A DNA stretch of 64,000 nt, from the NCBI GenBank assembly GCA_034432095.1, contig DAOUCV010000026.1:24657-88656 (forward strand). Reading direction: 5' to 3'. The notes beneath the pieces were generated by a model that saw only the letters and a list, made by a program, of their open reading frames with translations, made no database searches and was not told the origin of the DNA. Position 1 is the first letter of the stretch; the number at the start of each line of letters is the position of its first letter. A program made the translations under genes and the position numbers. Below are positions 1 to 64,000 of this stretch, piece by piece. The DNA comes from Dehalococcoidales bacterium. GTDB taxonomy: Bacteria; Chloroflexota; Dehalococcoidia; Dehalococcoidales; UBA2162.

Positions 1-1
1 G

Positions 2-571
2 CCGGACGAGTTCATCTTCTGGGATGGAGATGCTCCCGATTGGTTCTATATTGTTGCCGAAGGAAAAGTGAGGGTACTGAAGCATTCCTCTTCAGGGAAG
101 CAGTTTACCATTGGCTTCTTCGGCTCCGGTGAGATGGTCGGCGAGGTGGGTGTCTTCGAGAACAAACCCTACCCTGCCTCAGCCCAGGCTGTGACTGAGA
201 CCAGAGTAATAGGAATTAAGAGAGAAGACCTCCTTTCTTTTCTTGCCAATCGCCCTCAAGTAGCCCTGAGGATTATTAGTATTCTGGGGGGACGGCTCAG
301 GGATGCCCAGAGCCGCCTTAGGGATTTCGCCGGGGAGAGAGTTGAGCAGCGCCTTGCCAGTGTCCTAGTCATGCTTTCTTCGAAGCTTGGTTCCATTCTC
401 CCCTTCACCCGACAGGAGATAGCTGATATGGCGGGAACCACCACCGAGACAGCCATCCGGGTTATGAGCCACCTGAAGGACAGAGGGATTATTCGTTCTA
501 CTCGTGGTAAAGTGGTTATCCTTGATGAGAAGAAGCTCAGGCTGCTGAGTGAAGGTCCACCGCAGGTATAG
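2..571 (+). CDS. Crp/Fnr-family transcriptional regulator (5' end upstream of window)
   Basis: The reading frame stays open back to position 2 (PDEFIFWDGDAPDWFYIVAEGKVRVLK, cNMP-binding beta-roll). C-terminal HTH: FTRQEIADMAGTTTETAIRVMSHLKDRGII. Confidence 0.85.
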   Translation, partial: PDEFIFWDGDAPDWFYIVAEGKVRVLKHSSSGKQFTIGFFGSGEMVGEVGVFENKPYPASAQAVTETRVIGIKREDLLSFLANRPQVALRIISILGGRLRDAQSRLRDFAGERVEQRLASVLVMLSSKLGSILPFTRQEIADMAGTTTETAIRVMSHLKDRGIIRSTRGKVVILDEKKLRLLSEGPPQV

Positions 572-681
572 AACCCCATTGCTATAGCCACCCGCCCGCT
601 TGAGGCACCCCGAAAAATTTCCGCCTTTACAAGTCTGGTATTAATGCTGTATTCTAGCTCTATAAAAAGGGGGAAAACAGG

Positions 682-1929
682 TTGTATCGAGCGCCGCGTG
701 GCACCTCAGACATCCTACCACAGGAGCAAGCCTACTGGCGTTATGTAGAGCAAAAGGCATTTAATATCTGCCAGCTCTACGGTTACGAGCGTATTGATAC
801 TCCCGCCTTTGAGGATGCCGGGTTGTTCACTCGTAGCGTAGGAGAGGGGACTGATATTATTGAAAAGGAGATGTACACCTTCGAGGACAGAGGCGGGAAC
901 AAACTGGCCCTGATACCGGAGGGCACTGCCTCAGTATGCCGAGCCTATGTAGAGCACGGCATGCACAATTTACCACAACCAGTAAAGCTCTATTATATTG
1001 CCTCTATTTTCAGGTACGAAAGACCCCAGGCAGGCAGGTATCGCCAACACCGCCAGTTTGGCTATGAGGCAATTGGCGATGATGACCCAGCCATCGATGC
1101 TGAAGTCATTGATATGGCCTGGCAATTCTTTAAGTCCTTGAACCTTCGTCACCTGTCGGTTAACCTTAATAGTATCGGTTGTAAAACGTGCCGACCGGGA
1201 TATATCACTGCCCTGGAGGATTACTACAACAGTCATATCGGTGAAGTATGTTTGGACTGCAAAACTAGGCTGGTAAAAAATCCTTTACGTTTGCTTGATT
1301 GCAAAAAGCACTCGTGCCAGCCGATAGCTATATCTGCTCCCAGGAGTATTGACCACCTTTGCCAAGATTGCGCTGGACACTTTAACCGGTTGAAGAGATA
1401 CCTGGACTTGCTTCAAATCCCCTTTGAGGTGAATCACCGCCTAGTTCGTGGTTTCGACTATTACACCAGGACCGTATTTGAGGTTCAACCAGAGGCAGGA
1501 GGAAGCCAAAGCAGCGTTGGTGGCGGGGGCAGATATGATGGCCTGATTGAGGAGCTCGGTGGTAAACCTACGCCGGCGGTTGGGTTTGCTGCTGGCATTG
1601 AGCGGGTAATACTCAACCTGAAGAAACAGAGTGTGCCTGTCCCCCCTCTGGATAAGCCACGGGTCTTCATTGCCCATATCGGTGATGAAGCTATGGATAT
1701 GTCAATAAAGCTGGCATCCAGTCTAAGGCAGGCTGGCATTGGCGTAGTATGGACTATCAGCTCGAGGAGCCTGAAAGCTCAATTAAGGCAGGCAAATACT
1801 CTGGGTGTTCGCTACACGGTGATTATCGGTGACCGGGAGGTAAAGACGGGCACCGTGATATTACGCAACATGGTTAATGCCCAACAGGAGGCTGTCCCCA
1901 TTGACCGGTTACAAGAGCTGCTAGGGTGA
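682..1929 (+). CDS. hisS: histidine--tRNA ligase
   Basis: 415 aa with class II aaRS HisRS motifs (RGTSDILP, FRYERPQAGRYRQHRQFG, GGGGRYDGL) and a C-terminal anticodon-binding domain. TTG start preceded by AAGGGGGA. Confidence 0.95.
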   Translation: MYRAPRGTSDILPQEQAYWRYVEQKAFNICQLYGYERIDTPAFEDAGLFTRSVGEGTDIIEKEMYTFEDRGGNKLALIPEGTASVCRAYVEHGMHNLPQPVKLYYIASIFRYERPQAGRYRQHRQFGYEAIGDDDPAIDAEVIDMAWQFFKSLNLRHLSVNLNSIGCKTCRPGYITALEDYYNSHIGEVCLDCKTRLVKNPLRLLDCKKHSCQPIAISAPRSIDHLCQDCAGHFNRLKRYLDLLQIPFEVNHRLVRGFDYYTRTVFEVQPEAGGSQSSVGGGGRYDGLIEELGGKPTPAVGFAAGIERVILNLKKQSVPVPPLDKPRVFIAHIGDEAMDMSIKLASSLRQAGIGVVWTISSRSLKAQLRQANTLGVRYTVIIGDREVKTGTVILRNMVNAQQEAVPIDRLQELLG

Positions 1930-1933
1930 TCAT

Positions 1934-2668
1934 ATGCGCTATGCGATTATGGCTGATATTCATGCTAACCTTTCGGCTTTTAAGGCGGTGCTGATGGATA
2001 TCGTGCACCAGGGAGGGGCGGACATGCTGTGGTGTCTGGGGGATGTGGTCGGCTATGGCCCAGACCCGCATGAGTGCATTGAACTTTTGCGCCAGACTAA
2101 CCATGTCTGTGTTGCCGGGAATCATGATTGGGCGGCAATCGGTAAGGTTGATACCGGGGATTTTAATCCTGATGCGGCAGCGGCGTGTCAGTGGACAGCC
2201 AAGCAATTGAACTCAGCGGATGTGGCATATCTCACGCAACTGCCCTTGGTTATTGAAGACGGTGATTTTACCCTGGTGCACGGTAGCCCTAGAGAGCCTA
2301 TCTGGGAATACCTGGTATCGACGGGCGTCGCCAAGGAGAATTTTGCCTACTTCAAATCACAGTTCTGCCTGGTGGGTCATTCCCATATACCGCTGGTGTT
2401 CAGCTACGGTGGGGGCGATGATTGCGCCGCCAGTCGGTTTTTGACGAGCGTTGAACTTGCGAAGAATGGCAAACGGTTCATTATCAACCCCGGTGGCGTG
2501 GGGCAGCCCCGAGATGGCGACCCCAAAGCCAGCTATGCCATATATGATAGCGAGACCAGACTGGTTAAGCTCTACCGTGTTCCTTATGATATCCGTGCTA
2601 CACAGGACAAGATGGTAGAGTGTGGCTTACCTCTGCGTTTGGTGGCTCGATTAAGCTACGGTATGTGA
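1934..2668 (+). CDS. metallophosphoesterase family protein
   Basis: Calcineurin-like phosphoesterase motifs: ADIHAN, GDVVGYG, GNHD, GHSH. Confidence 0.8.
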   Translation: MRYAIMADIHANLSAFKAVLMDIVHQGGADMLWCLGDVVGYGPDPHECIELLRQTNHVCVAGNHDWAAIGKVDTGDFNPDAAAACQWTAKQLNSADVAYLTQLPLVIEDGDFTLVHGSPREPIWEYLVSTGVAKENFAYFKSQFCLVGHSHIPLVFSYGGGDDCAASRFLTSVELAKNGKRFIINPGGVGQPRDGDPKASYAIYDSETRLVKLYRVPYDIRATQDKMVECGLPLRLVARLSYGM

Positions 2669-2672
2669 GTAT

Positions 2673-3779
2673 CTACCTCAAACACGCCCAGTAGTCTTTT
2701 AGTTTTGTTCTGACTTCGTCTATAACCCTTTCCGTCTCAGCGTATGAGGGGTCGGTAGTGAGCCTTTGAGGAATCGGCACTGGTTCCGCTATTTTAAGCT
2801 CAATCCCTGTCAGGCCAGAAATTAGAGCTAGCCATCCATAGGGCAGAACTTCTTCGTTATAACCAGAGGCAATCAAATCAATAGCTTTGCCTCCGCAGAC
2901 CCTGGCCATTTCTCTGACTCTTTCCCCAATCATCCTGAAGCCTTTTACCGACAGTCCCAGGTTGGTTAACCTGTCAGCAAAATGGGGGTCCGAACCGCCA
3001 TTTCTGATGATAATCTGAGGTTTGAATTCCTGAGTTACTGGCTCGACTATAGACTGAAAAGCCAGCTTGTAGGAATCGTAGCCAGCGTAAACGGGCATGG
3101 GGATATTGATGGTAAAACCTTTCCCCTGCCCAGCCCCAGTCTGGTGAGCAAAACCAGTGCCAGGGTAAAGGGTTCTGGGGTCTTGGTGCAGGTCGATAAA
3201 CAGAACCCGCGGTTCTTCATAAAAATACTCGCTGGTTCCATTTCCAGCATGAGCATCGGTATCCAGGATCAGGATTCTTTCTAGCTTATATTCCTGCATT
3301 AAATATAAGCCGCAAAAGGCGACATCGTTATAAAGACAGAATCCTTCTCCGTAGTTGGGCTTGGCGTGATGCAGTCCGCCGCCGATTGATACCACCTTTT
3401 CAAACTTGCCTTCTTGAACCAGATCGCAGGCTGTCTTGGCCTGCCCGATAATCAACCTCGCTGCTTCTTCCAGTTTTCCTGGCTTGCCAATCGGCCTGTT
3501 ATCCCCACTGTGGAACCGGGAAAATTGGCCGGGATAGCTCAGACCAAGATTGGCCGCCCGGTAGTAGCCCCTGGTGAAGTCAATGTATTCTTTCTGGCAG
3601 ATCAGGAGTAAATCTTCGTCGGTGGCTGGCTCCGCTTTCAGAATTCGGTAATTGTTATCCTCCGGCACGTTCTCCTGCAAGAATTTAGGAAATACGTCGT
3701 ACCGGTCTCCGCGAAAGGGGTGTCCCGGTCCAAAATCGTATTCCCTCAGATTCTCGTGATACAGCACGGCGAAAGCCAT
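2673..3779 (-). CDS. histone deacetylase / acetoin-utilisation (AcuC)-like family deacetylase
   Basis: HDAC-family motifs GGGLHHA and DTDAHAGNGT. ATG at 3779 (MAFAVLYHE) is preferred over the longer ORF start at 3836. Confidence 0.8.
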   Translation of the reverse strand: MAFAVLYHENLREYDFGPGHPFRGDRYDVFPKFLQENVPEDNNYRILKAEPATDEDLLLICQKEYIDFTRGYYRAANLGLSYPGQFSRFHSGDNRPIGKPGKLEEAARLIIGQAKTACDLVQEGKFEKVVSIGGGLHHAKPNYGEGFCLYNDVAFCGLYLMQEYKLERILILDTDAHAGNGTSEYFYEEPRVLFIDLHQDPRTLYPGTGFAHQTGAGQGKGFTINIPMPVYAGYDSYKLAFQSIVEPVTQEFKPQIIIRNGGSDPHFADRLTNLGLSVKGFRMIGERVREMARVCGGKAIDLIASGYNEEVLPYGWLALISGLTGIELKIAEPVPIPQRLTTDPSYAETERVIDEVRTKLKDYWACLR

Positions 3780-4115
3780 AAATTCCCCTGCCCCTATTGT
3801 GTTTTTTCTTTCGCAGTCCTGGCATGCTGAAACCACGGGGAAAATCTGGCGCTTGAAGGCTATTTCCTTTACTTTTACTTTCGGCTCCTCTCTTTTCTGG
3901 CGGTCATAATGTGTCCCGGATTGGCTTCTAAGGATGGGCAGGCAAGAAAACTTTTGCCGATATTGCTTATCGTTTGCTGTGCTGTTGGTCTTAGCTTTGT
4001 CAGTATTGTCTTCGAATTCTGAGTGAGTGTGGTTGTTAGGATACTGACTTGTTAAGTCTACCCCAAGGCGGGTCCACAGTCAATATTTTCGCTGGTTTAA
4101 GGCAGGGCTATAAAA

Positions 4116-4508
4116 TCAAACGATTTTCCAGTCTCGGTAACCCTGCTGAATGACGGATAAATACTCTTTTGAGGGTGGAGTTTCCTCTGCCTGACCGGCG
4201 TGGATATAGGTTATTGCTTCGATAGGTGTGCCGTCTTCGTCAAATACCCTGACTTTCAAGCGGCGATAAGAGCTTTCATATTTGTCCAGCTGTTTCAAAC
4301 ATTGTTCCGAAACTTCATAGATAGCTCCGATGACCTTCTCTCCTCTGAAGAGCCGGATGCTGGCTTTACCTCCTCGCCATTGTCTGGACCAGCCGACAAA
4401 TACCAGCTTATAGTTAGGCAGGGTAGCCCTAAACAGAGGCTTGCTTTCGGGGCAGCGTTCCCGCATTTGTTTTTGGTTCAAATTGGAAGCGTAGGCAAAA
4501 TAATACAT
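4116..4508 (-). CDS. gamma-glutamylcyclotransferase (AIG2/GGACT-like) family protein
   Basis: 130 aa. N-terminal YFAYASNLNQKQMRERCP is typical of the GGCT-like fold. Confidence 0.7.
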   Translation of the reverse strand: MYYFAYASNLNQKQMRERCPESKPLFRATLPNYKLVFVGWSRQWRGGKASIRLFRGEKVIGAIYEVSEQCLKQLDKYESSYRRLKVRVFDEDGTPIEAITYIHAGQAEETPPSKEYLSVIQQGYRDWKIV

Positions 4509-4519
4509 CGGTCTTTTTC

Positions 4520-5437
4520 TTATTCTGGAAATAGTAGTCTTTCGATTTCCCTGAGCCTGTCCAGGCCTTTTAGTTCGTAGGGGAACAGGGGTAATTCAAC
4601 TATTTCCAAGTCAGAATATCTGTCATGGATAGCCTCAAGGTAGTTCTTTTGTTGCCTGGCTTTGGTTCGCAAAAAATCTGAGTCCTTCTCCTTGACCACG
4701 TTATTAATTATTAACCGTTGCACCTTGAGTCCGTATTCGCTAAGCTCTTGAAAGATACCTTGAAGTTGCTCAACAGCCAGAGCCTCCGGTATGGTGACCA
4801 TAGTGAATTGTACTCGATTTCTGAGGAAATCCATATTGTCCGCGGATAACCTCTCCCACCTCTTTATAATGTCCAGTATTGGTTCCCGGCTCGTTTGAGC
4901 AAACTTCAGTTTGGAATAGACGCGGGGCGCCATTCTCAGATGTTTCTCCAGCAGGGCGGGGGTCTCAAGTAAGGCGAGGGTCTGACCCAGCGGAGCTGTA
5001 TCCCAGACAATTGTCTGATACTCGCCTTTCAGGTCTAATTCCCTGATATAGTCAACCATGAACTCATCGCTCAGTCCCGGCAGCACCGAGGTCATGAAGT
5101 TAACAAATTCAGCATAGTCAATGGAAACGAAGGAGGAAAAGACTGCGTAGACCTGGCTACCAAATTTCCTGTCCCACATCTCTTTCACTTCTTCGGCACC
5201 GAGTTCATTGAGGTATAACGATTCTCGAACTCTGGCTGGTTTCTTTTTATCGGTGACCTCAAAGATATGGGACAGGGAGGGCGTGGCATCGGTCGATATT
5301 ACTAAGGTCTGCTCTCCCAGGGAAGCATAGTGCAGTGCGGCGGCAGCGGCGCAGGTTGTCTTACCAACGCCGCCCTTCCCGGCAAACATGGTGATACTGC
5401 CTCCGCTTGAGCTAACCCGACGGTTGGTATTAGTCAT
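4520..5437 (-). CDS. ArsA/GET3-family P-loop ATPase (single domain)
   Basis: Deviant Walker A GKGGVGKTT, then ISTDATPSL and DTAPLGQTL motifs of ArsA-type ATPases. Confidence 0.8.
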   Translation of the reverse strand: MTNTNRRVSSSGGSITMFAGKGGVGKTTCAAAAALHYASLGEQTLVISTDATPSLSHIFEVTDKKKPARVRESLYLNELGAEEVKEMWDRKFGSQVYAVFSSFVSIDYAEFVNFMTSVLPGLSDEFMVDYIRELDLKGEYQTIVWDTAPLGQTLALLETPALLEKHLRMAPRVYSKLKFAQTSREPILDIIKRWERLSADNMDFLRNRVQFTMVTIPEALAVEQLQGIFQELSEYGLKVQRLIINNVVKEKDSDFLRTKARQQKNYLEAIHDRYSDLEIVELPLFPYELKGLDRLREIERLLFPE

Positions 5438-5567
5438 GTTACCTGCTCACCAGCTCTAGGTCAAAACTACGGGGTTTTTTAGTCATCTCCATTCTACACC
5501 ATAAGGCTGGGTCTAGGTAAGGCTGGATTTGCTCTTTGGAGCTTAAGAGTGTAAAGTATAGGCGTCA

Positions 5568-6881
5568 ATGGAAAAGCGGCCGGATGAATTTAGAGGTATG
5601 GCTGGGGATATGGGGATGGGGCTGGGGATACCATCAGCTAGACCAGCCGGGTTCTCTTTACGCAATCTGAAGACCTTTAGCTCCTTCAAGAACCCGGTCT
5701 ATCGTCTCTACTATGGCGGTATGATGGGCGAGATGGCTGCCATGAATATGCAGATAGTAGTCCGCTCCCTGCTTATCTATCGCCTGACTAACTCACCAGC
5801 TATCCTAGGGGCGATGTCTCTAGCCTTCGCTGTACCTATGCTATCTTTGTCCCTCTTTGGTGGTGTCATCGCCGACCGGGTACAGAAAAAGTATGTTATG
5901 CTCATCGGGCAGGCAGCCTCGGCTGTGCTCTCTCTGGGTATCGCACTAGCGCTGGCTCTGGGCTACCTGAGCGCTGAAAAATCTGGCTCGTGGTGGATTT
6001 TAGTGGTATCCGCCGTGCTCCAGGGAATTATTATGGCTCTGGTAATGCCCTCACGTCAGGCTATCCTCCCTGAGATAGTTGGCGGAGAGCAGCTGATGAA
6101 TGCAATATCACTGAGTAGCATGGGGACGAGTATTCTGCGTCTCTTTGCTCCGGCGTTGTCAGGCTTTCTCGTTGACGCAATAGGCTTTGAGGCAGTCTAT
6201 TATACCACGACCGGCTTGTACCTTGTGGCGGTGGGCTTCATCGCTCTTCTGCCACTTACCAGCACCACAACTATCCGCGGCAGCAGTGCCTGGACTGGCA
6301 TGAAAGAAGGGATTAACTATCTCAGGCGTGAGACCACCCTCCTCTTCGTTCTTGGCTTCACCCTTGTCACGACCGTACTCTCGATGCCCTATCAGCAGAT
6401 GATGCCTATCTTCACTGATGACATCCTGAAGGTGGGTGCCAGCGGTCTGGGAGTGCTGATGAGCGTCTCCGGCGCTGGTTCCATGGTTGGCTCCTTCGTC
6501 CTCGCCTCCTTGCCCAATAAGAAGCGGGGGCTCATGTTGTTAATTAGCAGCACCTTTTTGGGCGTGGCACTGGCGAGTTTCTCCTTCTCAACTTCGTGGC
6601 CCCTCTCCCTGGGCTTGGTTGTCTTTGTTGGACTGGGCCAGATGGGGCAGATGACCTTGGGCAACACCCTGCTCCAGTACTATGTAGCGGACGAGTACCT
6701 TGGACGGGTGATGAGTATCCTTATGATGCAGTTTGGTCTGATGAGCCTTGGTACCTTCGTAGCCGGGCTGCTGGCGGAGGCTCTGGGGGTACAGTGGGCG
6801 GTCGGTGGGTTTGCTATGTGTCTTGTCTTCCTGTCCGTCCTGGCGCTGGTCTTACTCCCCCGGATAAGGAATCTGGACTAA
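5568..6881 (+). CDS. MFS transporter
   Basis: 437 aa, about 12 hydrophobic segments, MFS loop motif GGVIADRVQKK. The exact start is uncertain. Confidence 0.8.
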   Translation: MEKRPDEFRGMAGDMGMGLGIPSARPAGFSLRNLKTFSSFKNPVYRLYYGGMMGEMAAMNMQIVVRSLLIYRLTNSPAILGAMSLAFAVPMLSLSLFGGVIADRVQKKYVMLIGQAASAVLSLGIALALALGYLSAEKSGSWWILVVSAVLQGIIMALVMPSRQAILPEIVGGEQLMNAISLSSMGTSILRLFAPALSGFLVDAIGFEAVYYTTTGLYLVAVGFIALLPLTSTTTIRGSSAWTGMKEGINYLRRETTLLFVLGFTLVTTVLSMPYQQMMPIFTDDILKVGASGLGVLMSVSGAGSMVGSFVLASLPNKKRGLMLLISSTFLGVALASFSFSTSWPLSLGLVVFVGLGQMGQMTLGNTLLQYYVADEYLGRVMSILMMQFGLMSLGTFVAGLLAEALGVQWAVGGFAMCLVFLSVLALVLLPRIRNLD

Positions 6882-6889
6882 CCTAAATC

Positions 6890-6918
6890 TTGACAATCAT
6901 CCATATCTCATCTAAACT
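6890..6918 (+). promoter_or_regulatory. sigma70-type promoter candidate TTGACA-17-TAAACT upstream of the DUF47/PiT pair
   Basis: TTGACA at 6890-6895, exactly 17 nt spacer, TAAACT at 6913-6918. AAGGAGG RBS before the GTG start at 7008. Confidence 0.5.
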
Positions 6919-7007
6919 CTCAATGGAAGTAAAATTTCCCGTTCTTATTTTGTGGTTTCAACTTTTCCGTCACTCTAGCGTACCTCTGTGGTCAAGGAGG
7001 ATTAGCC

Positions 7008-7637
7008 GTGTTTAGGTTTCCCTTTATGCCCCGGGAAGAGAAGTTTTTTGAGCTCTTTGAAAGAAGTGCCCAGAATATGGTAAAAGCAGCCCAGGTACTG
7101 AGGGAGTTAGTTGATACCTGGGAGAATGTAACGGAAAGAGTGGACGAAATAAGTGAGCTTGAGAGCAGAGGGGATACCATTACCCATCAGATTATGGAGC
7201 AGTTACACCGTACCTTTGTTACCCCGTTTGACCGGGAGGATGTCGCCCAACTGGCTCATAGTTTGGATGATGTTACTGACTTTATTGATGCTGCTGTTGA
7301 TGCCATGTTTTTATATAAGGTTGACCCTCCCGGCCAGAGCGCTAGAGAACTATCTGGTATTATAGTCGAGGCGGCTATTGAGGTAGAAAGAGCAATATCT
7401 CAATTACGCCACCGTGCTGAGTTAAATAAGATTCTTGAGCGGTGTGTGGAGATTAACCGGCTGGAGAATGTAGCCGATGAGATATACCGCTCAGCTCTGG
7501 CTGAGCTTTTTACTGATACTTCGGATATTGCTGATGTCATCAAGTGGCGTGAGATTTATGAGCATATGGAGAGCGCCACCGACAGGTGTGAGGATGTGGC
7601 TAATGTCCTTGAAGGGGTAGCCCTCAAGCGTGGATAA
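7008..7637 (+). CDS. DUF47 / PhoU-like phosphate transport regulator (YkaA type)
   Basis: 209 aa helical protein. It overlaps the downstream PiT gene by 8 nt, the conserved DUF47-PiT pairing. Confidence 0.8.
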   Translation: MFRFPFMPREEKFFELFERSAQNMVKAAQVLRELVDTWENVTERVDEISELESRGDTITHQIMEQLHRTFVTPFDREDVAQLAHSLDDVTDFIDAAVDAMFLYKVDPPGQSARELSGIIVEAAIEVERAISQLRHRAELNKILERCVEINRLENVADEIYRSALAELFTDTSDIADVIKWREIYEHMESATDRCEDVANVLEGVALKRG

Positions 7638-8625
7638 TCTCAGTCCCCAACTGATAGTCACTCTGCTATTAGTGCTGGCTGCAGAATTCGTTAATGGCTG
7701 GACTGACGCCCCCAATGCTATTGCTACCGTAGTCTCGACGCGTGTCCTCTCCCCAGCCCTGGCGGTGACTATGGCTGCCATACTCAATATCGCCGGGGCT
7801 ATAGCTACGGGTACTGCGGTAGCGACCACAATAGGAACAGGTATTGTCAGACCGGAGATTATCGACCTCCCTGTGGTGGCGGCGGCGATGCTTACCATTG
7901 TACTCTGGAGCACAGTAACGGCGTTCTACGGAATACCTACCAGCGAAAGCCACGAACTTATTGCCGGTCTTACCGGAGCTGGTCTGGCGGTTGCTGGTCC
8001 TTCGGTTCTTCTCTGGGAAGGGTGGCGGAAGGTGCTTATCGGTCTGGGCTTCTCTACTCTCTTGGGGTTTTCCTTCGGCATGATGATGATGACTGCTCTC
8101 TACTGGCTGCTTCGGCGAACTAGTGTATCATCTATTCGTGGTGTCTTCAGCAAGCTTCAGATACTTTCTGCCGCCTTTATGGCATTTAGCCACGGTAGCA
8201 ATGACGGGCAGAAGTTTATGGGAGCCTTTGCCCTGGCGCTGGTGCTGGGAGGAGTGATGACTCAGTTCACCGTTCCCATATGGGTGATGCTTCTTTGTGG
8301 TATGGTGATGGCAACTGGCACAGCCGTGGGGGGATGGCGCATAATCCGCACACTCGGCTTTAAAATCACCAAGCTGGAGCCAGTAAATGGCTTTGCTGCT
8401 GAGAGTTCAGCGGGATTGGCTATTCTACTGGCTTCCGCTTTTGGCATACCTCTGAGCACCACTCATACTATCGGCACGTCTATTATGGGGGTGGGCGCCC
8501 TCAGGCGGTTTTCGGCAGTGCGCTGGGGGGTGGCAGGCAATATTGTTGTGGCGTGGATAATAACCTTTCCTGTCTGCGCTATATTGGGTTGCCTGTTTAC
8601 TTGGCTACTTAAGCTAGTATTTTAG
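7630..8625 (+). CDS. pit: inorganic phosphate transporter, PiT family
   Basis: 331 aa membrane protein carrying both PiT signature repeats (GWTDAPNAIATVVSTR and GSNDGQKFMG). Confidence 0.9.
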   Translation: MDNLSPQLIVTLLLVLAAEFVNGWTDAPNAIATVVSTRVLSPALAVTMAAILNIAGAIATGTAVATTIGTGIVRPEIIDLPVVAAAMLTIVLWSTVTAFYGIPTSESHELIAGLTGAGLAVAGPSVLLWEGWRKVLIGLGFSTLLGFSFGMMMMTALYWLLRRTSVSSIRGVFSKLQILSAAFMAFSHGSNDGQKFMGAFALALVLGGVMTQFTVPIWVMLLCGMVMATGTAVGGWRIIRTLGFKITKLEPVNGFAAESSAGLAILLASAFGIPLSTTHTIGTSIMGVGALRRFSAVRWGVAGNIVVAWIITFPVCAILGCLFTWLLKLVF

Positions 8626-8626
8626 C

Positions 8627-9280
8627 TTACAAAGTAACTTCTCGGGGGGTTACCCGGCATTTCTCAGCAGTAATGATGGCTTTGATTTCTGATACTGCCA
8701 GGTCAATTTTATCCCCCCTGTTGACGACGAGATAATCGAACAGGGATAATCGTTTTATTTCTTCTTCTGCGGTCTTCAGGCGTAAGTTCAGGTCAGCGGG
8801 CGATTCAGTACGGCGTTTTTTGAGCCTGGCGAGCAACTCGTCCATCGATGGAGGTACCAGAAAGATAAGGACCGCCTGAGGCAGGATTTTTCTAATCGTA
8901 GCGGCTCCCTGAATGTCAACTTTTACCATCACATCCTGTCCCCGGTCTAAGGCTTGTTTGACTGGTTCCTTAGGTACACCATACCAATTGCCATAGACTT
9001 TTGCCCACTCTAGTAACTCGTTATTTTTAATCATCTCCTGAAACTTTTCCGTTGAGACGAAGTGGTAGTCGATATTATCTTTCTCCTTGGCTCGCCGGGG
9101 GCGTGTGGTCAGGGTAGTAATGTATTGGAGAGGGTAATCGGATTGTTTCAACCTAGCTAAAACTGCGTCCTTACCGGCTCCTGATGGACCGGAGAGGACG
9201 ATGAGTAACGGTCTTGCTGGTAGGTTAAACCTGAGCTGATCTTTACGAGCTGCCGGCTCTATCTCTTTTTCTGGTCTCAA
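8627..9280 (-). CDS. gmk: guanylate kinase
   Basis: P-loop SGPSGAGKD and TTRPRRAKE motif. The TTG start overlaps the remA stop codon (TTGA). Confidence 0.9.
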
Positions 9281-9555
9281 GATTGAAGTTCCTCGGTCTG
9301 GGTTGCCTTCGACTCGACCTGTCGGTACCTGCTGGTAATGGTTTCCGGGGCAAGGGCAGACAAAATAATATGTCCACTGTCGGTGATGATAACCGCCTTG
9401 GTTCTTCTACCGTTGGTCATATCAATTAGCAGCCCTTTGTTTTTGACTTCCTGGACAGTGCGTTTGGTAGGTGCTGAGTTTGGCGAAGCTATGGCAATAA
9501 CTCTATTCATGGCGATTATATTATTAAACCCGATGTGAACCAGTTCTATGCTCAT
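9277..9555 (-). CDS. remA: RemA/YlzA (DUF370) family regulator
   Basis: 92 aa. [25 protein letters not shown] is the DUF370 signature, and the remA-gmk order is the usual one. Confidence 0.85.
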
Positions 9556-9638
9556 CTTTAATCACCTCGCTAGATTGTATTAACGGTACGTCCTTATATC
9601 TTATACCTTTAGTGCTAGTTAGGCAATCATTAAATTGC

Positions 9639-9667
9639 TTGCATTATACACTTTTTGATGTTAAATT
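9639..9667 (+). promoter_or_regulatory. promoter candidate TTGCAT-17-(TGt)TAAATT upstream of nuoE-like gene
   Basis: TTGCAT at 9639-9644, 17 nt spacer ending in TGt (extended -10), TAAATT at 9662-9667. GGAGG at 9691-9695 precedes the TTG start at 9703. Confidence 0.45.
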
Positions 9668-9702
9668 ATTAAATTGATGTCATTCTATTTGGAGGTTAGA
9701 GT

Positions 9703-10161
9703 TTGTCGGAACAGTTAGCCCAGATTCTTGCTCCTTACCAGGGGCAAAGGGGAGCTACCGTCCCCGTTCTACAGAAGGTACAAGAGAAATTTGGCTATCT
9801 CCCTGAGGAAATAATCTCAGAGATAGCCAAATTTTTGGGTTTGACTAAGAACGAGGTCTACGGTGTGGCTAGCTTTTACGCCCAGTTTCGATTTGAGCCG
9901 CCGGCAGAACATACGATAAAATGTTGCCAGGGCACTGCCTGCTATGTTCAGGGCGGGCAGCGCATTCTAGAGGCGGTCGAACGGGAACTTGATATTCCAC
10001 CAGGGAAAACTATTACGAAAGATTACAGATTTAGTCTTGAGAGAGTGGCTTGTTTTGGTTCGTGTGCTTTAGCCCCGGTCATGGTGGTGGATAAGGCTAT
10101 CTATGGTAAAATGACTCCGGCTAAGGTAAGAGAAATACTGGCTCAGTATCAAGGAGAGTAG
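9703..10161 (+). CDS. NuoE/HoxE-type [2Fe-2S] flavoprotein small subunit (formate dehydrogenase gamma-like)
   Basis: 152 aa with the four-Cys thioredoxin-like 2Fe-2S pattern (CCQGTAC ... CFGSCALAP). Confidence 0.9.
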   Translation: MSEQLAQILAPYQGQRGATVPVLQKVQEKFGYLPEEIISEIAKFLGLTKNEVYGVASFYAQFRFEPPAEHTIKCCQGTACYVQGGQRILEAVERELDIPPGKTITKDYRFSLERVACFGSCALAPVMVVDKAIYGKMTPAKVREILAQYQGE

Positions 10162-10163
10162 TA

Positions 10164-12086
10164 GTGTCATTTGATGAAATCCGTGGGCAAGCGGTGGCGG
10201 AATGGGAGGCTTTACAGCACAGCGATAAACCTCGTATTCTGGTGGGCACCGCCACCTGTGGTCGAGCCGCCGGGGCGCTAACTGTTTTGGAGACCATTGA
10301 GAAAGAATTATCCAGATTAGACATTGAGGCAATAGTAACGCAGGTCGGCTGTATCGGGCTCTGTTATGCTGAACCTATTGTCGACATCATTAAGCCAAAC
10401 CGCCCTCGTATCTCTTACGGCAGGGTCACCCCGGAAGTTGTTTCCCGTCTAATTGAAGACTATATTGTCAATGACAACCCTCGTCCCGACCTGGCTATGG
10501 GTTATATCGGTGAAGGTAGTGTTGATGGCATTCCCAGGCTTTTTGATTTACCGGTGTTCAAGCCCCAGTTGCGTATCTCACTGCGTAATTGTGGGCACAT
10601 AGACCCTACCGATATAAAGCAATACATTGCCAATGATGGTTATAGCGGTTTTATTAAGGCACTAAAGATGACTCCTGAAGAGGTTATTGATGAGGTAAAG
10701 AAGTCTGGATTGAGGGGGAGGGGGGGGGCTGGTTTTCCTACCGGTCAGAAGTGGGAATTCTGCCGACGCTCACCGGGTAAAGAGAAGTATCTGATCTGCA
10801 ATGCTGACGAAGGTGACCCTGGTGCTTTTATGAATCGGTCGCAGTTGGAAAGTGACCCCCACGCTGTATTAGAAGGGATGCTTATTGGTGCCTATGCCAT
10901 CGGAGCAGCCAAGGGCTATATTTATTGTCGTGCCGAATACCCACTGGCTATAGAGCGGTTAAAGATTGCTCTGGAGCAGATGCGAGGGTGTGGCTTGCTA
11001 GGGGAAAATATACTTGGTTCTGGCTTCAGTTTTGATATTGAGATAAAGGAAGGCGCTGGTGCTTTTGTCTGTGGCGAGGAAACCGCCTTGATGGCTTCTA
11101 TTGAGGGTAAGAGAGGGATGCCCCGGTCCCGTCCTCCGTTTCCGGCAGTATCTGGTTTATGGGGGAAGCCGACCAATATTAATAATGTCGGGACCTGGGC
11201 TGATGTCGCCGCCATATTGCAAAAGGGAGGTGAATGGTATTCCCGTTTCGGTTCGGAGACAAGCAAAGGCACTAAAACCTTTTCTCTAGCCGGCAAAATA
11301 GCGCGTACCGGGTTAATCGAAGTACCGATGGGTATCAAGCTGGGTGAAATTATCTATGAGATTGGCGGGGGAATTGTTGGGGGCAGGCAATTTAAGGCGG
11401 TACTGACGGGAGGGCCATCGGGTGGTTGCCTGCCAGCCAGTATGCTGAATCTCCCCGTAGACTATGAGAACTTAGCCGAGGCCGGTTCCATAATGGGTTC
11501 CGGAGGTATGCTCGTTGCTGATGAAGATACCTGTATGGTTGATATGGCAAGGTTCTTTTTGTCCTTTACTCAGGCCGAATCTTGCGGTAAGTGTGTTCCC
11601 TGCCGTGTCGGCACCAGGCAGATGCTGGGTATCCTGGAGCGTATTATCCGGGGTGAAGGGCAGCCGGACGACATTGAGCGCCTTGAACAATTAGCCCGGT
11701 TGGTTAAATCTACCTCTCTGTGCGGCTTGGGGCAGACTGCTCCCAATCCGGTGCTAACCACGATTCGTTACTTTCGTGACGAATATGAAGCTCATATTCA
11801 CCAGAAAAGATGCCCAGCATTAGTCTGTAGCAGGTTGGTTTCTTATTATATCCTCCCTGATAGATGTGAAGGTTGTGGCATATGTCTCAGAAATTGCCCG
11901 GTTAGAGCTATATCCGGTGGCAAGCGGATGGTGCATGTTATTGACCAAGATAGGTGTACCAAATGCGGCACTTGTCTCAGTGTCTGTCCTGAGCGATTCA
12001 GTGCGGTGGTGAAAGTTTCCGGAGAGAGATTAGATGTTCCCAGCGAACCAGTCCCGGTAGCTTCATCAAAGGTAAAGGGAGATTGA
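10164..12086 (+). CDS. NuoF/HydB-type NAD(P)H-binding FMN iron-sulfur subunit (formate dehydrogenase beta-like)
   Basis: 640 aa. N-terminal thioredoxin-like 2Fe-2S domain. Canonical GRGGAGFPTGQKW, CNADEGDPGAF and GAGAFVCGEETAL motifs. ESCGKCVPCRVG plus LCGLG (4Fe-4S). C-terminal 2x[4Fe-4S] ferredoxin (CEGCGICLRNCP, CTKCGTCLSVCP). Confidence 0.9.
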   Translation: MSFDEIRGQAVAEWEALQHSDKPRILVGTATCGRAAGALTVLETIEKELSRLDIEAIVTQVGCIGLCYAEPIVDIIKPNRPRISYGRVTPEVVSRLIEDYIVNDNPRPDLAMGYIGEGSVDGIPRLFDLPVFKPQLRISLRNCGHIDPTDIKQYIANDGYSGFIKALKMTPEEVIDEVKKSGLRGRGGAGFPTGQKWEFCRRSPGKEKYLICNADEGDPGAFMNRSQLESDPHAVLEGMLIGAYAIGAAKGYIYCRAEYPLAIERLKIALEQMRGCGLLGENILGSGFSFDIEIKEGAGAFVCGEETALMASIEGKRGMPRSRPPFPAVSGLWGKPTNINNVGTWADVAAILQKGGEWYSRFGSETSKGTKTFSLAGKIARTGLIEVPMGIKLGEIIYEIGGGIVGGRQFKAVLTGGPSGGCLPASMLNLPVDYENLAEAGSIMGSGGMLVADEDTCMVDMARFFLSFTQAESCGKCVPCRVGTRQMLGILERIIRGEGQPDDIERLEQLARLVKSTSLCGLGQTAPNPVLTTIRYFRDEYEAHIHQKRCPALVCSRLVSYYILPDRCEGCGICLRNCPVRAISGGKRMVHVIDQDRCTKCGTCLSVCPERFSAVVKVSGERLDVPSEPVPVASSKVKGD

Positions 12087-12135
12087 GAAAGTTCAGATAG
12101 CTCCTAAAGATTATTTTAGCGAGGTTAGATGCAGA

Positions 12136-14889
12136 ATGATTACTTTAACTATTAATGACCAGAAAGTTGAAGCCAGTGAAGGGATGACGGTGCTGGAAGC
12201 AGCGAAGAAGGCTGGCATATATATCCCGACATTATGTTATCATGAATCCTTATCCCCCTACGGAGGCTGTCGTCTATGTGTTGTGGAGATTGAGAAGATG
12301 CGGGGCTTCCCCACGGCGTGCACGACACCGGCTGATAACGGCATGGTGGTAAAGACAAACACGCCACAGCTTCAGGAGTTCCGGCGGGGTATTTTAGAAC
12401 TGATGCTGACCGAGCATCCCCATACCTGCCTCATCTGTGACCGGAAGGAGCGATGTGAACCTTTTGATATATGTTTGCGCAGTGTGGCTGTGACCGAGCG
12501 CTGTGTGCTTTGTCCCAAGAATGGACGCTGTGAGCTGCAGGGGGTATTCGATTATGTAGGTCTTAAAGAAATCACGTTGCCGTATGCCTACAAGGATTTA
12601 CCGGTACACCGGGAAGACCCCTTCTTTGACCGGGATTACAACCTGTGCATCCTGTGCGGGCGGTGTGTCAGAGTCTGCCAGGAGGTAAGAGGTGCGGGGG
12701 CAATAGCCTTTACTTACCGCGGCAGCCGGACACTGGTTGGGACTGCCTTCGACCGACCGCTACAGGAATCGGGGTGTCAATTCTGTGGGGCGTGTGTTGA
12801 TATCTGCCCTACTGGGGCACTAATGGAACGGAGCCGAAAATGGGAGGGAGCCCGGGCTGAGCGTGAGGTGATTACCACCTGTCCTTACTGTGGGGTTGGC
12901 TGCCAGTTGAAGCTACAGCTTAAAGGGGACAGGATAATTGAAGTTCTCCCCAAGCGAGAAAATGCCGTAAATCGCGGGCAAGCCTGTGTCAAAGGCCGCT
13001 TTGGCATTCAAGAATTTGTTCATCACCCGGAGCGTCTACGCACCCCCCTAGTGAAGCGGAACGGGAAGTTTGAAGAGGCTACCTGGGATGAGGCACTGGA
13101 CATCGTCGCCCATAAGCTAGCCGGTTACAAACCAGATGAACTGGCTGTAATCCTCTCAGCCAAGGGTACTAATGAAGATAATTATGTTGCCCAGAAATTT
13201 GCCCGGGTGGTGCTGGGCACCAACAACATTGACCACTGTGCCCGTCTCTGACATGCCCCCACCGTAGCCGGTCTGGCTACAGCCTTTGGTAGCGGAGCAA
13301 TGACCAACTCTATCAACGAGATTGGTGATGCTGCCTGCATTCTGGCTATCGGCACCAACACCACGGCGGCTCACCCGGTAATCGGGCTGGAGGTGAAGAG
13401 GGCGGTGTTCAACGGGGGCAAGCTCATTGTTGCCAACCCCCGGGAAATTGAGCTGGTGCGTTTTGCTGACCTGTGGCTGAGGCATCAGCCGGGTAGTGAT
13501 GTCGCCCTGCTGATGGGGATGATGCGGGTGATAGTAGATGAGGGACTGCTTGACTCAACCTTTATACAGGAGCGGTGCGAGAACTTTGATGCCTTTAAGG
13601 CATCGCTAAAAAACTTTGACCTTGATTTTGTGGAGCAGGTTACCGGGGTGCCTAAGGAAAAGGTAGTTGAGGCTGCCCGGATGTATGCCACTAGTAAACC
13701 AGCAACTATTCTCTATTGTATGGGACTTACTCAACACTCGCATGGCACCGATAATGTTCTGGCTACGGCTAACCTAGCGATGCTCACCGGCAACATCGGT
13801 AAGCGGTCAACCGGGGTTAATCCGTTGCGTGGTCAGAACAATGTGCAGGGTGCCTGCGATGTTGGTGCTCTGCCCAATGTGTATACTGGCTACCAATCAG
13901 TAGCCGATGCGGCTGTTAGAGAGAAATTTGAAAAAGCCTGGGGAGTTAGCCTGAACCCCTCTCCAGGGCTGACCCTCACTGAGATATTTGATGCTGCCCA
14001 CAAAGGACAGATAAAAGCGGTCTATCTTATCGGGGAGAACCCGGTGCTCAGTGACCCCGACGCTAACCACGTCAGGGAATCTATAGAAGCACTGGAATTC
14101 TTTGTCGTTCAGGATATATTCCTCACCGAGACAGCCCAGCTGGCTGATGTCGTCCTGCCCTCAGTTAGCTTCGCTGAGAAGGACGGCACCTTTACCAATA
14201 CTGAACGCCGGGTACAACGGGTAAGGAAAGCGATTGAGCCGCTAGGCGATGCCAAGCCTGACTGGGAGATTACCTGCCAGATTGCCCGGAGAATGGGGGC
14301 TAAGGGCTTTGATTTTGAGAGTCCAGCTCAGATTATGGACGAGATTGCCAGTCTCACTCCCAGCTACGGGGGCATTTCCTACAGTCGTTTAGAGGGTGGA
14401 GGCTTGCAGTGGCCCTGCCCGAATAAGGAGCATCCGGGCACTCCAGTTCTGCATACTCAGCAGTTCAGTCGGGGGAAGGGTAGGTTTACACCTCTGGAGT
14501 ACAAGCCACCTAAGGAATTGCCCGATAGTGAGTATCCCTTAATCCTGACCACCGAACGAAGCCTGTATCAGTACCACACTGGCACCATGACCCGGAAGGT
14601 GAAGGGACTGAATACCATCCGTGGGGAGGAAATGGTTGAGATAAACCCGAGCGATGCCTCAGCCTTGGGTATTGCTGATGGCGAGATGGTCAAGGTCATC
14701 TCCCGGCGGGGAGAGGTGGTGGCTAGGGCTAAAGTGACTGAGACTTCGCCGGTAGGGGTGGTCACGATGGACTTTCACTTTGCCGAAAGCCCGGCGAATG
14801 TGCTGACCAATCCCGCGCTTGACCCGGTGGCTAAAATCCCTGAACTCAAGGTCTGCGCTGTCAGAATAGAGAAGAACGGGCGTAAGTGA
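12136..14889 (+). CDS. fdhA: formate dehydrogenase alpha subunit, selenocysteine-containing (in-frame UGA at 13249-13251)
   Basis: ORFs 12136-13251 and 13300-14889 share a frame. Their junction reads [26 protein letters not shown], the Mo/W-bisPGD Fdh active site. N-terminal NuoG-like 2Fe-2S and 4Fe-4S Cys clusters. Confidence 0.9.
13249..13300 (+). other. selenocysteine UGA codon plus SECIS hairpin
   Basis: TGA at 13249-13251. Twelve nt downstream lies the hairpin GUAGCC-GGUCU-GGCUAC (13264-13280), whose GGUC-containing apical loop resembles the E. coli fdhF SECIS. Confidence 0.8.
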
Positions 14890-14913
14890 CTGAAAACGGA
14901 ATGTTTGATAAGG

Positions 14914-14949
14914 AACGGAAAAGAGGGGCTTTAGCCCCTCTTTTCCGTT
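14914..14949. terminator. bidirectional intrinsic terminator hairpin between convergent genes
   Basis: Perfect 16-bp stem AACGGAAAAGAGGGGC / GCCCCTCTTTTCCGTT with TTTA loop, between fdhA (+) and the 98-aa ORF (-). Confidence 0.7.
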
Positions 14950-14957
14950 GCCGGTAG

Positions 14958-15254
14958 CTAGAGCTGACGGTAGAGGAACCACTTCTGGCGTTGGGCTTGC
15001 TTGAGGCTGGTACCCCGGTCGTGATAGATTTCAAAAACCTCACCCTGAGTGGTCTTGACCCGGTAGTAGTTGCGGTGGCGGCGTTGCCACCATCTTCGGC
15101 GACGCAACGGGCTTGAGCCAAAGCCGTAATCGTGCCAGGCTTGGAGTATGTCCGAGATAGCATATTCCTGCTCACCAAGACGGAAAGAGACCGGTGCTCT
15201 TAGCTCGCCACTTACGGTTACCTCAATCTCCCGACTGAAAAATCTTGGCGCCAT
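14958..15254 (-). CDS. hypothetical small arginine-rich protein
   Basis: 98-aa ORF in an otherwise empty convergent slot, with a basic patch (PLRRRRWWQRRHRNYYR). I do not recognise the family. Confidence 0.45.
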   Translation of the reverse strand: MAPRFFSREIEVTVSGELRAPVSFRLGEQEYAISDILQAWHDYGFGSSPLRRRRWWQRRHRNYYRVKTTQGEVFEIYHDRGTSLKQAQRQKWFLYRQL

Positions 15255-15337
15255 AGTCTAATTATATACCTAAAAGGGAAGGTGAGGTTGGATAAAAATC
15301 CCTTTTCTTTTAGCTAAAAACTCTAGTAGAATAGACA

Positions 15338-17935
15338 GTGATGCGAGAAGGTTCAACCCCTATCCGAGAGCAGTACCTCCGCATTAAGCGAAGGTACCCT
15401 GAAGCCATTGTCCTGTTTCGTCTGGGGGACTTCTATGAGACCTTTGACAATGATGCCAAGATTGTCTCCAAGGAACTCGATATTGTTCTGACCTCCAGAG
15501 AGATGGGTAAGAACTACCGGGTGCCTCTAGCTGGTATCCCCTATCATGCCCTCGGTAACTATCTTGCCAGACTGGTCAATCGCGGCTATAAAGTAGCTAT
15601 CTGTGAGCAGCTCACTCAGCCCGGCGAGACCAGAGGTCTGGTGGAGCGAGAGGTTGTCCGTGTGGTAACCCCGGGCACGGTAGTTGAGCCAAGCCTTCTT
15701 GATAGCAAGTCAAATAACTACTTGACCAGCCTGGTCCTGGGTGATAACGAGGTAGGCATCGCCTATGTTGACATAACGACCAGCGAATTTGCCACTACCC
15801 AGCTACCTCTCTCCCGGGCGCAGCCGGAGCTGGAGCGCCTCAAGCCCTCGGAGATTATTGCCGCCAACGGTGCCGAACTGTCTGGCTGGGGACTAAGCGC
15901 TCCAGTGACCCGCCTTGAGGACTACTGGTTTGAGCTGGAGATTGCCCGTCAAACACTGCTTGAGCATTTCAGGGTGGCTACCCTTGACGGCTATGGCTGC
16001 GCCAATCTGCCGCTGGCAATAAGAGCCGCCGGCGCTATTATCCGCTACATTCAGGAGACGCAGAAAGGAGCGCTGGGACAACTGACCAGACTTTCTACTT
16101 ACTCTACCAGTTCATTTATGGCGCTGGATATAGAGACCCAGAACAACCTGGAGCTTTTTCGTAGCAGTCGGACCGGGACAACTGGCGGCTCACTGCTGGG
16201 GGTTATTGACCTGACCAAGACGGCTATGGGGAGCCGACTATTAAAGAAGTGGCTGAGCCAGCCTCTGCTTGACATAACAGAACTGGTCAAGAGACAGGAC
16301 GCCATTGAATGGTTCTACAATAACACCCTGCCCCGTAATCAGACCATCTCTTTGCTGAGTAAGACGGCTGACCTTGAACGGCTGATTAACCGGGTAAGGA
16401 GCGGGATTGTTACCCCCCGCGAGCTGGTCGCCTTGAAGCGCGGGCTGGAGGTGATACCTAAGCTGGTAGAAGTATTTGAGGGTGGTAGCAGTAATAGCCC
16501 GATAAACTGGTTAAAGGAGGAGCTTAAACCACGCCAGGATGTTGTTGAGTTGATTGGCGAGGCGCTCGCTGACGAACCGTCTTCGAGCCTGAGTGAGGGC
16601 AATGTCATCAGGAAGGGTTTCGATGAGGAGCTGGACAAGCTCAGGTTAGTATCTCAGAACGCCAAGCAATACCTGGCTAATCTGGAACGGCAGGAGCAGG
16701 AAAAGACCGGGATTAAATCCTTAAAGGTCGGCTATAATAGGGTCTTTGGCTACTATATTGAGGTATCTAAACCCAATCTGCCGCAGGTGCCTGAGCACTA
16801 TATCAGGAAGCAGACACTGGTGGGTGGTGAACGCTTCTTCACCCCCGAGTTAAAAGAGTATGAGTCTCTGATTCTAAACGCCCGGGACAGGATTAGCGAG
16901 CTTGAGACCAGCCTCTTTCATCGGGTATGCCGTCAGGTAGCCACCGCCAGCGAGCGCATTCTAGCCGTCGCCAACGCTTTAGCGAATGTAGACGTCTGCT
17001 CAAGCCTGGCGGAAGTGGCGGTGCGCAATAGCTATGTTCGTCCCAAGCTGACTACGGGTAAGGAGATAGTTATCAGTCAGGGGCGTCACCCGGTAGTCGA
17101 GCAGAGTCTAGCTGATGGCGGCTTTGTGCCCAATGATACCTATTTGTCCAATGATGATGCCCAGCTTGTTATCCTTACCGGTCCCAATATGGCCGGGAAG
17201 TCAACCTACTTGAAGCAGGTAGCCCTGATTGTGCTCTTAGCCCAGATTGGCAGTTTTGTGCCGGCGGCTTCAGCCACCATCGGTCTGGTTGACCGTATCT
17301 TTACCAGAATTGGTGCCAGGGAAGACCTGGCGGCAGGCCAGTCCACCTTTATGATGGAGATGGTGGAGACCGCCAATATCCTGAATAATGCTACCCCGAA
17401 ATCGTTAATCATCCTTGATGAGATTGGTCGGGGCACCAGCACCTACGACGGGCTCTCCATCGCCCGGGCGGTCGCTGAATATATTCATAATAACCCGAGG
17501 CTTGGGGCTAAGACCCTCTTTGCCACCCATTATCACGAGCTGGTGGAGCTGGCTAATTTCCTGCCAAGGGTGAAGAATTTCAATGTGGCAGTAACTGAGG
17601 AGGGAGGGGAGGTTATCTTTCTGCGCAAGATTGTGCCCGGCGGTGTTGATAAGAGCTACGGCATTCATGTGGCTCAACTTGCGGGGCTGCCCAGGTCGGT
17701 TGTGCACCGGGCTAATGAGGTACTGGAAGAGCTTGAAGAGGGTAGCCGTAGAGACTTAGCCAGACCATCGGTCAAGGGTCGCCGCCGTAAGCCCGAGCCA
17801 GCCCAGCAACTGACCTTCTTCGGTCAAAAACCACCGGTCTTGGAGGAACTGGAAGAGCTGGATATAGACTCCCTCACCCCCCTCCAAGCCCTCACTAAAC
17901 TATATGAATTACAGAAGAAGGCGAGGGGAACATAA
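15338..17935 (+). CDS. mutS: DNA mismatch repair protein MutS
   Basis: 865 aa. N-terminal mismatch-binding motif (FYETFDNDA), Walker A GPNMAGKST, DEIGRGTSTYDG, THYHEL. Confidence 0.95.
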   Translation: MMREGSTPIREQYLRIKRRYPEAIVLFRLGDFYETFDNDAKIVSKELDIVLTSREMGKNYRVPLAGIPYHALGNYLARLVNRGYKVAICEQLTQPGETRGLVEREVVRVVTPGTVVEPSLLDSKSNNYLTSLVLGDNEVGIAYVDITTSEFATTQLPLSRAQPELERLKPSEIIAANGAELSGWGLSAPVTRLEDYWFELEIARQTLLEHFRVATLDGYGCANLPLAIRAAGAIIRYIQETQKGALGQLTRLSTYSTSSFMALDIETQNNLELFRSSRTGTTGGSLLGVIDLTKTAMGSRLLKKWLSQPLLDITELVKRQDAIEWFYNNTLPRNQTISLLSKTADLERLINRVRSGIVTPRELVALKRGLEVIPKLVEVFEGGSSNSPINWLKEELKPRQDVVELIGEALADEPSSSLSEGNVIRKGFDEELDKLRLVSQNAKQYLANLERQEQEKTGIKSLKVGYNRVFGYYIEVSKPNLPQVPEHYIRKQTLVGGERFFTPELKEYESLILNARDRISELETSLFHRVCRQVATASERILAVANALANVDVCSSLAEVAVRNSYVRPKLTTGKEIVISQGRHPVVEQSLADGGFVPNDTYLSNDDAQLVILTGPNMAGKSTYLKQVALIVLLAQIGSFVPAASATIGLVDRIFTRIGAREDLAAGQSTFMMEMVETANILNNATPKSLIILDEIGRGTSTYDGLSIARAVAEYIHNNPRLGAKTLFATHYHELVELANFLPRVKNFNVAVTEEGGEVIFLRKIVPGGVDKSYGIHVAQLAGLPRSVVHRANEVLEELEEGSRRDLARPSVKGRRRKPEPAQQLTFFGQKPPVLEELEELDIDSLTPLQALTKLYELQKKARGT

Positions 17936-17965
17936 AGTAAACTTTTTAGAGAAAGGAGAACGGAA

Positions 17966-18571
17966 ATGAAGATTTTGGCTGTTTCGTGCAGTCCAAGAAG
18001 ACAGGGGAATACTGAGATATTGTTAGGCGAGGCACTCAAGGGAGCGCAATATGAGGGGGCTGAGACAGAGCTTTTTAGTGTTGCCGGCAAGACCATAGCG
18101 CCCTGTGACGCCTGCAATAGCTGTATGAAGAAAGGCGTATGTCACATCAAGGACGACATGCAGGGACTATACGATAAGCTATTAGAAGCCAATGGTATTA
18201 TCTTCGGTACCCCGATTTACTTCTACAACATGGCAGCCCAGTGCAAGGTGATAATGGACCGGACGATTGCGCTGAACCATCCGGAGAGGAACTTGGCCAA
18301 CAAGGTTGGGGGCATCGTCGTGGTCGCTGCCAGTCTGGGCAACATAGACGCCGTAAAGGACCTCTATTTCTACTTCGTCTCACGGCGGATGCTTGCCGCC
18401 AGTTATGTCGCCGCTTACGCCATGGCTCCGGGTGAGGTAAAAAACCTCGAAAAATGTATGAAGGCAGCCTATGACCTTGGTCGGCAGGTGGCGCGTCTGG
18501 CAGCGATGAATTTCAAATATCCCAGCGATTTGATATTACCCGCTATCGCCTACGGCACCCACACCCGCTAG
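17966..18571 (+). CDS. iron-sulfur flavoprotein (Isf-type NADPH-dependent FMN reductase / flavodoxin-like fold)
   Basis: CSPRRQGNT flavodoxin-like N-terminus and a compact CX2CX2CX5C motif (CDACNSCMKKGVC). Confidence 0.75.
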   Translation: MKILAVSCSPRRQGNTEILLGEALKGAQYEGAETELFSVAGKTIAPCDACNSCMKKGVCHIKDDMQGLYDKLLEANGIIFGTPIYFYNMAAQCKVIMDRTIALNHPERNLANKVGGIVVVAASLGNIDAVKDLYFYFVSRRMLAASYVAAYAMAPGEVKNLEKCMKAAYDLGRQVARLAAMNFKYPSDLILPAIAYGTHTR

Positions 18572-18583
18572 CCGAATACCTAC

Positions 18584-18870
18584 TATCAACATTCCTAACC
18601 CTATCCCCTTAATCCCCTTCCCCTTGCCAAGGGGAAGGGGAATTTTTATATTTTAATTTTATATAAGGGAGGCTTCGTCTCTCTTTAACTCTCTTTATTT
18701 ATGGGGTCTCTGAGAGGGGCGTAAGCCCCTCTTTAAAAATAACTTCCCCTCTCTTTTTAAGGAGAGGAGATAGGGGGTGAGGGAAGATTTAAAAGAGGCG
18801 GCTTTCGTCCCCTCTCTTACTATTCTCCCCCTTCCCTTAGTAAGGGAAGGGGGCAGGGGATAGGTTGCTA
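18584..18870. repeat. MITE-like multi-hairpin intergenic element, copy L1 (287 bp)
   Basis: Inverted termini: TATCAAC..AACCCTATCCCCT at 18584-18609 and AGGGGATAGGTTGCTA at 18855-18870. Perfect 12-bp hairpins at 18614-18640 and 18827-18853. AGAGGGGC-GTAA-GCCCCTCT at 18713-18732. Confidence 0.75.
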
Positions 18871-18946
18871 TACTTAAAAAACCACTTAAAAGACCTGTCT
18901 TGGTTTGTTGTTGAGTGTGGGCCTAGTGTAATATTTAGCGGAGAGA

Positions 18947-20248
18947 ATGGTCAAAGAAGTCACAACAAAGCGACGTAAGGTTAGAAAAAGTCTAAAGCTG
19001 AGCGTACTGGATGCAGCCGCCTTTTCCGCCATGCTGGGGCTAACCCAGAACTACATCACTCCATTTGCTCTAGCTCTTAAAGCCACCACAGCACAGGTCG
19101 GCCTGCTGGCAAGCGTTCCTAGCTTCACCACGGCACTATCGCAGCTGGCGGCTCCCAAATTGTCCCAGAGAGCTGGCAGCCGCAAGGGCTTTATACTGCC
19201 TGTGGCTTTTGGGCATGCTTTGATGTGGCTCCCTATCCTGCTCATCCCTTACGTGTTCCCCGGACCAAAAGTCTGGTGGCTGATTGGGTTTGTTACTCTC
19301 AGCGGGGTTCTCAGTTCAATAGCTAACCCGGCCTGGGGCAGCATGATGGCAGACCTGGTGCCCGAAGAGGTAAGGGGGAGGTATTTCAGCTTCAGGGGGA
19401 GGATAGCTGGCTTTATCAGCCTGGTATTTTCCCTTATTGCCGGTGGGGTACTACAGCTCTTCACCGGCAACGTATTCGTTGGTTTCTCTATAATCTTCGC
19501 CGGAGCTATGTTATTCCGGCTATTATCTTTATATTTTCTGTCCGGGATGTATGAACCTCCTATTTCCTACGGTAAAGAAGGCGGGCAGAGCCTGCTTTAT
19601 ATGGTAGGACACCTGGGCTCGTCAAACCTGGGCAGATTTATAATTTACGTAGCTCTGGTTAACTTTGCCACCAATATAGCTGCTCCCTTTTTCGCCGTTT
19701 ATATGCTGCGCGACCTGAAGTTTAACTATGTGACCTATATGCTCATCATCGCCTTTAATGCCATAGCCAATCTCGTTTTCCTGACTTTCTGGGGGCGCCG
19801 CGCTGACCGGGCAGGTAATATAAAGGTAATCAGGGTCACTTCTTTCCTTCTTCCCTTCGTCCCACTGGTATGGTTGGGTAGCCCCAATATGTATTATCTG
19901 ATGGGAGCGGAGATACTGAGTGGATTTGCCTGGTCCGGATTCAACCTGGCTATCGTTAATTTTGTTTATGATGCCTCTGAACCGGAGAACCGGACAAAAT
20001 ATATTGCCCTGTTTAACTCGATCGTCCTTGTAGCCTCCTGCCTTGGTGCTCTAACTGGCGGCTACCTAGCTCCCCATCTCCCGCCAGTACTGGGCTATCA
20101 GTTGCGCACTCTATTTACGATTTCCGGCGTCCTTCGTGGTCTGGTGGTGGCGTCTTTGCTCCGCTTCATCTTCGAGGTACGCCGTGTGCCGAAGATGAAT
20201 ATTGTCCAGTTCCTGCTTGGCCGTTCTGGTTCCACAGAAAGGAATTAG
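18947..20248 (+). CDS. MFS transporter
   Basis: 433 aa polytopic membrane protein with MFS-like topology. Confidence 0.75.
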   Translation: MVKEVTTKRRKVRKSLKLSVLDAAAFSAMLGLTQNYITPFALALKATTAQVGLLASVPSFTTALSQLAAPKLSQRAGSRKGFILPVAFGHALMWLPILLIPYVFPGPKVWWLIGFVTLSGVLSSIANPAWGSMMADLVPEEVRGRYFSFRGRIAGFISLVFSLIAGGVLQLFTGNVFVGFSIIFAGAMLFRLLSLYFLSGMYEPPISYGKEGGQSLLYMVGHLGSSNLGRFIIYVALVNFATNIAAPFFAVYMLRDLKFNYVTYMLIIAFNAIANLVFLTFWGRRADRAGNIKVIRVTSFLLPFVPLVWLGSPNMYYLMGAEILSGFAWSGFNLAIVNFVYDASEPENRTKYIALFNSIVLVASCLGALTGGYLAPHLPPVLGYQLRTLFTISGVLRGLVVASLLRFIFEVRRVPKMNIVQFLLGRSGSTERN

Positions 20249-20282
20249 CCGGTTCCTTTGTGATAATATAGTATTTGTCAAA

Positions 20283-23200
20283 ATGCGTATCTTTTTGAGG
20301 ATGACGTCATTATTTTGGAAGTACTGGCCACGGGCGGTAGTGGCTTACTTCTGTCTTTTTGCCGGAGCCGGGCTGTCTATGCTGATACCCCGCCTTACCG
20401 GTCAAGCCATTGACCTGGCTCTGGGCTCAAGCCGGACAAGTGCCCTTGTCTTTACGGCTCTGGCTATTGTCGGCGCTGGTCTGTTACGCAGCGTCTTTTC
20501 CTACTGGCAGAGCTACCTCTCTGAGTTTATTTCGCAGAGAGTAGCCTATGACCTCCGTAATCTCCTTTATAACCGTCTGCAACGGCTCAGCTACGCCTTT
20601 CACGACCGCTCTCAGACAGGGCAATTAATGTCCCGGGCAACGGTTGATGTCGAGGGAGTGCGCATGTTTGTCGGTTTTGCTTTGCTCCGGGGTGTCTATT
20701 TCTTTGTGCTGTTAATCGCCATTGCTATCGTGCTCTTCTTCCTTAACTGGCAACTGGCTCTAATCAGCCTGAGTGTCCTTCCTTTTATATCCTTCAGAAC
20801 CATTGCCATTTACCGGAAACTCAGGGTACTGTGGATGAAGATACAGCAGGGCATAGGAGTTCTGGGCACTATCGTTCAGGAGAACCTTGTCGGAGCCAGG
20901 GTGGTGCGGGCTTTTGCTCGAGAACATTTTGAGAGCGAAAAGTTCCGCCGTCAGGCTGAAGTCATTTACAATCAGGAGATAGAATCAAATAACCTGCTTG
21001 CTTCCAACAGTCCGGTTATGGACTTTGCTCTTATGCTGGCGATGGCAGGAATATTATGGTTCGGAGGGAGGCAGGTCGTTGCAGGTGTTCTCACCCAGGG
21101 AGAACTGGCGCAGTTTCTGCTTTATGTTGTCATGCTTAATATGCCGGTAAGGATGCTGGGGTGGCTGACGACTCTCTACTCAAGGGCATTATCCTCCGGG
21201 CAGCGCATCTTCGAAATTCTGGATGAGGCGTCACCCGTTGAAGAGAAGCCTGACGCCATAGAACCCCTTGAAGTAAAGGGCTTAGTTCGCTTTGAGAATG
21301 TTTCCTTTAATTATGACTCTCACGGAGCCACGCTGAAAGACATAAGTTTTGAGGCTAGACCGGGGCAGATTGTAGCTCTGGTGGGTGCCAGCGGCAGCGG
21401 TAAATCAACCATAGCCAATCTTATACCGCGGTTCTATGATGTAACCGCCGGTCGCATTACTATCGATGATATGGATGTAAGGGACCTATCACTGGCGTCT
21501 TTGCGTCGGCATATAGGCATTGTTCATCAGGATACCTTTCTTTTTTCTGGCACTATCCGGGAAAATATCAGCTATGGCCGGCCGGATGCTACGCTGGAGG
21601 AAGTGATAAAAGCCGCCAAGATAGCCCATCTGCATGACTTTATTATGAGCCTGCCTGATGGCTACGAGACCCGGGTGGGGGAGAGGGGCATAACCCTTTC
21701 CGGCGGGCAAAGGCAGAGACTGGCTATTGCCCGCACTATACTGCTTAACCCACGCATTATCATTATGGATGATTCTACCTCAAATGTGGATACCGAGACC
21801 GAGTACTTCATCCAGCGGGAGTTGTCCAGGCTGCTGGCTGGTCGGACGGCTTTTATTATCGCCCAGCGGTTGCGCTCAGTACAGATGGCTGACCTTATCC
21901 TGGTACTCAAGGATGGTCGTATTGTTGAGCGGGGTACGCATCAGGAGCTTATCGCCCGGAACGGGCTCTATCAGCAACTCTATGCCTCACAATTTCAGTA
22001 TGAGGAAGGCTGGGGAGGACCCATAGCTGCCACCGTTGCTCTGGAACCGGTCGAAGACGTCTTTACTGGTGGCGATGGGCATGACTCTCAAGGCGCCAGG
22101 CGGGGACGACTGAGCAGCCTGACTGGTTCCGATGATATTGTCTTTAGTAAGCCCTATGACCTACGCGTTGTTTCTCGTCTGGCTAAATACTTTGCCCCTT
22201 ATAAGGTAGCGGTACCACTGACTATTGCTGCCACTTTACTCTATACCTTTACCATCGTCGCCAATCCCTACATAATTAGCGTAGCGATAAACCGCTATAT
22301 TGTTGCTGCTAATCTCGCTGGTCTCAGCATGATTATGCTGTTTTTCCTCGGCAATGCTCTTCTGTACCTGGTATCCCTGTATACTCAGATAAGAGCTGAA
22401 GCATCTGTAGGGCAGGGTATCTTGCTTAACCTGCGTACCGATGTTTTTGACCACTTGCAGCGTCTTTCGGTGAGTTTCTTTGACCGTAACGAAGTGGGGC
22501 GTATTATGTCCCGGGTGCAGAACGATGTGGGACAACTGGGTGAGTTCCTTGATTCGGGAATCTTCTGGGTAACCGGTGAGGTTGTTACCCTGATAGCCAT
22601 AGCCGTCGCCATGTTTGCCATGAACTTTAACCTGGCTTTAATCACTCTATCAGTTATACCTTTGCTTATCGTGTTCATAGTGTTGTGGCAAAAGAGGTCA
22701 CGTCAGTGCTTTATCAGGGTGAGGCAAGCCATATCAGCGGTTAACGCCGCTCTAGAGGAAAACATCTCCGGCGTTCGAGTTATCCAGAGTCTATCACGGG
22801 AGGAGGTTAATTTTCAGCGCTTTGAGCAGGTCAACCGGGTTCACTTTGAGGCTAACCTAAAGGCAGGGCGGTTGTCAGCGGTGATGATGCCGGTGGTGGA
22901 GTTTTTAATGGCAATTGCGATGGCACTGATTATCTTCTTTGGTGGGATGAGTGTGATAAATGGGACGCTCCTCGTGGGTGCTCTGGTGGCTTTTGCTCTA
23001 TATATACAGAGCTTCTTTGACCCGATTAGGTCGCTGAGTAATGAATATGCTCAGCTCCAGAGAGCCATAGCCTCGGCTAATCGCATCTTCGAGCTCCTCG
23101 ATGTAAAGCCCGAGATAGTTGACCGCCCCCAGAGCACGAAGGTGCCTCGACTAAAAGGTGAAATTAGCTTTGAGGGCGTCTCTTTCAGCTATGAACCAGG

Positions 23201-23900
23201 GCTTGAGGTTCTTCATGATATTAACCTGCATATATCACCGGGAGAGACCGTGGCGTTGGTAGGACCGACCGGGGCAGGTAAGAGCACCATGGTGAGCCTC
23301 ATCGCCCGTTTCTACGATGTCACCAAGGGGCGTATCCTGGTTGACGGTTATGACTTGCGTGAAATTGAGCAGACTTCTTACCGACGGCAGCTGGGGCTGG
23401 TGCTGCAGGACCCGTTTCTCTTCTCCGGGACTATCCGTGATAATATACGCTACGGTAACCTGGAGGCGACCGAGGAGGAGATAGTCAGTGTCGCCAAGAC
23501 CGTTGGGGCTCACGATTTCATTATGAGGCTGGAAAAGGGGTACGATACCTGGCTTCAGGAGCGGGGGCAGAACCTGAGCATGGGGCAGCGCCAGCTTATC
23601 AGCTTTGCCCGTGCCCTCCTGGCTAACCCCGCTATTCTACTGCTGGATGAAGCCATCGCCAATGTGGACTCCCACAGTGAACTCATCCTAAAGCAAGCTC
23701 TGGAACCCTTATTGAGAGGGAGAACAGCAGTAGTCATTGCCCATCGGTTGTCTACGGTTCGCCACGCTGACCGCATCGTGGTGCTGGATAAGAGGCGGCT
23801 TATAGAGGAAGGACGCCATGAGGAACTTCTGGCGCGGGGTGGTCTCTATTCTCGACTCTACGAGATGACCTTCGCTCCGGTGGCAAATCGGGTTAGATAG
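20283..23900 (+). CDS. fused full-length ABC exporter (TMD-NBD-TMD-NBD) with one degenerate ATP site
   Basis: Two type-I exporter halves in one frame. NBD1 has GASGSGKST, LSGGQRQR, IIIMDD (Asp at the catalytic Glu position) and IIAQRL (Gln at the H-loop). NBD2 has GPTGAGKST, LSMGQRQ, ILLLDEA and VIAHRL. ATG 20283 is preferred because the longer ORF overlaps the upstream MFS gene. Confidence 0.85.
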   Translation: MRIFLRMTSLFWKYWPRAVVAYFCLFAGAGLSMLIPRLTGQAIDLALGSSRTSALVFTALAIVGAGLLRSVFSYWQSYLSEFISQRVAYDLRNLLYNRLQRLSYAFHDRSQTGQLMSRATVDVEGVRMFVGFALLRGVYFFVLLIAIAIVLFFLNWQLALISLSVLPFISFRTIAIYRKLRVLWMKIQQGIGVLGTIVQENLVGARVVRAFAREHFESEKFRRQAEVIYNQEIESNNLLASNSPVMDFALMLAMAGILWFGGRQVVAGVLTQGELAQFLLYVVMLNMPVRMLGWLTTLYSRALSSGQRIFEILDEASPVEEKPDAIEPLEVKGLVRFENVSFNYDSHGATLKDISFEARPGQIVALVGASGSGKSTIANLIPRFYDVTAGRITIDDMDVRDLSLASLRRHIGIVHQDTFLFSGTIRENISYGRPDATLEEVIKAAKIAHLHDFIMSLPDGYETRVGERGITLSGGQRQRLAIARTILLNPRIIIMDDSTSNVDTETEYFIQRELSRLLAGRTAFIIAQRLRSVQMADLILVLKDGRIVERGTHQELIARNGLYQQLYASQFQYEEGWGGPIAATVALEPVEDVFTGGDGHDSQGARRGRLSSLTGSDDIVFSKPYDLRVVSRLAKYFAPYKVAVPLTIAATLLYTFTIVANPYIISVAINRYIVAANLAGLSMIMLFFLGNALLYLVSLYTQIRAEASVGQGILLNLRTDVFDHLQRLSVSFFDRNEVGRIMSRVQNDVGQLGEFLDSGIFWVTGEVVTLIAIAVAMFAMNFNLALITLSVIPLLIVFIVLWQKRSRQCFIRVRQAISAVNAALEENISGVRVIQSLSREEVNFQRFEQVNRVHFEANLKAGRLSAVMMPVVEFLMAIAMALIIFFGGMSVINGTLLVGALVAFALYIQSFFDPIRSLSNEYAQLQRAIASANRIFELLDVKPEIVDRPQSTKVPRLKGEISFEGVSFSYEPGLEVLHDINLHISPGETVALVGPTGAGKSTMVSLIARFYDVTKGRILVDGYDLREIEQTSYRRQLGLVLQDPFLFSGTIRDNIRYGNLEATEEEIVSVAKTVGAHDFIMRLEKGYDTWLQERGQNLSMGQRQLISFARALLANPAILLLDEAIANVDSHSELILKQALEPLLRGRTAVVIAHRLSTVRHADRIVVLDKRRLIEEGRHEELLARGGLYSRLYEMTFAPVANRVR

Positions 23901-23924
23901 GGATATTATTAAAGAGGAGTAGGA

Positions 23925-24491
23925 ATGGATATTGAAGACATACACAAGAATATCAAGGTACTGATTAACGGCGTCCCTTACAATGTTGATGAAGCCGAAT
24001 TTATGAAGCCGGGGAAGGGTCGCGCCATCTACCGTCTCAGACTTAGGAACCTGATTGATGGTAGTATCGTTGACCGCACCTATCACTCCGGGGAAAAGAT
24101 TGAAGAGGCTCATACCACCAGCGTGGAGGAGCAATACCTCTACCGGGAGGGTGAGCACTATGTGTTTATGAATACCGAGACCTTCGAGCAGCATCTCATT
24201 GATGAGGCGCAACTCGGGAATAAGCAGGGCTTCCTCAAAGAAGGTATGATTGTTACCACGCTCATGATGGGCGACAAGCCTATTGATGTTACCCTGCCGA
24301 TTTTTGTTGAGCTTAAGGTGATAGAGAGTGAAGTAACCAGCAAGACAGGCAGGATTACCCCGGAGACAAAATCAGCCGTCCTAGAAACGGGCTATACTAT
24401 TGAAGTTCCGGCCTTTGTCAAAGCGGGCGACATTATTAAAGTTGACACCCGTACCGGAACATACGTGGAACGGGTCAGCACCAAGAAGTGA
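23925..24491 (+). CDS. efp: elongation factor P
   Basis: 188 aa with the conserved KPGKG loop (FMKPGKGRAIYRL). Confidence 0.95.
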   Translation: MDIEDIHKNIKVLINGVPYNVDEAEFMKPGKGRAIYRLRLRNLIDGSIVDRTYHSGEKIEEAHTTSVEEQYLYREGEHYVFMNTETFEQHLIDEAQLGNKQGFLKEGMIVTTLMMGDKPIDVTLPIFVELKVIESEVTSKTGRITPETKSAVLETGYTIEVPAFVKAGDIIKVDTRTGTYVERVSTKK

Positions 24492-24494
24492 AAC

Positions 24495-25424
24495 ATGATA
24501 GAAGATGAGCGCCAGAGGCTTATTCGCCTGAAACTCAATCTGGAGCGCCGAGCCTTAATCTGTGAGCTTACCCGCACCTTCTTTAAGGAGAAGGGGTTTC
24601 TCGAGGTAGAGACACCTATCCGCGTGCCCGCTATCGCTCCAGAGCTACACATTATGCCTTTTGAGAGTGAAGCCTGGTTCCTGTCCACGTCTCCCGAACT
24701 CCATATGAAACGAATGCTGGCGGCTGGTTACGACCGGCTGTTTCAGATTACTCATAGCTTCCGTAGAGCTGAGCGGGGCCGGTGGCATAACCCGGAATTC
24801 ACCATGCTGGAATGGTACCGCACCGGTGCCAACTACAGACAAATGGTTCAGGATATCGAAGAGCTGGTGGTGACGCTGGCTGGTAAACTTGGACTTAATA
24901 CCGTAGTTAAATATGGAGGTCAGGATATAGACATTAGCCTGCCCTGGCCGAGGATTACGGTCAGAGATGCCTTTCTCCACGCCGCTGGCTGGGACCCTAT
25001 TGCTGAGCCCGACTTTTTAAGATTTGACACCGACCTCATTGATAAAGTGCTCCCCAGCTTCACGCCAAGCCGCCCCACCGTGCTTACGGACTATCCTGCG
25101 GCTATGGCGGCGCTAGCGCGTCTCAAGCCGGGTGACGCTAAAGTAGCCGAGCGGGCTGAAGTCTTTATCGGCGGACTGGAGCTGGCCAACGCCTACAGCG
25201 AGCTTAGAGATGCCCGAGAACAGGAGAGCCGCTTCCGGGCGGCAATAGAACAAATCCTCAGGGAATATGGACGGCAACTCGTCATGCCCCGGCAATTTCT
25301 TGAAGCGGTAGTTCACCTTCCTGAGTGTGGTGGTGTGGCCCTGGGCATTGACCGGCTGGTAATGCTCTTCTGCGATGCGGGTTCGATAGATGAGGTCATC
25401 GCCTTCAGCGTGGACACGGCATGA
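24495..25424 (+). CDS. epmA: EF-P--(R)-beta-lysine ligase (EpmA/GenX/PoxA, truncated class II LysRS paralog)
   Basis: 309 aa. Collinear with my recollection of E. coli EpmA (GFLEVETP, SPELHMKR, FRRAERGRWHNPEFTMLEWY, ELANAYSELRDAREQ, GVALGIDRLVML, EVIAFSVD). Confidence 0.85.
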   Translation: MIEDERQRLIRLKLNLERRALICELTRTFFKEKGFLEVETPIRVPAIAPELHIMPFESEAWFLSTSPELHMKRMLAAGYDRLFQITHSFRRAERGRWHNPEFTMLEWYRTGANYRQMVQDIEELVVTLAGKLGLNTVVKYGGQDIDISLPWPRITVRDAFLHAAGWDPIAEPDFLRFDTDLIDKVLPSFTPSRPTVLTDYPAAMAALARLKPGDAKVAERAEVFIGGLELANAYSELRDAREQESRFRAAIEQILREYGRQLVMPRQFLEAVVHLPECGGVALGIDRLVMLFCDAGSIDEVIAFSVDTA

Positions 25425-25538
25425 AGATAGATATGCACCAACGCAGCGGTAAAGGATAGACATATCCACTTTTTAAAGTGCCATCATCACCCATCCAGTC
25501 GGTCAAGGACTGACCTATCCACTTAGCCGGGTTTGTTA

Positions 25539-26618
25539 CTAAAACACTATCACATTACGCAGTGCTTCTCCCTTTTCCGTTGAGGCAATAGCCTCGTTAA
25601 TCCGCTCCAGGGGATAGCGAGCCGTGATAAGCTCATCCAGCTTGAGACGTCCGGACTGATATAACGCTACAAGGCGCGGAATATCTACTTTCAGATTAGT
25701 TGAGCCCATAAAGCCGCCGCTTATCGTCTTCTCCGCCCCGATTAGTTCGAGCGGCGAGATAGAAAGCATATCCTTTACCGGGGGTAGTCCTATAACCACG
25801 GTATTTCCACGCGGGCCTGACATTGAGATACCCTGGCGTATTGCGGCGACACTGCCGACAGTAATAAATACGTAGTCCGCCCCTCTTCCTGCTGTGAGCT
25901 TTTTAACCACGTCAACCGCGTCATCCCTCCTGGCATTAACGGTATGGGTGGCACCGAAGTTCATAGCGGTCTTCATTTTCGCCTCCAGGACGTCCACAGC
26001 AATAACGGGGTAAGCCCCCGCATATGCGGCCCCCTGAATAGCGTTTATCCCTACCCCTCCAGCCCCCATTACAACGACGCTCTGGAAAGGCTTGACCCGA
26101 GCGCGATTAACCACCGCGCCGAACCCGGTAATGACGCCACAGGCTAGAAGAGCCGCACGGTCCAGTGGCATCTCCTTGGGGACTACCATTACCTGGGACT
26201 CATTCACCAAGACGTACTGGGCAAAGCCAGCCACTCCTCCCTTCTGTACCAGAGGTTGTCCCGTCCTGGTACGCAGCGCTGGTGCTCCTGGTGGCGCCAT
26301 CCTAGCTTCGCATAGGTGGGGTAGTCCGGTGACGCAAAAAAAGCACCTTCCGCAGGATTTCAGAAGCGAGACCACCACCGGGTCCCCAGGTTTAACCGAT
26401 GTGACGCCCTCTCCCACCTCATCCACGTAACCCGCCGTTTCATGACCGCTGACAAAAGGTAATTTCCCGGGCAGTTCCCCCTTGATGTCATGGATGTCGC
26501 TATGACAAACAGCCGTCGCCGCGACACGGACTTTCACTTCGCCTCTCTTCGGCGGGTCTAAATCTACCTCTTCTATGACCAGGGGCTTACCGAATTCGTA
26601 ACAGACTGCAGCTTTCAT
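25539..26618 (-). CDS. zinc-dependent alcohol dehydrogenase family protein (paralog 1)
   Basis: CHSD, GHETAG, structural-zinc CGRCFFCVTGLPHLC, Rossmann GAGGVG. Confidence 0.9.
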   Translation of the reverse strand: MKAAVCYEFGKPLVIEEVDLDPPKRGEVKVRVAATAVCHSDIHDIKGELPGKLPFVSGHETAGYVDEVGEGVTSVKPGDPVVVSLLKSCGRCFFCVTGLPHLCEARMAPPGAPALRTRTGQPLVQKGGVAGFAQYVLVNESQVMVVPKEMPLDRAALLACGVITGFGAVVNRARVKPFQSVVVMGAGGVGINAIQGAAYAGAYPVIAVDVLEAKMKTAMNFGATHTVNARRDDAVDVVKKLTAGRGADYVFITVGSVAAIRQGISMSGPRGNTVVIGLPPVKDMLSISPLELIGAEKTISGGFMGSTNLKVDIPRLVALYQSGRLKLDELITARYPLERINEAIASTEKGEALRNVIVF

Positions 26619-26654
26619 TTATAACTATAACCTCCTAATATCCTAGAATATTAA

Positions 26655-27740
26655 CTAAAACATTATCACATTACGCAGTGCCTCCCCCTTTTCCGTTGAG
26701 GCTATCGCCTCGTTAATCCGCTCCAGGGGGTAGCGAGCCGTGATAAGCTCATCCAGCTTGAGATACCCAGCGCGGTAGAGCCTCACCAGGTTGGGAATAT
26801 CGATATTCAGCCGGGGCGACCCTCCCCCGCAGCCGGTAACCACCCGCTCACCCATAACGAAGTCAAAAGCCGTAAAGGACATGCTTTCCTTCATCGGTAC
26901 CAGTCCGATGATGACGGTCATTCCCCGTTGAGCTGACATGAGGAAGCCCTGACGGAGGGCGGCAGCACTACCGACGGTAACAAATACATAATCAGCCCCC
27001 CTGCCGGATGTTATCTGCTGGACCAACTTGATGGGGTCTCTCTCCTTAGCAGAGTTTACCAAATGAGTCGCCCCAAAAGACCTAGCCATCTCCAGCTTAC
27101 TATCCAGGATATCCACGGCAATAACCGGGTAGGCTCCCACCAGAGCGGCTCCCTGTATGGCATTGAGTCCAACTCCCCCGCTTCCCATTACAACGACGCT
27201 GTTGAGGGGCTTGACCTGAGCCCGGTTGACCACCGCCCCAAACCCCGTTAAGACCCCGCACGACAGCAGCGCTGCCCTATCCATGGGTAAATCTCCAGGA
27301 ATTACTGCTAGCTGGGTTTCCGAGACGACGGTATACTCGGCAAAGCCACCCACTGGGCCAGCCATAGGGGCAAGTAGTTGTCCCCTCTTGTTGCGATGGT
27401 GAGGCGGCAGGGGCTGTCTTCTTTCACACAGGTGGGGTAACCCGACAGCACAGTAAAAGCACCGTCCACAGCCTGATGTCACCGTCGATACGATAACAGG
27501 GTCACCGGGTCTTACTGACGTGACGTTTTTCCCCACCTCTTCCACATAGCCCGCCGATTCATGACCCGGAACACCGGGCAGTCCTCCAGGGAGCTCCCCC
27601 TTAATGCAATGGATGTCACTGTGACATATGGCGGTGGCAATGATGCGGATTTTCACTTCACCTTCCTGTGGCGGGTCTAAATCTACCTCTTCTATAACCA
27701 GGGGCTTACCAAATTCGTAACAGACCGCGGCTTTCATCAT
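26655..27740 (-). CDS. zinc-dependent alcohol dehydrogenase family protein (paralog 2)
   Basis: CHSD, GHESAG, CGRCFYCAVGLPHLC, GSGGVG. Arranged in tandem with paralog 1. Confidence 0.9.
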   Translation of the reverse strand: MMKAAVCYEFGKPLVIEEVDLDPPQEGEVKIRIIATAICHSDIHCIKGELPGGLPGVPGHESAGYVEEVGKNVTSVRPGDPVIVSTVTSGCGRCFYCAVGLPHLCERRQPLPPHHRNKRGQLLAPMAGPVGGFAEYTVVSETQLAVIPGDLPMDRAALLSCGVLTGFGAVVNRAQVKPLNSVVVMGSGGVGLNAIQGAALVGAYPVIAVDILDSKLEMARSFGATHLVNSAKERDPIKLVQQITSGRGADYVFVTVGSAAALRQGFLMSAQRGMTVIIGLVPMKESMSFTAFDFVMGERVVTGCGGGSPRLNIDIPNLVRLYRAGYLKLDELITARYPLERINEAIASTEKGEALRNVIMF

Positions 27741-27846
27741 ACCCTCCTAATATAGAATACCCCTCGAACCCGGAGATGGTGCTGTATTTACTTTAGCCCT
27801 CATCTTAGCACTGATTTTGGTTCTGTTCAACCTTAATTCGACTAAC

Positions 27847-27875
27847 TTGACAAATTCCCAGAACAGGGCTAGACT
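27847..27875 (+). promoter_or_regulatory. sigma70-type promoter candidate TTGACA-17-TAGACT
   Basis: TTGACA at 27847-27852, 17 nt spacer, TAGACT at 27870-27875. AGAGGAGG RBS before the GTG at 27909. Confidence 0.5.
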
Positions 27876-27908
27876 AACCTACACAAATAGAGAGGAGGTG
27901 AAACGACA

Positions 27909-29771
27909 GTGAAAAGGAAGGTTGTCTGGATGCTGGTAAGCTGCTTGATGGCACTATCCCTGGTGGTAGCCTCCTGTGCCCCGAAAGAAGAGGCGAAGGA
28001 AAAGGAAGTAGGGAAAGCAACGGTAGTAAAAGCAGAGGAGGAGGTGAAAGAGGAGGAAAAGGCGGCGCCGGTGGAAGAAATGATTAAGGTGACGCTGACG
28101 AAGAGGGACGGAACGACCATGACAAAGATGGTGCCAAAGCCGAAGTATGGCGGGACAATGGTAACCGCCCTGACGGCTGACTACTCACAGTGGGACCCGT
28201 ACCACACTCAGACTATTAACGTGGGGCATATGCAGTTGACCAGCAACGAATTAATCGGGGGAGACTGGACGAAAGGTCCTCAGGGCACCGGGGACACGGA
28301 CTGGGAACTTGGCTGGCTTGGTGACTGGAAGGTATGTGCGGGCGAACTGGCTGAAAGCTGGGAGTTGCCCGATGACACCACCATCATCTGGCACCTTCAT
28401 CGTGGGGTTAAGTTCCACAATAAGGCACCCGCCTGGGGCCGTGAGTTGACTGCTGAGGATGTAATCTGGAACTGGAACTACCAATTCAACAACGAAGGGT
28501 GCTGGCAGGCCGGGGAGTATCCTGTGGGGAATCCTTATCGGCCAATATCCTGGAGGGTGATTGATAAGTATACTGTTGAAGTCAAGTTTCAGTCGGCGGA
28601 CGCCCAGAGCCTGATGTTGCCCGAAATGGGTGATAACATGTATTATAGCCCGCCTGAAGTATGGACGTCCGGCGGGGACATGAACCACTGGACAAAAGCC
28701 ATTGGAACAGGACCATGGATACTGACTGACTATATTCCGGGCAGTACAATAACCTATACCAAGAACCCGAACTACTTTGAGAGCGACCCCATCTACGCCG
28801 CGGCAGGGCTGGATTACAGGTGGCCCTATCTCGATACCTTCAGATTTCAGATTATACCGGACACCTCCACGCGAATCGCAGCACTGCGGACGGGTAAGCT
28901 CGACTTTTTGGTGGCGGTCGACCGCGACAACGCCGCCATACTGAGGAGGGATGTACCTGCCCTGCAATTTAGAGAAGGATTTGCGATGGTCAGCAATATT
29001 GCCGCCGGCAGGATAACACAGAAGCCTTATAGTGACATCCGAGTCAGGCGGGCGCTGAACATGGCTATCAACAAGCAGGAGATGGTGGACAAGTACTATG
29101 CGGGGCAGGCCGCTCTGATTGGTTATCCCTATCCTCCCGGTAAATCGTGGGCCAAAGTGTACACTCCGTTCGAAGAGCAGCCACCGGAGGTTCAGGAGAT
29201 CTTCACCTACAATCCGGAAAAGGCAAAGAAGCTTCTAGCAGAAGCCGGTTATCCTAATGGCTTCAAGATCAAAATTACGTGCACAGCCGCCACGGCAGAT
29301 GAATTGTCCTTGGTCAAAGAATACTGGGCTAAGGTCAATATTGACCTGGAACTGGAAGTACTGGAGGGTGGTGCATTCTTCGGGACCTGGATGTCTCACG
29401 GGTATAAGGATATGATTTATGCCCCGGGTCTTGGGTCCTGGGCTGGTGTCGAACAAGATATGATGACCCGTGCGGGGTTTTTCGCCAACGTCTCTGAAAT
29501 TGACGACCCGCGTACCAAAGAGTTCAAGGCTCAAATTGCCAAGTATGTCATCAAAGACCCCGATAAAATGTTGGCAGCCAAGAAAGATTACGCCATATGG
29601 GAGCTTCAACAAGCCTGGGGAGTATTCATGCCGCGACCATATGAGTACAGAATGTGGTGGCCCTGGGTAGAGAACTACTACGGCATCAACTGGACGGGCG
29701 GAGCCGGCCAATGGGACTGGACCAAGAGCATCTGGATAAACCAGGCGCTGAAGAAGTCTATGGGATACTAG
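27909..29771 (+). CDS. ABC transporter substrate-binding lipoprotein, family 5 (peptide/nickel/opine type)
   Basis: 620 aa. Signal peptide with lipobox LVVASC, followed by an E/K-rich linker and an SBP_bac_5-like body. Confidence 0.75.
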   Translation: MKRKVVWMLVSCLMALSLVVASCAPKEEAKEKEVGKATVVKAEEEVKEEEKAAPVEEMIKVTLTKRDGTTMTKMVPKPKYGGTMVTALTADYSQWDPYHTQTINVGHMQLTSNELIGGDWTKGPQGTGDTDWELGWLGDWKVCAGELAESWELPDDTTIIWHLHRGVKFHNKAPAWGRELTAEDVIWNWNYQFNNEGCWQAGEYPVGNPYRPISWRVIDKYTVEVKFQSADAQSLMLPEMGDNMYYSPPEVWTSGGDMNHWTKAIGTGPWILTDYIPGSTITYTKNPNYFESDPIYAAAGLDYRWPYLDTFRFQIIPDTSTRIAALRTGKLDFLVAVDRDNAAILRRDVPALQFREGFAMVSNIAAGRITQKPYSDIRVRRALNMAINKQEMVDKYYAGQAALIGYPYPPGKSWAKVYTPFEEQPPEVQEIFTYNPEKAKKLLAEAGYPNGFKIKITCTAATADELSLVKEYWAKVNIDLELEVLEGGAFFGTWMSHGYKDMIYAPGLGSWAGVEQDMMTRAGFFANVSEIDDPRTKEFKAQIAKYVIKDPDKMLAAKKDYAIWELQQAWGVFMPRPYEYRMWWPWVENYYGINWTGGAGQWDWTKSIWINQALKKSMGY

Positions 29772-29802
29772 TCCCGACGTAGTGGCGATAACCAGACAGC
29801 GA

Positions 29803-29834
29803 GAGGGGATGGAGGGTGAACTCTCCATCCCCTT
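29803..29834 (+). terminator. terminator-like hairpin after the SBP gene
   Basis: AGGGGATGGAG (29804-29814) pairs with CTCCATCCCCT (29823-29833), 8-nt loop, then a T-rich tail CTTGCTT. Confidence 0.5.
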
Positions 29835-29921
29835 CTTGCTTAATAGAGTAAATTGACAGGAAGTGGCGGCAAGTTGTACCATTTCGCAAAATCAATTTAT
29901 AAAGGAGGCGGACAATATCCT

Positions 29922-31265
29922 ATGGGAACGGGTAAGAAATGGGCTGATTTATCCTGGGAGGAAAAACGGGAGGAGCGGTTCAAGCGCTGGTTATCCCCAC
30001 TGGGTGTAAAATTTGTCAGCCCCGAGGCTGAGAAACTCTACAAGGAAAGGGTGACCCGGTTCATCAAGGCTATCAAAATGGAGGAGCCCGACCGTGTGCC
30101 GGTGATGCTACCAGCCCATGTTTACCCAGCCTACTACGCCGGGGCGGACTTCCACACGATAATGTATGACTATGACGTGATGCGTAATGCCTGGGTCAAG
30201 TTTATGGACGACTTCGGAGATATGGATACTTTTAGTGGGCCCGGTCTAATCCCGTCGGGAAAGATATCGGAGGCCCTTAATTCCAAGACTCAGAAATTGC
30301 CCGGTATCGGCCTGCCGGTGGATGCGACGACGAACCAGTTCGTTGAGGGCGAATACATGTATGCCGACGAGTATGACCTTTTGATGATGGACCCCTCTGA
30401 CTTTAGTATCAGGGTCATGCTGCCGCGCACGACCGGTCTCTTTGAGTCCTTTAAGAATCTGCCGCCCCTCCGCTTCCTCCAGGGGGCGGCCTGGGTTGCC
30501 GCTCTGGCAGACCCCGAGATACGCAAGACCTTCGAGACTTTGATGAGCCTGACGGAGGAGTGCAAGAAGTGGCAGGCCGCCGTTGCCGAGATTAGGGACA
30601 TCGCCATTTCCCGGGGGTACGCTACCACGTTTGGCGGCGGCATTATGGCTGGAGCCCCTTTCGACCACTTTGCTGATACGCTTCGGGGTACCAGGGGTAT
30701 TGTTATGGACATGTACCGTCAGCCGCAAAAGCTGCTCGAGGCTATGGAATTCTGGCTAAACCTGACTATTAATACATCCATCAAGAATTTCCCGATGACG
30801 AATTGCCCCCTAGTAATGATGCCCCTGCACAAGGGTGATGATACGTTCATGTCCGATAAACAGTTTGAGACGTTCTACTGGCCAACACTGCGGAGGCTAT
30901 TCATGGCAATGATTGAAGAAGGGCTCGTGCCGATGCCATTTGCCGAGGGCAGATATACCAATCGCCTGAAGCAGATTGCGGACACGCCCAGGAGCGCCGT
31001 CGTCTGGTACTTCGACCAGACGGATATGGCCGAGGCGAAAAGAATACTGGGCAATGTCTCCTGTATTGTCGGCAATGTACCTGCTTCACTAGTGATGACC
31101 GGCACTCCCAAGCAGGTGAAGGAATACTGCCGCAAGCTCATCGAGACCTGTGCCCCGGGTGGTGGCTATATCCTGGCAGGTGGTGCCAGTGTTGCTAAAG
31201 TAAATATAGAGAACCTTCGGGCAATGATGGAAGCCGCCTACGAATACGGCGTTTATAAGAAATAG
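29922..31265 (+). CDS. uroporphyrinogen decarboxylase (URO-D)-fold family protein, possible methyltransferase
   Basis: 447 aa. Overall resemblance to long URO-D/MtaA-like family members. AAGGAGG RBS before ATG 29922. Family assignment is from memory only. Confidence 0.5.
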   Translation: MGTGKKWADLSWEEKREERFKRWLSPLGVKFVSPEAEKLYKERVTRFIKAIKMEEPDRVPVMLPAHVYPAYYAGADFHTIMYDYDVMRNAWVKFMDDFGDMDTFSGPGLIPSGKISEALNSKTQKLPGIGLPVDATTNQFVEGEYMYADEYDLLMMDPSDFSIRVMLPRTTGLFESFKNLPPLRFLQGAAWVAALADPEIRKTFETLMSLTEECKKWQAAVAEIRDIAISRGYATTFGGGIMAGAPFDHFADTLRGTRGIVMDMYRQPQKLLEAMEFWLNLTINTSIKNFPMTNCPLVMMPLHKGDDTFMSDKQFETFYWPTLRRLFMAMIEEGLVPMPFAEGRYTNRLKQIADTPRSAVVWYFDQTDMAEAKRILGNVSCIVGNVPASLVMTGTPKQVKEYCRKLIETCAPGGGYILAGGASVAKVNIENLRAMMEAAYEYGVYKK

Positions 31266-31289
31266 TTTGGGTTGGAACCAAATTCCCTC

Positions 31290-32435
31290 TCAACTGTCCC
31301 GGAGTATCCTTCGGGCGATAACCAAACGCTGCATCTCAGAGGTACCCTCATAGATTTCGGTAAGTTTGGCGGCACGCCAGTGCAACTGGGCACGAGAATC
31401 CCTCATATAACCATAACCGCCAAGAATCTGTACGGCTTTGGTGCTTACCTCTACGGCTGTTTCAGAAGCATAAAGCTTCGCCATAGCCGCTTCCTTGGTA
31501 AAGGGTAGCTTCTGGTCCATAAGATAGGCTGCCCGGTAGGTCAACAGCCGTGCGGCATCAATTCTGGTTGCCATATCTACCAGCATCCACTGTATTGCCT
31601 GGAACTCAGCGAGGGATTGACCGAACTGCCGGCGCTGCTTGGCGTGAGCTACTGCCAGTTCGTAAGCACCCTGAGCAATACCCAGCGCCTGGGCGGCGAT
31701 TCCTATTCTTCCCATGTCTATGGTACCCAGGGCTATTTGGAAACCTCGACCTTCCTCACCCAGACGATTGGATGCCGGCACGCGACAGTCCTGAAAAATA
31801 AGCTCGTGCTGAGTTGATGCCCGCATGCCCGCCTTGAGGTATTTTTTCCCGAGGGAATAGCCTGGGAAGCCCTTTTCAACGATAAAGGCGGTGATGCCTC
31901 TATAACCGAGTGCCCTGTTGAGGGTAGCGAACACTATTATGGTGCTGGCTACCTTGGCATTGGTGATGAAAATCTTATTGCCGTTTAGTATATAATCGTC
32001 TCCATCCCTCACCGCCGTGGTCTCAAGTGCGGCAGCATCGCTGCCGGCATTCGGTTCCGTCAGAGCAAAGGCTCCTATTTGTTCCCCTTTAGCCAGTGGC
32101 GGCAGGTAGCGTTTTTTCTGTTCCTCACTGGCGAAGTGTTGCAGGCATTCGCAAGCCAGAGAATTGTGCGTGGCAATAACGCCACCGGTTGAGGGACACG
32201 CCCGTGACAATTCTTCGATAGCAATGACGTAGCCGACTTTATCTAAGCCGCTACCGCCATACTCGGGGGGAACGGTCAGCCCCGAAAGTCCAAGCCGGGC
32301 TACCTTCCTGAAGACCTCCTTCGGGAACTCTTCCCTTTCATCCAGCTCCAGGGCTATTGGCTCCAGTTCCTTCCTGGCAAACTCCCGCACCCGCTGCTGC
32401 AACATCTTCTGTTCTTCAGTCAGAGACAAATCCAT
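31290..32435 (-). CDS. acyl-CoA dehydrogenase (short/medium-chain type)
   Basis: 381 aa with ACAD motifs (FALTEPNAGSDAA, catalytic C-terminal YEGTSEMQRLVIAR). Confidence 0.9.
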   Translation of the reverse strand: MDLSLTEEQKMLQQRVREFARKELEPIALELDEREEFPKEVFRKVARLGLSGLTVPPEYGGSGLDKVGYVIAIEELSRACPSTGGVIATHNSLACECLQHFASEEQKKRYLPPLAKGEQIGAFALTEPNAGSDAAALETTAVRDGDDYILNGNKIFITNAKVASTIIVFATLNRALGYRGITAFIVEKGFPGYSLGKKYLKAGMRASTQHELIFQDCRVPASNRLGEEGRGFQIALGTIDMGRIGIAAQALGIAQGAYELAVAHAKQRRQFGQSLAEFQAIQWMLVDMATRIDAARLLTYRAAYLMDQKLPFTKEAAMAKLYASETAVEVSTKAVQILGGYGYMRDSRAQLHWRAAKLTEIYEGTSEMQRLVIARRILRDS

Positions 32436-32537
32436 GTCCTCCTCCTTTTGTAACTAAGACATATTGACTTTTTCTTTCCACTCCGTCAAAAATTTGTAGT
32501 TCTAGTATAACACGTCCTTTGTGATTGACGGTTCTAA

Positions 32538-32546
32538 TGTTATAAT
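32538..32546 (+). promoter_or_regulatory. extended -10 promoter candidate TGtTATAAT
   Basis: TG at 32538-32539, TATAAT at 32541-32546, about 30 nt upstream of ATG 32578. No good -35 element. Confidence 0.35.
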
Positions 32547-32577
32547 CTATGAAAGTCATCAATCGAAGGGGGAGAAA

Positions 32578-34044
32578 ATGATTGAAAAGGAGAAGCTGGT
32601 AGAAATCGTTGGGACCGCCAATGTAAGCTATGAGCCAGCCACTTTGGATGAATACTCCAGGGATGTGAGTTTTGTCAATAGCGTGAGGCCGTTATGTGTG
32701 GTAAAGCCAGCAAATGCTGGAGAAGTACAGAAGATAGTGAATCTGGCGAATGAGACGCTAACGCCGCTGGTGCCGGTGAGCTCTGGACCTCCCCACTTTC
32801 GCGGCGATACTGTTCCCGGCATTGGAGGGGCGGTTATCGTAGATTTAAGTAGAATGAAAAAAATCATCAGGGTTGACCGTTATCACCGGGTTGCCATGGT
32901 TGAGCCGGGGGTAACATTCGGAGAACTGATACCAGCGGTAGAAAAAGAGGGCCTCAGACTGAATATGCCCCTACTACCACGGAAGTCAAAGACTGTTGTC
33001 GGTAGCATGCTCGAAAGAGAGCCGGTAATAATGCCCAAGTATCAGTGGGATATATCAGACCCACTGGCTTGTGTTGAAGTAATCTTCGGGACTGGTGATG
33101 AGTTTAGAACCGGGCAGGCAGCCGGACCGGGGACAATAGAGGAACAGTGGGCAGCCGGGGGAGCACAAAAAGCGCCGTATGGGCCCGGTCCATTTTCCTG
33201 GCATCGGCTTATTCAGGGGGCGCAGGGGACGATGGGCATTGTAACCTGGGCATCGTTGAGATGTGAGTTGCTCCCCACGCTTGAAGAGCCTTTCCTGGCT
33301 GGCTCCTCAGAACTCGCTAGGCTCCTCGAGCTAACTCACTGGCTGGTAAGGCTGAGAGTGGTTAATGAGTGCTTTATCCTTAATAATACCAGTCTGGCAG
33401 CAATTACGGCGAAAAAATGGCCCGGGGATTACCGGGATTTGAAGGATGCTCTACCCCCCTGGGTGCTCTTCTTCAACATAGCTGGCTATGACTATTATCC
33501 TGAAGATAGGGTGAGCTACCAGATAAAGAACATCCGGGAAATAACCCAGCGGTTGGGGGTGGAACCGGTGAAAGCAGTCGGGGGAGTTTCAGCCAGTGAA
33601 TTATTGAAAGTAGTCCAGAGACCTTCTGCTGAGCCTTACTGGAAACTCCGCTACAAAGGAGCCTGCCACGACGTATTCTTTTTGACCATCTATGATAAGC
33701 TCGAAGGTCAAATTAGCCTCATGAATGACCTCGCTAATAAAGCTGGCTACCCTGCTTCGGATATGGGTGTGTACCTCCAGCCGATAGTACAGGGCACCAG
33801 CTGCCACGTTGAGTTTAATCTGTTCTATACTCCCGGAAGCCAAAGTGAGCTGGAGCGAATCAAGGAACTTTCTACTTCAGCCATCAAGAACTTAATGGCT
33901 AAGGGCGCTTTCTTCTCAAGACCTTATGGTGAAAGCGCAAGGATGATTATTAATAGAGATGCGGCTACCGTTGCTGTTTTATCGAAGGTTAAGAAGATAT
34001 TTGACCCAAACAATATTATGAATCCGGGGAAACTGTGCTTTTAA
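32578..34044 (+). CDS. FAD-binding oxidoreductase, VAO/GlcD (FAD_binding_4) family, divergent
   Basis: 488 aa. The N-terminal FAD-binding segment (VVKPANAGEVQKIVNLA ... IVDLSRMKKIIRVD ... VEPGVTFGEL) matches the family layout. GGGGAG RBS before ATG 32578. Confidence 0.7.
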   Translation: MIEKEKLVEIVGTANVSYEPATLDEYSRDVSFVNSVRPLCVVKPANAGEVQKIVNLANETLTPLVPVSSGPPHFRGDTVPGIGGAVIVDLSRMKKIIRVDRYHRVAMVEPGVTFGELIPAVEKEGLRLNMPLLPRKSKTVVGSMLEREPVIMPKYQWDISDPLACVEVIFGTGDEFRTGQAAGPGTIEEQWAAGGAQKAPYGPGPFSWHRLIQGAQGTMGIVTWASLRCELLPTLEEPFLAGSSELARLLELTHWLVRLRVVNECFILNNTSLAAITAKKWPGDYRDLKDALPPWVLFFNIAGYDYYPEDRVSYQIKNIREITQRLGVEPVKAVGGVSASELLKVVQRPSAEPYWKLRYKGACHDVFFLTIYDKLEGQISLMNDLANKAGYPASDMGVYLQPIVQGTSCHVEFNLFYTPGSQSELERIKELSTSAIKNLMAKGAFFSRPYGESARMIINRDAATVAVLSKVKKIFDPNNIMNPGKLCF

Positions 34045-34089
34045 ACACGAAGAAACTCACCGGTGAATAAATTCAGGAAGGAGCGAAAA

Positions 34090-35358
34090 ATGGGACTGGA
34101 AGAATACTTAGGTGATATGGAGATGTGCTGCCGGTGTTCTGCCTGCAAGTTTATACCCATGCAAAGGGTGACCGGATTTCAGTACGCAAATGTGTGTCCC
34201 AGCATATCGAAGTATGATTTCCATGCCTACTCGGGCGGCGGAAGATTAAACATCGCCGCGGCGATGTTGAAGAATAAAATTGAGTATTCCGACAAGCTCC
34301 TCGATATTGTGTACAACTGTCAGATGTGCGGTGCCTGTGATATATCCTGTAAATATGCTATGGATATGGAGGTACTTGAGCCCATCTATGAATTCCGCAT
34401 CAGAGCTGTGGAAACAGGACATACCCACCCGGCTCTTGATAAAGTTATCAGGAGCCTGGGCAAACAGGGTAGTATGGTGCCCGGCGTCAGGGGCAAGCGT
34501 GGCGACTGGGCGGCCGGCCTGGACTTAAAGGACGCTACTGAAGAGAAGGTGGCTGTTTTATATCATGTCGGCTGTCTGGCGAGCTACGACAAGAATTACC
34601 AGAAGCTGGCTAGAGCTATTGCCAAGATATTACAGAAGGCTGGTGTCAACTTCGGTATCGCTGGCGACGCTGAGACCTGCTGCGGCGGGCGGGCTTATCA
34701 GATGGGCTATAAAGAGGACTTTCTAAATCAGGCAAAAAAGAACGTGGAAATGATAAAAAGAGCAGGGGCAAAAACATTGGTCACCGGCTGTGCCGACGGC
34801 TATCAGGCTTTCAAGGTGCTCTACGACAAATACAACCTCAAGGGTGAGTGGGAAGTCGTGCATATCACCGAGTTAATAGCCCGCCTGATTAAACAGGGCA
34901 AACTCAAGCTGAACAAGAAAGTTAATATGAATGTCACTTACCATGACCCCTGCCACCTCGGCAGGCTGAGTGAGCCGTGGATTCACTGGGAGGGGAAAAA
35001 GGTTCCGGGGCACCGGTTTGTCTTCGACCCGCCCAAGACCTATCGCCGGGGTACCAATGGCGTTTATGACCCACCGAGGGATGTGCTGAACAGCATTCCC
35101 GGTGTAAGGCTTACCGAGATGGTCAGGATAAAGGAATACTCCTGGTGCTGCGGGGCCGGTGGCGGCGTTAATGAGTCCAACCCTGAGTTTTCCCTGTGGA
35201 CCGCCAAAGAAAGGCTCGAAGAAGCTGAGTCTACCGGGGCTGAGGCGATTGTTACCACCTGTCCCTGGTGCGAAAAGAACCTTAGCGAAGCCATCAAGGA
35301 AACCGGCAGCAGCCTGAAGGTGTACGATATCGTTGAACTCGTAGAAAAGGCAATCTGA
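34090..35358 (+). CDS. GlcF/HdrD-like (Fe-S)-binding subunit with two CCG domains
   Basis: Two 4Fe-4S ferredoxin motifs (CCRCSACKF...CPS and CQMCGACDISC) and two CCG motifs (ETCCGGRAY, SWCCGAGGG). Confidence 0.8.
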   Translation: MGLEEYLGDMEMCCRCSACKFIPMQRVTGFQYANVCPSISKYDFHAYSGGGRLNIAAAMLKNKIEYSDKLLDIVYNCQMCGACDISCKYAMDMEVLEPIYEFRIRAVETGHTHPALDKVIRSLGKQGSMVPGVRGKRGDWAAGLDLKDATEEKVAVLYHVGCLASYDKNYQKLARAIAKILQKAGVNFGIAGDAETCCGGRAYQMGYKEDFLNQAKKNVEMIKRAGAKTLVTGCADGYQAFKVLYDKYNLKGEWEVVHITELIARLIKQGKLKLNKKVNMNVTYHDPCHLGRLSEPWIHWEGKKVPGHRFVFDPPKTYRRGTNGVYDPPRDVLNSIPGVRLTEMVRIKEYSWCCGAGGGVNESNPEFSLWTAKERLEEAESTGAEAIVTTCPWCEKNLSEAIKETGSSLKVYDIVELVEKAI

Positions 35359-35376
35359 GAAAGGGGGCAATGAACC

Positions 35377-36846
35377 ATGGCTTTAAGCAAGGACATTTAT
35401 CAGGCGTTCGAAGATGTGGTGGGAAAGGAGTACATCTGTGATGACCCGGCAATAATGCCGGCGTATCATTCGGCTGAGCTCGCCGCGGTAATTCTTCCCA
35501 AGAACACCGCGGAAGTTCAAGCGATAGTCAAGCTATGTAACAAATTCAAGCTGAAATTCAGAGCGGTATGTACCGGCTGGACGGGGATGTTCCCCAAGGG
35601 GATTATCTATTTAGACCTGAGAAGGATGAACCGCATCATTGAGATCAATGAGAAAAATATGTATGCCGTGGTTGAGCCGTATGTCATCTCAGCACAGCTA
35701 CAAGCCGAGCTATTCAAGAGGGGCTTGAATTGCAACATAAAGGGAGCGGGGTCTAACTGCACGGCGCTCCTCAGGGGTCACGGACATATGGACCAGACCA
35801 CCAGTGGCGACGACCGAAACCATCTGGCGGTAGAATGGGTAACTCCTGAAGGGGAAATAGTCAGGTTGGGTTCGCTGGGGTCTTCGGATGAATGGTTCTG
35901 TGGTGACGGGCCAGGACCGTCTTTAAGGTGCTTGATTAGCAGTGCGGTGCCGCCAGGCGTAACACCGGGTGTATTTACAAAAGTGGCGATGAAGCTTTAT
36001 CACTGGCCAGGACCCCCAAGATTTCCAATAACAGGGGTATCACCAAATTACACCCTGAGTGAGATACCACCTGGCTTCATGGTACGATATTTCAGCTTCC
36101 CGTCACCAGAGAAAATGTATGAGGCGGAGCTAAAGATAGGTGAGAGTGAAATAGCCTTTGAGCTAATGGGTTTCAATATGTCAATGGTAGCAGCGAATAT
36201 AACAACTTGTAATGAAGAAGAGGCGGAAGTCTTCGGGCGGCTAAACAAGTTGGTGCAGGGGCCTGGCTTTATGGTAATCATCGCCGGCAACTCTCCGGAA
36301 GACTTTGACTATAAGAAACGGGTGCTGGAGCAAATTATCAGTGAAACTGACGGGCAGTCCTTAAAACCAGTCGAAGACCCCAAAATTGAAGGGGTTCTGT
36401 TGTGCCAGTGTATAAGAATTAGTGCCTCCATTAGAGAGACGTTCCGGGCTGGAGGGGTCTTTAATTCAATTCCTGTTATGGGCCAAAGAGACTTGACGCT
36501 CAAATGGATGTTAGGGGCTGCCAGGGCAAAGGAGCCCTTGATAAGTAAGGGGTTGATAGTGGATGATGGCGCCGCGGGCTTTGGCTGGGGAGTTGAACAT
36601 GGGCATCTCGGGAAAACTGAGATATTCTGCCGGTACGACCGTCTCAACCCTGAAGCGGTAAAAGCCGTGCAGGAATGGCAAAGGGAGCAAACTAAGAGGG
36701 CTTTTGATGGCCGCTTCTTCGCCTCCACAATGGGCCCGATTGATGAAATCGGACCAGCTTTGTCAAATTACCATATATGGTTGAGGAAGGTTCAGAAAGC
36801 ACTTGACCCGAATGATGTATCACCCGCGGGAGGCGCACTTGTCTAG
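35377..36846 (+). CDS. FAD-binding oxidoreductase-like protein, VAO/GlcD family, highly divergent second subunit
   Basis: 489 aa. Same domain order as 32578-34044 (ILPKNTAEVQAIVKLC ... YLDLRRMNRIIEINEKNMYAVVEPYV), but the glycine-rich FAD loop is altered. Confidence 0.6.
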   Translation: MALSKDIYQAFEDVVGKEYICDDPAIMPAYHSAELAAVILPKNTAEVQAIVKLCNKFKLKFRAVCTGWTGMFPKGIIYLDLRRMNRIIEINEKNMYAVVEPYVISAQLQAELFKRGLNCNIKGAGSNCTALLRGHGHMDQTTSGDDRNHLAVEWVTPEGEIVRLGSLGSSDEWFCGDGPGPSLRCLISSAVPPGVTPGVFTKVAMKLYHWPGPPRFPITGVSPNYTLSEIPPGFMVRYFSFPSPEKMYEAELKIGESEIAFELMGFNMSMVAANITTCNEEEAEVFGRLNKLVQGPGFMVIIAGNSPEDFDYKKRVLEQIISETDGQSLKPVEDPKIEGVLLCQCIRISASIRETFRAGGVFNSIPVMGQRDLTLKWMLGAARAKEPLISKGLIVDDGAAGFGWGVEHGHLGKTEIFCRYDRLNPEAVKAVQEWQREQTKRAFDGRFFASTMGPIDEIGPALSNYHIWLRKVQKALDPNDVSPAGGALV

Positions 36847-36962
36847 TCCCGGCTGGCGGGGGAGCGGAGATTGCTCCGACCGCTCAATAACAAAACAGGA
36901 GAAGATGTGTAAATGGACACGAGATTGATACCTGGTGTATTGACAGCAAGGAGACGGAATAG

Positions 36963-37634
36963 ATGAGCATTAAGGTACTGACTATTAAAGAGGACATCCT
37001 GGGCGCTAACGAAGAAAAAGCGAAGGCAAACCGGGAACTGGTAGATAAACACCACATCCTTATGATTAACATCATGTCCTCACCCGGGGCGGGCAAGACC
37101 AGTCTTATCCTACAAACCATAAACAGGTTCAAGGGGAAAACCCGTATTGCTGTTATTGAGGGTGATGTTGCTTCGACAATGGATGCCGATAAGGTAAGCA
37201 AGCTAGCTGTCCCGGTAATTCAAATAAATACCGCTGGTGCCTGCCACCTTGATGCCAATATGATTAGGAAGGCGCTGGATAATCTAGCTCTTGAGCAGAT
37301 TGACCTCCTCCTTATCGAAAATGTCGGTAATCTTATCTGCACGGCTGAGTTTGCCCTCGGTGCCCATAAACAGGTAATGCTCTTGAGCGTTCCCGAAGGC
37401 GATGACAAACCTTATAAATACCCCTTAATGTTTACGGAAGCTGATGTGGTGCTGGTAAACAAAATCGATGTCCTGCCGTACTTTGATTTTAATGTTAACG
37501 CCTTCTCTAAAGCAGTCAGTGGTCTAAACCCTTCGGCTAAAATATTCCCGGTTTCCGCTAAGACGGGCGAAGGTCTGGAAGCATGGTTCTCCTGGCTTGA
37601 AAACGCGATAAAACAGCAAACCAGCACAGCTTAG
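36963..37634 (+). CDS. hypB: hydrogenase/urease nickel-incorporation GTPase HypB
   Basis: 223 aa. P-loop SSPGAGKTS, CH motif (AGACHLDA), ENVGNLIC, NKID. Confidence 0.9.
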   Translation: MSIKVLTIKEDILGANEEKAKANRELVDKHHILMINIMSSPGAGKTSLILQTINRFKGKTRIAVIEGDVASTMDADKVSKLAVPVIQINTAGACHLDANMIRKALDNLALEQIDLLLIENVGNLICTAEFALGAHKQVMLLSVPEGDDKPYKYPLMFTEADVVLVNKIDVLPYFDFNVNAFSKAVSGLNPSAKIFPVSAKTGEGLEAWFSWLENAIKQQTSTA

Positions 37635-37688
37635 GGTTACTTTGCGGCTGCGAAATTCATGCCGGAGGAGGCCGATGCGCCTGGTCTT

Positions 37689-38283
37689 TCATTGCTCTAC
37701 ATCCAGTCCCCATATCCTGAACAACTCCTTGTAGAACTCAGGACGGGGGAAGTCAGGCCTCATCTCAAAGCTGGAATAGGTATATCCGGCACCCCTCTTT
37801 CCCCATTGCCTGAGCTCCAAGATTAAGTCTTCTATCTTATCTTTAGGCACGGAGAAAATGAGTTCGTCCTCTCCTGGCATTGCCCGCTGCTGCTCGCCGG
37901 CACAGGGCAGGCTAATCCGGTACCGGCCTGTTAACATTACATCCACAACGGCGTAAACGCACGAGTTTATCGGGTCCAATTGAGAGCTCACCAGGATGCC
38001 CTCTCTATTCGGTCGCCTCGGGCTCCACCAGCCCGAAGCTGATTAACGGGGCCCAGCACCAGTTGTCCTCTTTCAGCATGGCTACAGTAATTCTCTGCCG
38101 ACGCGACATGGCGAAAGCCTGACATTGCGAAAGATGAAAGCCACGGTCTCGCCGTGGTCTGAAGGCGTCTTTGGGGGGTTCCTCTTTCTTCTCAAGCATC
38201 TTCACCGCTAGGGGGGAAGTCCTCAATAGCAGTAACTTCTCAAGGTCTTCTCCATATTGATTGTAATCGCTGATTGTTATCAT
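37689..38283 (-). pseudogene. DUF169-like gene split into two ORFs (92 aa N-part, 100 aa C-part) by a frame change, apparently missing the middle section
   Basis: N-part: LRTSPLAVKMLEKKEEPP...LSQCQAFAMSRR. C-part: ISLPCAGEQQRAMPGEDELIFSVP. Together these resemble the ends of DUF169 proteins. The stop is at 38005-38007, and the next ORF is in the +1 frame from 37991. Confidence 0.4.
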
Positions 38284-38384
38284 ATAGACTTACCCCCGCT
38301 ATGAGGCAATAATGCGCCTTGTGCCGACAAGCTTCAGGTAATTGTTGAGGTACTGTGGGATATAGCCTGCCCCATATTAAAGAG

Positions 38385-38777
38385 CTACTTTTTCACAAAC
38401 TTCGCCACTCTAGCTAGCAGCTCTTCAGGGCTAACTGGCTTTTCAATGTAATCTTCAGCGTCGAGGGTAAACCCGCGGCTAACTGGGATCCCTGTCCCCG
38501 CACGCTTAGCTGAAAAACCCGTTAACATGAGGGTCGGGATTTTACTGAGTTGAGGGTCTTTTTTGAGCTGTTCAGCAGCCGTGAACCCATTTTTGACTGG
38601 CATTATCACATCCAAGAGAATCAAATCAGGTTTTTCCTCTCTTGCTTTCCGTAATGCCTCATCACCTTCACGGGCGACTATTACCTCATAAGCCTTACTC
38701 TCTAGGATAGTTTTGGTTGACTCCACAAAGTCCATATCATCGTCAACAAGCAAAATTCTGGTTTTCTTCTGCTTCAT
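38385..38777 (-). CDS. single-domain response regulator (CheY-like receiver only)
   Basis: LLVDDD, phospho-acceptor LILLDVIMP, LMLTG, EKP. No output domain. GAGGAG RBS before ATG 38777. Confidence 0.9.
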   Translation of the reverse strand: MKQKKTRILLVDDDMDFVESTKTILESKAYEVIVAREGDEALRKAREEKPDLILLDVIMPVKNGFTAAEQLKKDPQLSKIPTLMLTGFSAKRAGTGIPVSRGFTLDAEDYIEKPVSPEELLARVAKFVKK

Positions 38778-38813
38778 TGTTTCTCTCCTCAAGTATTGAG
38801 CCTATGGCCCAGG

Positions 38814-39215
38814 TCAGACCTTCTGTCTCTTTTTGATAAGCTTGCCCACCCTCTCCAGCAGAACATCAGGGGAAACAGGCTTCTCAACATAATCATCGAC
38901 ATCGAGCTCGAGACCGGTCTCCAGCTCGTAGCGACGGCGACTAGCCTCCTCCCTTACTGAGGTTAGAATTAGAATGGGTATATCCTTGAACTTTGCCCAT
39001 CTTGGGTCTTGCAACTCTTTACATACCCCAAACCCATCCAGCTTTGGCATCAACAGGTCGAGGATCATCAGGTCAGGTTTTTCCGCTTTGAGGGTAGCTA
39101 AACCTTCTATCCCGTCTCGGGCGGTAACCACCTGATAGCCCTGAGTTTCCAGAATCATACTTACCGCATCTAAGATGTCCGGGTCGTCATCAACTACCAA
39201 TATCTTCGCTGGCAT
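38814..39215 (-). CDS. single-domain response regulator (CheY-like receiver only)
   Basis: LVVDDD, LMILDLLMP, LILTS, EKP. 133 aa with no output domain. Confidence 0.9.
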   Translation of the reverse strand: MPAKILVVDDDPDILDAVSMILETQGYQVVTARDGIEGLATLKAEKPDLMILDLLMPKLDGFGVCKELQDPRWAKFKDIPILILTSVREEASRRRYELETGLELDVDDYVEKPVSPDVLLERVGKLIKKRQKV

Positions 39216-39232
39216 ATTATCCTCCTCTGCAA

Positions 39233-40150
39233 TTATAATACAGGTCTGGGCAATAATCCAGCCTGCTTTACAATTTCCGGGACGATGTCCTCCCAGCCGA
39301 CTGCCATAATATGGATGCCGTGCACTCCGGGTATTTCCTTGAGTTGCTCAATAATCTCAAGAGCGATTTTCACTCCCTCCTCTTTGGCATTCCTCGCCTC
39401 TTCCATTCTGGTGACTATCTCATCGGGGACACTGACTCCGGAAACATAGTCGCGCATATAGCGAGCCATACCTGCTGACCTGATGGGTATTACTCCAGCT
39501 AGAATATGTACCTGCTTGTCCAGACCTTTATCGGTAACCATCGCCATCCATCTGGCGAACTTGGCTACATCATAGACTGCCTGGGTTTGAATAAAGTCAG
39601 CTCCTGCTTTTATCTTCTTAGCCAGTCTCGTTACTCGGAACTCAAAGGGGTCAGCATAGGGATTCTCCGCAGCGCCAATGAATAGCGGGACTTCTCCAGA
39701 GATATCCTCGCCGCAGAGAAGTTTCTTCTCATCCCGCATTTTCTTCAGGGTTTGAATTAACTGGATGGAGTCAATATCAAAGACATTCTTGGCTGTGGGG
39801 TGATTGCCAAACTTTTGATGGTCGCCGCTAAGGCAGAGGATATTGCCGATGCCCAGAGCTACCGCCCCCAGTACATCGCTTTGAATGGCGATTCTGTTGC
39901 GGTCTCGGCAGACGATCTGCATAACTGGGTCAACCCCCTGTTGCTTTAGAAGGAGACAACCGGCGAAGCTGGACATACGAACGATGGCGGTCTGATTATC
40001 AGTTACATTGACGGCATCGCAACAGTTACGGAGTAGTTCACCCCTCCTCAGCATCACCGTAGCGCTAGTCCCCTTGGGTGGACCTGCCTCAGCAGTAACG
40101 GCGAACCCCCCACTTTCCAGGACCTTCTCCAGATTTGTTCCTGCTTTCAT
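39233..40150 (-). CDS. metF: methylenetetrahydrofolate reductase, acetogen-type MetF
   Basis: 305 aa MTHFR TIM-barrel (FAVTAEAGPPKG, NVTDN, FIGAAENP, GADFIQTQ). Its ATG overlaps the histidine kinase stop (ATGA). Confidence 0.9.
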   Translation of the reverse strand: MKAGTNLEKVLESGGFAVTAEAGPPKGTSATVMLRRGELLRNCCDAVNVTDNQTAIVRMSSFAGCLLLKQQGVDPVMQIVCRDRNRIAIQSDVLGAVALGIGNILCLSGDHQKFGNHPTAKNVFDIDSIQLIQTLKKMRDEKKLLCGEDISGEVPLFIGAAENPYADPFEFRVTRLAKKIKAGADFIQTQAVYDVAKFARWMAMVTDKGLDKQVHILAGVIPIRSAGMARYMRDYVSGVSVPDEIVTRMEEARNAKEEGVKIALEIIEQLKEIPGVHGIHIMAVGWEDIVPEIVKQAGLLPRPVL

Positions 40151-41622
40151 TGTTGTTGCCTCCGTTCTATTTCACACTTAGGTAAGCGGAAGGAAAATTT
40201 GCTGCCTACGTTATTCTCGGGGCAAGGGGACTCAACCCATATCGTCCCTCCATGTGCCTCTATAATCCTCCTGGCTATGGATAGCCCTAAGCCTGTGCCC
40301 TTCGTTTCCACATTACTGGCACGGAAAAAGTCTTCAAAGATGTGGGGCAGGTCCTGGGGAGGGATGCCAATCCCGGTATCGATGACTTCAACCCGTATGT
40401 CCCTGTCTTCTTCCTCCACTCTGACCGTTATTGTGCCCTCAGGGGTGTAGGTAATAGCATTGCTCACCAGATTGGTTATCACCTGCTGGAGACGAGGGGC
40501 TGAGCCACGAATATTAGGGACTGACCCGGGCAACTCCACCTTGAGCTTTAGTCCCTTTTCCTTTGCCCGGTCACGCAGGTCGTCGCACCCGGTCTTGACC
40601 ACCTGGCACAGGGAGATCTCCTTCATCTCTTCAACAAGCTGCCCGGTTTCAATGCGGGGGATATCGAGAAGGTCGCTGATTAGACTCAGGAGTTCATTAA
40701 TCCTTCTGGTGCTCCTTTCCAGCATATTCTTCTGTTTGGCAGTGATTTCCCCGGCATATCCACCCAGCATAACCCACAGGAAACCTTGGATAGCCGTAAG
40801 CGGGGCTTTAAGGTCATGAGCGGCAATGCCCAGGAAGCGGAGGAAGCGACTTTTCTCTTCTTCAAGCTTGGCTATCTCCCTTGAAGCTTGCTCTAATTCT
40901 CCCGTTTTCTCTCGAAGCAGGTACTCTCTTAATTGAACTACTTCTCTCTGTCTCTTCCTCAGCTCTCCTGAGATAGCTGTGGTCATATACGTGGTAGCAT
41001 AAAGAATAACCACTAAAGCGGTAAGAACCGATAAGATATAACCCCCCTCTTTATACAGTGTCGGAGGAGCAAAGCCTACTAGATTGACATGGGCTATCAC
41101 TCCGGCATATTCCAGCCCTACCAGCAAAGTTATCATTAGCGTTGCTACAGTTGCTAGCAGATATACCGTCCGGTAAGGCTGGATTATGCTGGCAATGATA
41201 ATGTGGAATACGAAGAAGAAGATAAATGGGTTTTCTATTCCGCCGGTAAAGTGAAGAATTGCGGTGAGGGCCAATAGGTCGAAGATGGTGTTGATGTAGC
41301 CATAGGTTCGGGATTTCTGGATTATCATGCCGGGCTTCTCAGTTCGGAGTCTTCGCACCTGGTAAATTAGAATCAGGTTATACCCGGCCAATATGACACA
41401 GATAATATAGACCGGGAGGGTGGGGAACCCAATATGGAAAACCTTTGACGCTAACAAGGTAGCAACAATCACCCCGAGAATAGCCAGCCATTTCAGGCGA
41501 ATGAGAATCCTTCGCCGCATTAATAATGCGGCTTCCTCGGGGGTGTATTCGTGTTTCCCCTCCTCCTTCCCCCCATCCAGCAGGTAAGCCAGGGATTGCA
41601 GGGACTTGTTCCACCGCCTCAT
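40147..41622 (-). CDS. membrane-bound sensor histidine kinase
   Basis: About 6 N-terminal TM helices, coiled coil, H-box GIAAHDLKAPL, N-box LVSNAITYT, G-boxes DTGIGI and GTGLGLSIARR. ATG 41622 is preferred because it avoids overlap with metV. Confidence 0.9.
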   Translation of the reverse strand: MRRWNKSLQSLAYLLDGGKEEGKHEYTPEEAALLMRRRILIRLKWLAILGVIVATLLASKVFHIGFPTLPVYIICVILAGYNLILIYQVRRLRTEKPGMIIQKSRTYGYINTIFDLLALTAILHFTGGIENPFIFFFVFHIIIASIIQPYRTVYLLATVATLMITLLVGLEYAGVIAHVNLVGFAPPTLYKEGGYILSVLTALVVILYATTYMTTAISGELRKRQREVVQLREYLLREKTGELEQASREIAKLEEEKSRFLRFLGIAAHDLKAPLTAIQGFLWVMLGGYAGEITAKQKNMLERSTRRINELLSLISDLLDIPRIETGQLVEEMKEISLCQVVKTGCDDLRDRAKEKGLKLKVELPGSVPNIRGSAPRLQQVITNLVSNAITYTPEGTITVRVEEEDRDIRVEVIDTGIGIPPQDLPHIFEDFFRASNVETKGTGLGLSIARRIIEAHGGTIWVESPCPENNVGSKFSFRLPKCEIERRQQQ

Positions 41623-41627
41623 TATTA

Positions 41628-42287
41628 TTACCCCTCTAAAGCAATCTTTCTGGGTCCCCCGGCGTGGCTGGTGCTCCAATCGCGGGGTGGGGCGATTTCC
41701 TCCAGCCGGTCCAGCTGCCCCAGAGTTTCCAGGCGCTCAATTATCATCTGCCAGGCGCAGGGGATGTCTGGTGATAGTTCGCACCTGCCCTTTACCGAAC
41801 CACCGCAGGGCCCGTTAAGCAGGCTCTTAGCACATCTGACCAGGGGGCATATACCCGCCGTCTGTGCCAGGACGCAACTACCGCACTGGGCACAAACCTC
41901 GATAAAATAACCCGGACTCTCCTCCTTACCAACAAACAAGGTGTTCAGTGCCGGATAAACAGGCTTGGGCTTCCCCAAATAGAGGGAAACAGTTTGTACT
42001 CCAAAGGCACAGGTGAGCACCAGGATACAATCGGCAGCATCAATATCATTAGCATTCTCCTGCAAAGCTTCCCGTGTGAGCTCGTCACAGGCGGTGGGGA
42101 TGACCATCCATCCGGTCACTTTCTTGCCGGCTTCCTCAAGCTTGGCTTTCATTTCCAGAACCTCGGATTTACCACCAGTTCGGCACAGAGTAGCACAGGT
42201 ACCACACCCGATAAGGTAAACCCCCTGGCATTTACCCAGTAATTGCGTAACCTCTTCCCAGGGTTTTTGCTGGGTTATTGTCTTCAT
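41628..42287 (-). CDS. metV: MetV (methylene-THF reductase C-terminal-domain / zinc-ribbon Fe-S subunit)
   Basis: 219 aa. Hallmark motifs CPLVRCAKSLLNGPCGG and CAQCGSC. Its ATG overlaps the NuoF-like stop (ATGA). Confidence 0.85.
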   Translation of the reverse strand: MKTITQQKPWEEVTQLLGKCQGVYLIGCGTCATLCRTGGKSEVLEMKAKLEEAGKKVTGWMVIPTACDELTREALQENANDIDAADCILVLTCAFGVQTVSLYLGKPKPVYPALNTLFVGKEESPGYFIEVCAQCGSCVLAQTAGICPLVRCAKSLLNGPCGGSVKGRCELSPDIPCAWQMIIERLETLGQLDRLEEIAPPRDWSTSHAGGPRKIALEG

Positions 42288-43504
42288 ATCACTGCTCCTG
42301 CCTTAATGTCTTTTCTTAGCCGGTCATCATAGGCGCTTCTAAAATACCGAAGGCTGTCCATTACCGGATTGGGCACTGCCTGTCCCAAACTACATAGGGA
42401 AGCAAGCCTCATAACCTTGGACAATTCCTGTAGGTTCTTAATGTCTTTCTCTGTCCCCTCCTCACCGGAGAACTTCTTCAAGATTTCAAGCATTACCTGG
42501 GTTCCCTCCCGGCACGGAGTACATTTACCGCAGGATTCCCGGCTAAGAAACTCCAGTGTCTGGTAGACAATGTCTATTATACCTTTGGTTTCATCAAATA
42601 CGCTAACTGCTCCAGCCCCAAGAACAGCCTCAAAGGCGAGGGGAGTATCTATCATTTCATAGGGTATAATCCTTCCAATAGCGCCGCCTACCTGAACTGC
42701 CTTGACCTTTTCCGCTAGGGCTAGTCCTTCGACTAGTTCCCTCAGTGGACTCCCTAAGACTAGTTCATATACGCCGGGCTTCTTCACATCCCCGCTCACC
42801 CAGAAGACCTTGGTGCCTTTGCTCTTTTGTGTGCCCAACTGTCTGAACCATCGGGCGCCGTTAAGGATTATTTGGGGTATATTCATCAGGGTTTCTACAT
42901 TATGGACAATAGAGGGTTCCCTCCATAAGCTTTTAGCTGTGGTAAATGGGGGTCTATAGCCGACCTCTATGCGCTTACCCTCAATGGAATCCATAATTGC
43001 TGATTCATCACCAGTAACATAGGGAGCCGACCCCTGGCGAAGACCAATTTCAAAGTCTGCCAGAAGACCCTTCTCTTTGGCTTGCTGAAAAGCATTGGTC
43101 AAGAGAGGAATAAGATGACGATATTCAGTAGACAGATAGATATAGCCCTTATTTGAGCCTGTAGCATAGCCGGCAATAGCCATCGCTTCAATCAGAGTGA
43201 AGGGGTCTCTCTCCAGAATATACTTATCCTTAGATGTTCCAACCTCTCTCCCATCGGCATAGGCGATAACATACTTCTTATTCTCTTGAGCCTTTCTCAC
43301 CTCTTCCCACCTCAATCCGCAGAGAGAACCATCCCCTCCCCGCTCCTGCAAGCCCGATGCCTTTACTTCCCCCAGTACTTCTTCCGGGGTCATCTCTTCT
43401 CTAGCTTTTTTCAAAGCCTTGAAACCGTCTCTATCCAAATAGGTGGCTATGCGCTTGGGGTCAATTACCTCGCAATTTCGTAACACAATTCGCTTCTCTG
43501 GCAT
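42284..43504 (-). CDS. NuoF-like iron-sulfur protein with degenerate FMN/NADH-binding motifs
   Basis: 406 aa, collinear with the core of 10164-12086. RGGDGSLCGLRW replaces GRGGAGFPTGQKW, YADGREVGTS replaces CNADEGDPGAF, and APYVTGDESAI replaces GAFVCGEETAL. ESCGKCTPCREG and LCSLGQ are retained. AAGGAGG RBS before ATG 43504. Confidence 0.8.
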   Translation of the reverse strand: MPEKRIVLRNCEVIDPKRIATYLDRDGFKALKKAREEMTPEEVLGEVKASGLQERGGDGSLCGLRWEEVRKAQENKKYVIAYADGREVGTSKDKYILERDPFTLIEAMAIAGYATGSNKGYIYLSTEYRHLIPLLTNAFQQAKEKGLLADFEIGLRQGSAPYVTGDESAIMDSIEGKRIEVGYRPPFTTAKSLWREPSIVHNVETLMNIPQIILNGARWFRQLGTQKSKGTKVFWVSGDVKKPGVYELVLGSPLRELVEGLALAEKVKAVQVGGAIGRIIPYEMIDTPLAFEAVLGAGAVSVFDETKGIIDIVYQTLEFLSRESCGKCTPCREGTQVMLEILKKFSGEEGTEKDIKNLQELSKVMRLASLCSLGQAVPNPVMDSLRYFRSAYDDRLRKDIKAGAVI

Positions 43505-43505
43505 G

Positions 43506-43751
43506 CTATAGCCTCCTTGCTGAACCTGAGCTTGGCGGCTTGGTCGAGAGGAAAGGGCAAAAGGTGGCAACGCTATATACCTGGCTGGGGAATAGCTTTA
43601 GCCTGTCAGCAATAGCCTCTATAGCTGGTGCAGGAATCCAGCCAAATTCAGCTTGGACCTCAGCCAACACTGAGATTAAGGCGCCTTCCTGTCCTTTATA
43701 ATTAGCCAGTATTTTATCCAGTTTGCTTAGCTCTATTTCCTCGGTTTTCAT
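43506..43751 (-). CDS. NuoE-like N-terminal helical domain only (no 2Fe-2S domain)
   Basis: 81 aa. Aligns to residues about 5-65 of the NuoE at 9703-10161 (ILANYKGQEGALISVLAEVQAEFGWIP...VYSVATF). It stops before any cluster cysteine, and the next gene starts 2 nt later. Confidence 0.65.
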   Translation of the reverse strand: MKTEEIELSKLDKILANYKGQEGALISVLAEVQAEFGWIPAPAIEAIADRLKLFPSQVYSVATFCPFLSTKPPSSGSARRL

Positions 43752-43752
43752 C

Positions 43753-46434
43753 CTAAGCTTTCTCTACCTTCACCGCGCATGCCTTTAGCTCGGGTATCTT
43801 GGCCACCGGGTCCAGCGCCGGATTAGTCAGTATATTGGCGGCCGCTTCTTTAAAATGGAAGGGCATAAATACTGTGCCCGGTAGCACCATCTCGGTTACC
43901 CTAGCCCTGGTTATCAACGAGCCGCGTCTGGATGTTATCTTGACCATGCTGCCATCCAACACTCGCAGGTTTTCAGCATCGTCAGGATTTATCTCAACAA
44001 AGCCTTCAGAACATATTTCATTAAGTCCCCTAACCCTTCTCGTCATTGTCCCGGTATGGAAGTGATATAAAACCCTCCCCGTGGTCAGTACCAGGGGGTA
44101 GTCCTTATCTGGCAGTTCGGCCGGGGGAATATATTCTACAGGGGTAAACTTGCCTCGACCCCTGATAAACCTGTCTTCGTGCAGAAACCTTGTCCCGGGA
44201 TGGTCTTGACCGGGGCATGGCCATTGTAATCCCCCATTTTCAAGTCGGTCGTAGCTTATGCCACCGTAGCTGGGCGTTAGCCGGGCAATTTCGTCCATAA
44301 TTTGCTTGGGTGATTCATAAGCCATGGGATAACCCATCCTGGTAGCTAGCTCGCTGATTATCTGCCAGTCAGGCTTTGCCTGCCCGATAGGCTCGATAGC
44401 CTTCCTCACCCTCTGGACACGCCTCTCGGTGTTGGTGAATGTCCCGTCCTTCTCGGCAAAGCTGACGGCGGGGAGTACTACATCAGCCAGTTTGGCGGTC
44501 TCACTCAAGAATATGTCCTGGACGACGAGAAAATCAAGCGATTCAAGGGCTTCTATGACATGAGTAATATCTGGGTCACTGAGTGCCGGGTTCTCTCCCA
44601 TAATATACATCCCTCTGACTTTTCCTTCTTTGGCGGCTTGGAGCATTTCCACTACCGAGAGTCCGGCTTTGTCAGGTAGTTTACTTCCCCATTCCTTCTC
44701 AAACTTTTCCCTAACTGAGGCAACATCCAGCCGTTGGTATCCCGGAAATACATTTGGCAAAGCCCCCATATCGCACGCTCCCTGGACATTGTTCTGACCT
44801 CTCAGAGGGTTGACCCCGGTGCCCTCTTTACCGACATTCCCGGTCAGCATCGCCAGATTGGCCAGACTAAGCACATTATCCGTACCGCTGGTATGCTGGG
44901 TAATCCCCATGGCGTAGATTATTGAAGCTCTCTCGGCTTGGGCATATAGCCTGGCTGCCTTACGGATATCAGAGGCTGGAACGCCGGTGACCCGTTCCGC
45001 ATACTCCGGGGTGTATTTCTGTATCCCTGCCTTCAGTTCCTCAAAGCCTTCGGTCCTTTGGCTGACAAACTCCTTGTCCCAGAGTTCTTCATTGATAATT
45101 ACATTTACCAAGCCATTGATAAGGGCGACATCGGTGCCTGGTCTTTGTCTCAGCCATATGTCGGCAAATTTGGTCAGTGTTATGGCTCGCGGGTCAGCGA
45201 TGATTAACTTTGCTCCCTTTAACTTGACCGCCCGTTTAATCCGATGGCTTATTATGGGATGTTCTTCGGTGGTGTTGGAGCCGATAACCAGAATGGCAAT
45301 GGCACTTTCTATTTCCTCTATAGAGTTGGTCATCGCTCCGCTACCGAAGGCTGTAGCCAGACCGGCTACGGTGGGGGCATGTCAGAGGCGGGCGCAATTA
45401 TCTATGTTATTGGTACCAATAACCGCCCGCATAAATTTTTGCATCAGGTAGTTTTCTTCATTGGTGCACTTGGATGAACTCAAGCCAGCGAGACTATCGC
45501 TACCATATTTCTGTTTGATTTCCTCCAGTTTATGAGCCACGAAATCCAGCGCTTCTTCCCAGGAGCTTTCCGTAAGCTCGCCATTTTTCCTGATTAATGG
45601 GGCTTTCAGCCGGTCAGGGTGATTGATAAAGTTGAGTCCATAGCGACCTTTGACACACAGGCGCCCCTGGTTAACCGGGTTTTCTCCATCAGGAGTCACG
45701 CTAATGACTTCTTGGTCTCGAACGTTAAGCTCAACTCCACAGCCGCAGCCACAATAAGGGCAGATGGTACGAACCTTTCTCGTCGTTTTCCACTTATACT
45801 TGGCCGGTCTATCTGATAACGCCCCCACAGGGCACATGGAGACGCAGAGCCCGCAAAATTCACAAGAGGATTTTTCCAAAGGCTGGTCAAGCAGGGTCGC
45901 CGGTTTGGACTGAAATCCCCGGTAGGCATAATCAATGGCACCTACAACTGACAGTTCCTGGCAGGCTCTTATGCATTTGCCACAAAGAATGCACTTGGTA
46001 AGGTCCCTCTCAATAAAGGGGTTGGTGTCTTCTATCGGGTAATAGCGTTTCTTAGCCCTGAATCGGGGGAGCCCTACCCCCAGGTCAGCCGCAATCTTGC
46101 GTAACTCGCACAGGTTCGCTTTGTCACATACCAGGCAGTTATCGGGGTGGCTGGCTAGCAACAGTTCCACTATTGCCCGCCGAGCTTCCACAACCTTTGG
46201 GGAATGAGTATATATAACCATTCCCTGGGCAATTGGCGTGTGGCAGGAGCCGACAAGCGTACCAGAGCCCTCCACCTCAACGACGCAAACACGACAGGCA
46301 CCGATAGGAGTCAAGACCGGACTATGGCAGAGGGTGGGAATATATATGCCGTTGTCCCGGGCAACCTCCAGAATGGTCATGCCCTCACGCCCGCTAACTT
46401 TGGAACCGTCAATCGTTATAGAGATATTGCCCAT
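43753..46434 (-). CDS. fdhA: formate dehydrogenase alpha subunit, selenocysteine-containing (in-frame UGA at 45384-45382)
   Basis: ORFs 45382-46446 and 43753-45333 share a frame. Their junction reads [27 protein letters not shown]-terminal 2Fe-2S/4Fe-4S clusters. Paralog of 12136-14889. ATG 46434 is preferred over TTG 46446. Confidence 0.9.
45333..45384 (-). other. selenocysteine UGA codon plus SECIS hairpin (second copy)
   Basis: TCA at 45382-45384 on the + strand is UGA on the - strand. The hairpin GUAGCC-GGUCU-GGCUAC lies at 45369-45353, 12 nt downstream of the UGA, and is identical to the first copy. Confidence 0.8.
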
Positions 46435-46446
46435 GTTATGGCTCAA

Positions 46447-46475
46447 TTATTACGCCATCCTCGGTCTGCCGTCAA
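46447..46475 (-). promoter_or_regulatory. promoter candidate TTGACG-17-TAATAA directly upstream of the fdhA start
   Basis: On the - strand: TTGACG (46475-46470), 17 nt spacer, TAATAA (46452-46447). The ATG at 46434 is only about 12 nt past the -10 and has no SD, suggesting a very short or absent leader. Confidence 0.35.
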
Positions 46476-46593
46476 GCCCCGCCTGAAGGAACTGGGTTAC
46501 CAAATGACCTCTGACCTTGATTTAGGGAAGAGCGATAGCGTATACTAATGTAAAAGTATCGGTCACAAATCAAAGATAAAGGAGGGGGCGTAA

Positions 46594-46848
46594 ATGCCAG
46601 AGGTAGAAATCGGAAGGGTGTCTGATTTCTTCGCCAGACCGGTGGTAGCCGGCATTGAGCTAACAGCACCTCTGAAAGTGGGTGATAGAATCCATATTGT
46701 GGGTCATACCACTGATATGGAGTTGACCGTTGAGTCAATGCAGATTAACAACGTAGATGTCAAGTCGGCTAAAGCCGGGGATGCTGTTGGCGTTAAGGTC
46801 AGCGACAGGGTAAGGCGGGGAGACAAAGTCTATAAGGTTGCTGCCTAA
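46594..46848 (+). CDS. small stand-alone EF-Tu domain-2-like beta-barrel protein
   Basis: 84 aa. The pattern GRVSDFF...VAGIELTAPLKVGDRIHI...SMQINNVDVKSAKAGDAVGVKV...RGDKVY resembles translation-factor domain II. AAGGAGGGGG RBS. Confidence 0.55.
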   Translation: MPEVEIGRVSDFFARPVVAGIELTAPLKVGDRIHIVGHTTDMELTVESMQINNVDVKSAKAGDAVGVKVSDRVRRGDKVYKVAA

Positions 46849-46990
46849 AGCCCATCATATCCGTATCCCTTAAATCGTCTCTAAAGGCTGCTGAGAAATC
46901 CCCCGGGAGCTTTTGGCTAATGGTTGACGTTCATTATGAGGGTTTTAGGTCGCAATGCGGGAAAAGTGTTTTTCAGCACCCCGTCAGTAA

Positions 46991-47458
46991 CTAGTCAATC
47001 CTTTTGAGCAGGTTAGCCATTTCAATGGCATCAACCGCAGCATTGAAGCCCCTGTTTCCGGCTTTAGTCCCTGCCCGCTCAATAGCCTGTTCCAGAGTAT
47101 CCGCCGTGATTACGCCATAGATGACTGGCATTCCTGTCTCCAGACCTACCTTAGCAATGCCCTTGCTAACCTCAGCCGCAACATATTCAAAATGGGGCGT
47201 TGCCCCACGAACCACCGCGCCAAGACAGATAATAGCGTGATACTTCTTGCTTTCAGCCAGTTTTTTGGCGACTAGCGGAATCTCGAAGGCGCCCGGCACC
47301 CAGGCGATATCTATATCCTCCTGGCTAACATCGTGGCGAAGGAGAGCATCTTGTGCCCCCTCCAGCAGTTTCTTAGTGATAAACTCGTTGAAACGGGAGA
47401 CAACCACCCCAAATTTTAGCCCTTTCCCAACCAACACACCTTCAAAAATCTGGCTCAT
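46991..47458 (-). CDS. ribH: 6,7-dimethyl-8-ribityllumazine synthase
   Basis: 155 aa lumazine synthase ([35 protein letters not shown]). Confidence 0.95.
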
Positions 47459-47469
47459 AACTTCCTCCT

Positions 47470-48711
47470 TTATTTCTCGTCACCATCCGGGATTTCAATA
47501 AGGTGACCCAGTTTTTTCTTCTTTGTCTTCAGATAATTGATGTTATGCGGGTTGGGAGTAGCAAGGATAGGTACCTGTTCCACAACCCTCAGCCCATAAC
47601 CCTCAAAACCGATTATCTTTTTAGGATTGTTGGTAAGAAACCTGATTTCGTGCAAGCCTAGGTCAACCAGAATCTGGGCACCGATACCATAGTCCCGCAG
47701 GTCGGGAGCAAATCCTAAAGAGAGGTTAGCCTCGACGGTATCCAGCCCCTTGTCCTGAAGGGCATAGGCACGAAGCTTGTTATGGAAGCCGATGCCCCGA
47801 CCTTCCTGCCGCATATAAAGGAAAACACCCCGTCCTTCTTTAGCGATACTCTGCATCGCCAGGGCAACCTGCTCACCGCAATCACAACGCAGACTGCCAA
47901 ACACGTCGCCGGTAAGACACTCGCTATGGACACGGACTAGCACTGGTTCCCGAGTAGATATGTCGCCCATAACCAGAGCGAGGTGTTCATCAGGGTCAAT
48001 ATCGCTCTTATAGGCAATGGCGATGAACTCGCCATATCTGGTGGGGAGCCTGGCCTCGGCAACCCGGTGCACCAGCTTCTCATGGCGACGGCGATAAGCA
48101 ATAAGGTCAGCCACGCTGACAATCTTAAGCCCCCACTTCTCAGCCATTTTCTCCAGTTGAGGTAGCCGCGCCATGGTGCCGTCTTCATTCATGATCTCGC
48201 AGATGACTCCCGCCGGGTAAAGTCCCGCCAGCCTCGCTAGGTCAACCACAGCTTCGGTGTGCCCCGCCCGCACCAGAACACCACCATCACGGGCTCGCAG
48301 GGGGAACATATGTCCCGGCCGAGCTAAATCCTCTGGCTTCGTGGCTGGGTCAATCAGCACCCTTACCGTTTCTGCCCGGTCAGCGGCGGAAATACCGGTG
48401 CTCACTCTGTGCTTGGCTTCAACAGAGACAGTGAAAGCAGTGGAGTACTTTGAGGTATTTTCGCTCACCATCATAGGAATCTTCAGCTCATCCAGCCGTT
48501 TACCCGTAAGCGGCACACAAATCAATCCCCTGGCGTGGGTTGCCATGAAGTTGATAGCTTCAGGGGTCACCTTCTCGGCAGCCATAATCAGGTCGCCTTC
48601 GTTTTCCCTGTCCTCGTCATCAACGATGATGACAAACTTACCTGCCTTTATATCCTCAATCGCCTGTTCAATCGTGGCTAACCCCATACTTGCCCTCTCT
48701 CCTTCAAGCAA
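47470..48711 (-). CDS. ribBA: bifunctional 3,4-dihydroxy-2-butanone-4-phosphate synthase / GTP cyclohydrolase II
   Basis: DHBP synthase N-half ([11 protein letters not shown]) and GCH-II C-half ([19 protein letters not shown]). An internal ATG at 48687 is an alternative start. Confidence 0.95.
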
Positions 48712-48712
48712 A

Positions 48713-49342
48713 CTAACTCACCATGAAGCCGTGCTCCTGTAAGAAATCAGCGGTTATGCCCGTGCGGCGAGTTTGGCTGAGTTGCTCGACATACTTGGCA
48801 ATAATATCCACCTCCAGATTAACTGAGTCACCTACCTGCCGGTTACCCAGAGTGGTGTGCTGGCGGGTGTAATCAACAACAGAGACCTGAAACGAGCTGG
48901 TATCCTTAGCCGCCACCGTTAGACTAACCCCATCCACAGCAATAAAACCTTTCTCCACGATATAGCGCATCACCCCGGGAGGAGCTTCAAATCTAACCAC
49001 CATTGCCTCGCCATCCCACCTGATAGAGGCTACTCTTCCGGTAGCGTCTATATGACCTTGAACCAAATGTCCCCCCAGAAGTCCGCCAAGAGGCAGAGGT
49101 CGCTCCAGGTTAACTCTATCACCTGCGGAAAGTAGCCCGAGATTAGACCGTTTCAATGTCTCTGGCATCATGTCAACAGCAAAGGAACCGGTGTCAAGAC
49201 CGGTTATGGTCAGGCATACTCCGTTAACAGCGATGCTCCCGCCTGGCTCCAAACCCTGGAGAACCTTGCTGGCGGTAATAACCAGCCTTCCCGGCCGTAC
49301 TGAATTAACCGTACCAACCTCTTCTATAATCCCGGTGAACAT
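48713..49342 (-). CDS. ribE: riboflavin synthase alpha chain
   Basis: [11 protein letters not shown]-terminus and the duplicated lumazine-binding repeat. Confidence 0.95.
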
Positions 49343-49377
49343 CCAGACTCCCTAATTCGGACTGAACAATATCGTTT

Positions 49378-50472
49378 TCAGCGGTTTTTAACATATCCGC
49401 TGACCATCAAGTCTTCACCAAACGTCTCTACCCTGATACGCTCCAGTCTGATAGCATCCACCACTTTATCAACCCCTTTACCAGCAACCGCCGTCTTGGC
49501 TTCCGCCCCGCCAAGGATAATCGGGGCGATAAAAGCAATCACCTTATCTACCAGCCCACGGTCAAACAAGGAACCAAGCAGAATCCCCCCGCCTTCCACT
49601 AAAACACTGGTAATTCCCCGCTCCCCCAATGCCTTTAGCAACTTTTCTAAATCTAGCAGCCCCTGTTCTGAGGGCAATTCTAACACCTCGGCACCAGCCT
49701 CTCTAAAAGCTTTTTTCTTCTCCGGTTCGACCGGCTTGCCCAATGCCAGGAGCGCTTTACCTGGCTCGTTAAATACGTGCGCCATTGCCGAAGTCCGCCC
49801 CCTGCCATCAACAATTACCCGGAGTGGTTGCTTTTTTGCCTCTCCTCCTTTGCCAGCACACCGGCAGGTGAGGCGGGGGTTATCAGTAATAACGGTATTG
49901 GCTCCAGCCATAATAGCATCAGTGATATACCGCAGATAATGGACATACTTCCTCGCCTCACTGCCACTAATCCACTCAGAGTCACCACTCTTAGTGGCAA
50001 TCTTCCCATCCAGGCTTACGGCAAACTTAGCCGTAACGAAAGGCATTCCAGTGGTAATAAATTTGATATAGGCTTCGTTAATCTCTCTAGCCTCTTCCTC
50101 ATGTTCCCCCACATAAGTCTTAATGCCTTCCTTCTCCAGTTCGTCTTCCCCCTTTCCTGAGACCAGAGGATTCGGGTCAAGCATCGCCAGATGGACCTCA
50201 GAGACGCCGGCCTCTATGATTGCCTTAGTGCATGGTGGAGTGCGACCGTAGTGGCAGCACGGCTCCAGAGTAACATACATCACGCCCCCCCGGGCCTTTT
50301 CCCCCGCCTGTTTTAGAGCCATTACCTCAGCATGCCAGGAGCCCGGTGGTTGTGTGTAGCCCTGCCCGACAACTCTGCCGTCTTTAACCACCAGCGCTCC
50401 CACCGCCGGGTTGGGGCTGACCTGACCCAACGCCAGCTTAGCCAAGGACAGCGCCTGCTTCATGTAGTCCAT
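49378..50472 (-). CDS. ribD: bifunctional diaminohydroxyphosphoribosylaminopyrimidine deaminase / 5-amino-6-(5-phosphoribosylamino)uracil reductase
   Basis: CMP/dCMP deaminase zinc motif (HAEVMAL ... PCCHYGRTPPC) and a C-terminal RibD reductase domain. Confidence 0.95.
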   Translation of the reverse strand: MDYMKQALSLAKLALGQVSPNPAVGALVVKDGRVVGQGYTQPPGSWHAEVMALKQAGEKARGGVMYVTLEPCCHYGRTPPCTKAIIEAGVSEVHLAMLDPNPLVSGKGEDELEKEGIKTYVGEHEEEAREINEAYIKFITTGMPFVTAKFAVSLDGKIATKSGDSEWISGSEARKYVHYLRYITDAIMAGANTVITDNPRLTCRCAGKGGEAKKQPLRVIVDGRGRTSAMAHVFNEPGKALLALGKPVEPEKKKAFREAGAEVLELPSEQGLLDLEKLLKALGERGITSVLVEGGGILLGSLFDRGLVDKVIAFIAPIILGGAEAKTAVAGKGVDKVVDAIRLERIRVETFGEDLMVSGYVKNR

Positions 50473-50481
50473 ACTACCGCC

Positions 50482-50511
50482 ATTCTAGCACTACCCTTAA
50501 AAAAAGTGCAA
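50482..50511 (-). promoter_or_regulatory. promoter candidate TTGCAC-18-TAGAAT for the rib operon, near-leaderless
   Basis: On the - strand: TTGCAC (50511-50506), 18 nt spacer, TAGAAT (50487-50482). The ribD ATG (50472) begins 9 nt after the -10 with no SD. Confidence 0.35.
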
Positions 50512-50532
50512 CAAAAGTCAATGAGTTTTGTT

Positions 50533-50761
50533 TATCAACCCATCCCCCTGAGGCACCCGGAAAAATCTTTGATTTTTCCGGGAACCCGCCTAACCCCCTT
50601 CCCTTATTAAGGGAAGGGGGAAGCTTTTTGAAAAGGGGCTGACGCCCCTCTTAAACACCTCAAAAATATAGGGAGAGTTAAAGAGAGGCAAAGCCTCTCT
50701 TATATAACTAATTCCCTTTCCCCTTAATAAGGGGAAGGGGATACAGGGGATAGGGTTACTA
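50533..50761. repeat. MITE-like multi-hairpin intergenic element, copy L2 (229 bp)
   Basis: Termini: TATCAACCCATCCCCCT (50533-50549) and AGGGGATAGGGTTACTA (50745-50761). Hairpins: CCCGGAAAAATC/GATTTTTCCGGG, CCCCCTTCCCTT-ATT-AAGGGAAGGGGG (50594-50620), AGAGAGGC-AAA-GCCTCTCT (50682-50700), and 50714-50740. Confidence 0.75.
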
Positions 50762-50862
50762 AAAAATCTAAGAGGGTGAGGTTGATGGACAATCTTGTTA
50801 ACTCGTTAGTAGGAATGGGAATAAATAGAGTATAATTACAACTGGACTCGAAAAGGCAACCA

Positions 50863-51420
50863 ATGAAAACTATTTTTCGTAACACCTTCTTCAGTGATAC
50901 CCTGACAATACTCATCATAGCGGCAGTAGTTGCCGTCGGGCTTCAAGCCGTAGTCCAGAAATTCGCCGTAAAAGGTCACAGCATGGACCTTACTCTTGAA
51001 CACAAACAACAGTTAATAGTCAATAAAGTCGTTTATAAATTTCATCAGCCGGAAAGGGGCGATATCATCATATTCCATTCCCCTTTTGAGGAAGAGGAGT
51101 GGGTCAAGCGTATCATCGGCTTACCCGGTGAATCAGTTGAGATAAAAGACGGGAAAGTTTATATTCATAAGAAAGATGGCACGGTGTTGCCATTAGATGA
51201 GCCTTACGTCACCAGACCAGCCACAGAACCTTTCAGGGGGGGAGTAATTCCAGAAAACCAATACTTTGTCATGGGTGACAACCGCACCGGTAGCAGTGAT
51301 TCTCGCAATGGCTGGACACTACCACAGAAGAACATCATCGGTAAAGCCTGGTTATCAATCTGGCCGCCACATAAATGGGGACTGGTGCCTCACTACTCCT
51401 TTGAAGAGCCAGCAAAATAA
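50863..51420 (+). CDS. lepB: signal peptidase I
   Basis: N-terminal TM helix, catalytic GHSM box, RGDIIIF, KRIIGLPGE, GDNRTGSSDSR. Confidence 0.9.
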   Translation: MKTIFRNTFFSDTLTILIIAAVVAVGLQAVVQKFAVKGHSMDLTLEHKQQLIVNKVVYKFHQPERGDIIIFHSPFEEEEWVKRIIGLPGESVEIKDGKVYIHKKDGTVLPLDEPYVTRPATEPFRGGVIPENQYFVMGDNRTGSSDSRNGWTLPQKNIIGKAWLSIWPPHKWGLVPHYSFEEPAK

Positions 51421-51430
51421 CAATTCCGTT

Positions 51431-52447
51431 TTAGTCTTCTTTCACCAGCTTTACTCTAGGCTTGACTGTTTTATTAATGACATTCTTGGGCCACCGTCCG
51501 CTGAGCACCCGGGCAACTTCCTGAGCGGGGTTTACCGGTTGCAGGTCTAAGGCGGCATCTGAGTAGGAAGCGGTGTGGGGCAGAGTCACAACATTGTCCA
51601 TCTTAAGCAGGGGATTGTCGGGTTCAACGGGCTCCTTTTCAAAAACATCCAGCCCGGCCCCGGCGAGCCGCTTTTCGCTGAGGGCCTTGATGAGAGCTGC
51701 CTCATCGATGACGCTACCCCGGGATGTGTTGATAAGATAGGCGGTTGGTTTCATCTGTTTGAATTCCCTCTCTCCAATCAGATGATATGTTTCCGCATTT
51801 AAGGGGGTGTGAACTGAGACAAAATCCGATTCCTTTAGTAGCTCAGGCAGGCTCATCAGGGTTATCCCGTACTCCTCAGCCAGGGGTCTAGCCAGGTAAG
51901 GGTCATAGCCTAACGTCCTCATGCCAAAGCATTGCGCTTTCTTGGCCGTCATTCGCCCAATGGCGCCACAGCCTACCAGCCCCAGAGTTTGCCCATGAAT
52001 CGGCACCATCGGTGACAGAACTCGTCTGGACTCCATCCAGCGACCCTGTTTGGTCAGGTCATTTAACAAAGTCAGCTTCTTAGCACAGGCAAGAAGCAGG
52101 GCGATGGCGTGGTTGGAGACCTCCTCAACGCACCAGTATGAGGCAGGGTTATTGACCACAATGATGCCATTATCAGTGGCAGCATCAACATCAATTCCAT
52201 CAAAACCAACGGAATAAGTGACGATTACCTTGCATTTGGGTAACGCCTCGATAACCCGGCGGGTGAGCAGGTGTCCCCCCAGTATGGCATCGGCATCCTT
52301 AGCCACGGCAATTAGCTCGTCCTCAGTTCGGCATCTAGCTTCCACTACTTCAGCGTCAACATTAAACCGAGCCAGCTCCCGGCGCTCTATTTCCATGGAG
52401 CCACCTTTCAATTTGGCGAACCCCACAACTTTATATTTACTTGCCAT
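51431..52447 (-). CDS. D-isomer-specific 2-hydroxyacid dehydrogenase (CtBP/PGDH family)
   Basis: NAD-binding GLVGCGAIGR and catalytic-region motifs (NTSRG, TLPHTAS). Confidence 0.85.
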   Translation of the reverse strand: MASKYKVVGFAKLKGGSMEIERRELARFNVDAEVVEARCRTEDELIAVAKDADAILGGHLLTRRVIEALPKCKVIVTYSVGFDGIDVDAATDNGIIVVNNPASYWCVEEVSNHAIALLLACAKKLTLLNDLTKQGRWMESRRVLSPMVPIHGQTLGLVGCGAIGRMTAKKAQCFGMRTLGYDPYLARPLAEEYGITLMSLPELLKESDFVSVHTPLNAETYHLIGEREFKQMKPTAYLINTSRGSVIDEAALIKALSEKRLAGAGLDVFEKEPVEPDNPLLKMDNVVTLPHTASYSDAALDLQPVNPAQEVARVLSGRWPKNVINKTVKPRVKLVKED

Positions 52448-52474
52448 CGGCTTTACCCTCCTGTCTGGTTTATC

Positions 52475-53554
52475 TTAAAGGTCGTATTCAATGCCCAATT
52501 CCTTGGCTAAATCCCTAAGCGAAGTGATTATGGTAGGATGTAGTGGAATACCATCCCTCCGCCTTTGCTTTTCTATTTCATACTCAACCTCGCCAGGCAG
52601 GTAGATTCTGTCCACGCCTGCTGCCCTGGGCAAAGCCCGGTACTCCCTTATCATCTCATCCATTCTTTTCTTGAATTCGTCGGCGGGCATAAAACCATCG
52701 ATGCGGAGGGCGCCGAAGAAATGACTGCCTGCCATTTGAGTAGTGGCCAGCGAGCCGGAAAGGATTCTACAAAGGATATCCACCGCGATGGCTAAACCAA
52801 AGCCCTTATACGCCCCCGTCTGCGGCGTTCCACCCAGGGGCAGTAAGGCACTTCCCTCCTGGTAGTACCGGCGCGGGTCGGTTACTGGCTTCCCTTCCTT
52901 GTCCACTGCCCAGCCCTCCGGCAGGGTCCTGCCTTCCCGCATGGCTATCTCTATCTTGCCCGCCGCTACTACCGTTGTCGCCATATCAAGGACGAATGGG
53001 GCTTCTTCCTTGGCGGGAGCAGCAATACTTATCACGTTAATCGTGACCCCCCGACCGACGCTCCCCGGGGCGACCATGCCCTTGCCACCTACTGTCATAG
53101 ATATCCCAATCATATCGCGGGATAGAGCCATCATGGCGTAGTTACCACCAGCGCCGAAGTGGGTACTGTTGCGAACGGACACAAAACCGGCGCCCGTTGT
53201 CTCCGCCCGGCGCATCGCCTCCATCATTGCCCGGTAGCCGACGACGAAGCCCAGACCCTGGTCACCGTCCATAATTGCCGTAGCTGGAGCCTGGCTGAAA
53301 ATCTTCGTCTTGGGCTTCGGATTAGTCCGCCCTTCCCTTATGCCCCTGATGTACATTGAGGCTAGATGGGCAACGCCGTGGGAGTCTATGCCCCTGAGGT
53401 CTGTAGTTACCAGTATACTGGCTGTTATCCGTGCATCCTCTTCCGGGACGCCCACCTTCTGTAGCGCCCTGATGGTAAAATTGGTCAGCTTTTCGGCATC
53501 AACGGTACCGCTTCTTGCCACCATTAACTTTCCCTTTCTATCCCAATGTTTCAA
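52475..53554 (-). CDS. Ldh_2 family oxidoreductase (malate / L-sulfolactate / ureidoglycolate dehydrogenase type)
   Basis: 359 aa. GIDSHGV, NSTHFGA and related motifs are characteristic of the Ldh_2 fold. The start is uncertain (M1 or M11). Confidence 0.8.
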   Translation of the reverse strand: MKHWDRKGKLMVARSGTVDAEKLTNFTIRALQKVGVPEEDARITASILVTTDLRGIDSHGVAHLASMYIRGIREGRTNPKPKTKIFSQAPATAIMDGDQGLGFVVGYRAMMEAMRRAETTGAGFVSVRNSTHFGAGGNYAMMALSRDMIGISMTVGGKGMVAPGSVGRGVTINVISIAAPAKEEAPFVLDMATTVVAAGKIEIAMREGRTLPEGWAVDKEGKPVTDPRRYYQEGSALLPLGGTPQTGAYKGFGLAIAVDILCRILSGSLATTQMAGSHFFGALRIDGFMPADEFKKRMDEMIREYRALPRAAGVDRIYLPGEVEYEIEKQRRRDGIPLHPTIITSLRDLAKELGIEYDL

Positions 53555-53640
53555 GTAATAGATTATGTCTTCTCCCCAAACACTCTGTCAAATGTCTGTC
53601 GTGTATGATTGTGATAAAATGTTCGCAAACTCAGGAGAAA

Positions 53641-54990
53641 ATGATTATTAAAAATAAGCATGAGCTTTCTACCACCGAATTAAGAAGGCAAGCTCTGGAT
53701 ATTATTGAAGCCGGTATTGCCCGGGTGCTCCCTCCAGCGGTTATGAAATCCGCCATCAGCTATGACCCGGCGGGGAAAACCCTGACCGTAAATGATGATA
53801 CTTATGATATCTCCAGGGGCAGGCTCTTTGTTATCGGAGGGGGGAAAGCATCAGCCCTTATGGCAGAGACCCTGGAAAGCATCCTGACGCCCGAGAATAT
53901 ATCAGCCGGTGTTGTCACGTGTAATTCTAGGAGCAGCGGTTACCGGACAAGCAAAATAAGAATAGTAGAGGCCGGTCACCCGGTGCCAGACCAGAGAGGA
54001 CTTAACGGCGTAAAACAGATGCTGGCTCTCAAAGACCGCTACTGGATAAATGAAGATGATTTGGTGATATGTCTAATTTCAGGTGGAGGTTCCGCCCTGA
54101 TGCCCTGTCCGGCTGACGGAATAACCCTAAAAGACAAGCAGAGATTAACCGAACTATTGTTAGGCTGTGGCGCTCCGATAGATGAAATCAATTCAGTAAG
54201 AAAACACCTCTCTAAGACGAAGGGCGGAAGGTTAGGTAGTTTCTATTCACCAGCGACTGTTGTCTCTCTGATACTATCTGATGTAATTGGCAACGACCTA
54301 GGTGTCATTGCCTCCGGTCCAACATGCCCGGATTCTTCCACTTTTTCCGATGCCTATAATGTGTTAGCAAAATACGACTTATTATCGAGGGTGCCCGAAA
54401 GAGTCATCACCCTCTTAAAGAGGGGTTGCCGGGGCGAGGTAGAAGAGACTCCCAAAACTCTGGATAACTGCCGTAACTACATCATTGGCGATAACAGACT
54501 GGCTCTAGAAGCCATGGCAGAAAAGGCGAAGGAAAAGGGGCTCGCTCCTTGTATCGTTACTGCCGAGCAGAAAGGCGACACCGCTACGATAGCCCGGCTC
54601 AGAGCCGGGGAGATATTGGGCGCAAGATATACCGGCTATGACATAGTCCTTATCGGCGGTGAGACCACACCAAAATTGCCCGATAAAGCGGGCAAGGGAG
54701 GTCGGAATCAACACTACGCCGCCGTATCTATGGTGGCGATGAAAGAATATAATGGGGAATGGGCTTTAGCCAGTGTTGGCACAGACGGCTCGGATTTCCT
54801 GCCCGACGTGGCTGGCGCCATTGTCGATAATAACTCCCTGGATACTGCAAAAAGCAAAGGAATAGATGTGAAATCATACCTTGACCGGTACGACAGCCAC
54901 ACACTACTAAGGGAAATTGGCACATCTCTCATCGTAACCGGCAACACCGGCACCAATGTTGGCGATGTTATCGTGTATGTCTTAAAATGA
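53641..54990 (+). CDS. glycerate 2-kinase / hydroxypyruvate reductase-like (DUF4147 + MOFRL) protein
   Basis: 449 aa. GGGKAS, LISGGGSALM and C-terminal MOFRL (GTDGSD ... TGNTGTNVGD). AGGAG RBS before ATG 53641. The longer ORF overlaps the divergent gene. Confidence 0.8.
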   Translation: MIIKNKHELSTTELRRQALDIIEAGIARVLPPAVMKSAISYDPAGKTLTVNDDTYDISRGRLFVIGGGKASALMAETLESILTPENISAGVVTCNSRSSGYRTSKIRIVEAGHPVPDQRGLNGVKQMLALKDRYWINEDDLVICLISGGGSALMPCPADGITLKDKQRLTELLLGCGAPIDEINSVRKHLSKTKGGRLGSFYSPATVVSLILSDVIGNDLGVIASGPTCPDSSTFSDAYNVLAKYDLLSRVPERVITLLKRGCRGEVEETPKTLDNCRNYIIGDNRLALEAMAEKAKEKGLAPCIVTAEQKGDTATIARLRAGEILGARYTGYDIVLIGGETTPKLPDKAGKGGRNQHYAAVSMVAMKEYNGEWALASVGTDGSDFLPDVAGAIVDNNSLDTAKSKGIDVKSYLDRYDSHTLLREIGTSLIVTGNTGTNVGDVIVYVLK

Positions 54991-55010
54991 GTCAGCTCGA
55001 CATAGAAATT

Positions 55011-55246
55011 TATCAACCTCACCCCCCTAGCCCCCTCTCCTTAAAAGGAGAGGGGGAGTTAAATTAAAAGAGGGGCGTTAGCCCCTCTTAGACTCCCCCT
55101 CCAGTTCGAATCCAGCTTGCTCTAGCTAAATACCTGAAAAGTGGGCAACGGGTGTTTAGAGGGGGGCGCTAAAGCGCCCCCCTCTTTTAAAAACTTCCCC
55201 CTTCCCCTTAAAAAGGGGAGGGGGATAAAGGGGGATGGGGTTAATA
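55011..55246. repeat. MITE-like multi-hairpin intergenic element, copy L3 (236 bp)
   Basis: Termini: TATCAACCTCACCCCCCT (55011-55028) and AGGGGGATGGGGTTAATA (55229-55246), 15/18 complementary. Hairpins: CCCCCTCTCC-TTAAAA-GGAGAGGGGG (55031-55056), AAGAGGGGC-GTTA-GCCCCTCTT (55068-55089), a perfect 12-bp AGAGGGGGGCGC-TAAA-GCGCCCCCCTCT followed by TTTT (55158-55189), and 55197-55224. Confidence 0.75.
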
Positions 55247-55278
55247 AAAACCATAAGTCCGGTAAGAGAGTTATGAAC

Positions 55279-56916
55279 CTACTGATATAATGAACAGGCA
55301 AGCTCCTCCCGGGTGATAATTTCAATGAGGGCTGCCCGCCCTGAGTCCACGGCTTTCTTTGCCCTTTTTATTGCGGGAATAATATCACCCGGCTGTTCTA
55401 CCTTTTCCGCATAGCCCCCCAGTCCTTCAGCGACTTTAGCATAATCTCCCGATTGCCGATTGAGATTATAGCGCTCGGAAGCTACCGGATGAAACCTCGT
55501 ATATCCCGAAAGTACCGAATTATTTACCACGATGACCAGGATGGGGATCTTCTCCCTCACTGCCGTCTCGAAGTCCATACCCACCATACCAAAGGCGGCG
55601 TTACCCATAAAAGCAACGGCGGTCTTATCCGGTCTGGCTAGCTTTGCCCCCATGGCAAAGCCCAGGGAACCACCCAGCGTGGTCGTCTTTCCCCAACCGA
55701 TATAGCCCCCCGGTATAAGACACTCCCAGAAAGGAACGAGGTGGTCTCGCGGATAGCCGGAGTCGTGGGTGATGATTGTTTCCCTCCTGTCTAACACCTG
55801 CATCATGTCCCAGATGACCCGGTAGGGATTAATGGGGACCTCATCGGAGGTAAGCTTCGGCATCCACTCTTTCAGCCACTCATCCTTGACCGCCTTAATC
55901 TCTTTAGCAACAGCTTTTTCCCCTTTTCTACCTTCAGGACCAATCTGTGCTTTAACTTCCTCGATGAGCTGTCGCAGCACTAGCTTGGCATCCCCAATGA
56001 TGGCGTGCTCCAGGGAATAGTCTTTGTTTATGTCCCGTTCATCTATGGTAGACTGTATGACACGCTTGTCATCGGGGATAGGAGTGGTAAAACCCTCTTT
56101 GGTACAGCTGGAGCCGATGGCAAACACCAGGTCGGCTTTCTTTAGAAAGTGCATCACCATTTTGGGTCGTGTCCGTCCGCCGGTCCCGAGGGATAGAGGA
56201 TGATTCTCCGGGAAGGCGCTCTTCCCGCACATCGTGGTGAACACCGGGATCTGTAGTAACTCGGCAAGCTCGCGCAGTTCATCCCAGGCACCGGCAAAGA
56301 GGGTTCCCTGACCCGAGCGGATGATTGGATTCTTGGCGGCAATCAGGGCTTTAGCTACTGCCCTTACATCGGCAGGGTCTCCCTCAGCCTTGACGCCTTT
56401 TACCGGTCTATACTGGAACCTAGCATCATCAAACTCCTCCATGGCTACATCCCCTGGTACCTCGAGCAATACCGGACCTGGGCGCCCCGTTCGGAGGTAA
56501 GTAAAGGCGCGTCTCATCATCTCAGGCACCTGGTCAGCGAAGTAGATCATATCTGTCCACTTGGTGATTTCCCGGTAGTTTTTCACCGCAATGAAATGCG
56601 GCGGTACTAACCGGCGGCGTGGCTGTCCACCGGGCAGGACTAGAATCGGCACCGATTCGCTAAAAGCCTGCGCTACACCCGAGAAAGCGTTTTCAATTCC
56701 AGGTCCGGACTGCATGGCGCAGACACCGATACGCTGACCGAACGAAGCCCGGGTGAAACCATCGGCTATGCCCACCCCCACCCGTTCATTCCTCGCCATT
56801 ATCGGTCTGATGCCTTCCTCGGCACCGGCTTCGATTACGGGGTTCTGGGGGAAACCGCTGATAAAGTCAACCCCTTCCATCTTCAGAATCTTCGCTATGG
56901 CAGTTCTACCTTGCAT
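55279..56916 (-). CDS. thiamine diphosphate-dependent enzyme (acetolactate synthase large-subunit / sulfoacetaldehyde acetyltransferase superfamily)
   Basis: 545 aa with the three-domain ThDP layout and the ThDP-binding motif region (GNAAFGMVGMDFETAVREKIPILVIVVNN). Confidence 0.8.
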   Translation of the reverse strand: MQGRTAIAKILKMEGVDFISGFPQNPVIEAGAEEGIRPIMARNERVGVGIADGFTRASFGQRIGVCAMQSGPGIENAFSGVAQAFSESVPILVLPGGQPRRRLVPPHFIAVKNYREITKWTDMIYFADQVPEMMRRAFTYLRTGRPGPVLLEVPGDVAMEEFDDARFQYRPVKGVKAEGDPADVRAVAKALIAAKNPIIRSGQGTLFAGAWDELRELAELLQIPVFTTMCGKSAFPENHPLSLGTGGRTRPKMVMHFLKKADLVFAIGSSCTKEGFTTPIPDDKRVIQSTIDERDINKDYSLEHAIIGDAKLVLRQLIEEVKAQIGPEGRKGEKAVAKEIKAVKDEWLKEWMPKLTSDEVPINPYRVIWDMMQVLDRRETIITHDSGYPRDHLVPFWECLIPGGYIGWGKTTTLGGSLGFAMGAKLARPDKTAVAFMGNAAFGMVGMDFETAVREKIPILVIVVNNSVLSGYTRFHPVASERYNLNRQSGDYAKVAEGLGGYAEKVEQPGDIIPAIKRAKKAVDSGRAALIEIITREELACSLYQ

Positions 56917-57055
56917 CCTGACGCTTCTCCTTTCTTTTCTACCGTAATAGAGATTTACAGACTATAGTAAGCGTCTCAAAGCATACCGCAGTAAACCGGT
57001 CCTGTCAATTATGGGTTATTTAATCAATATGCTATAGTTTATATAGAGGTGACGG

Positions 57056-57826
57056 ATGGATAAAATTGACGCTGTTTCGGATATTATTGTGCAATCGAAA
57101 AGGATTGTCGTCTTTACCGGTGCGGGCATCAGTACCGAATCAGGCATCCCTGATTTTCGCAGTCCCGGGGGTATCTGGGAGAGATATGACCCGAATGAGC
57201 TTACCTATCAGAAATTCCTGACAAGCCAGGCAAGCCGGGAGAAATACTGGGAGCGACAGCGGTTGCTCTGGCCGGTAATCGCTGCCGCCAAACCTAACGC
57301 CGGACATCTTGCCATCGCCGAGCTTTATAAAATGGGTAAGCTGGACTGTGTCATCACTCAGGACGGCGATAGTTTGCATCAGAAATCTGGGGTTCCTGAG
57401 GAAATGGTCATCGAACTACACGGCACCTGGACAAGGGCTGTCTGCCTTGGCTGTGGCAGGAAATATCCCAGTGAAGAAGTCCAGGTCAGGCTTGAGGCAG
57501 GAGAGAAGGTACCTACCTGTAAGGAGTGCGGCGGCATTATGAAGCCAGACGTTATTCAGTTTGGTCAGCCAATGCCGGAGAAAGAAACCCATGAAGCCCA
57601 AAGGAGAGCCGCCAGTTGTGATTTACTGCTAGCGTGTGGTTCGTCACTGGTAGTCTATCCGGCAGCCCAGATGCCGCTAATCGCCAAAGAAAATGGAGCC
57701 AAACTGGTTATCATTAACCTTACGCCAACGCCTCACGACCAGTATGCCGATGTGGTTATTAATGAAAAGATAGGGGCGGTTTTGCCCCGAATAATTGAGC
57801 AGGTCAAGGCAAAAAGTAAGAAGTAA
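57056..57826 (+). CDS. cobB: NAD-dependent protein deacylase, Sir2 family
   Basis: GAGISTESGIPDFRS, QDGDSLHQKSG, HG, zinc ribbon CxxC...CxxC (CLGCG, CKECGG). Confidence 0.9.
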   Translation: MDKIDAVSDIIVQSKRIVVFTGAGISTESGIPDFRSPGGIWERYDPNELTYQKFLTSQASREKYWERQRLLWPVIAAAKPNAGHLAIAELYKMGKLDCVITQDGDSLHQKSGVPEEMVIELHGTWTRAVCLGCGRKYPSEEVQVRLEAGEKVPTCKECGGIMKPDVIQFGQPMPEKETHEAQRRAASCDLLLACGSSLVVYPAAQMPLIAKENGAKLVIINLTPTPHDQYADVVINEKIGAVLPRIIEQVKAKSKK

Positions 57827-57828
57827 CG

Positions 57829-58338
57829 CTAGGATGACGGTGGAAAAGGTTTTTTCGCTCTGGTTGAGCAGAAGAGGGAGCAAGCAAGCAAAATAACGCC
57901 GACCGTTAAGGCAGAATCGGCAACGTTAAAGGCTGGCCAGATACCGATACTGATAAAATCAGTAACATAGCCAAAGCGAAGCCGGTCGATTAAATTACCG
58001 ACGGTGCCACCAAGAATCAGGCCAAGGGCCAGTTTAGCTAGCTTGGTATCTAAGAGGGGAAAGCGACGAGGAACAAGGAAAACAAAAAGCAGAACAAGGA
58101 CAATACCGATAAAGTCCACTATACTCAGGAAAAAGGAATGTCCCTGAAGTAAGCCGAAGGCAGCTCCAGTATTTTGAATATGGGTGATACGGAAAAATCC
58201 TGCCTCAAAAATAGGCTGCCCGTCAGTATAGAGCCTTATCCATCTCTTGCTGAGCTGGTCAACCGCTACCACCAACAAGGCAGTCAGGGAAAAGACTGCG
58301 TACCACCAATTAGCCTGGCGTGAATCTGCCCTTCGCAT
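57829..58338 (-). CDS. lspA: lipoprotein signal peptidase (signal peptidase II)
   Basis: 169 aa, 4 TM helices, conserved NTGAAFG and FNVADSALTVG motifs. Confidence 0.9.
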   Translation of the reverse strand: MRRADSRQANWWYAVFSLTALLVVAVDQLSKRWIRLYTDGQPIFEAGFFRITHIQNTGAAFGLLQGHSFFLSIVDFIGIVLVLLFVFLVPRRFPLLDTKLAKLALGLILGGTVGNLIDRLRFGYVTDFISIGIWPAFNVADSALTVGVILLACSLFCSTRAKKPFPPSS

Positions 58339-58681
58339 TCCTTGCCTTACACGTGACGCATAAGCTTGCCTGAGGAAGCGCCTCCAATCGGTTCTGCCCT
58401 ATCGGTTGACCACAACTATCGCACAGGCCATAGGTTCCTTCGTCAAATTTGCGTAAAGCATGCTCTATCTCGGCCAGATGACTTTTCACCTGCTTCTCTA
58501 GGGCTAGCCGCTTCTCCAGTTCAAGGCTCTCGGTAGCTTCCTCCTCCCTTTTGCCAAACGGACTGCCCTCACGCCTCACCTCTGTAGGACGGGCACTAGC
58601 TTCTAATTGCGTTAATTCCTCAAGTAAGCGCTTTTTCTCACTCTCTAAACGAGAGCGAAGTTGTTCAAAGGTGGTAGCCAC
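58310..58681 (-). CDS. DksA/TraR-family C4 zinc-finger protein
   Basis: Coiled-coil N-part and CDSCGQPI...CVTCK zinc finger. Overlaps the lspA start by 29 nt. Confidence 0.8.
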   Translation of the reverse strand: MATTFEQLRSRLESEKKRLLEELTQLEASARPTEVRREGSPFGKREEEATESLELEKRLALEKQVKSHLAEIEHALRKFDEGTYGLCDSCGQPIGQNRLEALPQASLCVTCKARNAKGRFTPG

Positions 58682-58797
58682 TTCTTCTTCCTCCCGCTCA
58701 CCTGCCAGCTTAAGTGGGCGTCGTTTCCGTTTTAGATATTGACAGGTAAGCTATTATACTTAAATTGTTAAATAGAGAACAATAAATGAACGGGTGA

Positions 58798-59565
58798 TTA
58801 GTCCAGCATCACGCGAAGTTGGCGAATGGTACTGACTGATTGCCCACGCCAGTGATTGTTGGCGAAGACGAAGGTCTTTTCCGCCACACTGTCCAGCTTC
58901 CGAATTCTGGGCAGCCACTCGCTAAGTTCTTGAGGTGTGTAGCTATAATCGTACCGCTCATAAGCGTGCTCGTGTTGCCACCACTTTTCACTATTACGCC
59001 CATGAAAGCGGACATAACCTATCTCACCCGTTACCTCAGCCAGGGGTGGTAAAAGATTGGGCAGTTGCGGCTCATCAACACAGCAGAAGCCTAAGTTCAG
59101 GTGCCGAAGCCAGTCAAATACTTCATCCCTCAGCCACTGAGCATTACGGAATTCAACAACCACCGGTAACTTGCCGAGCCGTTCCCTGAATATTTTGAGG
59201 TATTCCCAGTTGGTTCGATTCGGCCGGAAACTATACGGGAACTGAGCCAGGATACAGCCCAGCTTGCCCGCCGAGATGACAGGCTCTAACATCTGGCAGA
59301 AAGCCTCAAAAATGGCTTCGTTATTTTCCCGTTGGTGAGTCATTTCTTGATGCGCCTTAATAGAAAACAGGAAATTTTCATTTGTTTTTTTGACCATGGC
59401 CTTCATACTGGACAATTGGAGGAAAGAATAATAGGTTGAATTTACCTCACAGGTATTAAATTCACGCGCGTAATAGGCAAGCCACTCCCGCTTGGGCATA
59501 CCTATCGGGTAGAAGTTCCCCACCCAATCATCATAGCTAAAGCCGGAAGTACCTAAGTATATCAT
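58798..59565 (-). CDS. DUF72 (UPF0759, YecE-like) family protein
   Basis: N-terminal IYLGTSGFSYDDWVGNFYP and overall DUF72 layout. Confidence 0.8.
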   Translation of the reverse strand: MIYLGTSGFSYDDWVGNFYPIGMPKREWLAYYAREFNTCEVNSTYYSFLQLSSMKAMVKKTNENFLFSIKAHQEMTHQRENNEAIFEAFCQMLEPVISAGKLGCILAQFPYSFRPNRTNWEYLKIFRERLGKLPVVVEFRNAQWLRDEVFDWLRHLNLGFCCVDEPQLPNLLPPLAEVTGEIGYVRFHGRNSEKWWQHEHAYERYDYSYTPQELSEWLPRIRKLDSVAEKTFVFANNHWRGQSVSTIRQLRVMLD

Positions 59566-59605
59566 ATTCCCTCTATATATTCAATGTAGCCTATCTATGC
59601 TATTT

Positions 59606-59694
59606 TATCAACTTTATTCACTCTCCTTAAGAGGGAGACGGGGATGAATATTATGAGAGGGGCTCCGTCTCTCTGCCCTTCTCTGTCTGGTATA
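59606..59694. repeat. miniature/degenerate copy (L4) of the multi-hairpin element
   Basis: Begins with the same TATCAAC terminus (59606-59612). Contains C-type (CTCTCCTTAAGAGGGAG) and B-type (GAGAGGGGCTCCGTCTCTC) modules. The right end is poorly defined. Confidence 0.45.
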
Positions 59695-59755
59695 GTCAAA
59701 ACCCTCTTTTTGGGCTATGATAAGGAAAATAAATTATAGAGCAGGGGTGAAGAAT

Positions 59756-60103
59756 ATGAGAGAGTCAGTTATCGCCGATATAAGGGTCCTACCTTTTGGC
59801 ACGGAGACCGCCAGCTTGAGCCACTATGTTGCCGCCTGTGTTAACGTGCTGAAACAGGCTCCGGATATAAAATACCAGATAACACCTATGGCAACGATGG
59901 TTGAAGGTCCCCTGGAGAGGATACTGGAGCTAGTGCAGGAAATGCACGAATTACCCTTCACCATGGGAGTTAAGCGAGTGGTTACCAGCATCAGCATTGA
60001 TGACCGACGCGATAAACAAATTACCATGGAGAGCAAGGTTAAGGCGGTAGAAGACAAACTCCGAGCCCAGCCGCATAGAGAGTTGGCAGGACTCGTTCAC
60101 TAG
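59756..60103 (+). CDS. UPF0045 / MTH1187-YkoF-like thiamine-binding fold protein
   Basis: 115 aa. The pattern DIRVLPFGTE...SHYVAACVNVLK...YQITPMATMVEG is typical of the MTH1187 family. Confidence 0.7.
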   Translation: MRESVIADIRVLPFGTETASLSHYVAACVNVLKQAPDIKYQITPMATMVEGPLERILELVQEMHELPFTMGVKRVVTSISIDDRRDKQITMESKVKAVEDKLRAQPHRELAGLVH

Positions 60104-60156
60104 CCACATATCTAAGACAGTAGAGACAAGGGTTTGTTATCGGGCTTCCCCGCCAC

Positions 60157-60206
60157 TTGACAGTAATGAATGGTTTAAGTAAGATGTAGATGAAAAAATT
60201 TTTCAT
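60157..60206 (+). promoter_or_regulatory. promoter TTGACA-17-TAAGAT with overlapping 8-1-8 AT-rich palindrome (candidate Fur-family operator)
   Basis: TTGACA at 60157-60162, TAAGAT at 60180-60185. Perfect inverted repeat ATGAAAAA-A-TTTTTCAT at 60190-60206, over the predicted transcription start and 13 nt before the regulator ATG. Confidence 0.55.
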
Positions 60207-60218
60207 TTAGAGCTTGAA

Positions 60219-60650
60219 ATGAGGTTTACAGAGAGAAAAGTGGTAGCGGCATTGAGGCAACATAGCTATAAACTTACTCCACAGCGGCGGGCGATAATCC
60301 GCACCATCGTTTCCACTCAGGACCATCTTACTCCAGCCACTATATATGAGAAGATGCGCCAGGTTTACCCTGATATCGGGCTGGTAACTGTTTACCGCAC
60401 CCTCGGCATACTTGCTGAACTGGGGCTCATCTGTGAGGTGCATGCCGGAGGTAGTTGCCGAAGCTATACAATTAGCAACCCGCGGCACCACCACCACTTG
60501 ATTTGTTCTAACTGTGGTATAGTTGTTGACTTCACCAGTCACCATCTTGGTAGACTGGAGCGCAGTCTTTCCAGGCAGAGCGGGTTCAGAATAGACAGCC
60601 ACCTGCTTGAGTTCGTTGGCCTCTGCCGGGCGTGTCAGAAAGCAAGATAA
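60219..60650 (+). CDS. zur: Fur-family metalloregulator, probably Zur
   Basis: 143 aa. Winged helix (LTPQRRAIIRTI), HHHH patch, CxxC...CxxC (CSNCG, CRAC). Immediately upstream of a ZIP transporter. Confidence 0.75.
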   Translation: MRFTERKVVAALRQHSYKLTPQRRAIIRTIVSTQDHLTPATIYEKMRQVYPDIGLVTVYRTLGILAELGLICEVHAGGSCRSYTISNPRHHHHLICSNCGIVVDFTSHHLGRLERSLSRQSGFRIDSHLLEFVGLCRACQKAR

Positions 60651-60666
60651 ATGTCATTCAGGTGTA

Positions 60667-61431
60667 GTGAGTTGGGGGGATGATTCCAGTTTGGTAACTT
60701 TGATACAGATACTGGTAGCTACTTTTATCGTCAGTATTATTGCCTTTGTTGGTATCCTGACCTTCTTCTTGAGACAGGAATTATTGAACAAAGCCCTGCT
60801 TCTTCTGGTAGCACTTTCTGCCGGAGGTTTAGTCGGTGGCGCTTTTCTGCATCTAATACCTGAAGCTATTGAGAAGGCGGGAGCCAGCCTGGGCATTTTC
60901 TTGTTTTTACTCCTCGGTTTCTGCCTTTTCTTCGTCCTGGAGCAATTCCTACGGTGGCGACATGAACACGGTACAGTTCATCGGGTGCAGCCTTTCTCTT
61001 ACCTGATTTTAATCAGCGATAGCGTGCACAATTTTGTTGACGGTTTGGTTATCGCTGCCAGCTTTATTGTCAGCTATCCAATAGGCATTGTTACCACCCT
61101 GGCAGTAGCGCTCCATGAGATACCTCAAGAGCTTGGTGATTTCGGGGTTTTAGTGTATGGTGGCTTCACCGGAAGGCGAGCCCTGGTTTTTAACTACATT
61201 TCCGCAATTACCGCAATCGTTGGGGGTGTTACTGGCTATTTCCTCTCTTCTCCAATGCAGGATTCTATCGTTTATCTTCTTCCTTTTGCCGCCGGCAACT
61301 TCATCTATATCGCCGCGGCGGATTTAATCCCCGAAATTAAACATACGACAAACCTTGGAAGGTCAGCAATCCATTTCTGTGCTTTTGTGGCTGGTTTAGG
61401 AATCATGCTAGCCGTCAAGTATATCCACTGA
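60667..61431 (+). CDS. ZIP-family divalent metal (zinc) transporter
   Basis: Polytopic protein with ZIP signatures (HNFVDGLVIA, ALHEIPQELGDF). The start is uncertain: GTG 60667 or TTG 60691. Confidence 0.8.
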   Translation: MSWGDDSSLVTLIQILVATFIVSIIAFVGILTFFLRQELLNKALLLLVALSAGGLVGGAFLHLIPEAIEKAGASLGIFLFLLLGFCLFFVLEQFLRWRHEHGTVHRVQPFSYLILISDSVHNFVDGLVIAASFIVSYPIGIVTTLAVALHEIPQELGDFGVLVYGGFTGRRALVFNYISAITAIVGGVTGYFLSSPMQDSIVYLLPFAAGNFIYIAAADLIPEIKHTTNLGRSAIHFCAFVAGLGIMLAVKYIH

Positions 61432-61522
61432 TTTCGCTTGCCACCCCAGAGTATATGGCCTATAATCTTCCCATAGAAAGAGGCAAAGCTCCTTTAACAA
61501 AGTCATCGCCCAAGGAAGGGAA

Positions 61523-62446
61523 GTGAATCTTTCAGTCCAATTAGCCCCTAAACACCCGCGGGGATTGTTGCTGGCCAACCCGGTAATGACTGCTTCTGGC
61601 ACCTCTGGCTACGGCACCGAGCACAGCTACCTTTTTGATATTCAGAAGCTAGGGGCAATGGTATGCAAGGGGACTACCCTTGAGCCCAGGGAGGGTAACC
61701 CTCAGCCGAGGCTGGTCGAGACCGCCTGGGGCTTGCTCAACTCAATCGGGCTGGAGAATATCGGCGTCGATGCCCTGATTAAGGAAAAAGCGCCGGTCTG
61801 GGCAAGCTGGCAAATACCGGTCATCGTTAATATTGCCGGTGAAACCGTTAACGATTACGCCAGACTAGCGGGTCGGCTTGAAGGCGTAGCCGGGGTGAGT
61901 GGACTGGAAGTGAATATCGGCTGCCCTAACATCAAAGCTGGCGGTGCCGAGTTTGGCGCTTATCCCGATTCGGCGGCTGAGGTGACCACCGCCGTCAGGA
62001 ACGCCACTTCTTTACCCATACTGGTCAAATTGACTCCGAACACTTCAGATATAGCCAAGGTAGCTCTGGCCGTTGCCGGGGCTGGAGCCGATGCCCTAAC
62101 CTTAATCAATACTCTGAAGGGTATGGCTATTGACATTGCTAGGCGTAAACCCCTGCTGGGTAACATCACCGGAGGGCTATCCGGACCAGCCATAAAACCG
62201 GTGGCGCTATATATGGTCTATGAGGTGGCTGGTGCCGTAGACATACCTATCATTGGCTGTGGTGGCATCATGAGCGCCAGTGATGCTATAGAGTTCATTA
62301 TGGCTGGCGCCAGCGCCGTTCAGGTAGGGACGGCTGGGTTTGCCAACCCCCGGGCTCCGCTTGACGTCCTGGAGGGGATAGAGCAATTTATGAAGAAAGA
62401 GAGGATAGATAATCTGACCGACCTTATCGGCGTTGCCCGGCGGTAG
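61523..62446 (+). CDS. pyrD: dihydroorotate dehydrogenase, class 1 catalytic subunit
   Basis: 307 aa. ASGTSGYG, NIGCPN (active-site Cys), GGLSGPAIKP, IGCGGI. Confidence 0.9.
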   Translation: MNLSVQLAPKHPRGLLLANPVMTASGTSGYGTEHSYLFDIQKLGAMVCKGTTLEPREGNPQPRLVETAWGLLNSIGLENIGVDALIKEKAPVWASWQIPVIVNIAGETVNDYARLAGRLEGVAGVSGLEVNIGCPNIKAGGAEFGAYPDSAAEVTTAVRNATSLPILVKLTPNTSDIAKVALAVAGAGADALTLINTLKGMAIDIARRKPLLGNITGGLSGPAIKPVALYMVYEVAGAVDIPIIGCGGIMSASDAIEFIMAGASAVQVGTAGFANPRAPLDVLEGIEQFMKKERIDNLTDLIGVARR

Positions 62447-62455
62447 AAATTGAAT

Positions 62456-62569
62456 ATGAGCGCCATCGTTGAATGTGAGCATCTCACCAAAAGCTACGGT
62501 AGCTTGGTTGCCGTCAATGATGTCAGTTTTACGGTTGAGGAATATAGTGTATGGGATGCCTCTGGATGA
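62456..62569 (+). pseudogene. 37-codon relic of an ABC transporter ATP-binding gene
   Basis: MSAIVECEHLTKSYGSLVAVNDVSFTVEE is the standard N-terminal beta-strand region of ABC ATPases. The frame ends (YSVWDASG-stop) just before where a Walker A motif would lie. Confidence 0.55.
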
Positions 62570-62653
62570 GCCCTGGCAGTCTGGAATAATGGCGGGCTGG
62601 CTCGTTGTAGGCAACATCATCACTGTAAAGATTCTTCCGGTGGGAATAGCTCC

Positions 62654-63283
62654 CTAGCTGTTACTCAGCGATACCTTCTTTCCCGGTGACACGGTACCGG
62701 CAGATACCACCAGCCTCAGGGCATCTTCGACGGTGAGACTGGTGGGGACAATCTCATCCTCCTTGACTATTTCTAAAAAGCCCGTGGTTGGATTAGGCGA
62801 TGTGGGTATGAAGACAGTAATAAGTCGGTCTCCTGAGTTGGTATCAAGCTTATTGGTAACAAAACCGATAGACCGAATGCCTTTTCTGGGAAACTCCACG
62901 AATACTACCTGCATAAAACCGGACTCACCGGGCGACACAAAACCTTCAAGAACCTGTTTGATGCCGTGGTAAAGCCCCCGGACTAGTGGCACTTTATCCA
63001 ACAGTGTTTCTCCAAAGGCGATAATCCTCTTCCCGATGATATTGCTGGCTATGATTCCAGCCAGAAAAACCAGTAGTATGATAATGCCGAAGCCAACACC
63101 AGGAACCGGATGTTCCCATACAGACTTAATTATGGGCTGAAGGATCTTGTCTAGGCTATTGAAAACCCAGATTAACAGCCATACAGTGGCACTTAGTGGC
63201 ACAACAACGAGGATACCGAGGAAGAACTTGTTTCTCAGTTGCTTGGCTAACCAGCCCCACGAAATTCCATGCACACTAGCCAT
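62654..63283 (-). CDS. DUF502 family membrane protein
   Basis: 209 aa, two N-terminal TM helices, conserved IPTSPNPTTGFL motif. Confidence 0.75.
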   Translation of the reverse strand: MASVHGISWGWLAKQLRNKFFLGILVVVPLSATVWLLIWVFNSLDKILQPIIKSVWEHPVPGVGFGIIILLVFLAGIIASNIIGKRIIAFGETLLDKVPLVRGLYHGIKQVLEGFVSPGESGFMQVVFVEFPRKGIRSIGFVTNKLDTNSGDRLITVFIPTSPNPTTGFLEIVKEDEIVPTSLTVEDALRLVVSAGTVSPGKKVSLSNS

Positions 63284-63412
63284 CGCACTTGACCTCCTTG
63301 CTTTGTAAGTCTAGCTTGGGACTTTATTAAGGGTATACTGCACCAATGCATGAAGCGGTTCTCAAAGACCTGACAATCATTGTTTCATGTTCTAAGTTTG
63401 TGTGAATGCTTA

Positions 63413-64000
63413 TTAGAGCCGCAACTCCAGACGGGGCTCGAGTAACCGCTTGGGGACGTTGGTCTCACGCATAAACTTGACCAGTAATTGATGGAGCTCA
63501 CGGGCTATGTCCCGGTGCTGAGATATCACGTTTTTCTCCTGCTTGGGGTCTTGTGATAGGTTGTATAATTCTGACCCGCCTGGTTCGACGTCATAGAGTA
63601 GTGACCACTCGTCAGTGGTGACAGTCGCCATAGAAGGCGTGATACACTTTCGCCGGATATGGTCAACCAACTGGTCCGTATCACCGGCGTTAATGAATGG
63701 ACAGGCAGTGAACACATGCTCACGGCCAGGTAGGGTCGGGTCTTTTATCATCGGCAGTAGCGATTTGCCTTCGACCCGGGAGGGTATTTCCTGCCCCATG
63801 ATTTCGAGAACCGTTGGCATCAGGTCCACCGCTGATGTCAGACCATCATAAGTTCCAGGAGGAATACCGGGCACATAAATAAGCAAGGGGATAGCCGCAA
63901 CTTCCTCGTACAATGGTGAGCGTGCCCAGGCTCCGGGCGTGCGCGGGTACATGCCGGGGGGTGGTGAACTCTCATCTCCTGCCTCCCTGGCGAAGACCAT
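63413..64000 (-). CDS. sulfatase-family protein, C-terminal part (5' end beyond window)
   Basis: The ORF is open to the window edge. DLMPTVLEIMG and the C-terminal sulfatase subdomain pattern are present. Confidence 0.7.
   Translation of the reverse strand: MVFAREAGDESSPPPGMYPRTPGAWARSPLYEEVAAIPLLIYVPGIPPGTYDGLTSAVDLMPTVLEIMGQEIPSRVEGKSLLPMIKDPTLPGREHVFTACPFINAGDTDQLVDHIRRKCITPSMATVTTDEWSLLYDVEPGGSELYNLSQDPKQEKNVISQHRDIARELHQLLVKFMRETNVPKRLLEPRLELRL

Follow-up and report, generated by a model that had tools for sequence, protein, structure and literature searches.

The window analysed here, a 64,000-nt stretch of a contig from a Dehalococcoidales bacterium, carries on its minus strand a compact gene cluster in which short NuoE- and NuoF-like genes lie between a selenocysteine (Sec) formate dehydrogenase (FDH) gene and the genes for the MetV and MetF subunits of a methylene-THF reductase (MTHFR). 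The features of this cluster, from upstream to downstream, and of a reference cluster elsewhere in the window are as follows.

43753..46434, minus strand: FdhA2, Sec formate dehydrogenase alpha subunit, 893 aa, with a mosaic NuoG-like N-terminus; fills the small "G" slot
43506..43751, minus strand: NuoE', an 81-aa stub of the NuoE/HoxE/FdsG type; N-terminal helical domain only, no 2Fe-2S ligands
43512..43518, minus strand: Shine-Dalgarno sequence AAGGAGG of nuoF', created at the join left by a ~210-nt deletion
42284..43504, minus strand: NuoF', 406 aa; FMN/NADH loops degenerate, [4Fe-4S] (N3-type) site intact
41628..42287, minus strand: MetV (DUF5981), small subunit of MetVF-type MTHFR (Pfam PF12225, 122.7 bits)
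40147..41622, minus strand: histidine kinase (HisKA/HATPase_c) between metV and metF
39233..40150, minus strand: MetF, MTHFR catalytic subunit (Pfam PF02219, 145.2 bits)
38385..39215, minus strand: two single-domain response regulators (Response_reg); end of the conserved cluster
9703..14889, plus strand: reference paralog cluster with NuoE (152 aa), HydB-like NuoF (640 aa, canonical FMN/NADH motifs) and Sec-FdhA1

From fdhA2 through metF, the genes are joined by 1-nt gaps or ATGA overlaps, which implies translational coupling; the nuoF' stop overlaps the metV start (ATGA) and the kinase stop overlaps the metF start. Both short reading frames lie where the original prediction placed them (NuoE-like at 43751..43506, NuoF-like at 43504..42284), with the AAGGAGG ribosome-binding site it described at 43518..43512. 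The spacer between the NuoE' TAG (43508..43506) and the NuoF' ATG (43504) is 1 nt, not the 2 nt given. An automated ORF call stretches NuoF' to a TTG at 43570; its homologs all begin MPEKRIVL. The original prediction drew its comparisons from the in-window cluster at 9703..14889 and overlooked the operon partners, Sec-FdhA upstream and MetV-HK-MetF downstream.

NuoF' matches Pfam Complex1_51K with 99 bits (155 bits for the in-window NuoF, 10164-12086) and NADH_4Fe-4S with 102 bits (101.7), and SLBB weakly. Against TIGR01959 (nuoF_fam) it scores 360.4 bits and its canonical sister P0004 441.7, both below the cut-off of 558.65. The regions that distinguish it are these.

43307..43354, minus strand: degenerate glycine-rich loop, residues 51-66, GLQERGGDGSLCGLRW (family: GLRGRGGAGFPCGLKW)
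43223..43264, minus strand: degenerate NADE loop, residues 81-94, AYADGREVGTSKDK (family: CNADEGEVGTFKDR)
42995..43033, minus strand: degenerate GAGAYxCGEE loop, residues 158-170, GSAPYVTGDESAI (family: GAGAYVCGEESAL)
42392..42532, minus strand: intact 4Fe-4S ligand region, C325/C328/C331...C371; columns invariant or nearly so in the alignment

The canonical loops GRGGAGF, NADE, GAGAYxCGEE and NNVET thus read QERGGDGSL, YADG, GSAPYVTGDE and HNVET in NuoF'. Each motif substitution originally claimed is present in our alignment, and all four ligands of the 4Fe-4S motif (C325, C328, C331 and C371) are kept, as was also stated. Twelve replacements fall at positions where conservation among diverse NuoF/HydB/FdsB relatives is 90% or more: G54E, F60S, K65R, N82Y, E85G, G86R, R125S, G160A, E166D, L170I, G179I and P188T. 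F60S removes the adenine-stacking Phe that corresponds to Phe70/71 of Nqo1/Aquifex NuoF (PMC11677225), and E85G removes the equivalent of Glu95, which with Ser96 and Glu97 makes up the nicotinamide triad (PMC11677225; PMC6560083). Within the family itself, 22 positions with conservation of 95% or more among 117 members are altered in 8/8 sequences of the degenerate clade, and the FMN/NADH domain holds 17 of them (Fisher p = 0.006); the loop degeneration is more than chance. From these substitutions we infer that NuoF' has lost FMN/NADH binding.

Three further differences had been counted as reductions and are family traits. The N-terminal 2Fe-2S and C-terminal 2x[4Fe-4S] domains are indeed absent from NuoF', but canonical members are also 399-406 aa long; the change from GGPSGG to GGAIGR is likewise real, but canonical members read GGATGR. 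Structure prediction, proposed earlier as a check, confirmed the fold at high confidence (AlphaFold2 mean pLDDT of 89.3 for NuoF' and 90.8 for P0004, with the same fold) but did not discriminate the state of the pocket. Residues 161-170 form a low-confidence loop in both proteins, and confidence in NuoF' is modestly lower at residues 81-90 (71 vs 81) and 181-190 (56 vs 71). Given these near-identical profiles, AlphaFold2 was dropped as a test of pocket integrity. By Foldseek, NuoF' aligns with TM scores of 0.86-0.92 to Nqo1/HydB/NfnB and 0.89-0.90 to 6tg9_B/6vw7_B.

The pair had been read as reduced paralogs of complex I or of the NuoEF encoded elsewhere in the window, and the family placement contradicts this. 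An "X-type" NuoEFG-MetFV cluster, little studied and uncharacterised, is noted by Yi et al. 2021 (PMC8515935) for Dethiosulfatarculus, Desulfobacterales and Chloroflexi; NuoE' and NuoF' are derived members of this MTHFR cluster family, whose other members retain an ordinary FMN site and a full-length NuoE. Among the closest homolog clusters, 117, at 65-74% identity, keep the canonical GLRGRGGAGFPCGLKW, CNADEGEVGTFKDR, GAGAYVCGEESAL and INNVET, and the degenerate motif set is limited to 8 sequences in 3 clusters (90% identity). These constitute a single clade with a long stem branch (0.157 vs 0.070), sister to canonical L006 with bootstraps of 100% (NuoF) and 97% (MetF) and nested within the canonical MetVF-associated family (100% bootstrap). 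By phylogeny, NuoF' is a MetVF-associated NuoF and not an FDH-operon (HydB-like) NuoF. A search of representative proteins with NuoF' returned only relatives at no more than 47% identity and one 242-aa fragment at 62%, missing the family's own representative. The nearest genome-contig matches come from MAGs of Dehalococcoidia, Chloroflexi and NPL-UPA2 (63-68% identity), with one further MAG labelled Calditrichales at 67%; the degenerate clade is probably affiliated to Chloroflexota/Dehalococcoidia. Its eight known sequences come from uncultured organisms.

The six canonical loci with upstream DNA (L003, L006, L009, L010, L011, L013) all encode a G subunit of 222-226 aa and a full NuoE, aligned over 125-148 aa and annotated as 146-147 aa where called. 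In the degenerate clade, the 81-aa NuoE is present wherever upstream sequence suffices and a Sec-FdhA occupies the small NuoG-like slot wherever it extends further, as in 6 loci with the 81-aa NuoE'. Three changes relative to the X-type cluster co-occur in this clade: the ~222-aa G gives way to an 893-aa Sec-FdhA, NuoE is cut to 81 aa, and the FMN/NADH motifs of NuoF are degenerate. The operon backbone is otherwise alike, with orthologous proteins (MetV and MetF are 89% and 93% identical to those of L006), an embedded histidine kinase (at the equivalent position in L006 and in L009/L010) and two response regulators (a pair conserved in L006 and L059-L062). The G-E-F-V-F synteny of X-type clusters is kept across distant lineages.

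The 81-aa NuoE-like ORF does lack a 2Fe-2S domain, as predicted. Pfam 2Fe-2S_thioredx detects the N-terminal helical domain (57 bits over residues 12-73), covering profile positions 2-63 of 145; the thioredoxin-like C-terminal domain is absent, with 0/4 cluster cysteines. DNA alignment with L006 identifies a ~210-nt deletion that took out the 2Fe-2S domain including all four Cys, and at the place of the nuoF' Shine-Dalgarno sequence L006 reads GTGAGG. This deletion is inherited and common to every clade member, in keeping with the earlier view of a clean loss, not a frameshift. NuoE' is exactly 81 aa in all 7 known clusters; seven loci of the degenerate clade carry it in full (L001, L002, L059-L063), and its characteristic C-terminal tail also appears at the incomplete contig ends of L005 and L008, giving nine samples in total. 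Residues 1-60 are 70% identical to the full-length FDH-operon NuoE of L069 (alignment over 64 aa) and only ~40% identical to X-type NuoE, values on which a truncated X-type NuoE was rejected; residues 61-73 are X-type-like. NuoE' is, on these identities, a chimera of FDH-type and X-type sequence.

FdhA2 has a comparable mosaic structure. Its residues 1-135 are 83% identical to the G subunit of L006, residues 136-215 77.5% identical to FDH-type L069, and residues 216-893 83.5% identical to the FdhA of L068. Sliding windows place a breakpoint, common to the L068 FdhA, near residue 135. The N-terminus is 73% identical to G, for which reason FdhA2 was first taken as a simple fusion; a whole G joined to an FDH catalytic domain was then ruled out by the mosaic windows and by the N-terminal tree, in which FdhA2 is sister to the G clade and outside it. 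Since it is sister to that clade and has its breakpoint near residue 135, we favour cassette recombination. The N-terminus carries N1b/N5/N4-type cluster motifs, and the C-terminal fragment by itself reaches 707.7 bits with TIGR01591 (cut-off 666.25). An in-frame TGA lies at 45384..45382 (context CARL-U-HAPT), with the following element.

45320..45384, minus strand: candidate SECIS, UGA + 62 nt, near-identical between the two FdhA paralogs of the window and in relatives

This 65-nt stretch is identical at 63/65 positions to 13249-13313, where the flanks are ~65% identical, and at 64/65 in L059-L062; its predicted folding was no better than that of shuffled sequences (z = -0.04).

Selection on the operon is uneven. 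Crude estimates by the Nei-Gojobori method across three lineages give within-clade dN/dS values of 0.20-0.26 for NuoE', 0.20-0.22 for NuoF', 0.11-0.16 for MetV, 0.045 for MetF and 0.08-0.12 for FdhA. For the FMN domain, canonical pairs of comparable dS give 0.07-0.10 and NuoF' gives 0.26-0.33, a 3-4 fold relaxation that turns the most constrained domain of NuoF into the least constrained; the Fe-S domain, at 0.11-0.16 against 0.09-0.20, is not relaxed. The ORFs are intact at dS up to 0.55, with 81 and 406 aa unchanged in 7-8 sequence clusters from nine samples. NuoE' and NuoF' are both under purifying selection, and relaxation is confined to the FMN domain.

Known systems resemble parts of this operon. 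FdsABG(D) of Rhodobacter capsulatus and Cupriavidus necator (PDB 6tg9, 6vw7) shares the NuoG-like Fe-S N-terminus on FdhA and the NuoF- and NuoE-like partners, and NuoF' matches FdsB (E = 1.9e-78 to 6tg9_B). The FMN/NAD+ site is central to FdsABG, whereas here it is degenerate and the FdsG-type cluster deleted; the gene order here is A-G'-B', followed directly by metV. The FdsB N-terminus is also a precedent for a ferredoxin-like domain without a cluster (PMC7171172). The complex I N-module (Nqo2/Nqo1/Nqo3) offers the same folds and motifs, with N3 in NuoF' and N1b/N5/N4-type motifs in FdhA2; the genes here, by contrast, lie outside a nuo operon, nuoF_fam scores fall below the cut-off, and the FMN/NADH motifs and N1a domain are missing. 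In Acetobacterium woodii, the RnfC2-MetVF MTHFR is NADH-dependent, according to literature cited in PMC6895022, and a Complex1_51K-fold subunit of the same cluster feeds MetVF. RnfC2-MetVF serves as a model of the probable working of the ancestral X-type enzyme. RnfC2 differs in being RnfC-type, with FMN and NADH sites and no FDH, whereas NuoF' is NuoF-type with these sites apparently lost.

Related metagenomic loci extend the comparison in the direction of further loss. L068 has FdhA (catalytic part 83.5% identical) and an X-type NuoF starting ~70 nt on, without NuoE; L073, which has no NuoEF, encodes FdhA-MetV-MetF, and there the MetV start and the FdhA stop overlap; and in L071 FdhA is followed after a 25-nt gap by MetV. 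Together they offer a series from NuoEFG-MetVF through FdhA-NuoE'-NuoF'-MetVF and FdhA-NuoF-... to FdhA-MetVF. Along it, electron input appears to pass to the formate-oxidising module, and the flavoprotein module appears to be inactivated and then lost.

We propose, with a probability of roughly 55%, that NuoE' and NuoF' are a vestigial NADH-input module, kept as a scaffold or Fe-S relay after formate, acting through FdhA, replaced NADH as the donor to MetVF. The operon partners provide a probable reason for the loss of the FMN and 2Fe-2S sites. The ancestral order would have been G(NuoG-N-like)-NuoE-NuoF-MetV-[HK]-MetF. A cassette from an FDH operon, comprising the FdhA catalytic domains and the 5' part of nuoE, may have recombined into this X-type operon, leaving a Sec-FdhA that retained the G-type first ~135 residues. 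Once the Mo/W-pterin supplied electrons by oxidising formate, NuoF would no longer need its NADH/FMN site, which would decay, and the 2Fe-2S (N1a-type) domain of NuoE would be deleted. In complex I, the N1a-type cluster communicates only via the flavin. What would remain is the shell of NuoF with the N3-type 4Fe-4S cluster and, from NuoE, the helical domain that docks on NuoF; these would serve the G-type N-terminus of FdhA as structural partner and/or side-relay. The operon product would catalyse formate + methylene-THF -> CO2 + methyl-THF. Electron flow from formate (-432 mV) to methylene-THF (-200 mV) is downhill (PMC6895022), and on these potentials we rejected the oxidative direction, methyl-THF oxidation driving CO2 reduction. 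We likewise infer a physical complex, this electron route and the role of formate as physiological donor. Docking of MetV on the FdhA/G module would turn the NuoF' cluster into a dead end, and its conservation would then rest on an assumed structural role. The earlier suggestion of a scaffold or electron wire instead of a dehydrogenase gains from the purifying selection (dN/dS about 0.2) and from the relaxation of the FMN domain alone.

More tentatively, and with odds somewhat short of even, the operon may encode a soluble formate:methylene-THF oxidoreductase (FdhA-MetVF) that bypasses NADH and ferredoxin and is midway in shedding NuoEF, with L073/L071 as the end state.

Adjacency of FDH and MetVF alone may reflect clustering of Wood-Ljungdahl genes and not a physical complex, since the two are also adjacent in loci with complete NuoEF. 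It is conceivable, if unlikely, that FdhA2-NuoE'-NuoF' is a separate FDH that merely adjoins metVF and passes electrons via N1b-N3 to another acceptor, such as a ferredoxin at the emptied flavin pocket. The many loci in which a complete FdhA-NuoE-NuoF lies beside MetV-MetF with another gene between (L086, L088, L095-L097, L101, L121, L122) fit this arrangement, as does the tight constraint on NuoF' in its N3 cluster and Fe-S domain. It sits poorly with the phylogenetic association of NuoF' with MetVF in place of the HydB-like FDH-operon NuoF, the overlap of the nuoF' stop with the metV start, the G-E-F-V-F synteny conserved in distant lineages, and the existence of FdhA-MetV-MetF units without NuoEF (L073, L071).

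An altered but functional pocket is conceivable because several pocket residues survive (the loop glycines G56, G57 and G59, and D84, E87, Y162, G165, E167 and N202) and because the new ones are fixed across the clade. NuoF' might then bind FMN, another flavin or a dinucleotide differently, for example with a new donor specificity, and NuoE' would be a trimmed accessory. Identical substitutions in 8/8 sequences and a fold predicted with high confidence would suit such remodelling, which we nonetheless regard as rather improbable: the adenine-stacking Phe and the equivalent of Glu95 are among the 12 replaced residues, the FMN domain went from most to least constrained, loss of the flavin-dependent N1a domain coincided with these changes, and a new electron-input site, FdhA, stands in the same operon. 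Least probable of all is that NuoE' and NuoF' are decaying, non-functional ORFs held open by chance or for translation through to metV, for although relatives have lost NuoE (L068) or both genes (L071, L073) and MetV/MetF are 2-4 times more strongly constrained, a dN/dS of 0.2 lies far under 1, the reading frames are intact throughout the clade, and the four cluster cysteines are kept in an Fe-S domain as constrained as that of canonical proteins.

What donates electrons to MetVF-type MTHFR physiologically has long been an open point of Wood-Ljungdahl bioenergetics. Proposed routes, as given in PMC8760232, PMC8515935 and PMC6895022, comprise NADH, ferredoxin, Hdr-linked bifurcation and quinone-linked supply. 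If the operon does encode a formate:methylene-THF oxidoreductase, FdhA-MetVF would be an MTHFR class not recognised before and a natural answer to the donor question; the locus hints at an undescribed feed of electrons from formate to a CO2-fixation step, via methylene-THF reductase. Searching the literature for FMN-less homologs of NuoF and for a complex of FDH with MetVF gave nothing specific; the nearest items are a single paragraph that mentions the X-type cluster (PMC8515935) and an indirect membrane-linked MTHFR-FDH scheme in Thermacetogenium (PMC6895022).

The operon also bears on the debated role of N1a, as loss of the flavin site is accompanied by loss of the N1a-type domain but not of the N3-type cluster or the fold. 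NuoF/HydB-like proteins with degenerate FMN motifs and an intact 4Fe-4S motif account for ~6/150 representatives. One of them, P0131, encoded in a duplicated [FeFe]-hydrogenase HydCBA cluster (L067), has undergone independent loop erosion with the 4Fe-4S site kept, like NuoF'. These lineages differ from NuoF' in their hydrogenase partners and in their substitutions, and in L067, the sole context examined among them, the NuoE-like partner is full length, unlike NuoE'.

The NuoE stub (NuoE') and the NuoF-like protein with altered FMN/NADH loops (NuoF') are encoded in a compact operon in which fdhA2, nuoE', nuoF', metV, a histidine kinase gene, and metF are translationally coupled by 1-nt gaps, ATGA overlaps, and one 6-nt gap.

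Genes of the operon, in operon order
46434..43753, minus strand: fdhA2, its selenocysteine position encoded by an in-frame TGA; 1-nt gap to nuoE'
43751..43506, minus strand: nuoE', 81-aa ORF with its TAG at 43508..43506; 1-nt gap to nuoF'
start 43504, end 42284, minus strand: nuoF', 406-aa ORF; ATGA overlap with metV
next after nuoF', minus strand: metV (DUF5981); 6-nt gap to the histidine kinase gene
between metV and metF, minus strand: histidine kinase gene; ATGA overlap with metF
operon end, minus strand: metF, then two response regulator genes

The original prediction described NuoE' as the N-terminal part of NuoE alone, and the 2Fe-2S_thioredx profile indeed matches only at positions 2-63 of 145. 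It also placed the nuoF' ATG 2 nt behind the nuoE' stop; the adjacency and the AAGGAGG motif hold, and the spacer is 1 nt. Every motif substitution quoted for NuoF' recurs in our alignment, and all four cysteines of its N3-type cluster are intact, as had been claimed. NuoF' scores 99 bits for Complex1_51K and 102 bits for NADH_4Fe-4S, with a weak SLBB match; the reference in-window NuoF (10164-12086, 640 aa) scores 155 bits for Complex1_51K and carries extra N-terminal 2Fe-2S and C-terminal 2x[4Fe-4S] parts.

Assignment of the pair to complex I NuoEF fails on score, motifs, and context. On the NCBIfam model nuoF_fam, NuoF' reaches 360 bits, 81 bits under the 442 bits of its canonical sister protein P0004, and neither is a complex-I NuoF because both fall below the cut-off of 558.65. 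AlphaFold2 gave the same fold with nearly the same confidence profile for NuoF' (pLDDT 89.3, pTM 0.88) and P0004 (90.8, 0.89). Structure prediction, which had been suggested as a check on the pocket, thus points to a retained fold and does not separate NuoF' from its canonical sister. Foldseek matches of the NuoF' model were NfnB, HydB, StnB, FdsB, and Nqo1 (TM 0.85-0.92). Erosion of the FMN motif beside an intact cluster motif occurs in about six of 150 diverse NuoF-like representatives, and FMN-motif loss is therefore not unique to NuoF'. One of these, P0131 (L067:7001-8614), is a NuoF/HydB-like protein with an intact 4Fe-4S motif and eroded loops (GLRERDSDAF, CTTEIGEPG, YVCSQDTAL, IDTVET); it is the second HydB of a tandemly duplicated HydC-HydB-HydA [FeFe]-hydrogenase cluster, and its erosion arose independently of that in NuoF'. 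Further FMN-eroded representatives are P0244, P0261, P0253, P0257, and P0153. Our literature search found no paper describing FMN-eroded NuoF-like proteins with an intact cluster.

The locus is like a module swap on the X-type cluster, the NuoEFG-MetVF methylene-THF reductase (MTHFR) arrangement. It lacks two features that define this cluster: a small G subunit and a full-length NuoE. The canonical order is G (a NuoG-N-terminal-like Fe-S protein of 222-226 aa), full NuoE (annotated at 146-147 aa where called), NuoF (399-406 aa), MetV, in some loci a histidine kinase, and MetF. This order is seen in L003, L006, L009, L010, L011, and L013, whose source MAGs include members of Dehalococcoidia, Chloroflexi, and NPL-UPA2 besides others. 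Yi et al. 2021 (PMC8515935) described this arrangement in a single paragraph as a possible 'X type' MTHFR that is widespread among Desulfobacterales and Chloroflexi and had not been studied, and Sewell et al. 2017 (PMC5736913) noted two-component genes flanking metF in marine Chloroflexi. The complete 81-aa NuoE' is present in seven loci of the window's clade (L001, L002, L059-L063), and its characteristic C-terminal tail can be recognized where L005 and L008 are cut off; together, the nine loci derive from nine samples and at least two different chromosomal neighbourhoods. All six NuoE' loci that reach far enough carry a Sec-FdhA in the place of G. A word-based search with NuoE' returned only seven clusters, every one exactly 81 aa long. 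As a separate observation, L064:411-5714 encodes X-type NuoF, MetV, MetF, DUF3786, and a 150-aa NuoE on one strand; encoded convergently to these is a 578-aa G-like protein that has a truncated molybdopterin domain and no Molydop_binding domain. Other loci also have G-like proteins of ~580 aa, among them P0297 from the complete Dehalococcoidia genome CP070667.

A homolog search of 5.8 billion proteins yielded more than 120 clusters at 65-100% identity to NuoF', mostly from Chloroflexota where a source was named. The canonical loops GLRGRGGAGFPCGLKW, CNADEGEVGTFKDR, GAGAYVCGEESAL, and INNVET are kept in 117 relatives (65-74% identity), and the degenerate motif set is confined to eight sequences in three groups (P0001 from the window; P0002/P0121; P0003/P0122-P0125) that are 84-89% identical to one another. 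Twenty-two positions conserved at 95% or more in the 117 canonical relatives are altered in 8/8 degenerate sequences, and 17 of them lie in the FMN/NADH domain (Fisher p = 0.006). Set against HydB/NuoF-type proteins (37-45% identity), the window protein has 12 nearly invariant residues replaced: G54E, F60S, K65R, N82Y, E85G, G86R, R125S, G160A, E166D, L170I, G179I, and P188T. We placed these on Aquifex/Thermus numbering (PMC11677225, PMC6560083) by motif identity, without superposition. On this mapping, F60S would remove the adenine-stacking Phe70/71, and the Glu95-Ser96-Glu97 element on the nicotinamide/flavin face would lose its Glu95 through E85G; K65R, at the Lys76 position, is conservative, and the Glu185 equivalent, E167, is retained. 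Some differences that the original prediction had listed turn out to be family traits and not degeneration, because canonical members share them: the ~400-aa length, the lack of extra Fe-S domains, GGATGR for GGPSGG, and an 8-residue deletion.

Neighbour-joining trees (200 bootstraps) place the canonical locus L006 as sister to the degenerate clade (NuoF 100%, MetF 97%). The clade is nested within the canonical family, on a long stem branch of 0.157 versus 0.070 for L006, which makes the degenerate NuoF state the derived one. Nei-Gojobori dN/dS within the clade, a rough estimate from three lineages, is 0.20-0.22 for NuoF', 0.20-0.26 for NuoE', 0.11-0.16 for MetV, 0.045 for MetF, and 0.08-0.12 for FdhA2; on these rough figures, neither NuoE' nor NuoF' drifts neutrally. 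The FMN domain of NuoF has a dN/dS of 0.26-0.33 in the degenerate clade versus 0.07-0.10 in canonical pairs of similar dS, and the Fe-S domain 0.11-0.16 versus 0.09-0.20. Since the FMN domain is the best-conserved NuoF domain among canonical proteins, the relaxation in the clade is specific to the flavin/nucleotide-binding part.

The missing NuoE domain had been called a clean loss, and DNA alignment with L006 bears this out: a single deletion of ~210 nt removes the whole thioredoxin-like domain, and its junction forms the AAGGAGG Shine-Dalgarno of nuoF', where L006 reads GTGAGG. NuoE' is a chimera, FDH-type and then X-type. Residues 1-60 are 70% identical to a full-length FDH-operon NuoE (L069) and only ~40% to X-type NuoE, and residues 61-73 (SVATFCPFLSTKP) match X-type NuoE at 9/13 positions and L069 at 4/13. 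FdhA2 is likewise a mosaic. Residues 1-135, with the 2Fe-2S and His-ligated 4Fe-4S motifs, share 83% identity with L006 G. Residues 136-215 are closer to FDH-type L069 (77.5%) than to G (54%), and for residues 216-893 the identity is 83.5% with the Cys-type L068 FdhA and 62% with FdhA1, the in-window paralog. In the simplest reading, an FDH-operon cassette with one end inside the FdhA N-terminal domain, about halfway along it, and the other midway through nuoE would have entered an X-type operon by recombination at two stretches of homology, with the NuoE C-terminal domain deleted in the same event or afterwards. Such recombination is plausible because a complete NuoE-NuoF(HydB-like)-FdhA operon directly adjoins the X-type G-NuoE-NuoF-MetV-MetF operon in L003, L009, and L011. 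The window has its FDH and X-type-derived clusters on opposite strands, separated by ~30 kb.

Scanning metagenomes with the nearest FdhA relative as query yielded further FDH-MetVF loci. The closest relative of FdhA2, at L068:381-3208, is mosaic-type with Cys for Sec (83.5% in the catalytic part); an X-type NuoF start (VPEKRIVLKNCEVIDP...) follows ~70 nt after it, with no NuoE gene between, and the contig stops 30 codons into NuoF, short of the FMN motifs. At L073:755-5025, FdhA-MetV-MetF lacks NuoEF, the FdhA stop overlapping the MetV start and an unrelated truB lying downstream, and at L071:4052-7400 a 25-nt gap separates FdhA from MetV, with neither NuoE nor NuoF. Both FdhA proteins are Cys-type, and these minimal units may be the final stage that the same module replacement reaches. 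FdhA, full NuoE, HydB-like NuoF, one further gene, and MetV-MetF occur in L086, L088, L095-L097, L101, L121, and L122. FDH-MetVF linkage is therefore recurrent, with anything from complete NuoEF down to none, and the window stands in the middle of this series.

We propose that formate delivers electrons at the Mo/W-pterin of FdhA2, from where they would pass through the Fe-S chain of its G-type N-terminus to MetV/MetF, rendering NADH/FMN entry obsolete. Underlying this proposal are the findings that sequence degeneration is limited to the flavin/nucleotide domain, that NuoE has had its cluster domain deleted, and that a Sec-FdhA was gained in the same operon slot, together with the kept N3 ligands and fold, purifying selection, and translational coupling to metV. 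In the Thermus complex I structure, the N1a-type cluster connects to the chain only via FMN, and the corresponding NuoE cluster would be useless after flavin loss. A role acting on the flavin has been proposed for this cluster in both complex I and FdsABG (PMC7171172). NuoF' and the helical NuoE' stub may be kept by packing on residues 1-135 of FdhA2, exactly the X-type-derived part; alternatively or additionally, the N3-type cluster of NuoF' may be kept as a relay or electron store. With potentials of -432 mV for formate and -200 mV for methylene-THF (PMC6895022), electron transfer from the former to the latter is exergonic, and the opposite direction is not feasible. The clade is very small and consists of uncultured organisms, and all functional statements on the locus are inferred.

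FdhA, MetV, and MetF of the locus are ordinary members of their own families, and the assembly would resemble an FdsABG-type FDH minus the diaphorase function. Our literature search found neither an FDH-MetVF unit nor such a degenerate NuoEF pair; the nearest published idea is a membrane-linked, indirect MTHFR-FDH scheme in Thermacetogenium phaeum (PMC6895022). The electron donor of MetVF is an open question on which this locus brings coherent comparative evidence to bear.

Both in-window FdhA paralogs carry an in-frame TGA at the active-site position. The TGA-started 65 nt at 45320-45384 (minus strand) and 13249-13313 (plus strand) are identical at 63/65 positions, against ~65% in the flanks, and the stretch is 64/65 identical in L059-L062; its predicted hairpin is no better than shuffles. 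Its conservation probably reflects either RNA-level constraint on a SECIS or gene conversion. DUF169 appears as two neighbouring short ORFs (92 aa and 100 aa; 37689-38283, minus strand) directly downstream of the response regulator genes, with the same split called in L002; a split gene or a pseudogene could explain this. A GlcD/GlcF-like cluster (32521-36846, plus strand), lying a few kb away from the operon's MetF end, encodes FAD_binding_4, CCG-domain Fe-S, and FAD_binding_4 proteins of 507, 422-431, and 489 aa and adjoins a CobW-type GTPase.
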